Positions 1 through 32,000 of a DNA stretch of 32,000 bases are shown here, piece by piece. The notes under the pieces are model-generated. The model was given only the letters and a program-made list of their open reading frames with translations, searched no databases and was not told where the DNA came from. Position 1 is the stretch's first letter, and every line of letters starts with the position of its first letter. The stretch is taken from contig JANQMZ010000007.1 in NCBI GenBank assembly GCA_028279805.1, positions 540,001-572,000 on the forward strand. The letters run 5' to 3'. This DNA is from an archaeon (GTDB taxonomy: Archaea; Iainarchaeota; Iainarchaeia; Iainarchaeales; JANQMZ01). A program made the translations under genes and the position numbers.

Positions 1-321
1 ATTTTTTAAATATTTAGAAGAAGAATCAAAGTCGCCTGTTGATAAAGCCATTTTTATTTTCAAAGACTTTGAATATTTTTGTTTTAAATCCTTAAAATGT
101 TCAGAAGCCAATGCACGTAAAGGGCATGTGTAAATTACTTTCTTTTTTTTGTTGATGATTGAATTTAATGCTGCTAATTCGGCTATAATTGTTTTGCCTG
201 AGGATGTTGGTGAAGAAACAATTAAACTTTTTTCAAATAATTTGGCGTTTAAAGCCTGCTGCTGCACTGTGTTGAATTGTTTGAACGAATTTAATTGCAG
301 TACTTTTTCCTGAATGTTCAT
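1..321 (-). CDS. Ski2-like / Hel308-type superfamily-2 helicase, N-terminal 107 codons (gene runs off the left edge)
   Basis: My own translation from ATG at 321-319 gives MNIQEKVLQLNSFKQFNTVQQQALNAKLFEKSLIVSSPTSSGKTIIAELAALNSIINKKKKVIYTCPLRALASEHFKDLK... SPTSSGKT is Walker A/motif I and PLRALA is motif Ia. The frame is open to position 1. It is missing from the ORF track because it is truncated. Confidence 0.7.
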   Translation of the reverse strand, partial: MNIQEKVLQLNSFKQFNTVQQQALNAKLFEKSLIVSSPTSSGKTIIAELAALNSIINKKKKVIYTCPLRALASEHFKDLKQKYSKSLKIKMALSTGDFDSSSKYLKN

Positions 322-344
322 ATTTTAATTCAATCCTTAAATGC

Positions 345-578
345 TTAAATTGTTTCTTCTTTCAATGACAAATGTTCATATGCTTTGTTTAAAGCTAAAA
401 CTGCTTTTGGAATATCGTTAATTCTTAAAGAGTTTGTTGATTTCCATTCATCATTTTTGTCTTTATAGTTTCTGCTTATGCTGATAGTATTGTATTTCCC
501 GCCTTGCTTGTTTTCATTTTCCCAAACAGCAACATTTAAGCCGCCTGCAGTAAACTTTTGAACCGGTTTTTCACTCAT
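345..578 (-). CDS. small (77 aa) protein, tentatively PC4/YdbC-like ssDNA-binding fold
   Basis: SD GGGGGTGA lies 5 nt upstream of the ATG. The pattern GLNVAVWEN..KYNTISISRNYKDKNDEWKSTNSLRINDIPKAVLALNKAYEHL (beta strands then a C-terminal helix) resembles PC4-like proteins by recollection only. It sits directly downstream of the helicase start region. Confidence 0.4.
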   Translation of the reverse strand: MSEKPVQKFTAGGLNVAVWENENKQGGKYNTISISRNYKDKNDEWKSTNSLRINDIPKAVLALNKAYEHLSLKEETI

Positions 579-659
579 TTTTTCACCCCCAAAATAATAC
601 TAAATAATGTATTTTGAGGTGTTTTAAAATTCAACGAGAGTGAATTTCCGCTGAATTTT

Positions 660-1199
660 TTAACTCAGCCTTGGGTCCCCGGAATAATCTGGGGCAATTT
701 TACATCTTCCGGTTTCAATGTCTTCTGAGTTTAATAATCTGTCAAGTTTTCCGTCACAAATGAAAGTGCTTCTGTCAACTCCGCATAAGCTGAATGTTTT
801 ATCTGCGCTGGGACTATAATAATATTTGAATGGGAGAATTTCTTTTGGAAAAAATTTAATTCCCTCTGCTTCATCAATGTAAACAATTTCCAAATCAGGA
901 AAATCTTTTTGAATTCTGCTTGCAGAACCGGGGTCATGTAATCTGTCATAAGCATCATCAATATTTTCCTGTAGTTCAGCGGACAAAGGAAGTTGTTCAG
1001 GTTCTTGAACAATTTCTTCTTTAACAGATTGTTCTTCAACAACAGGTTCTGATAATGTAGTTTCCGGTTCTTCATTCACAGGCAAATTTTGAGATAAAGA
1101 AGATTTTTGATCAGTTTGCTGAATTTGAGTTGTTGTGCACCCAGTTAAAAAAATTAAAATTGCTATTCCAAATAAAAAGCTGTTATTCATCGTGTACAT
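660..1199 (-). CDS. secreted lipobox-type protein of unknown function
   Basis: 179 aa. The N-terminal hydrophobic signal ends in LTGC (lipobox-like), followed by an acidic E/P/Q-rich linker and then a small Cys-containing globular part. Confidence 0.6.
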   Translation of the reverse strand: MYTMNNSFLFGIAILIFLTGCTTTQIQQTDQKSSLSQNLPVNEEPETTLSEPVVEEQSVKEEIVQEPEQLPLSAELQENIDDAYDRLHDPGSASRIQKDFPDLEIVYIDEAEGIKFFPKEILPFKYYYSPSADKTFSLCGVDRSTFICDGKLDRLLNSEDIETGRCKIAPDYSGDPRLS

Positions 1200-1243
1200 T
1201 ATTCAAAACCGGTTTATAATATTTTTGTAATGGTTTTGAAAGC

Positions 1244-2032
1244 TTATTTGAACATTAGGGCTCCGATGGCTGTCTGAATTCCTGAATTTTTGGAAAACAC
1301 AAATTTGATTTTTTTGTCCAGTATTTTTACTCTTTTTTTAATTATTTTTTGAACAATGCTCATTTCAGATAATTTTCCTCCGAAAACAATCCGGGAATGA
1401 TTAAAAGATTTGGCTGCAAAAACAGCATTTGAGCCAATTGACTGTGAAACCATGTTAATCAAGGCAAGAGCAATGTCAGATTTTTTAGGATTTTTTAAAG
1501 AACCAAAATGGGACGCTGTAGAATTAACATCGAGTAAGCCGATGCCTTTGGGATAAATTTCTTTCAAAGTCAGATCAACTTTTTTTAAATTTCCTTTTTT
1601 GGCAAGTGAAAAAAGAGCATTAACATTATTGATTCCCAAAAGCAATTCGGATAAACCCAGAAGAGTTTTTCCCCCTATTGCAGTTCCTCCGACATGTTTT
1701 ATTTTATTATTTTTAACAGAAACAAAAGCAGTTCCCGAGCCAAGTGAAACTGCAAGCACATTGTTTTTCCCGGAAACAAATTTTGCCCCGGTCCCTATTG
1801 CCTTAATTTCGTTCACGGTCTGAACAGGAATTCCTGAAATTTCTTTTTCAAAAAGATCAGCAAAACAGCCGGTTGCCTTAATTCCCGAAATTCTGTTTAT
1901 CGGGAAAGTTTTCAGCATTGAATAAAAATTTTTATTCTCAGAGGAAAAACTTTTCTTTTTTAAAATTTTATTTTTTTCCATTAAAACAAAATCGGTTGTG
2001 GATGCGCCCAAATCAATTCCAAGCACAGTCAT
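1244..2032 (-). CDS. ASKHA-fold kinase, type II (Fumble/CoaW-like) pantothenate kinase candidate
   Basis: 262 aa. It has the GIDLGASTTD phosphate-1 motif and VGGTAIGGKTLLGLSELL, which matches the GG(S/T)xxGGGTxxGL signature of type II PanK. Its start overlaps the CoaBC stop (ATGA at 2029-2032). Confidence 0.6.
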   Translation of the reverse strand: MTVLGIDLGASTTDFVLMEKNKILKKKSFSSENKNFYSMLKTFPINRISGIKATGCFADLFEKEISGIPVQTVNEIKAIGTGAKFVSGKNNVLAVSLGSGTAFVSVKNNKIKHVGGTAIGGKTLLGLSELLLGINNVNALFSLAKKGNLKKVDLTLKEIYPKGIGLLDVNSTASHFGSLKNPKKSDIALALINMVSQSIGSNAVFAAKSFNHSRIVFGGKLSEMSIVQKIIKKRVKILDKKIKFVFSKNSGIQTAIGALMFK

Positions 2033-3219
2033 TGTTTTTGCACATCCAGAAAAGTGTTAAAAATTTGAGAAGCAATCTTAATTTTTTTGGCCGGTTTAAA
2101 ATGTTTAAATTTTTTATCAGGAAAAACAACAAAAACTTCATTTTTATCAGAACCAAAAGCGTTTTTTTTAACATCATTTGCAACAATAAAATCAGAGTCA
2201 GCTTTTTGCAGTGTTTCAAAAGCTTTGTTGATTAAAAATTTTTTTGAAACGCCGAATTCGGCTTTGAAGGATATTAAAAAAATTTTTTTATTCCATTTTT
2301 TTACACTGTTTAAAATTTTTTTATTAGGAATTAATTTTAGTGAAGCATTTTTTTTTGAAGAAATTTTTCCCTTGATTTTTTTAACAGTAAAATCTGAAAC
2401 AGCTGCGGAATGAATCATTAAATGCTTTGCTTTAACATGCTTTTTAATCATGAAAAGCATGTCTTTTGAATTTAAAGCCTGAATTGTTTTAATGTTAAAA
2501 CGCGGCTTAAGGTTAGTGTTTCCCAAAACAAGTGTTACATTTGCCCCTCTTTCAAAAGCGTTTTCAGCGAGAGCGATGGCCATTTTTCCGGAAGCATTGT
2601 TTGACAAAATTCTCATGTCATCAATTTGTTCAAAAGTCGGGCCTCCCGTGATAAGAATTTTTTTTCCCTTCAAATCTTTTTGAACAAAATTTGCCTCAAT
2701 CAAATCAGCAACAACCTTAATGTCAGGAAATTTTGCTTTTTTTTCTTCAAATTTTGGGTTAAAAAACTGGACACCGTTAGAACTCAGAATTTTTTTATTT
2801 TTTTTAAAAACAGGGTTATCATACAAGGATTTATGCATTGAAGGAATAACGGTTAAGGGAATTTTTGTTCCGAGAGCAGTTGAACACAGCAAAGAAACAG
2901 TTGAATCGCTTATGCCTGAAGCAATTTTTGCCAGAGTGTTTGCAGTGCACGGAGCAATTAAAATCAAGTCGGCTTTTGTCAAAGTTTTTCCGGCTAAAAA
3001 AACATGTTCAGCTTTGCCTGTTAATTTTGTGACAACCTTGTTCTGGGAAGCCCATTCAAGTAACTCAGGATTTAAAACTTTTTGAGCGGCTTCACTCATA
3101 ACACAGACAACATTTGCACCTCGCCTTTTAAGCTCACGGACCAAACGGGGAGCCTGAATTAATGCAACAGAGCCTGTAACACATAAAACAATTTTTTTGT
3201 TTTTAAGCATAAAAAGCAA
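2029..3219 (-). CDS. coaBC: bifunctional phosphopantothenoylcysteine decarboxylase / synthetase (CoaBC, Dfp)
   Basis: 396 aa. The N-terminal flavoprotein motif is KKIVLCVTGSVALIQAPRLVRELKRRGANV..PCTANTLAKIASGISD. The C-terminal DFP part is KKILITGGPTFEQIDDMRILSNNASGKMA. An alternative start lies 9 nt downstream (MLKNKK). Confidence 0.9.
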   Translation of the reverse strand: MLFMLKNKKIVLCVTGSVALIQAPRLVRELKRRGANVVCVMSEAAQKVLNPELLEWASQNKVVTKLTGKAEHVFLAGKTLTKADLILIAPCTANTLAKIASGISDSTVSLLCSTALGTKIPLTVIPSMHKSLYDNPVFKKNKKILSSNGVQFFNPKFEEKKAKFPDIKVVADLIEANFVQKDLKGKKILITGGPTFEQIDDMRILSNNASGKMAIALAENAFERGANVTLVLGNTNLKPRFNIKTIQALNSKDMLFMIKKHVKAKHLMIHSAAVSDFTVKKIKGKISSKKNASLKLIPNKKILNSVKKWNKKIFLISFKAEFGVSKKFLINKAFETLQKADSDFIVANDVKKNAFGSDKNEVFVVFPDKKFKHFKPAKKIKIASQIFNTFLDVQKQ

Positions 3220-3368
3220 TAGAAAAGCAAACTGTATTTAAAGCAAATGAAGGACTTATACATAATGAATTTGTTTTAAATCATACAAAAACAGCTTAAA
3301 AAACCGATTTTTCAAAATATTTTTTTAAAAAAAATTAAATAAAATGGCAAAATTGTACATAATTATTT

Positions 3369-4016
3369 TTATGGCCATCGCTGAATTGCTTTTAAAGCAT
3401 TAATTGAATTGTTTAACTCTTCAATTTTTTTATTAATTGAATCAATTTGTGATTGTGATTTGTCTTTTCTAAAGTCCTGCAAAGAGTCAGCAAATTTTGC
3501 AACCTTTCTGTCATTTTTGTAAACAATTGAAGTTGTAACAGTTTCGGTTAACTGCTGCCGGTATTCATCATTTTTTACAAACATTCTGATCATTGGCTCC
3601 CAGCGGGGATCTGTGACCAGATGGGCAGGCAGTTTAACCTTGTCAGCCGAATCCCTGTAATTTTTATCCGCAGCATATTTTGCCAGATGTTCCCAGTACA
3701 AAGGGCTTGAAATTTTTTTAACAGAATGAACAGCATGATAAGTCTGTGCTTTTATCAGGCGGGCCTGCCAGTCTCTTTTTGTTGTTTCCAGTTTTTTTTT
3801 AACATCAGATTTTTGCTTTATATTTTTTCTTATTATTTCCTTTGTGGGATAAATAAGTTTGGGCCATTCTTTTTTGTCTTTTTTTTCAATTCTTATCACT
3901 CCGCCTGAAGCAAAATAATCCTCGATTTTTTTAAGAAAATCCTTGTTTTTTTTGTCTTTTTTAAGAAAAGAAAAGGCTTTCAAAAATTTTTTCATGTTTG
4001 AAAAAGTCTGCATCAT
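3369..4016 (-). CDS. hypothetical basic protein
   Basis: 215-aa ORF, K-rich with a C-terminal coiled-coil-like segment. I recognised no motif. Confidence 0.5.
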   Translation of the reverse strand: MMQTFSNMKKFLKAFSFLKKDKKNKDFLKKIEDYFASGGVIRIEKKDKKEWPKLIYPTKEIIRKNIKQKSDVKKKLETTKRDWQARLIKAQTYHAVHSVKKISSPLYWEHLAKYAADKNYRDSADKVKLPAHLVTDPRWEPMIRMFVKNDEYRQQLTETVTTSIVYKNDRKVAKFADSLQDFRKDKSQSQIDSINKKIEELNNSINALKAIQRWP

Positions 4017-4096
4017 TCTGGAATAATAATTTCAAATAGATTAATAAGGCTTTTTTTAACACAGGTTTTAAAATAATTACACAGAAGAATGCTATT

Positions 4097-4420
4097 ATGA
4101 TGCCAAATGTTGACCCCCGGCAAATGAAAAAAATGATGCAGCAGCTTGGAATAAAACAGGAAGAAATTCCTGCAAAAAGAGTTGTTTTTGAGCTGGAATC
4201 CGGGAAAATGATTATTGAAAATCCTGTTATAACAGCCATAGACATGCAGGGAAAAAAAACTTACACTGTAATGGGAGAAACAGTAAAAGAAGCAAGCATT
4301 CCTGAAGAAGATGTCAAAATGGTTGCAGAACAGGCCGGAATTTCAGAAGAAAAAGCAAGAAAAGCACTGGAAGAAAATGACGGGGATATAGCAAAAACAA
4401 TATCTCAATTCAAAAAATAG
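4097..4420 (+). CDS. nac: nascent polypeptide-associated complex protein (archaeal NAC alpha)
   Basis: 107 aa. NAC domain: DPRQMKKMMQQLGIKQEEIPAKRVVFELESGKMIIENPVITAIDMQG. C-terminal UBA-like: EEDVKMVAEQAGISEEKARKALEENDGDIAKTI. Confidence 0.9.
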   Translation: MMPNVDPRQMKKMMQQLGIKQEEIPAKRVVFELESGKMIIENPVITAIDMQGKKTYTVMGETVKEASIPEEDVKMVAEQAGISEEKARKALEENDGDIAKTISQFKK

Positions 4421-4473
4421 TTTCCAAAGGAAAAAACTTTTTTCCAGAGTTTTTTTAGTCTTTTTTGCCCAAA

Positions 4474-5805
4474 TCAGGCGTTTTCAAGTGCCTGTGTTTG
4501 GTCATGAATTACTTTATCGTCTCTTGTATAATATGTTAATCTGAAATCAATTTCTTCTCCGATGGAATGCCCGGGCAGCACCAATGCTTTGACAAAATTT
4601 TCATCAACAATATAAACATTGCCTCCGATCGGGTCAATTATTGAATCCGCAAAAATTTTTCCCTTTTGCCTTATAACCTGGCCTCTGACATCATAAGATG
4701 ATAACAATTGTTTCAATTCTTCAGAAACTTGGACAGCATTTTCCGAATTTATTTCCGTTTCCCCGATGATTCCTGCCAAAGGATCCGCAAAAGAATAATC
4801 ATTTATGTTTCTTTCTTCAAGAACATCTGAAATGCTTTGTTTTACATCAGAGTAAGAAAAATCTGTGCTAAAGGAAATGTTTACAACATTTTTTTCCTGA
4901 AACTGCTGGAATCCTAATTCTTCAACAAATTCTAATTCATTAAAAACAGTTTCAGCATCAGTTAAAGAAAAACCTGAAGTCTGAGGATAACTGACGGAAA
5001 ATGAGGGACTGTTTATTGTTATTTTTATTGTTGAATTTTTCACGCCGGATAATTTTTTTATCTCATTGTTAAGCTGTTCTGCATCAAAACCGTTGTAAGT
5101 AAAACCGGTTGAAAACACAAGCATTTTTTCAAGAGAACCCAAAACAAGTTTAACCGAATTTGTCAAATGTGGCAGGCCATTTTGTGTAAGGTTAAGAGTT
5201 TCAAAAGCATTGCTTTGAACAACTTGCCCGTCCTGCACGGCTATGCTCAAATCAATTCTTATTTTGTCATCTTTCTTTGTTGAAAAACTTACAATTGCTT
5301 CTGAAAAAGGCTGTGCAAAAGTCAAATCTCTTGTAAGGCTTAACTGTTCATTTGTAACTTCAACTGTTTTGGGAACTTTTACCAGTGCTTTTTTTACAAT
5401 TTCAGGGCTTTGAATTTCAGAAATTGTTGTTAAAGCCGAAACAATTGAGTCAAAATCATCAGGTTCGGCTGTAATCTCTGCAAAATATAAAAGCTGGTTA
5501 TCAGGGCTTGTCTGAAAAGAAGAATGATTAAAAGATTTAAACCCGGGAATTGCTGCAATTTTTGACTCAATTGCTGTAATGCTTATTTCTCCCGTTAAGC
5601 CTACAATTCTTAAAACCGGCAGAATTCTTTGAACTGTTGCTTCAACATCTTCAGCTTCAAATGAAAGGACTGTTCCCTGTGAAGGGGGTTGATGTGTCGG
5701 AGGCTGCTGTGCAGGCTGATGGCCTCCGCTTAAAAAAGTAAAACCTACTATTGAGGTTACTGTTAAGATTACTATTACAATTGTGGCTAACTGTTTTGTT
5801 TCCAT
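4474..5805 (-). CDS. N-terminally membrane-anchored extracellular protein, unknown function
   Basis: 443 aa. One N-terminal TM (LATIVIVILTVTSIVGFTFL) is followed by a P/Q-rich linker (HQPAQQPPTHQPPSQ) and a long acidic, Cys-free ectodomain. Confidence 0.6.
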   Translation of the reverse strand: METKQLATIVIVILTVTSIVGFTFLSGGHQPAQQPPTHQPPSQGTVLSFEAEDVEATVQRILPVLRIVGLTGEISITAIESKIAAIPGFKSFNHSSFQTSPDNQLLYFAEITAEPDDFDSIVSALTTISEIQSPEIVKKALVKVPKTVEVTNEQLSLTRDLTFAQPFSEAIVSFSTKKDDKIRIDLSIAVQDGQVVQSNAFETLNLTQNGLPHLTNSVKLVLGSLEKMLVFSTGFTYNGFDAEQLNNEIKKLSGVKNSTIKITINSPSFSVSYPQTSGFSLTDAETVFNELEFVEELGFQQFQEKNVVNISFSTDFSYSDVKQSISDVLEERNINDYSFADPLAGIIGETEINSENAVQVSEELKQLLSSYDVRGQVIRQKGKIFADSIIDPIGGNVYIVDENFVKALVLPGHSIGEEIDFRLTYYTRDDKVIHDQTQALENA

Positions 5806-5873
5806 TTATAAAAAAAAGCATCAAAAAAAGTTAAAAAAGCTCTCTTTCAAAATTTTTAAAGGGATTAAAAAAA

Positions 5874-6596
5874 ATGACTTTCAAAAAAGGCGATTTTTTA
5901 ACAATTAATTACACGGGAAAAAATGCTGAGGATGGGCAGGTTTTTGACACAACTTTAAGGGAAACAGCAGAAAAAGAAAAAGTGTTGGATGAAAAAAAAG
6001 AATACAAGCCTTTGAATTTGATTTTAGGGGAAAATGAGGTTTTGCCCGGGCTCGAAAAAACTTTGGAATCAATGAAAGTCGGGGAAAAGAAAAAAGTTGA
6101 ATTGCTGCCCAAAGAAGCTTTTGGTGAAAGAGATTCAAAACTTGTTAGCTTGGTTCCATTAAAAGAATTTAAAAAAAGAAAAATGGAACCGTTTCCGGGG
6201 CTTGTTGTAGACTTAAACGGGCAAGTGGGAAAAGTTCAAACTGTTTCCGGAGGGCGTGTCAGGGTAGACTTTAACCATCCTCTTGCAGGCAAAACAGTTC
6301 AATTTGAAGTGAAAGTTGAAAAGCAGATAACAGAAAAAAAGGAAAAAATAATGGCACTTGTTAACAAATTTTTTCCGGATTTAAAAGAAAAAGACTGGAA
6401 ACTTGAAGGAAAAACTTTACAGATTAAACAGGAAATTCAGCAAGAGCATGAAAAAGTTATTCAAAAAATTGTTGAAAAACATTTTACAAAAAATTTGCCT
6501 GTTGAAAAAGTTTTAATTGCAAAAGAATTTAAAAAAACAAAAAAAGATGAAAAGAAAGAAACAGAAAAAAACGAAAAAAAGCCTAAAAAGGGTTAA
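5874..6596 (+). CDS. long-type archaeal FKBP peptidyl-prolyl cis-trans isomerase/chaperone
   Basis: 240 aa. FKBP core: KGDFLTINYTGKNAEDGQVFDTT..GENEVLPGLEKTLESMKVGEKKKV..AFGERD...GRVRVDFNHPLAGKTVQFEVKV, with an insert-in-flap segment and a K/E-rich tail. Confidence 0.85.
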   Translation: MTFKKGDFLTINYTGKNAEDGQVFDTTLRETAEKEKVLDEKKEYKPLNLILGENEVLPGLEKTLESMKVGEKKKVELLPKEAFGERDSKLVSLVPLKEFKKRKMEPFPGLVVDLNGQVGKVQTVSGGRVRVDFNHPLAGKTVQFEVKVEKQITEKKEKIMALVNKFFPDLKEKDWKLEGKTLQIKQEIQQEHEKVIQKIVEKHFTKNLPVEKVLIAKEFKKTKKDEKKETEKNEKKPKKG

Positions 6597-6684
6597 AAGG
6601 CTGTTTTGAAGAGTAGTTTTATAAATATTGTGCTGTAGGAATTCTTTGTAAGAGAGATAATCTCACTATTTTTGGGGTATTTTT

Positions 6685-7326
6685 TTGTCTGCCGATGATT
6701 TAAAAACAGGAACAACAACAGTCGGAATTATTGCAAAAGATTCTGTTGTTTTAGCAGCAGATATGAAAGCAACAATGGGGCATTTGAGTTATGACCTGGA
6801 AGCAAAAAAGCTTTACAAAATAACAGACCACATTGGCTTGACAAATGCAGGTTCTGTCGGAGACTCACTTGTTTTAATCAGATTTTTAAAAGCACAAGCA
6901 CAATTGTATGAAACGGAGAGAGAAGAGGGCATGAGCACAAAAGCAATGGCTTCATTTTTGTCAAACGTGTTAAATTCAAACAGGTATTACCCTTACTCTG
7001 TACAGTTCATAATCGGAGGAAACTATAAAGAGCCAAGCCTGTACGAATTAACTCCTTACGGAGGCGTGCTGGAAAGAAACAAGTTTGCAGTTTCAGGTTC
7101 CGGAACAACTTTGGCAATGGCAACATTGGACCAGGGTTACAAAGAAAACATGTCAAAAGATGAAGCAATAAAGCTTGCCGTGAAAGCAGTTTCAGCTGCA
7201 AAAAAAAGAGACATTTATTCAGGCGGCATAAGCATTTCTGTAATGATAATAAACCAAAACGGGGTTCAGGAAATTCCCCAAGAAGAAATTCAAAAATACA
7301 TTAACAATAACGAAAAACTTAACTGA
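6685..7326 (+). CDS. psmB: proteasome beta subunit
   Basis: 213 aa with a short propeptide and then the catalytic TTTVGIIAKDSVVLAADMKAT. It uses a TTG start preceded by GGGGT plus a 6-nt A/T spacer. Confidence 0.95.
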   Translation: MSADDLKTGTTTVGIIAKDSVVLAADMKATMGHLSYDLEAKKLYKITDHIGLTNAGSVGDSLVLIRFLKAQAQLYETEREEGMSTKAMASFLSNVLNSNRYYPYSVQFIIGGNYKEPSLYELTPYGGVLERNKFAVSGSGTTLAMATLDQGYKENMSKDEAIKLAVKAVSAAKKRDIYSGGISISVMIINQNGVQEIPQEEIQKYINNNEKLN

Positions 7327-7385
7327 AAAAAAAACCAGTTTGTTTTTTTGTTTAACTAAAATTTTTGCTTTTTAAGTGAAACAAA

Positions 7386-9278
7386 ATGAACATATCAGAC
7401 AAAATAAAAGACATAGTGAAAAACAGTTTGCCTGCAGAAGCAGAGGTAACAAAAACAGAACTGGAAGGGCCTGAAGTTGCCCTTTATACAAAAAATCCGG
7501 GATTGTTTTTTGAAAACTCTGAACTTGTTGCCAAAATTGCTTTTGAATTAAAAAAAAGGGTAAACATCAGAACAGATAAAAATTTGCTTGAAGAAGAGGA
7601 AAAAACCCGTGAATTAATTGAAAAAATTGTTCCCCAGGAAGCAAAAATAACAGACATTGATTTTAACAAAGAATTTTCAGAGGTAGTAATAGAATCATTA
7701 AAACCCGGGCTTGTTATAGGAAAAGGCGGAGAAACATCAAAAGAAATTGTACTCAAAACAGGATGGACTCCAAAAATAATAAGGACTCCAACACAGCCAT
7801 CAGAAACATTAAAAGGAATAAGACATCATCTGAACAAATATTCAAAGGAAAGAAAAGATTTGTTAAAAAAAGTTTCAGAAAGAATTTACAGGGAACTCCC
7901 TCAAAATGGAAACGACTGGATTAGGCTTATTGCATTAGGCGGATTCCAACAGGTTGGAAGAAGCTGCATGCTTATTGAAACCCCGCATACAAAAACATTG
8001 TTTGACTGCGGAATAAACGTAGCATCATACCAGGAGCCCTACCCATATCTGGACGCATTGCATTTTCCAATGAGTGACATTGATGCTGTTGTAATAAGCC
8101 ACGCACATTTAGACCATTCAGGTTTTTTGCCATACTTATTCAAATCAGGTTACCGGGGACCGGTTTATTGTACAGAGCCGACACGTGATTTGATGGCATT
8201 ATTGCAATTTGACTATATTGATGTTTTGGTAAAAGAAGGAAAAGAACCTCCTTACACTGAAAGAGATGTCAAAGAACAATTAAAGCACTGCATAACAAGA
8301 GAGTACCGAGAGGTTACAGACATTGCTCCGGATATGAGAATAACTTTTCATAACGCGGCACATATTTTAGGCTCAGCTTCAGTGCACATGCACATCGGGG
8401 AAGGAGCGCACAACCTGGTTTACAGTGCGGATATTAAAAATGGTTTTACAAGATTGTTTGACAATATTGATACCAAGTATCCGAGACTTGAAACATTGAT
8501 TATTGAAAGCACTTACGGAGCCAAAGGGGATGTAATGCCGAACAGGCAAAGAACAGAGGAACGTTTTCTGAAAGTATTACAGGAAGTTTTGGAGCAGGGA
8601 GGAAATGTTTTGATACCGGTTTTTGCCGTGGGGCGGGGCCAGGAATTAATGCTTGTAATTGAAAACTTTTACAGGCAGGGTTTGATTAAGACAAAGTGTT
8701 ATGTTGATGGAATGACAAATGAAGCTTCAGGAATGCACACAGCCTATCCTGAATATTTAAGGCAGTCTGTAAAAAGAAGAATATTGCAGGGCGATTCTCC
8801 TTTTATGTCAGAAGTTTTTGAAGTTGCAGAATATGATAAAAGAAAAGAAATTCTTGAAACAGGAGGCAACATAATTATTGCAAGCTCGGGAATGATGACA
8901 GGCGGGCCATCAGTACAATATTTTAAAATGATGGCAGAAGATCCGAGAAATGCATTAATATTTGTAGGATACCAAGGAGAAGGTTCACTTGGAAGAAAAA
9001 TTCAAAGCGGCGTGGACAGGATTCCCATAACAGATGAAAATGGAAAAACAAAAGCATTGGAAATAAAAATGAGGATTGAAAGCATTGAAGGATTCTCAGG
9101 GCATTCTGACAAAAACCAGCTTGTAAATTATGTGCAGTCATTGCGTCCAAGCCCTAAAAGAATTTTAACAGACCACGGTGAAAAATCAAAAGCAATAGGA
9201 TTTGCACAATACCTTGGAAGAAAATTCAAGGTTAATGCGTTGTCAATGCAAAATCTGGACGCACTGAGACTAAAATAA
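7386..9278 (+). CDS. fttA: aCPSF1/FttA: KH-KH + metallo-beta-lactamase + beta-CASP ribonuclease (transcription termination factor)
   Basis: 630 aa. KH GxxG motif (VIGKGGETSKEI), the MBL motif HAHLDHSG, and a beta-CASP C-terminal region ending ..GFSGHSD..LTDHGE. Confidence 0.95.
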   Translation: MNISDKIKDIVKNSLPAEAEVTKTELEGPEVALYTKNPGLFFENSELVAKIAFELKKRVNIRTDKNLLEEEEKTRELIEKIVPQEAKITDIDFNKEFSEVVIESLKPGLVIGKGGETSKEIVLKTGWTPKIIRTPTQPSETLKGIRHHLNKYSKERKDLLKKVSERIYRELPQNGNDWIRLIALGGFQQVGRSCMLIETPHTKTLFDCGINVASYQEPYPYLDALHFPMSDIDAVVISHAHLDHSGFLPYLFKSGYRGPVYCTEPTRDLMALLQFDYIDVLVKEGKEPPYTERDVKEQLKHCITREYREVTDIAPDMRITFHNAAHILGSASVHMHIGEGAHNLVYSADIKNGFTRLFDNIDTKYPRLETLIIESTYGAKGDVMPNRQRTEERFLKVLQEVLEQGGNVLIPVFAVGRGQELMLVIENFYRQGLIKTKCYVDGMTNEASGMHTAYPEYLRQSVKRRILQGDSPFMSEVFEVAEYDKRKEILETGGNIIIASSGMMTGGPSVQYFKMMAEDPRNALIFVGYQGEGSLGRKIQSGVDRIPITDENGKTKALEIKMRIESIEGFSGHSDKNQLVNYVQSLRPSPKRILTDHGEKSKAIGFAQYLGRKFKVNALSMQNLDALRLK

Positions 9279-9321
9279 TCTGATTTTAAAAAATAGCCCT
9301 GATTGTATAAAAAAAGCAGAA

Positions 9322-9503
9322 AAAATTAACATATACATAACACGGTTTTTTGGCTTTTTTGAAAAAAATTTTTTAGCATAAAAAAAACAAAATATACATA
9401 AAAAATAAGCTCATTCTGGGCTTTATTTTTTGAATAAACGTTAAAATAATGAGTATACATAAAAAAAAGGCTAAATTAAGCTTTTCAAACGATAGATATT
9501 TAA
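9322..9503. repeat. three tandem ~61-bp A-rich units with conserved core TATACATAA
   Basis: Cores lie at 9332-9340, 9393-9401 and 9454-9462, giving spacings of exactly 61 and 61 bp. Each is preceded by ~10 A-rich nt. The first two units also share GGCTTT(T/A)TTTTTGAA(A/T)AAA downstream. Confidence 0.7.
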
Positions 9504-9531
9504 ATGGAATGTTCATTTTTGTTATTGCCGT

Positions 9532-9714
9532 TTAGGGGGAAACACTAAATGAATAAAAAAAATTCAAAAGTGGCAGAAGCTGATACGAGCGTTCAAAGGG
9601 CTTTAAAGCTGGCTAACCAGCTGAAAACAGGCGGCCTTGCTCTTTCAGACGATACCTTGTTTCAGGGTTTCAAAAAATAATTATTGTTTTGCCTCATCAC
9701 CCTTTTCCCCCTAA
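9532..9714. repeat. 11-bp perfect inverted repeat TTAGGGGGAAA / TTTCCCCCTAA bracketing a 43-codon ORF
   Basis: The arms are 9532-9542 and 9704-9714. The left arm contains the SD (AGGGGGAA) of the small ORF. Confidence 0.8.
9549..9680 (+). CDS. small ORF, 43 aa, unknown function
   Basis: My own translation is MNKKNSKVAEADTSVQRALKLANQLKTGGLALSDDTLFQGFKK. SD AGGGGGAA lies 7-8 nt upstream, the same SD type as glnA and the 10263 gene. A TATA-like ATATTTAAAT sits at 9496-9505. The ORF is below the track length cut-off. Confidence 0.35.
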   Translation: MNKKNSKVAEADTSVQRALKLANQLKTGGLALSDDTLFQGFKK

Positions 9715-9775
9715 CACCCCTTTCAAAAACAACTTTGTTAAAATAGTTTAAAAGCATTTTAATTCAGATTTTTAA

Positions 9776-10279
9776 ATGAAAATTTTGATTACCGGTTCTC
9801 CGGGAGTAGGAAAAAGCAATATAGCCAAAGAGCTTGCAAAAAAGCTTAAAATGCCTGTTTTGAATGAAAAAGACTTTGCTTTAAAACAAGGCATAGGCGA
9901 ATGGGATCATGAAGAAAATGAACTGGTTGTACCCCTTGAAAAGCTTGAAAAAGGGCTAAAAAAACACATGAAAGGACAAAAAAATGCCATTTTAGAGGGG
10001 CATTTGTTGTGTGAAATTGGGCTTCCTGTGGATATTGTAATGGTTATAAGGGTTCATCCTGAGCTATTGGAAACAAGGCTTGAGCTGAAAAAGTATTCCC
10101 AGCAAAAAATTTATGATAACGTTTTTTGCGAGGGGATTGATTACTGCAAAAAACATGCTTTCAAAAATTATTCAGAGAAAAAAATTGTTGAAATTAAAAA
10201 CGAGAAAGGAATAAAAGAAGCCCTATCCAGAATATTAAAAGAATTAAGGGGGAGAAAACTAATTGAACAAAAAAATTAG
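9776..10279 (+). CDS. Fap7/AK6-type putative adenylate kinase (ribosome-biogenesis NTPase)
   Basis: 167 aa. P-loop MKILITGSPGVGKSNIAKELAKKL. The size and layout are typical of the archaeal Fap7 homologue. Confidence 0.7.
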   Translation: MKILITGSPGVGKSNIAKELAKKLKMPVLNEKDFALKQGIGEWDHEENELVVPLEKLEKGLKKHMKGQKNAILEGHLLCEIGLPVDIVMVIRVHPELLETRLELKKYSQQKIYDNVFCEGIDYCKKHAFKNYSEKKIVEIKNEKGIKEALSRILKELRGRKLIEQKN

Positions 10280-11540
10280 CTTTCTGTTAATACTGGTATT
10301 TTTATCAGCATTTGTTTTTGCACAAAATAATGAAACAAGCTTTGCCCAGAAAGGATACTCTGACTTTAGTGTGACCGGCGCTAATGAAACAAAATGCACT
10401 GATTTAAAATTTTTAGAACCGGTTAAAGGTTCAAATTTGTATCCCATTCTTTCAGTGGGAATAACATTCGGGCCGGCAACAAAAGGAGACTTAAACATAA
10501 CCACTTTTTTGAATGGTGAAACACTTGAAAGTTTGGATGTTGAAGATTTTTACTGCAACGGGGATTGCTGGAAAAGAATTTTTTTAGAAAAAGAAAAACT
10601 GTTGGAAGAAAATGATTTGAAAGTTTGCATTACAACAAGTGACAGCATTACCAATGTCACTTTTTTAAATAATTCAACAATTGGCTCATATGAAACCCCG
10701 GTTTTAAAACAGGAAAATTTGGAAAAATGTGTTACAAATTTAACGCCTTTAGTTGGAGAAAATGTTAATGCCTGCATGAGAATAACAAACACAGGTTCAA
10801 AGCCTGTTGAAATAGAATTAAGAAATGTGAGGCAGATTGTTGAAGATTTGGATAAACTGATTGACATTCAGTTAATCGGTGAGAGTCTTTTCAAAGGAAC
10901 AATTGAGGCAGGAGAAACAAAAGAAGCCTGGTATAAAGTAAGGCCCAAAAAACCTGTCAAAATTACTCTGCCTCCGGGCGTTTTATATTATGAAAACATT
11001 TTTGGCGAGCCCCAGGTTTTAAAATCAAATCATTTGACCCTGAATGTAAAAGAACCTGAAAAGCCTTTGGAACCATTTATTTTAATCGGAGAAATTGTTA
11101 ATGGAAAATTTGATTTTAAAGTTGCTGTGAAAAACAATACAAAAAATACTTTGTATAATGCTTTGTTTTCATTACAGCCGGATAATGCCTTGAATGTTGA
11201 AGGGGAAAAAATTGTAAGAATTAGTCAAATAGAATCCGGGGAAATAAGAGAGATTAATTTTTCAGGCGAAGCTCTAAACAACGGCTCATTTGATTTGGAT
11301 TGCAGTGTTAAATATCTGGATTATAATCTGGAAGACACAAAATGTAACACGATACAAGTTGTAGTTGAAGACAAGCAAAATTTTATTTTATACGGGGCTA
11401 TTGCACTGGCGATAACTGCAGTACTGGTATACTTATACATAAATTATTCTGCTGCGAGAATAAAACAAAAAGAACTGGAAAAAAAACAGCCAAGAGAAAG
11501 CAAATGGAAATTAAAACAAGAGGAAGAAAAATCAGAATAA
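10263..11540 (+). CDS. surface protein with signal peptide, CARDB-like beta-sandwich modules, C-terminal TM and basic tail
   Basis: 425 aa. A TTG start is preceded by AGGGGGAG and overlaps the Fap7 gene end by 17 nt. Signal: NKKISFLLILVFLSAFVFA|QNN. There are many N-x-S/T sequons. The C-terminal TM (FILYGAIALAITAVLVYLYI) is followed by a K/E tail. Confidence 0.65.
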   Translation: MNKKISFLLILVFLSAFVFAQNNETSFAQKGYSDFSVTGANETKCTDLKFLEPVKGSNLYPILSVGITFGPATKGDLNITTFLNGETLESLDVEDFYCNGDCWKRIFLEKEKLLEENDLKVCITTSDSITNVTFLNNSTIGSYETPVLKQENLEKCVTNLTPLVGENVNACMRITNTGSKPVEIELRNVRQIVEDLDKLIDIQLIGESLFKGTIEAGETKEAWYKVRPKKPVKITLPPGVLYYENIFGEPQVLKSNHLTLNVKEPEKPLEPFILIGEIVNGKFDFKVAVKNNTKNTLYNALFSLQPDNALNVEGEKIVRISQIESGEIREINFSGEALNNGSFDLDCSVKYLDYNLEDTKCNTIQVVVEDKQNFILYGAIALAITAVLVYLYINYSAARIKQKELEKKQPRESKWKLKQEEEKSE

Positions 11541-11576
11541 TCAATTTGGATTTTATTTTCTTCCTTTAAAACAAGC

Positions 11577-11831
11577 TTAAACGTTTAACCAGTTTTTAAC
11601 ATTGTGAACTGCCTGAATTGTTGCCATTGCCGTTATAATGTTTGGTTCGTGAACGCTTGTAAATTCCTGCTTTTCGCTTAATCTTCTGGCTTCAAAATTT
11701 AAAATAACTTCAACAGGAACCCCGTGCTTTTGAAGTTTTACTGCCAAGTCTTCAGGAGTTTTTTCGTTAAAATCAATTCCGTAGTTTCTGACAATTTTTT
11801 TAACATGGTTAAAAGTTTTAATTTTGTTCAA
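11577..11831 (-). CDS. hypothetical protein, start unresolved
   Basis: 84-aa ORF from a TTG with no SD. The same frame stays open 69 nt further upstream (GGIISTHDTKKYFARTSQKLKFD...) back to a TGA that lies inside a strong GAGGTGG, with no canonical start there. It could be a non-canonical start or a decayed gene. Confidence 0.4.
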   Translation of the reverse strand: MNKIKTFNHVKKIVRNYGIDFNEKTPEDLAVKLQKHGVPVEVILNFEARRLSEKQEFTSVHEPNIITAMATIQAVHNVKNWLNV

Positions 11832-12045
11832 ATCAAACTTTAATTTTTGCGATGTTCTGGCAAAATATTTTTTTGTGTCGTGTGTTGAAATAATACCACC
11901 TCATTCCCTGCAAGAGGGGCAAAAGTTTTGAAAAAACTCATTAATAAAGCTTTTGCCTATTTTCACTCCTTAACTCGTTCAAGTTTTTTAAATTTGAGGA
12001 AACACTAAACCTAACAAATATAAAGAATTTTACATAGGTAGATTA

Positions 12046-12109
12046 TAGGGTGGGAAACGAGTTTTTAGGCAACTAACTAACTCTCTTAGCTATTCTCACC
12101 CTACTTTTT
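12046..12109 (+). ncRNA. candidate small structured RNA (58-nt irregular hairpin capped by GCAA, then T5)
   Basis: An 11-bp outer stem pairs 12046-12056 with 12093-12103 (one G.U). A 5-bp stem pairs 12059-12063 with 12079-12083. A 4-bp stem pairs 12065-12068 with 12073-12076. The loop GCAA (GNRA) is at 12069-12072. TATA-like AAATATAAAG at 12016-12025 lies ~26 nt upstream of the stem base, and oligo-T at 12105-12109 follows directly. I recognised no known RNA class. Confidence 0.3.
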
Positions 12110-12149
12110 CTGCAAAATTTGAATATTTTTTGGCTTGCTTTCGCCTTAG

Positions 12150-12180
12150 AAAAAAATTGAAGGAAAAAAGTTTTTTCCTT
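12150..12180 (-). terminator. hairpin + T7 terminator-like element downstream of the 51-aa ORF
   Basis: AAGGAAAAAAGTTTTTTCCTT (12160-12180) is self-complementary. On the minus strand it is followed by CAA then TTTTTTT (complement of 12150-12156). Confidence 0.35.
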
Positions 12181-12207
12181 TACTAAAAAATTATTTATGA
12201 ACTTTTT

Positions 12208-12363
12208 TTAGATTTCGTCAAATTTTAAAATCCGCCCCTTTTTCATATCTTCAAGAGATTTTTCAATTTGTTTGATTTCGTTTTTAGTCAAAGGATCATC
12301 TTCCTTTGAAATTCTAATGAATCTTTTGATAATTTCATCATGACTTTTACTCGAAATGTTCAT
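12208..12363 (-). CDS. small ORF, 51 aa, unknown function (antitoxin/RHH-like flavour only)
   Basis: My own translation is MNISSKSHDEIIKRFIRISKEDDPLTKNEIKQIEKSLEDMKKGRILKFDEI. There is no SD, a terminator-like hairpin downstream and a perfect palindrome upstream. The ORF is below the track cut-off. Confidence 0.25.
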   Translation of the reverse strand: MNISSKSHDEIIKRFIRISKEDDPLTKNEIKQIEKSLEDMKKGRILKFDEI

Positions 12364-12415
12364 TTAATCATCTTTTAATTAACATTTAAATTCTAATAGA
12401 CTAACGATTGTATAA

Positions 12416-12431
12416 GCTTGTTTAAACAAGC
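12416..12431. promoter_or_regulatory. 16-bp perfect palindrome GCTTGTTTAAACAAGC
   Basis: It lies between the stop of the 90-aa membrane-protein gene (12438) and the start of the 51-aa ORF (12363). It could be an operator or a terminator hairpin. Confidence 0.4.
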
Positions 12432-12437
12432 AATTTA

Positions 12438-12710
12438 TTAACCTTCATCCGCCCCACAACTTTGTTTTAATGCGTCTCTTGATTTGATGCATTCGTTCAG
12501 GTTTGAATTTAATAATTGATTTTCTGATTCTAATTCTGAAATTGTTTGAGGGTTTGAATCCAATAGGGGTTGAACGAATTGTGCCTGCAGTATCATTCCT
12601 AAAGCTATTCCTATTATGAAAATAATAAGTAAAGACAATCCGGTCCAGGAAGTTTTTCTTTTGCTGTGTCCGGTGTCAATTTCCTCTTCTTCTTTTGGCC
12701 ACATGTGCAA
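12438..12710 (-). CDS. small single-pass membrane protein with extracytoplasmic coiled-coil
   Basis: 90 aa. TM GLSLLIIFIIGIALGMIL is followed by a Q/N/E/L-rich helix. Confidence 0.5.
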   Translation of the reverse strand: MHMWPKEEEEIDTGHSKRKTSWTGLSLLIIFIIGIALGMILQAQFVQPLLDSNPQTISELESENQLLNSNLNECIKSRDALKQSCGADEG

Positions 12711-12833
12711 GCATAAAGTTTTTTCTGAAATAAAAAGTTTTTGGATTCAAACAGGCAAAAAAACCAATCTTATACATAACAATTTTTCAGAGAAAAATAT
12801 ATAAATAGAAAAGACTTTTAGGTATAAGATAAC

Positions 12834-13097
12834 ATGTACAAGTACACTATTGCCAGGCAACTTGCCACTAAAAGGGTTATTACCAACAGAGGGGATGAAG
12901 TAGGCAAATTATCCGACATGGATATTGATGAAAAAACAGGGGACATTGAAAGTCTTATCATTGACATTGACAAGGGCTCAAAGTTAGCAAGCAAGCTGGG
13001 CCTGAGAGAAAGATCTGTCACCATTCCTTACTCTGCGGTTACAGCGGTAAGTGACGTTTTCATAATAGATGAAAGGGAACTGGCTCACAAGGATTAA
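12834..13097 (+). CDS. PRC-barrel domain protein
   Basis: 87 aa. RVITNRGDEVGKLSDMDIDEKTGDIESLIID....VTIPYSAVTAVSDVFIID is the typical PRC-barrel pattern. TATA-like AAATATATAAATAG lies ~30 nt upstream. Confidence 0.6.
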   Translation: MYKYTIARQLATKRVITNRGDEVGKLSDMDIDEKTGDIESLIIDIDKGSKLASKLGLRERSVTIPYSAVTAVSDVFIIDERELAHKD

Positions 13098-13099
13098 AA

Positions 13100-14104
13100 T
13101 TAATCCGTTTCAATTGTGAGTTTTTTCTGCTTTAAATCTATTTTTTTCACATAATTTGTTTTATACATAATTTCTTTTTGGCTTTTTTTGCCAACATTCT
13201 GCTTCACAGTATTTATGTCCTGCTGTATTTTTGCATAATTTGAATAAATTGCCTGCGCTTTTTGCTCTAATTCTTTGCTTTTTTTTAACGAATTTTTTAA
13301 TGATTTTTTTTGCATTTCAAGAGTTCTTTTTAATGCTTCAATTTTTTTGTTTTCTTCAGGTTCTTGTTCTGACATGATAAGATTTTTTGCAAGAGTTTCA
13401 TCAATTTTTTCATTCAAAGATTTTGCGGGAATAACTGAATAAATTTTTTGTAAAAAATTTAAAATTTTTTTCAGCTGTAAATCGTTTAACTCTGAAGCTT
13501 TGATGTTTTTTTCTATTTTTGACTGTTTGAATGCTTTTTCACAATATTCCGGTGCTGTGTTAAATTCGGATATTAGTGTTCTTATTGAATCTTTTTTTGA
13601 TTTTTGAAATGCTTGTTTGAATTCTTTAAAATTTGTTTTTAAAATGTTTAAACCTCTTGCGGGCGGAAACCTGTATTTTTCTCCTTTTTTTAAAGAACGG
13701 TGTGCCCATGTTCTTGCATTAAATGCCCGTAAAATTTCTTTTTTTTTGTCTGTGAAAACAATGTTTCCTTTTCCAAAAAATTCTAAAAACAGAAAAAAGT
13801 TTTCAAATTCTATTACTGCAATTCTTTCAAGTTCATGTTGTTCAAATTTTTTAATTTTTTTGTTAAACAAGTGTTTTTTTAAAAAAGAAGAAAAGCCGGA
13901 GGGGTTTTGCCGGGCTTCCATTTTGTATGCTGTTATAAAAAAAGCATTAGGAGTTATTATGAGATTTTTTCCTCCTTTTTTTGTCTGAATTTTTATTTTA
14001 ATCCAGTTGTTTGGAAGTTTTTGAATTTTGTTTAAAAAAGAATTTTCAACCAAAGGCTTTAATTCCAGAATTAATTGTTTTATTTCCAGATTTGTCAGCT
14101 GCAT
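13100..14104 (-). CDS. NFACT-N domain protein (Rqc2/NEMF/FbpA family), short form without NFACT-R
   Basis: 334 aa. N-terminus: MQLTNLEIKQLILELKPLVENSFLNKIQKL...LIITPNAFFITAYK..PSGFSSFLKKHLFNKKIKKFEQHELERIAVIEFEN..LFLEFFGKGNIVFTD. A K/E coiled coil follows, and I saw no DUF814/NFACT-R-like segment. Confidence 0.6.
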   Translation of the reverse strand: MQLTNLEIKQLILELKPLVENSFLNKIQKLPNNWIKIKIQTKKGGKNLIITPNAFFITAYKMEARQNPSGFSSFLKKHLFNKKIKKFEQHELERIAVIEFENFFLFLEFFGKGNIVFTDKKKEILRAFNARTWAHRSLKKGEKYRFPPARGLNILKTNFKEFKQAFQKSKKDSIRTLISEFNTAPEYCEKAFKQSKIEKNIKASELNDLQLKKILNFLQKIYSVIPAKSLNEKIDETLAKNLIMSEQEPEENKKIEALKRTLEMQKKSLKNSLKKSKELEQKAQAIYSNYAKIQQDINTVKQNVGKKSQKEIMYKTNYVKKIDLKQKKLTIETD

Positions 14105-14126
14105 AACTGTAAAAGAATCAAATTTG

Positions 14127-14570
14127 TTATATTTTTAGCGGTTCTTCTTTAACTGTTCTTAAAACAAGCCTTGTTTGTGTTCTGTCCACAAATTCAAATG
14201 TCTGAATTTTTTTGATCACATTGTCTAATTCTTTTCTTGATTTAAATCTTGCCAAAACAACTGCATCAAAGTGCCCTGCAGTATCATACAATGCAAAAAC
14301 ATTGGGAATTTTTGAAATTTTGGCTTCCATTTGGGGAATTCGCCCTCCTTTGAATCTGATGTCAATAACCGTTGTCAATTCATACCCCAGTTTTTCATAA
14401 TCCAGTTCGACTGAAAAATTTTTAATCAGGCCCTGTTTAAGCATTTTGTGAATTCTGTGAAAAACAGTGTTTGTTGAAATTTTTGATTTTTTGGCAAGCT
14501 GTTTGTAGGATAAGCGGGAATTCTGAATTAATCTGTTTAAAATTTCCGAATCAATTTTATCAATATTCAA
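14127..14570 (-). CDS. Lrp/AsnC family transcriptional regulator
   Basis: HTH: IDSEILNRLIQNSRLSYKQLAKKSKISTNTVFHRIHKMLKQGLI, plus a RAM-like C-terminus. I place the start at TTG 14570 (AGGTG + T6 + TTG). The ORF-track GTG at 14579 is part of the SD. Confidence 0.85.
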   Translation of the reverse strand: MNIDKIDSEILNRLIQNSRLSYKQLAKKSKISTNTVFHRIHKMLKQGLIKNFSVELDYEKLGYELTTVIDIRFKGGRIPQMEAKISKIPNVFALYDTAGHFDAVVLARFKSRKELDNVIKKIQTFEFVDRTQTRLVLRTVKEEPLKI

Positions 14571-14738
14571 AAAAAACACCTAAAATTTTTAATATTTTTA
14601 AAACAAATTTACTATTTTTTGTGATAAATTAATGTTTTAAACCTATTTTTTCAAATATTTTCCTAAAAATTTTTCAAAAATTTTATTAATATTGAATTCT
14701 TTTGTCTGTGAATTGATTTTTTTTAAAGGGGGAATTTT

Positions 14739-16070
14739 ATGGGAGTAAAGGAAATTTTATCAAAAGCAAAAAAAGACAAAATAAGAATAGTGGAACTGCA
14801 TTTCACTGACATTCATGGAATGATTAAAAGTGTTACAATTCCGGTTGAAAAGCTTAAAACAGCTCTGGAAAGAGGAGTGTGGTTTGACGGTTCAAGCATT
14901 GAAGGTTTTACAAGAATAGCTGAAAGTGACATGTACTTAAAGCCGGATATGGATACCTATGCGGTTGTTCCGTGGAAAACTGAAACCAAAACATGCAGAT
15001 TTATTTGTGATATTTATACGCCTGATGACAAGCCTTTCAAAGGAGATCCGAGGCATATTTTAAAACTGGCAATTGAAAAAGCAAAAAAAATGGGTTATGG
15101 TTATTTTGTCGGGCCCGAACTGGAATTTTTTTTGTTCCAGTCAAACGGAGATAAAACAAAACCGGCTTTGCATGATTCAGGAGCATATTTTGATTATTCT
15201 CCGAGGGATCTGGCTACAGAAATAAGAAACCAGATTGTTTTTGCATTAAAAGAATTTGGTTTGGATGTTGAAATGCTGCATCATGAAGTTGCCCCGGGGC
15301 AGCATGAAATTGATTTCAGGTACGGTGACGCTTTAAAAACAGCTGACAATGCCATTACTTTGAAATATGTTGTGAAAAGCATTGCACATGCAAACGGTTT
15401 GCATGCAACTTTTATGGCCAAACCGGTTTTTGGCGAAAACGGTTCCGGAATGCATGTTCATCAAAGCTTGTTTGACTTGAAAAAGAAAAAAAATGCTTTT
15501 TATGATCCGAAGGATTCGTATTTTTTGTCAAAGATTGCCAAAAGTTTTATTGCAGGGCAACTGAAACATATTAAGGCAATGACTGCGGTTATTGCTCCCA
15601 CGGTCAATTCTTATAAAAGGCTTGTGCCGGGATATGAGGCTCCTGTTTATATTTGCTGGGCTACAAAAAACAGGTCAGCTTTAATCCGGGTTCCCAGATT
15701 TTTCAAAGGACAGGGAGCTTCAGCAAGATGTGAATTAAGATGTGGCGACCCCTCCTCAAATCCTTATCTTGCTTTTGCGGTAATGCTGGAATCAGGGCTG
15801 GATGGAATGAAAAACAAAATGGTTCCTCCAAAGCCGACAGAGGAAGATGTTTACGAGTTTTCGGAAAAAGAATTGACTCATAAAAAAATTGACACATTGC
15901 CAAAATCTTTGGGAGGGGCAATACATGAGCTTAAAAGGGATAAAGTGGTTTTGGATGCATTGGGGGAACATGCAGGCCCTTTGTATGTCAGGGCAAAAAA
16001 GAAAGAATTTTTGGATTACAGCATGCAGGTAACAGAATGGGAAAAAGAAAAATATTTTGAAAGTGTTTAA
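14739..16070 (+). CDS. glnA: glutamine synthetase, type I
   Basis: 443 aa. Motifs: FTDIHG, GSSIEGF, GPELEFFLF, HHEVAPGQHEIDF, KPVFGENGSGMHVHQSL, NSYKRLVPGYEAP. SD AGGGGGAA lies 6 nt upstream. Confidence 0.95.
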   Translation: MGVKEILSKAKKDKIRIVELHFTDIHGMIKSVTIPVEKLKTALERGVWFDGSSIEGFTRIAESDMYLKPDMDTYAVVPWKTETKTCRFICDIYTPDDKPFKGDPRHILKLAIEKAKKMGYGYFVGPELEFFLFQSNGDKTKPALHDSGAYFDYSPRDLATEIRNQIVFALKEFGLDVEMLHHEVAPGQHEIDFRYGDALKTADNAITLKYVVKSIAHANGLHATFMAKPVFGENGSGMHVHQSLFDLKKKKNAFYDPKDSYFLSKIAKSFIAGQLKHIKAMTAVIAPTVNSYKRLVPGYEAPVYICWATKNRSALIRVPRFFKGQGASARCELRCGDPSSNPYLAFAVMLESGLDGMKNKMVPPKPTEEDVYEFSEKELTHKKIDTLPKSLGGAIHELKRDKVVLDALGEHAGPLYVRAKKKEFLDYSMQVTEWEKEKYFESV

Positions 16071-17266
16071 TGTTTTTCCAGTGCTTCGAGTGCGGGCAAA
16101 CTTTCTCCTGCAAGGTATCTCAGTAATGCTTTTCCGGCAAGGCTTATGTGTGAAAATTCTTCCCTTTTAAAGCCAAGGCGTATTGATGCTGTAATTGTGT
16201 CCCCTCCACCTACAAAAGAAAAAGCTTCAGAATTTTTAATATTGAAAAGCATTTCTTTTGTTCCCCATGAAAACTGGTAATTTTCAAAACGCCCAAAAGG
16301 CCCGTTAAAAATAATTAATTCACAGTTTTTCAGAAGCAAAGAATATTCTTTTATCGTTTTTTCTCCGACATCAAAAATCATTTCTTTTACAGGCAATTCT
16401 GATAAAGGAATTTCTTTTCTTTCACCAATTGAAGAAATTGCAACATCGGCTGGGATGAAAATTTTTTTTTCAAATTTTTTTAAAATTTTTTTTAATTCAG
16501 GAATGTTTTTTGTATGATTTTTTTCTTTTAAATAAACCTCTTTTTCTCCAAGGGAAACTCCGCGGGCAATTAAGGCTAATTCTCCGATGATTCCTCCAAG
16601 TAAAACTTTTGAAACCTTGTTTTGGTTTAACATTTTTTGCATTATATGCATTGAATCTTTTGGTTTTCCCCCGCCTAAAATTAACGCGGTTTTGTCTTTT
16701 ACTTTTTCAAGATTTTCCAGTGCTTTTAATTCGTTTTCCAGCACGGGACCAACAAAGCTTGGCAGTAAAGGAATAAAGCCCACAACTGTTGCATGGCTTC
16801 TGTGTGCAACGCTTAAAGCATCCAAAACAAAAAAATCAGCATTGGAAGCAATTGATTTGATTGTTTTATTTTCAGAATGTTCTTCCGGTGAAAGTTTTTC
16901 AGTTTCAGAATCCAAAAAACGTGTATTATCAAGTAAAAGTATTTCTCCTTTTTTTAATTTTTTTATTTCCTGTGAATAATTCTGATTCCATTTTGAAAAG
17001 TTTATTTTTATTTTTAAAAGTTTTTTTAAAGCTTTTAAATGCTCCTGCAAATCAATAAAATCTTTTTTTCCTTTTCTTCCCTGATGGCTTAAAACAACAA
17101 GTTTTGCTCCTTTGTCTGACAAATGCTTGATTGTTTTGGTGTGTGCAATGATTTTAGGGCTTATTAAAAGTTTTCCGGCCTGAACAGATGAATTAATGTC
17201 AACTCGTAAAACAATGGTTTTATCCTTAACATTTGTGCTTGTAATGGTTTCAAATTTTTCAAGCAA
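16067..17266 (-). CDS. pgk: phosphoglycerate kinase (archaeal type)
   Basis: About 399 aa. Motifs: LRVDINSS, SHQGRKGK, GGGK, GGGDT. The start is placed at TTG 17266 (AGGTG-T6-TTG); the ORF-track GTG at 17275 lies inside the SD. Confidence 0.9.
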   Translation of the reverse strand: MLEKFETITSTNVKDKTIVLRVDINSSVQAGKLLISPKIIAHTKTIKHLSDKGAKLVVLSHQGRKGKKDFIDLQEHLKALKKLLKIKINFSKWNQNYSQEIKKLKKGEILLLDNTRFLDSETEKLSPEEHSENKTIKSIASNADFFVLDALSVAHRSHATVVGFIPLLPSFVGPVLENELKALENLEKVKDKTALILGGGKPKDSMHIMQKMLNQNKVSKVLLGGIIGELALIARGVSLGEKEVYLKEKNHTKNIPELKKILKKFEKKIFIPADVAISSIGERKEIPLSELPVKEMIFDVGEKTIKEYSLLLKNCELIIFNGPFGRFENYQFSWGTKEMLFNIKNSEAFSFVGGGDTITASIRLGFKREEFSHISLAGKALLRYLAGESLPALEALEKH

Positions 17267-17284
17267 AAAAAACACCTTTTAAAC
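17264..17284 (-). promoter_or_regulatory. translation-initiation cassette GTTTAAAAGGTGTTTTTTTTG (SD + T6 spacer + TTG)
   Basis: This is a 21-nt identical copy of the element at 25284-25304. Shorter versions occur at 14568-14580 (lrp) and 19045-19060 (AAAAGGTGTTTTTATG). Confidence 0.6.
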
Positions 17285-17295
17285 AATTAAAAACA

Positions 17296-18666
17296 TTAAA
17301 ACTTTAAATTTAAAGAAGAATCAACTGCTGAAAGCTTTTCTTTAACAGTTTTTTTTATTTTTTCAAGATTTTCAGGGGAATCAGCTTCAAACCTTAAAAC
17401 AAGCTCCGGAGCTGTATTAGATGCCCTGATTAAGCCCCAGCCGTTTGGAAAATTGATTCTCAGGCCGTCAATGTCAACTATTTCAAATTGTTCTGAAAAA
17501 AATTGTTTAGCTTTTTCAACAATTTTAAACTTGTTGTTATCATGGGATTTTATCCTTATTTCAGGTGAAGAAAAATATTTGGGAATATTGTCAACCAAAA
17601 CAGAAAAAGATTGTGATTGTTTTGATAATAATTCTATTAATCTTGCCCCTGCATATAAACCATCGTCAAAACCAAAATATTTGTCAGCAAAAAACATGTG
17701 TCCTGACATTTCTCCTGCCAGCGGAATTGAATCCTGTTTCATTTTCTTTTTAATGTTTGAATGGCCTGTTTTCCACATTATTGGCTTTCCTTGCAGATTT
17801 TCAATTTCATCAATTAAAGCTTTTGAACATTTAACTTCAAACAAAATTTTTGAATTTGGTTTTTGTTTTAAAACCTGTTTTGAAAATAAAGCCAGAAGAA
17901 TATCCCCGAAAACCATTCTTCCTTTTTCATCAACCGCCCCAATCCTGTCTCCATCGGCATCAAACGCAATTCCCAGATCAGCTTTTTCTTCCAAAACTTT
18001 TTTTTTCAAATCAGCAACATTTTCTTCAACAACAGGGTCAGGATGATGGTTTGGAAAAGAAGAATCTAAGTTACAATATAATTTGGTTACATCACAGCCA
18101 ATTTTTTCAAACAAGTCAGGTGCAATTAAGCCTGTGACGCCGTTGCCACAGTCAACAACAACTTTGAGTTTTTTTTCAGGCTTTATTTGTGAAACAATGT
18201 TTTCAGTGTATTCATTTAAAATGTTTTTTTCTTCAACTGAGCCTTTTCCCTCAACAAAGTTCAAGTTTTCTGCAAGTTTTCTTAATTCCTGAATTTCTTT
18301 TCCTGACAATGTTAATAAACCATTGCTTAATTTTAAACCGTTATATTCCTGGGGCAGATGGGAAGCTGTAACCATTATTCCGCCGTGAGCTGAAAAATGA
18401 TGAATTGCAAAATAATAAACAGGGGTTGGTACAACTCCTATGTCTATTACATCAAAACCTGATTCAGTGAAAGCTTTTGCAACGGAATCCCGGAACATTT
18501 TGGATGATGGCCTGTTATCCCTGCCGATTATTAATTTTGACGCGTTTTGTTTTTTCATAAAAAAAGAATAAGCTTTTGCAATCATTTCAACATTTTGCTT
18601 TGTTAAATCTTTTTCAGCTATGCCCCTGATATCATATTCTCTGAAAATTTCTTTAGGCAGATGCAT
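17296..18666 (-). CDS. phosphoglucomutase/phosphomannomutase family (alpha-D-phosphohexomutase)
   Basis: 456 aa. The phosphoserine loop is VTASHLPQEYNG (Leu replaces the usual Asn of TASHNP). The Mg site is AFDADGDR and the sugar loop is GEMSGH. Confidence 0.9.
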   Translation of the reverse strand: MHLPKEIFREYDIRGIAEKDLTKQNVEMIAKAYSFFMKKQNASKLIIGRDNRPSSKMFRDSVAKAFTESGFDVIDIGVVPTPVYYFAIHHFSAHGGIMVTASHLPQEYNGLKLSNGLLTLSGKEIQELRKLAENLNFVEGKGSVEEKNILNEYTENIVSQIKPEKKLKVVVDCGNGVTGLIAPDLFEKIGCDVTKLYCNLDSSFPNHHPDPVVEENVADLKKKVLEEKADLGIAFDADGDRIGAVDEKGRMVFGDILLALFSKQVLKQKPNSKILFEVKCSKALIDEIENLQGKPIMWKTGHSNIKKKMKQDSIPLAGEMSGHMFFADKYFGFDDGLYAGARLIELLSKQSQSFSVLVDNIPKYFSSPEIRIKSHDNNKFKIVEKAKQFFSEQFEIVDIDGLRINFPNGWGLIRASNTAPELVLRFEADSPENLEKIKKTVKEKLSAVDSSLNLKF

Positions 18667-18711
18667 GTTAAAATAAGTTAAAAGAATAATTTAAAGAAAT
18701 TGGTTCAAAGA

Positions 18712-19047
18712 TTATGATTGTTTAATTTGAGCCGCTTTTTCAAACAGTTTCCCTGCTTTTTCTTTTTCATTTAATTCTGAAAAAATTGTTGCAGCTCTTT
18801 CAAAAAAATCAGCAGCTGCTTCTTTATAATCCTGATTCAAATGCGTTTCAGCTATGTCCTCAAACATTTTTGCGCCTTCCTTTCTCTTGGTAAAACTGTT
18901 ATTGGATTTTCCCAAACGAATTGCGTTTTCTATGTCGGAATGGGTTTCTGCAATTGTTCTTATTGTTGGCCTGGTTGACGCTGGTTTTTGACCTGAATGT
19001 ATTCCTTTGCTTATATGCCTTTCACTTGGTTTCGGACCTTTTCCCAT
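18712..19047 (-). CDS. small hypothetical helical protein (IAETH-repeat, TPR/SNAP-like tail)
   Basis: 111 aa. A basic G/P/K-rich N-terminus is followed by RTIAETHSDIENAIRLG and EDIAETHLNQDYKEAAADFFERAATIFSEL..AGKLFEKAA. SD AAGGTG + T5 + ATG. Confidence 0.5.
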   Translation of the reverse strand: MGKGPKPSERHISKGIHSGQKPASTRPTIRTIAETHSDIENAIRLGKSNNSFTKRKEGAKMFEDIAETHLNQDYKEAAADFFERAATIFSELNEKEKAGKLFEKAAQIKQS

Positions 19048-19148
19048 AAAAACACCTTTTGCTTTTAATTAAAATAAAAAAAAGAATTACTTAAATGTTT
19101 CTGTGTTTTTTAAAAACCATTAAATAATTCTTTGATGTTATTGGCTTC

Positions 19149-20060
19149 ATGTTGGATGTTTTATGCATTGGAAATGTTACATTAGATGTTTTCATTGAAT
19201 TAGATAAACGCTTTAAAAAAGGCAAAAAACTTGTTTTTGATGAAGGAACCAAGATTGAAGCTAAAAGCATTAAATATGAAACCGGCGGCGGGGCAAACAA
19301 TTCAGCTGTTGCTTTAAAAAAATTAAACTGCAAAACAGGAATTTTTTCAATTGTGGGAAAAGACAAAAGCGCTCCTGTGATTCTGGACGAATTAAAAAAA
19401 AGCAAAATTAACACTGAACTGATTTTAAAAGACAAAAAACTGAAAACAAGTTATTCTGCAATTTTAACCGGTGCAAACGACAGAGTAATTTTAACCCATT
19501 CTGGGGCGATTAAAAAAATTAACAAAGTAATTTTGCCTTTAAACAAAATGAAAGCAAAATGGTTTCACATCAGTTCTTTTCATGTTCCGCCAAAAGCTTT
19601 AAGCAAAATAATAAATTTTGGCTATAAAAACAAAATAAAAATTGCATGGAATCCCGGCAACACAGAATTAAAACAGGGATTAAAAAAATTAAAACCTTTG
19701 TTAAAAAAAACAAATGTTTTGTTTTTAAATAAAAAAGAATCAGAAATTTTAACAAAAGAAAAAAATGTAAAAAAAGCATTAGAAAAACTTGGAAAGTTTT
19801 GTAAAATTGTTGTAATAACTTTGGGCAAAAATGGAGCAATTGCTTTTTCTGATGGAAACTTTTTTATCGGAAAAACTAAAAAAATTAAAAAACTGGATTC
19901 AACTGGTGCGGGGGATGCTTTTAATTCTGCTTTTAATGCGGCTTTAATTAAAAACAAATCAATTGACATTGCTTTGAAATGGGGAGTTAAAAACGCTCAA
20001 AGTGTTATCAGGTTTATTGGTGCAAAAAACAGGCTTTTAACATTAAAAGAAATTAAATAA
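19149..20060 (+). CDS. PfkB-family carbohydrate/nucleoside kinase (ribokinase-like)
   Basis: 303 aa. MLDVLCIGNVTLDVF.., GGGANNSAVAL, and the C-terminal DSTGAGDAFNSAF signature. Confidence 0.8.
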   Translation: MLDVLCIGNVTLDVFIELDKRFKKGKKLVFDEGTKIEAKSIKYETGGGANNSAVALKKLNCKTGIFSIVGKDKSAPVILDELKKSKINTELILKDKKLKTSYSAILTGANDRVILTHSGAIKKINKVILPLNKMKAKWFHISSFHVPPKALSKIINFGYKNKIKIAWNPGNTELKQGLKKLKPLLKKTNVLFLNKKESEILTKEKNVKKALEKLGKFCKIVVITLGKNGAIAFSDGNFFIGKTKKIKKLDSTGAGDAFNSAFNAALIKNKSIDIALKWGVKNAQSVIRFIGAKNRLLTLKEIK

Positions 20061-20852
20061 AAAAATTGAATTCAAAAGGTTTAACAAAAAAAGCAAAACA
20101 GTCCTTTGTTTAAACCATAAAACACCTGAAGCAAAAGCAAGTTTTGGCTCAATCTGAACAGTAAAAGAATGTTTTTTTGAATTGCTTAAAGCCAGAATTT
20201 CAAGCTTTTCTGAATTTGCAGGAATTTTAACAAAAAAATTAACAATTTTTCTTGCCCTGGGCTGAACAGTTGTCTGGGTTGAAAAAAATATGTCCTGATT
20301 TTGAGGTGCAAAAATAAACATTTCCTGAATTTCATCAGTTCTGTTGGCAATGCTTAAAGAACCTGATACAACATTTTCCTTTAAGCCTGAAGGATGCTTA
20401 ACAACAGAAAAAAGCATGCTTCCCGTTTCATCAAAAAAAACAGGTTTCATTGAAAAATTTTCAGAATAATTTAATTTTTTTGAAATTGTTTTATTTTCAT
20501 TAAAATAGTCAACAGTTAAAAGTAATGAAACTGAACTGTCTGAAAAAAAAGATTTGTCCACAAAAGCACTGATTTTTTGAATATCATTTAATTCTATTAA
20601 TTTTTCAGGCAAAAAAACTGTTTTTTCCTCATTTTCTGATAAAATGTGCAAAACCGGTTTGACAATTGTTACCGTGTTGCCGTTGTTTTTAAGATAAAAA
20701 TCTGTTTGTAAAACATTTTGAACCGGTTCTGAAACTGAAAAATTTTGAACAGAAACATTAAGATTTGTTTTAATGTCAACTTTTATGTTTGCATTTGAAA
20801 AAACATTCAGAAAGAAAAAAACAAAAAACAAAAAAATGAAAATTTTTTTCAT
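20043..20852 (-). CDS. secreted two-module beta-sandwich protein with C-terminal TM anchor
   Basis: I prefer the start at ATG 20852 (MKKIFIFLFFVFFFLNVFS|NAN, with AGGT 7 nt upstream) over the track start at 20915. The C-terminal hydrophobic end is VLLFLLNLLNSIFLFNFF. The gene lies 4 nt after the upstream gene's stop. Confidence 0.6.
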   Translation of the reverse strand: MKKIFIFLFFVFFFLNVFSNANIKVDIKTNLNVSVQNFSVSEPVQNVLQTDFYLKNNGNTVTIVKPVLHILSENEEKTVFLPEKLIELNDIQKISAFVDKSFFSDSSVSLLLTVDYFNENKTISKKLNYSENFSMKPVFFDETGSMLFSVVKHPSGLKENVVSGSLSIANRTDEIQEMFIFAPQNQDIFFSTQTTVQPRARKIVNFFVKIPANSEKLEILALSNSKKHSFTVQIEPKLAFASGVLWFKQRTVLLFLLNLLNSIFLFNFF

Positions 20853-20856
20853 AAAA

Positions 20857-21252
20857 TTACCTGCATTTAACAAATACAAAAACATTTCCCAAATAATGCT
20901 TTTTCCGGGCATCAAAAGGAACCTTTAATGTTATTTCAAATTCTTCTGATTCAAAACTTTTAATTGTTTTGGGGTCGGGAACAAAAAGCCATCTGGAAGC
21001 TTCTCCATCCGAAGAGAGGCTGAAAGAACATGTTTTTTCATTGGTGTTTGTTAAAGTTAAAAATCTTGTAACACTTGAACCCGGGCCGACAGAACCAAAA
21101 TTTAAAGCATTAGTATCAACATTTGGCCCGATATCATGGGGTTCAACAACATTAAAATTGTATGAAATCGTTTCAGAGGGTTTGGAAAGACAGCCTGAAA
21201 ACATTAAAAAAAATGAAAAAATTATTACAATAACGGCTTTTTTGGCAACCAT
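20857..21252 (-). CDS. small lipobox-type surface protein with single PapD/MSP/ASH-like beta-sandwich
   Basis: 131 aa. The signal ends in MFSGC. The pattern LNFGSVGPGSSVTRFLTLTNTNEKTCSFSLS...WLFVPDPKTIKSFESEEFEITLKVPFD is typical of ASH/PapD-like Ig folds. Confidence 0.55.
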   Translation of the reverse strand: MVAKKAVIVIIFSFFLMFSGCLSKPSETISYNFNVVEPHDIGPNVDTNALNFGSVGPGSSVTRFLTLTNTNEKTCSFSLSSDGEASRWLFVPDPKTIKSFESEEFEITLKVPFDARKKHYLGNVFVFVKCR

Positions 21253-21291
21253 AAAACCTAAAATTGTTCAAAAAAGCTTTAATTAATACTC

Positions 21292-22329
21292 TTAAATTAA
21301 GAATCCTAGAATTCTTCTCAAAAAATGGATAATCAGAAAAATTGATGCCAGTGAAAAAACAGAAAAAACAATCGGAGGCAGGTTGAAAGGAGCGTTGTCC
21401 TGCAAAGGCAAATAAATGCATTCCCCGTCAAAACAACTTAATCCCGGGCCGCAGGGAGTCAAGTTAGGGACAATTTTATGAATGCAGTTTCCGAAAGAAC
21501 ATGAATCTGTTGTACAAAGGTTTGAATCATCACAGTTAACATTTGTGCATAAAATTTTGTTAATAAGATTTTCATCAAAAACAAATTCTTTCATTGTAGC
21601 AGGCAAAACGTTTTCCAGCAACAATTTTTCATCAATTTTTTGTTCAATAAAATATTTTATTTCAAGCTTTTCTTTTGGTTTAACATTTTCAATTCTGAAT
21701 CCGAAAAAATCGTCAAGCAAAAAAAGTTTTTTATCTGCTTTAACTTTATAAATGTTAATAAAAGATTCAAGTTTTTCAGCTATTTCTATTTTGCCGGTGT
21801 TTTTGTTTGAAAAATTTGACAATGTTAAGGAAAAAATAGTTTTGTAAGATTTTGTTCCGGAATCATCAGTTTCAATAATTTTAATATTTTTTAAAAGAGT
21901 TAAACTGTTTTCAGAATCAATTGTTCTTGCAATTCCGTGAACAAAAGGAATTTCAATTTGTTCAAACAAATTCAAAAGATTTTCATAGGGAAGCGATTTT
22001 GAAACATTGTGGTCAAAAATAATATTCATATCCGGAATACTTTCATCTATTTCGGGAAAAACCAAAAGGCACTGGCATGAAAAGCATTCATAATTTTCAG
22101 AACACTGATTGTCAAACTCGCATTCCTCTTTTTGGTTAATGTAGCCGTTGCCGCACAAATATCTTTTGATTATGGCATAACTTGCATCCGGAGTTGAAGT
22201 TGTATCACCTGACCCTGAAGCTGAATCGTTTATTTCAATGGTTACAGAGCCCGAATCGCTGGATTCTGCAAAAACAGAGGGAACAAGCAAAAAAATGCTT
22301 AAAATTAAAAAAAATTTAAAAAATTTCAT
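21292..22329 (-). CDS. Cys-rich surface protein with C-terminal TM anchor; N-terminus shares the ESSDxGxVxxEIN motif
   Basis: 345 aa. Signal: MKFFKFFLILSIFLLVPSVFA|ESSDSGSVTIEIND. An EGF-like cluster is CGNGYINQKEECEFDNQCSENYECFSCQC. A CxDxNxCTxDxC-type repeat is CTNVNCDDSNLCTTDSCSFGNCIHKIVPNLTPCGPGLSCFDGEC. The C-terminal TM is followed by RRILGFLI. Confidence 0.6.
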   Translation of the reverse strand: MKFFKFFLILSIFLLVPSVFAESSDSGSVTIEINDSASGSGDTTSTPDASYAIIKRYLCGNGYINQKEECEFDNQCSENYECFSCQCLLVFPEIDESIPDMNIIFDHNVSKSLPYENLLNLFEQIEIPFVHGIARTIDSENSLTLLKNIKIIETDDSGTKSYKTIFSLTLSNFSNKNTGKIEIAEKLESFINIYKVKADKKLFLLDDFFGFRIENVKPKEKLEIKYFIEQKIDEKLLLENVLPATMKEFVFDENLINKILCTNVNCDDSNLCTTDSCSFGNCIHKIVPNLTPCGPGLSCFDGECIYLPLQDNAPFNLPPIVFSVFSLASIFLIIHFLRRILGFLI

Positions 22330-22365
22330 TTAAAAATAAAGTTGTGAATTTTTATTAATAAATCT

Positions 22366-24156
22366 TTATTTTTTGGATTTTTCTTTGTTTTTGGCGGATT
22401 TGAGCTTTTCAACTTCTTTCAGTTCTTTTCTAAGGTTTTTCATTACAAGTTCAAAAGATTCTTTGTTTATTTTGCCTTCAATATGCTGTTTTGTCAAACT
22501 GTTTATTCTTGCAAGAATATCATCTTCAACAAGTTTTAACTGTGACTCCGCTTTGTTTGAAACTTTTTTTGTTTTAAGATGTTTTTTTGATTCTTTTTCA
22601 AATTGTTTCTGTGTTGCCTGTGATTCATTTTCATTGATTTCTTTTTCAGGTTTCTGGGATGTTTGACCTGTTTCAATTTGAATTTTAATTTTTTCAAGAA
22701 AAGATTTCTGGGATAAGACAAGCAATAAAAGCTCGTCAATTTTTGAAACATGGTTTGTTACATTGTACAATTGTTTGTAAGTTTTTTGGCTTTTCTTTTT
22801 AATTTTTTTCAAATCTTTTTCCTGTTTTTTCAAAAAAGATTTTATTATTAAAAGAGTTGCAGTTGTTTTGTCTAATTCCAAAATTTTTTCATTTAATTCC
22901 TCAAAGTCAATGAAAGAATTTGGCTCTGCTGGCACAGGCTGGACAACTTTTTTTGGCGAAGGTTTCGGCAATACTGATAATAATTTATTTCTCTGGGTGA
23001 ACAGAATTATCAGCAAAAATAAGAATAATCCTGCCAGAATCAAGTTTGAATCAAAAGAAAAAGGGGATGATTGTGAAACAATGATGTTTGTTTCAAAAAC
23101 TGATGATTCTTCATTAACATTTATTGTTGCCTTAAGCTTGTAAGTTTTTGGCTCAATGTTCTGCAGGTTAAAAAAAGCTTCAAGTGTTTTTATTTCAAAA
23201 GGATCAAAATTTAGTGCATTGGTGCGGTCAGAAACAATTATTTGGCCTGTTTCAATATCAATCAATTGTACATCTGCTGCAACATTTTCAATTGTTTGAC
23301 CCCACTTGCTTTCAGCTTCAATAAAAACATTGTTTATTGTTCCCGCGGTTAAAAACTCGTTTATTATTTTATTAATTTGAACAGTTTTCAAGCCAATCTG
23401 CAGGTTTTGCAAGGACTCAAGTGTTTGCAAATCATCATATAAAACAAGTATTTTTGCTTTATAATTTCCGGAATCATATTCTGAACCGTTAAAAAAAACT
23501 TCAATTGTTCTTATTTCATCAGGGGTAATTTGTTTTTCCTGGTTTGAAAAAATTGTTTCAAGATATTTATCCTTAAAATCAAAAATGTCAATTTTTGTTT
23601 TAGCATTGTTAATTGTTTCAAGCCCGAGGTTCCAGAAATCCACTGAAAATTTTACCTGTCCTGCGTCAAGAGAATCATTTATTCTTATTGAACGAATCTC
23701 CCCGAATTTTCCCGGAAAAGGTGAAACAACAAAAACCTGAAACAAAGAAACACTTTTTGTTCCGATTCCTTCACCCGGTTTTGTTTGAGGTTCAACTCTT
23801 AGTGTAGCGCGGTGTTTTCCGGATTCAAATTCTTCAGGCATGTTAATAGTGTAAAAAACTTTGATTCTTTCCCTGGGCTTTAACTCAAAACTTTTCACAT
23901 CCAAATTAATGTATTGCCCCAAATCGGAAACATAACCGCTGAAGCCGCCGACACGCTGGTTGGTATCAGGAACAACTGAAACATTAATTGTTCTGGTTTC
24001 ATTGGTTCTTGAAACAATTTCAAAAAAATTTGACTTGGCTTCTCCTGATTCAAAATCAACATAATGCAAACCGGGAGAAATTCCATAATTAAAGGAGAAT
24101 ACATTTAAGGATAAAATTATTAAAAAAATTGCAACAAAAAAAAATTTTTTAAACAA
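22366..24156 (-). CDS. bitopic surface protein: signal peptide, three CARDB/NEW3-like beta-sandwich modules, TM, ~200-aa cytoplasmic K/E coiled coil
   Basis: 596 aa. A TTG start is preceded by AGGGGCGA. The ectodomain includes ..RTINVSVVPD..LKPRERIKVFYTINMPEEFESGKHRATLRVE.. The TM LILAGLFLFLLIILF lies near aa 375. The tail is rich in K, E and Q. Confidence 0.6.
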   Translation of the reverse strand: MFKKFFFVAIFLIILSLNVFSFNYGISPGLHYVDFESGEAKSNFFEIVSRTNETRTINVSVVPDTNQRVGGFSGYVSDLGQYINLDVKSFELKPRERIKVFYTINMPEEFESGKHRATLRVEPQTKPGEGIGTKSVSLFQVFVVSPFPGKFGEIRSIRINDSLDAGQVKFSVDFWNLGLETINNAKTKIDIFDFKDKYLETIFSNQEKQITPDEIRTIEVFFNGSEYDSGNYKAKILVLYDDLQTLESLQNLQIGLKTVQINKIINEFLTAGTINNVFIEAESKWGQTIENVAADVQLIDIETGQIIVSDRTNALNFDPFEIKTLEAFFNLQNIEPKTYKLKATINVNEESSVFETNIIVSQSSPFSFDSNLILAGLFLFLLIILFTQRNKLLSVLPKPSPKKVVQPVPAEPNSFIDFEELNEKILELDKTTATLLIIKSFLKKQEKDLKKIKKKSQKTYKQLYNVTNHVSKIDELLLLVLSQKSFLEKIKIQIETGQTSQKPEKEINENESQATQKQFEKESKKHLKTKKVSNKAESQLKLVEDDILARINSLTKQHIEGKINKESFELVMKNLRKELKEVEKLKSAKNKEKSKK

Positions 24157-24284
24157 TTATGATTCGCCCCTTTGTGCTTTGAGAATAGAAAGAATGAAAT
24201 AGCTTATAATTTTAACCAAAACAATAAAAACATTTAAATAGTGAAAATATCATAAAATACTGATTAAAACAGGGGAACACTATT

Positions 24285-24869
24285 ATGAACAAAAAGATTC
24301 TGTTGCTGGGAGTCACAATTCTTATTATTCTGGGAATAATTGTGCCATACGCCATTTCAGAATCATCTGATACGGGAACAGTTAATGTTGAAATTAATGC
24401 AACCGTTACAATAGATGTTGATAATAGTCCGATGGCTTTTGCTTTGGATCCGGGGCTTGGAGACCAGAACGGGTCAAGCGACATACCTTTTAGAATTGTG
24501 AATACAGGCTCAGTTGATATTGATGTTTCAACATGTGCAGGACGTTTGCACTGGAAAGCGGATGCCAATGACACAAATTATTACAGGTGGATGATGGACC
24601 AGAATGAAGCAAGTTCCTGTACAAGCATTAGAGGCGGCATAAGTGACAAAAACTGGGTTGACTTTAACATAACAGACACTTCAGATGCAAGCGGGACTGT
24701 TTGCACAGGATTACAGTTTGAAAACTCAACTGATTCAATAAATGTTGGAATTTTTATAAGCTCTCCTTCAGGAGAACCTGACACAACAAGTTTGTCATCA
24801 ACTGTTACATTTTATGTTGCACAGGATTCAGGTGCCGGAGACCAGTCACTGCAAGCTAATTGTAATTAA
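24285..24869 (+). CDS. small secreted, unanchored protein; candidate fibre subunit (TasA/camelysin-like by analogy only)
   Basis: 194 aa. SD AGGGGAA. Signal: MNKKILLLGVTILIILGIIVPYAIS|ESSDTGTVNVEINATVTIDVDNSP. The protein is Ser/Thr/Asp/Asn-rich with several N-x-S/T sequons, 4 Cys and no TM anchor. Confidence 0.6.
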   Translation: MNKKILLLGVTILIILGIIVPYAISESSDTGTVNVEINATVTIDVDNSPMAFALDPGLGDQNGSSDIPFRIVNTGSVDIDVSTCAGRLHWKADANDTNYYRWMMDQNEASSCTSIRGGISDKNWVDFNITDTSDASGTVCTGLQFENSTDSINVGIFISSPSGEPDTTSLSSTVTFYVAQDSGAGDQSLQANCN

Positions 24870-24872
24870 AAA

Positions 24873-25286
24873 TCAGTTCAAATGCTTTTCAGCTTTTTTT
24901 ATTAAATTTTTGGTATTGTCAAAAGTTAATTTGTTTAACGCCTTTTCAAATGAAAGCCATTCAAAATTTTTATGTTCAAATGATAATTTTATTTCATCCA
25001 TAGGGCTTTTGGCTAAAAAGAAAACAACCTGTTTTTTTATTAAATCTTTTTTGCTTTTAAAAGAATAAAAAATTTTTTCCCGGTAACCTGAAACAATTTG
25101 AACATTTTTTAACCCGGTTTCTTCTTCCACCTCTCTTTTAACTGTGTCAAGTTCCTTTTCAGAGTTTTCAATGTGGCCTTTGGCAAAGCCCCAGTATCCT
25201 TTGGCATACTGTAAAACAAGGTAAAGCCTTTTTCCCGAATCTTCGTTAAAAATTATGGCTCCGCAGCTTTTTTCCTCTTTTATCAA
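24873..25286 (-). CDS. NUDIX hydrolase
   Basis: Nudix box: GFAKGHIENSEKELDTVKREVEEETGL. The start is placed at TTG 25286 (AGGTG-T6-TTG); the ORF-track GTG at 25295 is the SD. Confidence 0.85.
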   Translation of the reverse strand: MIKEEKSCGAIIFNEDSGKRLYLVLQYAKGYWGFAKGHIENSEKELDTVKREVEEETGLKNVQIVSGYREKIFYSFKSKKDLIKKQVVFFLAKSPMDEIKLSFEHKNFEWLSFEKALNKLTFDNTKNLIKKAEKHLN

Positions 25287-25304
25287 AAAAAACACCTTTT
25301 AAAC
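25284..25304 (-). promoter_or_regulatory. translation-initiation cassette GTTTAAAAGGTGTTTTTTTTG (identical to 17264-17284)
   Basis: The upstream gene's TAA stop (25299-25301) is embedded in the element, which indicates coupling of the transglutaminase-like and Nudix genes. Confidence 0.6.
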
Positions 25305-25886
25305 GAATTGTTCATATTTTTTAAAATTAAACCTGTACAAAAAATGTTTAATTTTATTATTTTTAAAAGAATAATTTTGTAAAACATTTTCTTTTGAACC
25401 TGAAAATTTTTCAAAATCTTCATCCAAAGCCGGGTCAAGCAAAAAAAATTTGTCATCAAATTCTGTTATAACAAAAGCATGAGTTGACAAATCTGTTAAT
25501 TCTGCAATTACAACAGAAGCATTTTTGTCACCCAAACCTGCCAGCAATGAGCATAAAAAAACAGCCAAATCTTCATCATCTGCAACCTTGTTTGTTAAAA
25601 TTTCTTTGGGGGAAAACCAGTAACTTAAATCCATATTTGTTTCAACAAAAGAAATTGATTCCTGCACAAAAGAAAAAACTTTTTTTGCAACATCCGGATA
25701 ATTTTTTTCAAAAGAATAATTTTCAGGCTTAAAATCTTCGAGCAAACTTTGAATTGTCAAATCTTCGGGATTAACCAGATTTTTAATTTCTCCAACAGTT
25801 TTTTTATTGGCCTTGTTAATCAAATCAGAATGTTTTTTAAGCAAAGCCCTGTAAAGCTTTAACTTAAGCTCGTCAGAAGAATCCAT
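25299..25886 (-). CDS. cytoplasmic transglutaminase-like (Cys-His-Asp) superfamily protein, tentative
   Basis: 195 aa with no signal peptide. DLAVFLCSLLAGLGDKNASVVIAEL...STHAFVITEFDDKFFLLDPA fits the C...H...D spacing of transglutaminase-like cores. Confidence 0.45.
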   Translation of the reverse strand: MDSSDELKLKLYRALLKKHSDLINKANKKTVGEIKNLVNPEDLTIQSLLEDFKPENYSFEKNYPDVAKKVFSFVQESISFVETNMDLSYWFSPKEILTNKVADDEDLAVFLCSLLAGLGDKNASVVIAELTDLSTHAFVITEFDDKFFLLDPALDEDFEKFSGSKENVLQNYSFKNNKIKHFLYRFNFKKYEQFV

Positions 25887-26036
25887 TAAAAAATATTTAA
25901 CTGAAAATGGCTTTAAATGCGTTGGAATTTTAAAAAAAAAGCTTTAACGCGGGTAAAAAGCAAAAAATGAGCATTTTTTATTAAAAAAAAAGCTTTTTTT
26001 TGAAAAAGTTTTAATACTCGCTTGAATTTATTTTAA

Positions 26037-26447
26037 TTGATTATTATGCCCTTACATCCTTTTGGCGGAAGACGTCCTGTTAATATTGGGGAACGAGCAT
26101 ACAATCCTGCTTTTAAAGGTGTTCCAAAAACAAGCCTGCCTTATTTGAGATTATCAATTGGACGCATAAACAAAGGACTGAAAACCGGAACCGGTGATTA
26201 TCTGAATCATGGCTCACACGGATTATTACAAATAGCAGAAACCTGTGAAAAAGCTGCAAAACATGAAGAGGCAAAAGGAAATGATGCAGAAGCTGCAAAA
26301 TATCAAGAAAAAGCAATAGCCTTGCGTAAAGAAGCAGCTGATTTTCTTATGCAGGCTGGCCGAACTAAAAGAGCGGTTAGTGCCTTGAAAAAAGCCGGAA
26401 TTGAAAACCCTGAAGAATTTCTAAGGCAGGAAGGCTGGAATATTTAA
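26037..26447 (+). CDS. small hypothetical helical protein related to the 18712-19047 product
   Basis: 136 aa from a TTG. ATG at 26046 (MPLHPFGG...) is an equally plausible, possibly leaderless, start. A basic G/P-rich N-terminus is followed by LLQIAETCEKAAKHEEAKGNDAEAAKYQEKAIALRKEAADFL. The gene ends 45 nt upstream of the first pilin gene. Confidence 0.5.
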   Translation: MIIMPLHPFGGRRPVNIGERAYNPAFKGVPKTSLPYLRLSIGRINKGLKTGTGDYLNHGSHGLLQIAETCEKAAKHEEAKGNDAEAAKYQEKAIALRKEAADFLMQAGRTKRAVSALKKAGIENPEEFLRQEGWNI

Positions 26448-26492
26448 AGGTAAATAGTTTTTTAATTGTAAAATAGCTTAATTTAGCTGTAT

Positions 26493-26900
26493 ATGATTTT
26501 AAACAAAAAAGGGCAGTCATCAGTTGAATACTTAACAACAGTCGGAGTAATTTTAACATTTGTAGCAATTTTGGCGGGTTATGCAACTGTTAATTATGGG
26601 GAATCAACAAAATTTGCACAGGTTAACACTTCCTTGAGTAAGTTAAAAAATTCTGCTGAAAGTGTTTATGCTTTCGGACCCGGGAACAGGGAAAAGGTTA
26701 GAATTGTTTTGCCAACAGGAACAACGGGAAGCAATGTTCAGGGCAACACAATTTCTTTTGATATTGGTTTTATTGGGGGAATCCAAACTGTTGACACTCA
26801 AATTGATGTAAATGTTTCAGGAGTATTGCCTTCAAGTGACGGAATTCATTTTGTTCTGGTTGAAGCAATGGATGGTAATGCAGTTTTTTCAGGTGGTTAA
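26493..26900 (+). CDS. minor pilin-like protein 1 (class III signal peptide, Q+1/E+5)
   Basis: 135 aa. MILNKKG|QSSVEYLTTVGVILTFVAILAGYA is followed by a beta-rich domain. The stop abuts the next ATG (TAAATG). Confidence 0.75.
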   Translation: MILNKKGQSSVEYLTTVGVILTFVAILAGYATVNYGESTKFAQVNTSLSKLKNSAESVYAFGPGNREKVRIVLPTGTTGSNVQGNTISFDIGFIGGIQTVDTQIDVNVSGVLPSSDGIHFVLVEAMDGNAVFSGG

Positions 26901-27257
26901 ATGAAAGGCCAGATAAGCGTTGAAACTTTTTTGGCAGTAGGCGCTTTATTGTTATTTTTTGTAATTGTTTCACTGGCTGCAAACAACCAGAATGTTCAGT
27001 CAACAGTTATTGATGACAGGTTGCAGGAAGAAAATTCCTGCCAGAGAATTGCAAAAATTGCGGCAGCATTATTTTCAACAGACGGGGATGCAAGAATAAC
27101 AACTCATTCAAATCATGATGTTCAGTTTTTGGATAATCTGGTTTTAACATCTAACACTTTTTGCAATTCAACTGCAAAATTAATTGATTCAAATGCTTCA
27201 AAAGGAACAATTGAATTGTTTAAAGATGATTCAGGAGTTGTTGTAAGAAATGCGTGA
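26901..27257 (+). CDS. minor pilin-like protein 2 (class III signal peptide, Q+1/E+5)
   Basis: 118 aa. MKG|QISVETFLAVGALLLFFVIVSLA. It overlaps the next gene by 8 nt (ATGCGTGA). Confidence 0.7.
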   Translation: MKGQISVETFLAVGALLLFFVIVSLAANNQNVQSTVIDDRLQEENSCQRIAKIAAALFSTDGDARITTHSNHDVQFLDNLVLTSNTFCNSTAKLIDSNASKGTIELFKDDSGVVVRNA

Positions 27258-27726
27258 AAAAGGCCAAACGGTTTCATACGATTTGCTTATAGCGGTTTTG
27301 CTGTTTTTGTTATTAATGCAGACAATGCAGTTTTTATGGACTGATTCACTGCAAGGCAATCTGGACCAGCAGGGAATTATTACCATGAGGGAATTGGCTT
27401 CAAATGTTTCTGAAACATTAATCAAAAGCCAGGGTTTTCCAAGAGAATGGAATTCTGCAAATGTTGAAACAATTGGTCTGGCGCAGAGGCCAAGTGTTTT
27501 AAGTGTTGATAAAGTAAGAGAATTCGGATTAATTGACCATAATCAGGCAAGAATTTTACTGGCTTTATCACAGTATGATTTCTTTTTTGAATTAGATTCT
27601 GTTTTGAATGAGTTGGATGTAAACGTTGGCAACGCAGTTCCGGATACAGGCGAATTGGCTGTTGTTTCAAGAAATGTTATTTATGGAGGAGAAAATGCAA
27701 ATGCAAAACTTTACATTTTTGAATAA
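27250..27726 (+). CDS. minor pilin-like protein 3 (class III signal peptide, Q+1, D+6)
   Basis: 158 aa. MREKG|QTVSYDLLIAVLLFLLLMQTMQF. Confidence 0.7.
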   Translation: MREKGQTVSYDLLIAVLLFLLLMQTMQFLWTDSLQGNLDQQGIITMRELASNVSETLIKSQGFPREWNSANVETIGLAQRPSVLSVDKVREFGLIDHNQARILLALSQYDFFFELDSVLNELDVNVGNAVPDTGELAVVSRNVIYGGENANAKLYIFE

Positions 27727-30019
27727 AAAAGGTTTTGTGTTTTTATTTGAATTATTAATAGCAATAGGCTTGGCTACAGCTTTTTTAAATGTTGCAAGTT
27801 TTCAGGAACTGGAAACAGGTGAATTGTTAACAAAAATTCAGGAAAAACAAAGATCAACAGATATTCTGACTACGTTAGACGAAAACGGTTTTTTGCTGCA
27901 AAAACTTGATGAAAATGCTTCAGCGGATGACAAAATGCTGGATATTTATAATGAAATTTTAAGGCAGCTTCCTGAAACGGTTAATGCAAGAATTGAATTG
28001 GATTTTTTTGATGTTGACACAGCGGACTGTAAAACAAATGAATCATTTGAATCATGTTTTAACAAAATTGAAGGAACTTACAATCCGCAAGGTCCTGAGT
28101 TACCAAATGATAAAAGTGTTACAGCTGAAACGCTGATTTTGGTTAAAAAACAGCCACCCCAATTATGTGAAGTTGTTCAGCCTCCGACATTTCAGGAAAA
28201 AGAAACTGAAGAAAGCTTGCTAACCAAAACTCCTTTAAAAATTTATTTTTCTGAAGAAGAAAAAATTGCAAAACCTTTGAAATTATTTTTTTCCCATCAG
28301 GAAGGTCATGATGCAAATGTAATATTTGATTTGAATACGACACCGGAAACTTCATTACAGTGCGGTGAAAATTTAAGATTTGATTTGGGCGCAAAAGTAA
28401 TTGATTTTGGAAGGAATCCTGTGGACATAATGCTTGTGCAGGACCGTTCCGGTTCAATGGATGAATTCACGGTAAACCTGCAGACACTGGCAAGCGGAGC
28501 ATTTAATGATGGCACAAGACAATGCGGTTTTTTGTGCTTGTCCTGCACTCCGACAAACTGGCAAAATTTGGCACAATTTGATTTAACTTCAGGGCAGGAT
28601 TATGCGGTTAAAATGGTTGACCATAACCATTCAGGTGCAAGGCCATGTTTGTTTGCTTCAACACCCCCATATTTGGAACTGGAAAATCCAAGCGGCAGCC
28701 AGCCAACCAATCGTGATACTGAGGTTATTTTAAGAACACCTTTTGTTTCAGGCACGTATACTGCGTGGGGCTGGAGCCAGGAATGGATTGGCTATGATTT
28801 GAATTTGTATGAAAACAAAATGACAGCTTCTCAAAGGGCTGCTAAAAATTTTGTAGATGATGCTGAATGGAAAGACAATGACAGGCTGGGATTAGTTTCA
28901 TTTGCAGGAAGTTCAGATTTAGATGAACAATTACAATTGGCGGACGACCAGAACAAAGAGGATATTAAAGATGCAATTGATGCATTAAATTCAGGCGGTT
29001 CTACAGCCATAGGAGAAGGAATAGATGAAGCAACAGATGAATTATTGGGAACACGGTTTGAAGAAACTCATACAAAGTTTCAGATTGTTTTATCTGACGG
29101 GCAAAACAATTCAGGCACTGACCCTCTGGATGCCGCTCAAAGAGCAGCTGATGAAAACATTGTTATTTACACAATTGCTTTTGGCCAGGACGCAGACCAG
29201 GATACTTTAAGGGAAATAGCTGAAATTACTGACGGAAATTTTTATTATGCTGATGAAGATGAAAATGCTTTGGATGACATTTATGATGTAATTCGTGATG
29301 ACATTGGAAACAGGGCCGGTGGAAAAGACAGCTGGGCTTATGATGCAAATTTAACTGTTCCGGTTAACATGGGAGCAGATGTTATTAGTACGGGAACCGG
29401 CGGAGTTTTACAGGAAAGTGTTGACAGGAATTACATTTTTTATGACATTGGTGACATTAGTCCTTCAAGTCCCTGGAATGATTTTTTTACAATTAATTAT
29501 CCTTGTGACAGGGATTTGACTTGCAGTGTTAAATCAATTCATTTTCCTGAAGAGCCTTTTTATCTGGAATATGATAATCAGGATGGTTCTCCTGGAAATC
29601 CTTTAATCTGGGATGAAAATGCTGATTTGAATTTTGAATATCGTGACTTGACTGTTGACATTTTAAGCGCTAAAATTGTAGCGGCAAAAACCGTGTTTTT
29701 GGATGTAAATGCCATAAATTCCGGGCATTTGAATACAAGTCAGACAACAATGGATTTTTATCTGGATGACCCTGAAACCGGGACTTTTTTGAAACAAACT
29801 GTTGTACCGGCAATGTGTGGACAACTGGGTTCTGGCTGTAGTAATTATTTTACATTGTTTTTGGATGAACTGGTTGAAGAGGAAGGATTTATTTATGTAA
29901 TAATTGACAATGAGGATAATGTTGCTGAATGCCCCGGAAACAATGTTGCTGAAATTTTTTGTTCAACAGGCCCGAAAACACAGTATTTTGTTTTAAAGTT
30001 GTGGACGTGGCCAAAGTGA
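27701..30019 (+). CDS. modular pilin-like adhesin: class III signal peptide + helical/linker region + vWA domain (complete MIDAS, ~115-aa insertion) + CARDB-like C-terminal domain
   Basis: The ORF is open from 27626. I prefer ATG 27701 (GGAGGAG 9 nt upstream), which gives MQNFTFLNKKG|FVFLFELLIAIGLATAFL. MIDAS residues are DRSGS at 28442-28456, GGST at 28994-29005 and SDG around 29093-29101. The vWA tail is IVIYTIAFGQDADQDTLREIAEITDGNFYYA. The CARDB-like region (about 29644-29960) ends in DNEDNVAECPGNNVAE. Confidence 0.8.
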   Translation: MQNFTFLNKKGFVFLFELLIAIGLATAFLNVASFQELETGELLTKIQEKQRSTDILTTLDENGFLLQKLDENASADDKMLDIYNEILRQLPETVNARIELDFFDVDTADCKTNESFESCFNKIEGTYNPQGPELPNDKSVTAETLILVKKQPPQLCEVVQPPTFQEKETEESLLTKTPLKIYFSEEEKIAKPLKLFFSHQEGHDANVIFDLNTTPETSLQCGENLRFDLGAKVIDFGRNPVDIMLVQDRSGSMDEFTVNLQTLASGAFNDGTRQCGFLCLSCTPTNWQNLAQFDLTSGQDYAVKMVDHNHSGARPCLFASTPPYLELENPSGSQPTNRDTEVILRTPFVSGTYTAWGWSQEWIGYDLNLYENKMTASQRAAKNFVDDAEWKDNDRLGLVSFAGSSDLDEQLQLADDQNKEDIKDAIDALNSGGSTAIGEGIDEATDELLGTRFEETHTKFQIVLSDGQNNSGTDPLDAAQRAADENIVIYTIAFGQDADQDTLREIAEITDGNFYYADEDENALDDIYDVIRDDIGNRAGGKDSWAYDANLTVPVNMGADVISTGTGGVLQESVDRNYIFYDIGDISPSSPWNDFFTINYPCDRDLTCSVKSIHFPEEPFYLEYDNQDGSPGNPLIWDENADLNFEYRDLTVDILSAKIVAAKTVFLDVNAINSGHLNTSQTTMDFYLDDPETGTFLKQTVVPAMCGQLGSGCSNYFTLFLDELVEEEGFIYVIIDNEDNVAECPGNNVAEIFCSTGPKTQYFVLKLWTWPK

Positions 30020-30978
30020 ATCAGAAAGGAATAATGTTCAGCTTAATGGTTTTGATTATGATTTTGTCTGTAATTGCTTTACAGGATGTTTTCAGGGAAT
30101 CAAAAATTGCACAGCAAAGAAATCCTGAAAAAACAAGAATTTTTTCGGTTAATGAAAAATATGAAAACATTAACAGGAACATTGTTGACCTGTTTAAAGA
30201 GGATTATTTGAGGGAGGTTAGCCAGAGAAATTTGCCTTTTAATTATTTAATTGACGGAAACAAAATAAAATTTAATCATTCAATTCCGTGGGATAAGGGC
30301 ACAATTGAAAATTATTTTGACACAATTAACACTTACAGAATTTTTATTTCTGATAAAAATTATTCAAATGCTTTTGACGGAATTTTTACACAGGTGGAAA
30401 CTTTGCAGAATAGTGAATGGGGCGGAACAGCAACTGATACACATTTTTTAATTCAGCCATTCTGCACAAATTTTGAAACAGGAGACTTAAACAGGGCAAG
30501 AATAACAGAATCTTTTGCAAGCCAGTGCTTAAATTCTTTTGATGAAAATAAGATGCGCAGGTTTGATGTTGACATTGTTGTAAGGAATTCAAATGAAGAT
30601 TTTAATTCAGTTTTTTGTTCAAACGGCTGTTCTTCTCAAAATTTTAATCCTTCAAATTCAAATCCTTATTACAGGCTTGTAATTGATGACACCAAATGTT
30701 CTTCCAAATGCAATTTAAGCCAGACTGTTTTCAGTAAACATTTTTTGGCTGATGACAATGAAACAATTATTTTGTCCGGAGCAGCGTCAAAACCTTTGAG
30801 AATCAGGTTTATGAACGGCGTATTAGTTCAGAGAAACGGTGATTTTTTTGTAGATTCAAACATTCAGGTTCAGTTTGATCAAAATATTAGTGATTTGTTT
30901 TTTCTGGATTTTAATTTTACTTTAACTGAACCTGATTTTAATATTGTTAAAACAAATAATCCGCAAAAACTGAATTAA
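30016..30978 (+). CDS. large pilin-like protein lacking an acidic residue in the N-terminal helix (cap-type candidate)
   Basis: GTG at 30016 overlaps the upstream TGA (GTGA) and gives (M)NQKG|IMFSLMVLIMILSVIAL. The alternative ATG 30034 would give a plain TM anchor. About 320 aa with 8 Cys. The track start at 29959 lies inside the upstream gene. Confidence 0.6.
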   Translation: MNQKGIMFSLMVLIMILSVIALQDVFRESKIAQQRNPEKTRIFSVNEKYENINRNIVDLFKEDYLREVSQRNLPFNYLIDGNKIKFNHSIPWDKGTIENYFDTINTYRIFISDKNYSNAFDGIFTQVETLQNSEWGGTATDTHFLIQPFCTNFETGDLNRARITESFASQCLNSFDENKMRRFDVDIVVRNSNEDFNSVFCSNGCSSQNFNPSNSNPYYRLVIDDTKCSSKCNLSQTVFSKHFLADDNETIILSGAASKPLRIRFMNGVLVQRNGDFFVDSNIQVQFDQNISDLFFLDFNFTLTEPDFNIVKTNNPQKLN

Positions 30979-31021
30979 AGATATTTTTCTTTTTATAACA
31001 AAATAACCCATTTAAGTTAAG

Positions 31022-31029
31022 TTTATAAA
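31022..31029 (+). promoter_or_regulatory. TATA-box candidate (TTTATAAA) for the major pilin gene
   Basis: This is the only strong TATA-like element in the 126-bp gap. It lies ~76-83 nt upstream of the ATG, implying a ~50-nt leader with SD GGAGGG at 31094-31099. Confidence 0.4.
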
Positions 31030-31059
31030 GGATTTAAAGCCTAAGATACTAAAATTTAG

Positions 31060-31073
31060 ACTCTCATGAGAGT
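31060..31073. promoter_or_regulatory. 14-bp perfect palindrome ACTCTCATGAGAGT in the predicted pilin leader
   Basis: It is centred ~40 nt downstream of the TATA candidate. It could be an operator or a 5'-UTR hairpin. Confidence 0.4.
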
Positions 31074-31104
31074 TTTACTCTAAAAAAAATTACGGAGGGA
31101 TTAA

Positions 31105-31533
31105 ATGAACAAAAAAGGACAGTCCGCAATTGAATACCTGATGACATACGGTTGGGCTTTGATTGTAATTGCAATTGTTGTCGGAATTCTGGTGTTTGTA
31201 TTAAGCAACACGTCAGGAGGAGCAACATGCCAGTCAAGAAGCCAGAAAATTATTCTGAAAGAATACGCAGTTGATCCTGATACTGTTGCTTTGGGAATGC
31301 AAAACGCAACAGGTTCTGATATGACCAGTATAACCTACGCAGGAGCCGGTGACTTTGGAGGAACAGGTTCAACAGCAGGAACAATTACAAGCGGAAGCGA
31401 GTTTACTGTAACAACCAATAACTTGACCGGGCCGGGTGCCGGTGAGTTTACAGACGGTGTTGTAACAATAACCTATAGTACAAGTTTGTTAACAAATCAA
31501 GACGTTAACATTGTTTGCAGCGGATCACTTTAA
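31105..31533 (+). CDS. major type IV pilin candidate (class III signal peptide, Q+1/E+5)
   Basis: 142 aa. MNKKG|QSAIEYLMTYGWALIVIAIVVGILVFVL. The globular part is Gly/Thr/Ser-rich. There are three sequons (NTS, NAT, NLT) and two Cys (C42, C138). It has its own promoter, a strong SD and a terminator. Confidence 0.8.
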   Translation: MNKKGQSAIEYLMTYGWALIVIAIVVGILVFVLSNTSGGATCQSRSQKIILKEYAVDPDTVALGMQNATGSDMTSITYAGAGDFGGTGSTAGTITSGSEFTVTTNNLTGPGAGEFTDGVVTITYSTSLLTNQDVNIVCSGSL

Positions 31534-31570
31534 GTGAATTAATCCGCTCTTTTTCTTTTTTTTATTTTTT
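31520..31570 (+). terminator. imperfect hairpin (GCGGAT...ATCCGC) followed by T4, T8 and T7 tracts
   Basis: The stem pairs 31520-31525 with 31542-31547 and spans the pilin stop. Oligo-T runs lie at 31551-31571 (archaeal oligo-T termination signal). Confidence 0.5.
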
Positions 31571-32000
31571 TATAACAAGCCTGAGGCAACTCCGCCTAAT
31601 GCCTGTCCCATTAATAATCTGATTCCGAAAAAAACAACAAAAGCAATAACCAGCATTACCGGAATATATTTTACTCCGTCAAGCTCTTTTCCGGAATTGA
31701 TTACTCCTAAAACAAGTGAAGAAAAAATAACAGTAACAATTAATGCAATTTGAGCAAAAAACAAAATAAATGCAGGTTCAATTGCACTTGCCGGGGTTCC
31801 CACCAAGCCTGTTACGCCAATTGCGCTTCCTGAAGCACGTGAAGTGAAATCCTGAGGCAAACTGATATCCTGTGTCTGTTCTGTTATTGATTCAACAATA
31901 ATTGTTGACAATCCTAACAATGCGGGCGCGCCTATGGCTGCAGCAAAAAAAATCATTAAAACATACAGTGAAACGTTTGCATGAATTTCATGTCTAAGCT
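31570..32000 (-). CDS. C-terminal part of a polytopic membrane protein, FlaJ/TadC/PilC-like pilus platform candidate (gene runs off the right edge)
   Basis: The track gives 128 aa from M at 31956, but the frame stays open to 32000 (..LRHEIHANVSLYVLMIFFAAAIG..). There are at least 3 TM helices separated by a loop. It is convergent with the major pilin. The family call rests mainly on context. Confidence 0.45.
   Translation of the reverse strand, partial: LRHEIHANVSLYVLMIFFAAAIGAPALLGLSTIIVESITEQTQDISLPQDFTSRASGSAIGVTGLVGTPASAIEPAFILFFAQIALIVTVIFSSLVLGVINSGKELDGVKYIPVMLVIAFVVFFGIRLLMGQALGGVASGLL

Follow-up and report, generated by a model that had tools for sequence, protein, structure and literature searches.

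The region at positions 26493-31533 of the DNA analysed here (the window, 32,000 nucleotides) probably constitutes one arm of a complete gene cluster for an archaeal type IV pilus (type IV filament), from an Iainarchaeota/Diapherotrites-like DPANN archaeon. Most likely, the locus builds a filament with a sticky tip that serves attachment, and the mechanism that we infer for it centres on an adhesive tip. Both the type IV pilus-type character of the locus and its DPANN-type host had been proposed in a preliminary description of the window, and both were borne out: a T2SSE ATPase gene and two T2SSF platform genes lie just beyond the window end, and scans of sequence collections recovered eight loci, of which the four with a taxon in their record all belong to Ca. 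Diapherotrites/Iainarchaeum MAGs.

The locus had been described as six consecutive plus-strand genes that each open with a short basic leader, a glycine and about 20 hydrophobic residues. We found this arrangement at 26493-31533 (w1 to w6, Table 1), with N-termini running from MILNKKG|QSSVEYL in w1 to MNKKG|QSAIEYL in w6, and among the 63 ORFs of 80 aa or more in the window such a start is exclusive to these six. When genes were called independently on the source contig (L001; window coordinate = L001 coordinate + 21104), the six ORFs had identical starts. When a FlaFind-like rule ([KRS][GA] no more than 30 residues from the start, then 20 residues with a mean Kyte-Doolittle value of at least 1.5) was applied to the same 63 ORFs, it selected five of the six locus genes and no others; w4 was missed solely because its longest ORF begins 25 codons too early. 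Chance is not the source of six signal-bearing ORFs in a row on one strand. The motif itself reads as a putative class III signal peptide with predicted cleavage in all six proteins and is kept in their orthologues, each family from w1 to w6 retaining its own acidic residue signature (E5, E5, D6, E/D6, none and E5, respectively).

Table 1 Features of the pilus locus and its surroundings (window positions; the vertical bar marks the predicted cleavage site)
Feature	Position	Strand	Description	Basis
Transglutaminase-like / CEP76-peptidase-like protein	25299..25886	-	195 aa, without signal peptide	Pfam PF24656 E 4e-07, PF04473 E 2e-05
w1, minor pilin-like	26493..26900	+	135 aa, MILNKKG|QSSVEYL, Glu at +5, first gene of the operon	ORF, junction, class III rule
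w2, minor pilin-like	26901..27257	+	118 aa, MKG|QISVETF, Glu at +5	ORF, junction
w3, minor pilin-like	27250..27726	+	158 aa, MREKG|QTVSYDL, Asp at +6	ORF, junction
w4, predicted modular vWA pilin	27701..30019	+	772 aa, ..NKKG|FVFLFEL, Glu at +6	ORF, Pfam VWA, AF2 model
w5, large pilin-like	30016..30978	+	320 aa, GTG start, ..NQKG|IMFSLMV	ORF, GTGA overlap with w4
Putative promoter and ribosome-binding site of w6	31024..31104	+	TTTATAAA, GGAGGG	Sequence reading
w6, predicted major pilin	31105..31533	+	142 aa, MNKKG|QSAIEYLMTYGWALIVIAIV, Glu at +5	ORF, orthologues
Platform gene F2, 3' part	31570..32000 and beyond	-	337 aa in full, T2SSF	Pfam T2SSF E 1e-13

The first five genes are tightly packed, and the four junctions quoted for them proved exact. 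The start of w2 abuts the stop of w1 (TAAATG at 26898-26903), w2 and w3 overlap by 8 nt (ATGCGTGA at 27250-27257), w4 begins at an ATG at 27701 within w3 (26-nt overlap; an alternative ATG lies at 27695), and w4 and w5 share a GTGA overlap at 30016-30019. Genes w1-w5 are a translationally coupled operon for five different proteins with class III-type signals. The sixth gene has its own TATA, Shine-Dalgarno and terminator elements, as originally read: TTTATAAA is located about 75 nt upstream and GGAGGG 7 nt before the ATG, while three T-runs of 5 to 8 follow the stop codon, with a T-rich terminator at 31550-31571. The upstream elements may act as promoter and ribosome-binding site, with w6 separately transcribed.

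The product of w6 is predicted to be the major pilin. Over seven orthologues, the first ~35 residues of this family are nearly invariant and the remainder is variable; the variable head domain carries two cysteines, of which C138 is invariant, and a conserved N-A-T sequon. Together with its orthologues, w6 spans 141-154 aa and includes a C-terminal domain, and its homologue in locus L009 occurs as two tandem copies. A PDB sequence search with w6 returned no match beyond chance. By profile alignment (hhalign), w1 matched the major-pilin family with 96.5% probability over its N-terminal 33 residues only; the two families are homologous, on this reading, across exactly the signal and alpha-1N segment.

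The three small proteins w1, w2 and w3 hold positions one, two and three in the related loci. The w1 orthologues in nine other loci all show G|Q..xEY, those of w2 follow the pattern ([GA])|Q.S.E, and those of w3 all have Asp at +6. None of the three proteins matched Pfam at E up to 1 or a pilin family in NCBIfam, where w1 gave only three chance-level, non-pilin matches (E 0.05-0.27). More generally, w1, w2, w3, w5 and w6 yielded nothing meaningful and no curated pilin family in either database.

The fourth protein, w4, had been described as a giant pilin with a vWA domain. The domain is clear (Pfam PF00092 E 1.1e-25, residues 373-529; a CARDB match in Pfam is weak), and the AF2 model (mean pLDDT 79) is consistent with a pilin module joined to an adhesin module. 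An N-terminal helix of 52 residues is followed in it by a small sheet, the vWA domain and beta-sandwiches: the predicted pilin-like module comprises helix 10-61 and strands 94-159 (pLDDT ~75-90), followed by the vWA domain at ~241-540, with a beta-sandwich insert at 258-371, and two C-terminal beta-sandwich domains at 546-771. The MIDAS is complete (D248-x-S250-x-S252, T435, D466), and its residues are identical in P0002, a 37%-identical homologue; D248, S250 and S252 are invariant in alignment A4, and S250 and S252 nearly invariant in alignment A3. In a Foldseek search of the PDB, the best fold matches of the model were pilus-tip adhesins, with SpaC, PitA, Mfa5, RrgA and the type IV pilus vWA pilin PilB of Streptococcus sanguinis at the top.

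An exhaustive HMMER search recovered 165 representatives of the w4 family at E 1e-30 or better. A word-indexed homology search had returned just a single full-length relative each for w4 and w5, which reflects the sensitivity limit of that search and not rarity. Depending on the w4 relative, the loop directly after the MIDAS motif is occupied by additional beta-sandwich repeats, by LVIVD beta-propeller repeats or by ConA-like lectin domains, a pattern that suggests a change of ligand specificity through module swapping at this loop. The LVIVD repeats inserted in the vWA domain of some relatives belong to a family other than the PilC/PilY1 propeller. In NCBIfam, w4 matched BatA-like vWA models (E 1.5e-14), all far under their cut-offs and over residues 369-530 only. 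We rejected a Bat-like aerotolerance operon, given this confinement to the vWA domain and the lack of MoxR and DUF58 genes, and also an ArnB-type cytoplasmic vWA regulator, as w4 has an N-terminal membrane/signal segment, 14 cysteines and 8 N-glycosylation sequons.

The fifth protein, earlier called a large cap-like pilin, is alone among the families in having no acidic residue at the expected site, as a cap subunit would be, and w5 is our candidate for the cap subunit. Its first 18 mature residues contain no acidic residue; in family alignments of 8 and 12 sequences, Glu and Asp are missing from +5/+6 throughout, and C150, C171, C201, C205, C228 and C232 are invariant. The AF2 model of w5 is poor (pLDDT 57); in it, residues 3-58 form an N-terminal helix and residues 180-290 a beta region, and this low-confidence model gave no fold match in the PDB. 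Pfam matches of w5 were at chance level only, and NCBIfam returned none.

Extending the contig past position 32000 recovered the remainder of the convergent polytopic membrane ORF that leaves the window, now identified as the 3' part of the T2SSF gene F2, together with a second T2SSF gene and a T2SSE ATPase gene. Upstream of F2 lie F1 (294 aa, Pfam T2SSF E 1e-15), which adjoins it, the ATPase (505 aa, Pfam T2SSE E 7.5e-32) and a Lys-rich accessory protein of 429 aa with a conserved C-terminal domain. In NCBIfam, F1 aligned to positions 5-248 of the FlaJ model (length 555) and F2 to positions 304-443 of the UpsF model (length 484); the platform is, by these alignments, split over two genes, F1 corresponding to the N-terminal and F2 to the C-terminal half of FlaJ/UpsF. 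The best PDB match of the ATPase was the non-archaellar GspE2 of A. fulgidus (2OAP, E 9e-64), and CpaF matched at E 5e-47. Its top NCBIfam model was archaellum FlaI (284 bits, about half of the 550-bit cut-off); TadA TIGR03819 scored 183 bits (cut-off 373) and PilB TIGR02538 49.8 bits (cut-off 676); the bindosome ATPase BasE matched at E 3e-37, far below FlaI and TadA. No bacterial PilB/GspE was among the ATPase matches at E 1e-10 or better. By homology, the predicted motor is archaeal/Tad-like and not of the T4aP type, and the convergent operon would thus encode a FlaI/TadA-type ATPase with a split TadB/TadC-like platform.

A survey of synteny showed that the five pilin-like families keep a fixed order beside a separate PilA-like major pilin in nine further loci, in line with what had been envisaged. 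The order w1-w2-w3-vWA pilin-w5, accessory protein, ATPase, F1, F2 recurs in these nine loci (~8 of them distinct), and was followed to the extent of each contig in L002-L004, L006-L010 and L011-L013. A major pilin gene comes after the cluster in L002, L007, L008, L009 and L010, the relatives whose DNA extends there. Pairwise identity across loci is 21-40% for the pilins versus 63% for the ATPase, and the link of the pilin genes to the ATPase and platform genes is kept in all loci despite the inversion in the window.

Searches for a prepilin peptidase of family A24 (PibD/FlaK/EppA) found none in 42 kb (the window and 10 kb beyond) or in L002-L013; the gaps of the related loci held ABC transporter genes, secreted proteins and a CorA-like protein and no A24-like protein. 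On the other side of the operon, the transglutaminase-like gene has a homologue divergently upstream of w1 in L007, L008, L010, L011, L012 and L013. Archaeal T4P loci have been linked with transglutaminase-family peptidases (Makarova 2016, PMC4858521), and this protein is possibly associated with the pilus locus. A small TPR-like gene at 26037-26447 was rejected as a member of the system, since the related loci contain no homologue of it. KaiC/FlaH-like ATPase genes are present a few kb from the pilus locus. tRNA and Rfam scans found no RNA genes in the window, and a cluster look-up of the window proteins returned neither accession nor name.

Minor-pilin priming/tip complexes and modular vWA pilins are known in bacteria (PMC8179133, PMC12075869, PMC7541494), and the locus had been likened to the bacterial fimU-pilVWXY1E operon. 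This likeness stands for the functional logic, but not for the protein families: no FimU/PilV/W/X/GspH-K family match was found, and the ATPase lineage and platform differ. As in T4aP (FimU-PilV-PilW-PilX-PilY1-PilE) and T2SS (GspH-I-J-K), low-abundance pilins, four or five in those systems, are encoded together and one of them lacks Glu5. GspK is reportedly such a subunit. Family-level homology with T4aP is lacking, however, and the ATPase is not PilB/PilT-type. P. aeruginosa PilY1 is an adhesin carrying a vWA domain and is not itself a pilin (PMC8179133); its defining feature is a C-terminal beta-propeller (IPR008707), whereas w4 has C-terminal beta-sandwiches and no propeller. As the vWA carrier here is predicted to be a pilin, the ATPase is archaeal/Tad-type and the platform is split, TadE/F/G, the S. 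sanguinis PilA/B/C proteins and archaeal two-platform systems are closer comparators.

The Tad/Flp proteins TadE-TadF-TadG (the Myxococcus Kil 'Tip' complexes; PMC12075869) are likewise encoded as a class III pilin-like operon with one large modular backbone subunit, and TadG contains a vWA domain (PMC4858521). Tad systems also share the split platform (TadB/TadC) and an ATPase of the TadA/CpaF-FlaI lineage (here below the TIGR03819 cut-off), the shared architecture being a resemblance of design, and the role proposed for their subunits is the same, namely priming plus a customisable tip. In contrast, TadE/F/G comprise two or three subunits and not five, and the present host is an archaeon; Flp is short, while the predicted major pilin here is PilA-like, has 142 aa and bears a globular head; and TadZ, secretin and TadD are absent here. 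None of the five proteins matched TadE (PF07811) or Tad (PF13400) at E up to 1.

For w4 itself, the bimodular vWA pilin PilB of S. sanguinis (PMC8179133; PDB 7B7P) offers the same combination of class III signal, pilin module and vWA domain with MIDAS in one polypeptide, and Foldseek aligned the w4 model to PilB (7B7P and 7BA2) over ~440 columns at E 1.7e-7. For PilB, a location at the tip alongside two further minor pilins has been proposed (S. sanguinis PilA/PilB/PilC; PMC8179133). Sequence homology is nevertheless undetectable outside the vWA domain, w4 has extra beta-sandwiches and an insert in its vWA domain, and the S. sanguinis machinery is T4aP-like whereas that of the present locus appears archaeal. 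The survey of modular pilins built on PilB relied on the bacterial motif IPR012902 and covered bacteria only (PMC8179133).

Among archaeal systems, the Epd pilus or TFF 'system 1' of Methanococcus maripaludis and the clade 1/2 loci, which are reported in some DPANN, combine an archaeal ATPase with two platform genes, a feature that also occurs in clade 2 and some 4A loci (PMC4858521; bioRxiv 10.64898/2026.04.22.720090). They further share several G|Q..E minor pilins, adhesin-like large subunits and a nearby transglutaminase-like gene. The Epd major pilin, in contrast, has ~70 aa and no globular head (arCOG06620), unlike w6 with its C-terminal domain, and EppA, the dedicated 9-TM peptidase of Epd, was found neither in the 42-kb contig stretch nor in the related loci. 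Both of these sources mention vWA only for ArnB-type regulators and bacterial TadG, and describe no vWA pilin.

In the mechanism that we propose, a prepilin peptidase encoded elsewhere would cleave after the glycine, and the five processed minor pilins would join through their N-terminal helices on the platform to form a priming complex. At its apex would sit w5, which has no acidic residue for neutralising the N-terminus of a subunit above it, while w4 would serve as a metal-dependent adhesin through its exposed vWA/MIDAS and Ig-like domains. The ATPase would then polymerise the 142-aa major pilin below the complex, leaving the complex as the tip of an adhesive fibre. The existence of the tip complex, its stoichiometry, the order of its subunits and its tip location are deduced by analogy. 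A bolder version, which we regard as tentative and somewhat doubtful, is that Iainarchaeota-type DPANN fixed, independently of bacteria, a five-subunit tip machine in which three small adaptors are combined with a vWA adhesin pilin and a cap devoid of the acidic residue, the post-MIDAS loop being a hot spot where recognition modules (beta-sandwich repeats, LVIVD propellers and ConA-like lectins) are exchanged.

Other readings have to be weighed against the adhesive pilus. The locus could instead build a short stalk of the pseudopilus or bindosome kind, comparable to Sulfolobus Bas or the T2SS pseudopilus, on which the vWA protein and w5 would be kept at the cell surface, with w6 in a minor structural role. 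Archaeal class III signals also occur on non-pilus surface proteins (bioRxiv 10.64898/2026.04.22.720090), five accessory subunits per major subunit is a high ratio, and BasE is among the NCBIfam matches of the ATPase. Yet BasE scores far below FlaI and TadA, no substrate-binding protein or ABC transporter genes lie nearby, and all five relatives with DNA extending that far keep the PilA-like pilin beside the cluster. This conservation, the strong ribosome-binding site and terminator of w6, its near-invariant alpha-1N segment and its duplication in L009 fit the pattern of a fibre subunit, and we consider a stalk improbable.

It is less probable still that the N-termini are uncleaved membrane anchors, with w4 a BatA-like tethered vWA protein, the small proteins unrelated bitopic proteins and the proximity of the motor incidental. 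The BatA-like matches of w4 and the lack of a peptidase gene on the contig stretch and in the related loci would fit such a view; the former, however, are limited to the vWA domain, and MoxR, DUF58 and other Bat partners are absent. The [KR]G|(Q/F/hydrophobic) motif and the acidic residue at +5/+6 are conserved across families with 21-40% identity elsewhere, the homology of w1 to the major pilin spans exactly the signal and alpha-1N segment, and the ATPase and platform genes stay linked in all loci despite the inversion, all of which argues against mere anchors. Finally, an archaellum or other motility filament would explain FlaI as the best NCBIfam model of the ATPase, the match of F1 to ArlJ/FlaJ and the nearby KaiC/FlaH-like genes, but we give this reading hardly any credence: the FlaI score is about half of its cut-off, the best PDB match is a non-archaellar ATPase, the platform is split whereas FlaJ is not, neither an archaellin domain nor a FlaF/G/X/C/D/E gene was found, and an adhesin-type vWA subunit suits attachment.

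Little is known about the attachment of DPANN archaea to hosts or surfaces, and bacteria are the only organisms in which minor-pilin tip complexes have been elucidated. The locus presents a compact, conserved and linked set of five predicted minor pilins, a major pilin and a motor, in which w4, with its predicted metal site and variable insertion point, is the obvious adhesin candidate. It defines at least five protein families that have no Pfam or NCBIfam model, and it extends to archaea the 'modular pilin' idea, which has until now been catalogued in bacteria alone. As a concrete archaeal counterpart to TadE/F/G, it also bears on the proposed archaeal origin of Tad pili. If the five-subunit tip machine with its swap hot spot is real, this locus would determine the host cell or surface chosen for attachment by these ultrasmall archaea.

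The preliminary description had proposed six plus-strand ORFs, each with a product that opens with a short basic leader, ends this leader in Gly and continues into a hydrophobic stretch. ORF reading confirmed all six, and calling the genes of the source contig independently gave the same starts. The first five (w1-w5) are co-transcribed and translationally coupled, and encode five different proteins with class III signals. The four junctions quoted earlier all proved exact when the sequence was re-read: TAAATG between w1 and w2, an 8-nt overlap of w2 and w3 (ATGCGTGA), an ATG for w4 at 27701 that lies 26 nt before the w3 stop, and GTGA between w4 and w5. For w4, an alternative ATG at 27695, 6 bases upstream, is nearer to a GGAGGAG motif. 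The sixth gene (w6), which encodes the predicted 142-aa major pilin, has its own expression signals, as had also been described: the TATA-like TTTATAAA, GGAGGG as ribosome-binding site, and several successive T-tracts past the stop.

Coordinates of the pilin-like genes and of neighbouring or related features (window coordinate = coordinate on source contig L001 + 21104; acidic residues counted from the predicted cleavage after Gly)
Feature	Sequence	Coordinates	Strand	Acidic residue near N-terminus
w1 ORF	window	26493-26900	+	Glu at +5
w2 ORF	window	26901-27257	+	Glu at +5
w3 ORF	window	27250-27726	+	Asp at +6
w4 ORF (772-aa vWA pilin)	window	27701-30019	+	Glu or Asp at +6
w5 ORF (320-aa candidate cap)	window	30016-30978	+	none within first 18 residues
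w6 ORF (predicted major pilin)	window	31105-31533	+	Glu at +5
Accessory-protein gene	L001	13882-15171	-	
Transglutaminase-like gene	window	25299-25886	-	
Transglutaminase-like homologue	L007	5337-6041		
Transglutaminase-like homologue	L008	7256-8716		
Transglutaminase-like homologue	L010	7918-8592		
Transglutaminase-like homologue	L011	4578-5189		
Transglutaminase-like homologue	L012	5664-6653		
Transglutaminase-like homologue	L013	3928-4854		
KaiC/RecA-like ATPase gene	L001	19775-20429		
KaiC/RecA-like ATPase gene	L002	13999-15328		
KaiC/RecA-like ATPase gene	L009	19432-20762		
Five secreted or anchored proteins	window	20043-24869	both	
TPR-like gene	window	26037-26447	+	
TPR-like gene	window	18712-19047	-	
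425-aa secreted protein	window	10263-11540	+	

The 32-kb window has 63 ORFs of 80 aa or more. From these, a FlaFind-like rule picked none but the ORFs of these genes; w4 was missed only because its longest ORF starts too early. The clustering of class III-type starts in these genes is far beyond chance. Each subunit's acidic-residue signature is kept in all orthologues examined. Profile-profile comparison showed w1 to be homologous to the major pilin (96.5% probability), only over the 33 residues of the leader and alpha-1N. Among w6 orthologues, the first 35 residues are nearly invariant and the head is variable, with one invariant Cys and a conserved N-A-T sequon. These features, the separate expression signals of w6 and the presence of two copies in one related locus (L009) make up the pattern expected of the fibre subunit. 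Alignments of w5 revealed six invariant Cys; its structural model is unreliable (pLDDT 57), with an N-terminal helix at 3-58 and a better-defined C-terminal beta region, and yielded no fold match.

The vWA domain reported for w4 is genuine (Pfam E 1.1e-25). A model built from a 17-sequence alignment (mean pLDDT 79) consists of a 52-residue N-terminal helix, a small alpha/beta unit at 94-159, the vWA domain at about 241-540, with a beta-sandwich insert (258-371) directly after the MIDAS DxSxS, and two further beta-sandwich domains at 546-771. The MIDAS residues D248, S250, S252, T435 and D466 are identical in w4 and a 37%-identical homologue, and the DxSxS triad is kept in wider alignments too. 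Foldseek matched the model best, among PDB structures, to adhesins from pilus tips: SpaC, PitA and RrgA (sortase pili) and Mfa5 (type V pili). PilB, a type IV minor pilin from Streptococcus sanguinis, was also matched. The w4 model is that of a pilin-adhesin fusion. The 37%-identical homologue was the single full-length relative found by word-indexed protein search; an exhaustive HMMER search with a two-sequence profile recovered 165 cluster representatives at E 1e-30 or better, several dozen of which match the N-terminal module and/or the vWA domain plus a 250-residue C-terminal region. In the members examined the N-terminal motif is ([KSR])([GA])|F(V/A)F(S/T)L(E/D). The site just after the MIDAS is occupied by ConA-like lectin domains, by LVIVD beta-propeller repeats, or by beta-sandwich repeats, whose number ranges from one to many. 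In five relatives of up to 2207 aa (P0022, P0023, P0028, P0036 and P0041), the propeller repeats or a ConA-like lectin (Laminin_G_3) come right after DxSGSM; the pairing of vWA and propeller recalls PilY1 and integrins.

The preliminary description had proposed looking beyond base 32000 for a platform gene and an ATPase, and both are present. The source contig was recognised through the major pilin sequence; it is a 75-kb Logan assembly, and an 853-kb NCBI contig encodes the same proteins. The convergent ORF that runs off the window encodes a 337-aa T2SSF protein (F2) on the minus strand, preceded on that strand by a 294-aa T2SSF protein (F1), a 505-aa T2SSE ATPase and a 429-aa Lys-rich accessory protein. 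In NCBIfam, F1 aligns to the N-terminal half of FlaJ/UpsF and F2 to the C-terminal half of UpsF, so the platform is split into two genes, as in TadB and TadC. The ATPase is closest to Archaeoglobus fulgidus GspE2 (2OAP, E 9e-64), then to FlaI and then to the Tad ATPase CpaF, with no bacterial PilB or GspE among its matches at E 1e-10 or better; in NCBIfam, all matches are below the cut-offs of their families. Judged by sequence, the ATPase/platform motor belongs to the archaeal/Tad lineage. No prepilin peptidase was seen in the 42 kb of genome examined. The accessory protein, encoded outside the window immediately upstream of the ATPase gene and overlapping it, is an uncharacterised component of this pilus type. 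Its orthologues (alignment A9) range from 135 to 673 aa, with a Lys-rich low-complexity N-terminus; only a C-terminal domain of ~70 residues is conserved (TDFDKVL...L..GL...YPPFG), which is winged-helix-like with a weak TrmB match (E 0.07).

On the contigs of the 37%-identical w4 relative the order is the same: three small genes come first, then the vWA gene and one for a 322-aa protein, and after these a small Lys-rich gene, the ATPase and a pair of T2SSF genes. A w6-like pilin is convergent just past this pair. Scans of GTDB genomes and JGI metagenomes found eight more loci, five genomic and three metagenomic, one of which (L011) appears to be from the same species as L006. Four of the five genome-derived records are named Candidatus Diapherotrites or Candidatus Iainarchaeum (two each), and the DPANN taxonomy of the host rests on the names of these four related MAG records. 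A scripted comparison of all ORFs in these loci with the proteins of the window gave one order throughout: w1-w2-w3-w4-w5, accessory protein, ATPase, F1 and F2, as far as the contig reaches. Among the variants, L008 has two vWA pilins in tandem, L009 has two major pilins, and L007, L010, L012 and L013 encode additional secreted proteins between w5 and the ATPase. Relative to L002 and L007-L010, the block of accessory protein, ATPase, F1, F2 and major pilin (window 31105-32000 plus 10001-15171 of L001) is inverted here. The minor-pilin operon is therefore followed, on its own strand, by the major pilin, towards which the motor operon runs from the opposite side. Identity between loci is 21-40% for the pilin-like proteins versus 63% for the ATPase; the conservation of gene order at such low pilin identity therefore reflects selection on a fast-evolving surface apparatus. 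Across genomes, the five-gene set goes together with a PilA-like pilin and an archaeal pilus motor.

Several other genes adjoin the locus. A cytoplasmic-looking transglutaminase-like/CEP76-peptidase-like gene lies divergently upstream of w1 and has homologues in six related loci. Transglutaminase-family peptidases have been linked to archaeal T4P loci (Makarova 2016). PGK, CoaD and CoaE are encoded nearby and general synteny is also conserved there, so the gene's link to the pilus is only a candidate one. In three genomes, KaiC/RecA-like ATPase genes (PF06745, DnaB_C, DUF7125/DUF7504) are found no more than a few kb from the pilus cluster, recalling the KaiC-family regulators associated with archaeal T4P loci (Makarova 2016). 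Five unannotated proteins with Sec-type signal peptides (290, 131, 345, 596 and 194 aa), secreted or C-terminally anchored, are encoded just upstream of the pilus locus. For one of them there is a weak match to choice-of-anchor D; one is Cys-rich ('CGNGY..EEC'), like the CGDGIIEDEE.CDG proteins adjoining the pilus cluster in L002 and L009; and two share the mature start 'ESSD(S/T)G(S/T)V(T/N)(I/V)EIN'. Two small cytoplasmic proteins are weakly TPR-like; the gene for one shares the strand of w1, which it precedes by 45 nt, and, having no homologue in related loci, is probably not part of the system. Further away, an unannotated secreted protein that has a Lys/Glu-rich tail and a transmembrane anchor at its C-terminus is a candidate for another surface protein of this small genome.

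Taken together, the locus is very probably a type IV pilus locus. An archaellum is extremely improbable, as the locus is without archaellins and Fla accessory genes and the ATPase's FlaI score is half of the cut-off. That the proteins are uncleaved anchors, or w4 a Bat-like vWA protein, is also quite improbable, given that the leader-Gly-acid signatures are conserved, Bat partners are absent and the link to the motor persists. By analogy with minor pilins, w1-w5 probably form a priming/tip complex, a reading we favour with some reserve. Cleaved by a peptidase encoded elsewhere, they would nucleate a helix-bundle complex on the platform, with w5 as its cap; an acid-less subunit is the hallmark of GspK. 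w4 would display the MIDAS adhesin, and w6 would polymerise beneath the complex, leaving it at the tip. This mechanism is modelled on the minor pilins of bacterial T2SS and T4aP, on the TadE/F/G tips of Tad pili and on PilA/B/C of S. sanguinis (PMC7541494, PMC12075869, PMC8179133). A short bindosome-like or pseudopilus assembly is unlikely; against it, the major pilin gene is retained with strong expression signals, which favours a fibre.

The preliminary description was right about the kind of system: a DPANN pilus locus in which a multi-subunit accessory set is combined with a vWA adhesin pilin. The tip complex and host attachment that it put forward are putative, as is the processing of the pilins. 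Its family analogy to fimU-pilVWXY1E was wrong. The likeness is one of function only: no family homology is detectable, PilY1 does not belong to the pilins, and the ATPase is of another lineage. Nearer in design is Tad, with its split platform, TadA-like ATPase and large vWA-bearing TadG, and S. sanguinis PilB is also close. The locus is not categorically new. Among archaeal systems it resembles those with two platform genes, namely 'system 1'/Epd and Makarova 2016's clade 2; these have been reported from some DPANN, and they combine several minor pilins with adhesin-like subunits and have a transglutaminase-like gene close by. The short, headless major pilin that defines Epd is not found here. 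Those surveys describe no vWA pilin, their only vWA proteins being ArnB-type regulators and bacterial TadG, and a full-text search returned no relevant literature linking DPANN, von Willebrand and pili. The locus would be of interest to those who study the surface structures of archaea or the biology of DPANN, and is readily testable.

Follow-up and report, generated by a model that had tools for sequence, protein, structure and literature searches.

Modular pilins that carry a vWA module are known in bacteria, namely PilB and CpaL/TadG. PilB of Streptococcus sanguinis is a vWA pilin adhesin, and the published census of modular pilins covers bacteria only (PMC8179133). CpaL/TadG combines a pilin module with a split vWA domain and has been modelled at the tip of the Tad pilus (PMC12607857, PMC13533445). 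In Caulobacter crescentus, normal piliation and surface sensing require CpaL, which donates its C-terminal strand and whose beta-rich insert is reported to project away from the MIDAS (PMC12607857, PMC13533445). Epd-like systems possess two platform genes, and bacterial Tad is thought to be derived from them (PMC6668835; 10.64898/2026.04.22.720090). Their 'system 1' type has been reported in some DPANN archaea (10.64898/2026.04.22.720090). An archaeal fusion of a pilin with a vWA domain is not described in the literature searched, where the vWA proteins of archaeal type IV filament loci are treated as intracellular regulators; a 2016 census treats those linked to archaeal type IV pilus loci in this way (PMC4858521). 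The literature examined describes no vWA domain in Epd/system 1 pilins, and a 2026 preprint has 0 mentions of one (10.64898/2026.04.22.720090).

Here, a putative fusion of this kind is described in a stretch of 32,000 nucleotides of archaeal DNA (GCA_028279805.1 JANQMZ010000007.1:540001-572000), referred to below as the window. The target gene and its neighbours are listed in Table 1. Its extent, exact in the initial annotation of this DNA, is also that called in the gene table of the locus, and the ATG at 27701 is preceded by a GGAGGAG Shine-Dalgarno-like motif 9 nt upstream. An identical protein of the same length, encoded on an 853-kb contig, is already on record, as found by database look-up. 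The product begins with MQNFTFLNKKG^FVFLFELLIAIGLATAFLNVASF (^ marks the predicted cleavage site), contains eight invariant cysteines and ends in KTQYFVLKLWTWPK, the last residues being LWTWPK. The annotated positions of the DRSGS, GGST and SDG motifs all agree with the translated ORF, and the layout proposed there, a pilin-type N-terminus, then a vWA domain whose MIDAS is complete and a CARDB-like domain, is backed by profile and structure comparison. Three features had been overlooked: a domain inserted at the MIDAS loop, its exchange across the family and the likeness to CpaL/TadG.

Table 1. Position of the target gene, its parts and its neighbours in the window (aa, residues of the target protein)
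Feature	Coordinates	Strand	Remarks
pil135, minor-pilin-like	26493..26900	+	N-terminus MILNKKG^QSSVEY, Q at +1, E at +5
pil118, minor-pilin-like	26901..27257	+	N-terminus MKG^QISVET
pil158, minor-pilin-like	27250..27726	+	N-terminus MREKG^QTVSYD, acidic residue at +6
vWA pilin-like gene (target)	27701..30019	+	772 aa, modular
Class-III-type signal of target	27701..27802	+	leader aa 1-11 ending KKG; direct sequence reading
Hydrophobic stretch of target signal, aa 12-34			E17 at +6
Predicted pilin-like module of target	27734..28177	+	AlphaFold2 secondary structure; no profile match
Disordered E/K/T/P-rich linker, aa 160-203	28178..28309	+	pLDDT 32-34
vWA part 1: strand beta1 and MIDAS loop 1, DIMLVQDRSGSMDEF	28412..28468	+	DRSGS (aa 248-252) at 28442-28456
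Inserted beta-sandwich, aa 257-371 (115 aa)	28469..28813	+	nested in vWA beta1-alpha1 loop
vWA part 2: alpha1 to last helix	28814..29320	+	PF00092; T435 (GGST), D466 (SDG)
GGST motif, aa 432-435	28994..29005	+	
SDG motif, aa 465-467	29093..29101	+	
Beta domain without family assignment, aa 546-646	29336..29638	+	AlphaFold2 strands; conserved across family
CARDB-like beta-sandwich, aa 649-755, ECPGNN motif	29645..29965	+	PF07705 sub-threshold; PDB 3idu
Motif DNEDNVAECPGNNVAE, aa 736-751	29906..29953	+	
Extreme C-terminal strand, aa 760-771, TQYFVLKLWTWP	29978..30013	+	AlphaFold2 strand; W770 invariant
p320, pilin-like	30016..30978	+	N-terminus (V)NQKG^IMFSLMVL, without acidic residue
pil142, candidate major pilin	31105..31533	+	N-terminus MNKKG^QSAIEYLMTYGWALIVIAIVVG
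T2SSF platform gene, 3' part, runs off window	31570..32000	-	L047 gene table, PF00482

The pilus context of the target is strong. It is one of six consecutive ORFs with class-III-type N-termini, and these pilin-like genes are adjoined by a T2SSE ATPase gene (PF00437) and two single-domain T2SSF genes (PF00482). Beyond the T2SSF fragment that runs off the window, the same strand carries the second T2SSF gene, the ATPase gene and a 429-aa gene; the two platform proteins, of 294 aa and 337 aa, have one PF00482 match each. The target is translationally coupled to both neighbours, since the last 26 nt of pil158 overlap its 5' end and the GTG start of p320 overlaps its TGA stop. It occupies the fourth place in a conserved gene order (pil135, pil118, pil158, vWA pilin, p320, ATPase, two platform genes, pil142) that recurs in 21 loci of Diapherotrites/Iainarchaeum/Micrarchaeota, a count that takes in shorter contigs showing only part of the order. 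These related loci, all from MAGs of the same three groups, were found from a 6-sequence alignment. Homologues of pil135 hold the same operon position in them with the consensus [KR][GA]^QV.xEY, and hhalign links pil135 to pil142 and pil118 with 95-96% probability. The pil118 homologue has grown to ~530 aa in loci L015-L021. The p320 gene, with the family consensus [KR]G^(V/L/I)(L/F)FT, lies directly 3' of the vWA gene in every related locus that reaches that far, and the N-terminus of pil142 is the most conserved of the operon's set. As judged from its genes, the layout of the locus is Epd-like, of the archaeal 'system 1' type. A motif and hydrophobicity screen for an A24-like prepilin peptidase gave none in the window or in loci L001-L024, no EppA-type peptidase gene occurs in the related loci, and neither the Rfam scan nor the tRNA scan of the window gave a hit. 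Near these genes the window also encodes further proteins whose N-termini are signal-like.

The leader of the target is short and basic, ends in Gly and is followed by about 20 hydrophobic residues, a pattern kept in the family with the consensus [KR][GA]^F.F.(L/A)(E/D). More than 40 representatives retain both the [KR][GA] directly before the hydrophobic stretch and, at constant spacing, the acidic residue. This conserved Glu/Asp stands at +6, whereas pil135, pil118 and pil142 have Glu at +5, and the +1 residue of the target is Phe, whereas the operon's other pilins have Gln. To our knowledge, Glu at +5 is not universal among archaeal pilins. We infer that the N-terminus would be processed as a prepilin after Gly11. 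The N_methyl, Class_IIIsignal, Pilin_N and arch_flag_Nterm profiles (Pfam/NCBIfam) gave no match at E<=0.1 with the whole proteins of the target and its neighbours, nor at E<=10 with the first 240 aa of the target and the first 60 aa of the five neighbours. A comparison of the N-terminal module with the five neighbouring pilin families by hhalign was likewise not significant (<=20% probability). In place of the ~230-aa helical/linker region of the initial annotation, AlphaFold2 predicts an alpha/beta pilin-like module, a 44-aa disordered linker and beta strands (aa 207-233). The module consists of a 53-residue helix (aa 9-61) and an alpha/beta head whose helices and four strands reach to about aa 159; its pLDDT is ~75-92 over aa 41-150, and C110, C119 and C156 are invariant in the family alignment. 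The linker aligns poorly with the relative P0002.

The vWA domain is interrupted beside its predicted metal site by an extra domain. In the native protein, Pfam VWA (PF00092) matches far beyond chance (E=1.1e-25) but only over aa 373-529, corresponding to profile positions 16-173, while DRSGS lies ~120 aa upstream; the domain is therefore split by an insert. When the insert is deleted in silico, the match extends over positions 1-173 of 174 with 104.1 bits and E=1.3e-29. The break falls right after DxSxS, at Pfam position 15/16, and a strand is predicted at aa 241-248 for the first part with a pLDDT of 94. All MIDAS elements noted in the initial annotation are present (D248, S250, S252, T435 and D466), with a pLDDT of ~90 or higher at the MIDAS loops, but they belong to a domain that is not contiguous. 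Failure in profile or structure comparison had been named there as a ground for abandoning the vWA assignment, and both comparisons back it. Sequence matches in the PDB to the second part include 4cn8, 4rck and 3ibs. In Foldseek searches the best fold matches are the tip adhesins SpaC, PitA, RrgA and Mfa5 (E 1e-14 to 1e-11 over ~600-690 columns), and PilB of S. sanguinis is aligned collinearly over 571 columns with E=3e-8 (3.3e-8), which makes the analogy to PilB and PilY1 drawn earlier an apt one. Alignments to vWA domains of ~200 aa take up ~305-314 columns, consistent with bridging of the insert. The full-length model has a pTM of 0.44, and its domain arrangement is uncertain.

Modelled alone, the insert forms a nine-stranded structure with a pLDDT of 89.4 and a pTM of 0.82. 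It has no match in the Pfam and NCBIfam scans; its profile finds among PDB sequences only a CBM61 module at chance level (E=0.09), and Foldseek of the model against the PDB gives no hit below 1e-3, the best having E=3.8e-3. A PPC/collagen-binding-domain identity had been expected from the sequence pattern, but the ColG CBD and the Tk-SP jelly-roll are matched only weakly, so that no family is assigned to the insert. A binding role is proposed for it by analogy, as it has no confident structural relative.

The vWA domain is followed by two beta domains. Residues 541-649 give no match in Pfam and NCBIfam scans, and the beta domain within this stretch contains the invariant C602 and C608. The assignment of a CARDB-like domain after it stays below threshold in Pfam, where PF07705 scores 15.8 bits with the whole protein and 18.5-20.4 with excised C-terminal fragments against a cut-off of 22.7, and reaches E<=0.01 in 5 of 22 family members; the family profile, however, matches PDB chains 3idu (E=7.5e-4), 2kut and 2kl6, all over this same stretch. 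The motif DNEDNVAECPGNNVAE, with which the initial annotation let the domain end, is correctly placed, but the protein continues: the CARDB-like match ends at aa 748 and is followed by a conserved terminal hairpin of strands 749-755 and 760-771. Few parts of the family are as well conserved as the extreme C-terminus.

A family of ~60 representatives was obtained by an exhaustive representative search; a word-indexed search with the family alignment had returned only the query and P0002, as generic vWA words dominated the candidates. The stretch separating beta1 from alpha1 measures 9 to 1569 aa across 60 representatives. The insertion site in the ~60 proteins is occupied by nothing, by 1-7 sandwich units, by an LVIVD beta-propeller or by a ConA-like lectin, the domains identified being LVIVD, DUF4082, Laminin_G_3 or 1-7 copies of the sandwich unit. 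All five MIDAS positions are intact in 52 of the 60, and the MIDAS is degenerate in four insert-less members. The insert classes are interleaved when placed on a rough tree built from the conserved core. The relatives keep the predicted metal site but carry quite different putative binding modules next to it.

The reading preferred here, with a probability of roughly 0.6, is that the target, from a tiny-genome DPANN archaeon, is a modular minor pilin of the tip complex of an Epd-like type IV pilus and serves as a metal-dependent adhesin whose specificity is set by the insert. A class III signal peptidase would remove the 11-residue leader after Gly11, and the N-terminal helix would join a tip or priming complex with pil135, pil118, pil158 and p320. 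The adjacent ATPase, together with the split platform, would drive polymerisation of the major pilin pil142 beneath this complex. Such an assembly of tip and filament is suggested by the gene set and by bacterial tip complexes. The remaining ~600 residues would stick out from the filament tip on the flexible linker, the projecting part being the vWA with complete MIDAS, the sandwich nested in its MIDAS loop and two beta domains that would serve as a stalk. Since the insert begins and ends within the beta1-alpha1 loop, it is predicted to sit on the MIDAS face, where it may form a joint ligand-binding surface with the predicted metal site. Specificity for a putative ligand would then come from the insert, which would explain why relatives keep the MIDAS while swapping in propellers or lectins. 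Counted against this are the lack of a pilin profile match, the acidic residue at +6, the Phe at +1, the missing peptidase gene in the loci, the CpaL insert that points away from the MIDAS, the degenerate MIDAS of the four insert-less members, the pTM of the full-length model, the hhalign result for the N-terminal module and the insert without a confident structural relative.

The target might instead be primarily an assembly-licensing or mechanosensing subunit, like CpaL/TadG or GspK/PilK, that serves to nucleate the tip complex and may do so through addition of its conserved C-terminal beta-strand to the beta-sheet of a pilin, the vWA serving as a force sensor or structural spacer. CpaL, of the same overall design, is required for piliation and surface sensing and donates such a strand (PMC12607857, PMC13533445), the target has a well-conserved C-terminus with the invariant W770 in a 12-residue strand past the end of the CARDB-like match, and the place of the vWA gene among the minor pilins is fixed in the 21 loci. 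As a purely structural role would leave the MIDAS conservation (52/60) and the rapid exchange of modules for propellers and lectins unexplained, we regard this as an unlikely primary function, although licensing and adhesion are not mutually exclusive. The departures from the Gln+1/Glu+5 pilins of the operon, together with the missing profile match and peptidase gene, would also suit a cell-surface adhesin that is held by an uncleaved signal-anchor helix and co-expressed with the pilus but stays outside the filament; an older proposal, cited in PMC4858521, has TadG anchoring the pilus to the membrane. A plain anchor, however, needs neither the [KR][GA] nor the acidic residue at a fixed distance that more than 40 representatives keep, the predicted helix-plus-head module resembles pilins, the protein as such aligns collinearly with PilB, and the gene is embedded between minor pilins and coupled to both. 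An anchored adhesin is therefore judged distinctly improbable.

It has been suggested that some adhesin-like proteins in loci of this kind might prime the cell wall so that filaments can pass (10.64898/2026.04.22.720090), and the neighbouring signal-like N-termini in the window could be taken in the same sense. That the target is a secreted or cargo protein or an S-layer-interacting factor, exported by a pilus-like machine or used by it to breach the envelope instead of to attach to another cell or surface, is nevertheless very improbable: a pilin-type N-terminus and a fixed operon position point to incorporation into the filament, and pilus tip adhesins head the list of structural matches. 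A role as a cytoplasmic vWA regulator of filament expression, similar to ArnB, would be in line with the 2016 census (PMC4858521), and ArnB and VWA2 structures (8s05, 5a8j) are among the fold matches. The target, however, has an N-terminal signal, a hydrophobic helix, eight invariant cysteines and a CARDB-like stalk, and the locus encodes neither an FHA partner nor a MoxR ATPase; on signal peptide, cysteines and gene context this identity has been rejected and is given next to no weight.

The tip-adhesin reading can be taken further, in a form that is tentative and rather doubtful. The DPANN Epd-like pilus may carry a single-chain 'integrin-like' head, a MIDAS vWA whose beta1-alpha1 loop docks interchangeable modules (jelly-roll units, an LVIVD propeller, a ConA-like lectin); repeated exchange of these modules would redirect the tip to new partners or surfaces. 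As a pilin module and a split vWA are common to the target and TadG/CpaL, and as Tad arose from Epd-like systems, the vWA tip pilin may predate Tad, being ancestral in archaea, or may have been exchanged between the domains of life. Cell-cell and surface recognition in DPANN archaea is poorly understood, and the family provides a concrete, testable candidate for a recognition molecule. A variable module beside a conserved predicted metal site amounts to a natural experiment on the evolution of specificity, and it is a possible handle for predicting partners from metagenomes. The family is also a data point on what the archaeal ancestor of bacterial Tad pili was like.

The systems described to date resemble the target locus to different degrees. 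The Epd pilus of Methanococcus maripaludis and TFF 'system 1' share with it two single-domain platform genes beside the ATPase and several pilins with Gln at +1, but differ in that target-type loci have no EppA-like peptidase gene. The sortase-pilus adhesins SpaC, RrgA and PitA and the type V pilus tip protein Mfa5, its best fold matches in the PDB, also combine a vWA head with beta-sandwich stalk domains. Their assembly pathways are unrelated to that of the target, the LPXTG sorting signal of the sortase-pilus adhesins is absent from its C-terminus, and the likeness is one of fold only; the 'arms' inserted in their vWA domains are short, whereas the insert of the target is a whole domain. PilY1/PilC of type IVa pili likewise has a vWA at the pilus tip and is tied to a minor-pilin set, as proposed for the target, and the family members with an LVIVD insert share with PilY1 the combination of vWA and beta-propeller. 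PilY1, however, is not a pilin, its propeller is C-terminal and of another family, and neither the PilY1/Neisseria_PilC domain nor a PilY1-type propeller is matched by Pfam in the target.

Among known proteins, Caulobacter CpaL/TadG and S. sanguinis PilB come closest to the target. PilB (PDB 7b7p; PMC8179133) mediates adhesion through a MIDAS vWA module borne on a pilin module, and it is part of a minor-pilin tip complex, as is proposed for the target. Unlike the target, it shows the canonical class III motif of bacteria (IPR012902), its linker is short and its vWA contiguous, and it has neither a nested domain nor a CARDB-like stalk. CpaL/TadG rather than PilB is the closest bacterial counterpart. 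Both CpaL/TadG and the target have a signal and pilin-like module followed by a vWA in two segments around a beta-rich insert, a canonical MIDAS and the same top structural analogues (SpaC, RrgA, Mfa5 and PilB), and both are encoded with minor pilins, an ATPase and two single-domain platform genes. The target differs in matching neither Pfam Tad (PF13400) nor NCBIfam TadG, in its host, an archaeon without a secretin, and in its two extra C-terminal beta domains. The first vWA segment of CpaL continues for ~39 residues past DxTxS, whereas the insert of the target follows directly on DxSxS, and where CpaL has two tandem beta-barrels the target has one sandwich and its relatives have other modules. 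The conserved terminal strand of the target may be the counterpart of the C-terminal strand that CpaL adds to the sheet of its own pilin module.

The vWA domain of the vWA-pilin is split by a nested module. A Pfam scan of the native protein returns VWA with E=1.1e-25, as the initial annotation had assigned it, and the match is confined to aa 373-529, corresponding to positions 16-173 of the 174 in the profile, with the DxSxS motif lying about 120 residues N-terminal of it. In silico deletion of the insert (aa 235-256 fused to aa 370-545) extends the match to full length (1-173 of 174) and raises the score from 91.3 to 104.1 bits. The full-length AlphaFold2 model, built on an 18-sequence family alignment (mean pLDDT 79.6), has a strand at aa 241-248, only beta structure over 258-371 and regularly alternating helices and strands at 373-539; with a pTM of only 0.44 it does not fix the predicted domain arrangement. 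In vWA domains the DxSxS motif is part of the loop between beta1 and alpha1, on the face that binds the metal, and thus both ends of the insert are tethered to that face.

Direct reading of the protein recovers every motif cited in the initial annotation at the positions tabulated below. An alternative longer frame of the gene has a TTG start at 27626; the ATG at 27701 has a GGAGGAG motif 9 nt upstream and is also the start called in the locus record of the window's own genome (L047). An identical protein exists in a database record, encoded on an 853-kb contig. The window is archaeal, with genes for FttA, a proteasome subunit, FKBP26, PGK and glutamine synthetase and a GC content of ~33%.

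Coordinates of the vWA-pilin, its motifs and other genes in the window and in related loci (L numbers)
Feature	Record	Positions	Strand	Protein
vWA-pilin	window	27701-30019	+	772 aa
DRSGS	window	28442-28456	+	aa 248-252
GGST	window	28994-29005	+	aa 432-435
SDG	window	29093-29101	+	aa 465-467
DNEDNVAECPGNNVAE	window	29906-29953	+	aa 736-751
p320	window	30016-30978	+	
Platform/ATPase block	window	31570-32000	-	
Platform/ATPase block	L047	13870-18575		
p429	L047	17286-18575		
p429	L005	13266-15287		
Small TPR-like protein	window	26046-26447	+	
Large ORF	window	22366-24156	-	596 aa
Large ORF	window	10263-11540	+	425 aa
Tandem paralogue	L006	10208-12406		
Tandem paralogue	L007	10205-12598		
Enlarged pil118 homologue	L016	4758-6359		
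KaiC/RecA-like gene pair	L001	13999-15328		

Modelled alone from 27 aligned units, the insert forms a confident nine-strand sandwich (pLDDT 89.4, pTM 0.82). It has no Pfam match, its profile finds only chance-level matches among PDB sequences, and Foldseek with the model yields no convincing relative, the top match being PliG (E=3.8e-3), followed by weaker matches to jelly-roll, CBM, PPC and GOLD folds.

Searched exhaustively, a set of 1.84 billion representative proteins yielded 88 relatives at E<=1e-30. The gap between beta1 and alpha1 was measured in the 60 family representatives having both vWA halves, and ranges from 9-20 aa in four members with no insert to ~116-160 aa for one sandwich unit as in the window protein, ~233-244 aa for two units, ~294-306 aa for an LVIVD propeller, ~437-500 aa for a propeller plus a DUF4082-like domain, and up to 1569 aa for seven units plus two Laminin_G_3 domains. 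LVIVD beta-propeller, DUF4082-like and/or Laminin_G_3 lectin domains are nested within the vWA domain of P0018, P0020, P0029, P0096 and P0062; Pfam confirms the three families in inserts, and in all proteins tested VWA is matched from about profile position 16 onwards. All five positions of the MIDAS are preserved in 52 of the 60 representatives. The insert-less members (P0064, P0071, P0082 and P0102) align poorly at the MIDAS (DS-ND or DS-GD) and have weak Pfam VWA scores. The insert classes are interleaved in a rough tree built from the conserved core by neighbour joining, drawn without support values, which suggests that inserts have been replaced repeatedly. The most interesting part of the vWA-pilin is this hot-swappable module at its MIDAS loop.

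The N-terminus of the protein reads MQNFTFLNKKG|FVFLFELLIAIGLATAFLNVASF. AlphaFold2 predicts a helix at aa 9-61, after which two further helices and four strands extend the fold to aa 159; this predicted layout is that of a pilin. Cysteines 110, 119, 156 and 221 are invariant in the family alignment, and aa 160-203 are disordered (pLDDT about 33). Pilin profiles do not match the protein, and hhalign finds no significant similarity between its N-terminal module and the pilin families encoded next to it. C-terminal to the vWA domain, a beta domain without family assignment (aa 546-646) precedes a CARDB-like sandwich. The initial annotation had named this module from sequence; Pfam CARDB leaves it below the cut-off (E=0.017; 15.8-20.4 bits versus 22.7), but a 22-member family profile matches the PDB entries 3idu, 2kut and 2kl6 (E=7.5e-4 to 0.02) over this stretch, as far as the ECPGNN motif. 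All three entries are listed as uncharacterised, and at least 3idu and 2kl6 we take to be CARDB-domain structures. The match ends at aa 748, beyond which lies a conserved terminal strand (aa 760-771) with an invariant W770.

Class-III-type signals are also found at the N-termini of five neighbouring ORFs. The consensus is [KR]G|Q..xE in the pilin-like pil135, pil118 and pil142 (Gln +1, Glu +5), [KR]G|Q....D in pil158 (acidic residue +6), [KR][GA]|F.F.L(E/D) in the vWA protein (Phe +1, acidic residue +6) and [KR]G|(V/L/I)(L/F)FT in p320, where the acidic residue is absent. GspK-type apical pilins are not known to carry this residue either, making p320 a candidate cap; by analogy with GspK/PilK, we infer that it may be the apical subunit of the tip complex. 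The vWA-pilin gene shares 26 nt with pil158 at one end, and at the other its TGA stop codon and the GTG start codon of p320 overlap. In all loci that extend far enough, p320 follows the vWA gene.

Among species-representative genomes, 21 loci were found with a relative bearing the conserved C-terminal module; the named lineages are Candidatus Diapherotrites, Iainarchaeum and Micrarchaeota MAGs, the others being labelled uncultured archaeon. The gene order in longer loci is pil135, pil118, pil158, vWA-pilin, p320, a variable gene, ATPase, platform, platform and often pil142, and shorter contigs hold the corresponding portion of it. In the window genome an inverted block on the opposite strand, convergent with the pilin operon, lies just past the window edge and contains two platform genes with a single T2SSF domain apiece, a gene for a T2SSE ATPase and another of 429 aa; other loci holding the ATPase/platform block have it co-directional, between p320 and pil142. 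No prepilin peptidase gene was found in the loci. Epd-like (archaeal 'system 1') filaments, like bacterial Tad pili, are marked by two single-domain platform genes, and Tad pili are inferred to descend from Epd-like archaeal systems (PMC6668835; preprint 10.64898/2026.04.22.720090).

Several other genes accompany these loci. The 429-aa gene (p429), upstream of the ATPase, differs greatly in size among loci (135-751 aa), and several copies, the window's own among them, have a lysine-rich N-terminus. A regulator is hinted at by the winged-helix HTH_24 domain at the C-terminus of the L005 copy. A short way downstream of the pilus locus, the P0002 contig encodes two KaiC/RecA-like ATPases, in agreement with publications that link KaiC-family ATPases to type IV pilus loci of archaea. 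Two Iainarchaeum MAGs have a second vWA-pilin paralogue in tandem directly after the first, and the L006 copy, the one that was scanned, matches vWA far less strongly (PF00092, E=1e-5). In L015-L021, the clade with a large (~800-960-aa) insert in the vWA-pilin, the pil118 homologue is ~530 aa versus about 120 aa elsewhere and has no Pfam match; it would be a second modular pilin of the same operon. The gene directly upstream of the pilin operon encodes a small protein whose matches are weak and TPR-like and which has no signal-like N-terminus. Both large ORFs of the window have an N-terminal signal, then a beta-rich ectodomain, a single C-terminal transmembrane segment and a lysine-rich tail; they match nothing in Pfam or NCBIfam and may be surface proteins.

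The best-supported reading is that the vWA-pilin is a candidate minor pilin of a tip/priming complex, with a predicted metal-dependent adhesion head whose specificity the nested module would tune. In the papers searched, vWA proteins associated with pilus loci of archaea are treated as ArnB-type regulators, TadG being mentioned for bacteria only (PMC4858521), and DPANN pilus islands receive generic mention only (PMC6393860). A 2026 survey of type IV filament systems in archaea does not mention vWA at all (preprint 10.64898/2026.04.22.720090), and the published census of modular pilins covers bacteria only (PMC8179133).

Fold search supports the adhesin analogy, the best PDB matches of the protein being the pilus tip adhesins SpaC, PitA, RrgA and Mfa5; S. 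sanguinis PilB, one of the analogues proposed initially, is matched with E=3e-8. TadG and Tad profiles do not match the protein, and CpaL differs in the point of insertion in the vWA domain. The relatives with an LVIVD insert join a propeller to a MIDAS vWA domain, which recalls PilY1 and the integrin head, but here the two are in a single chain and nested in the reverse order.
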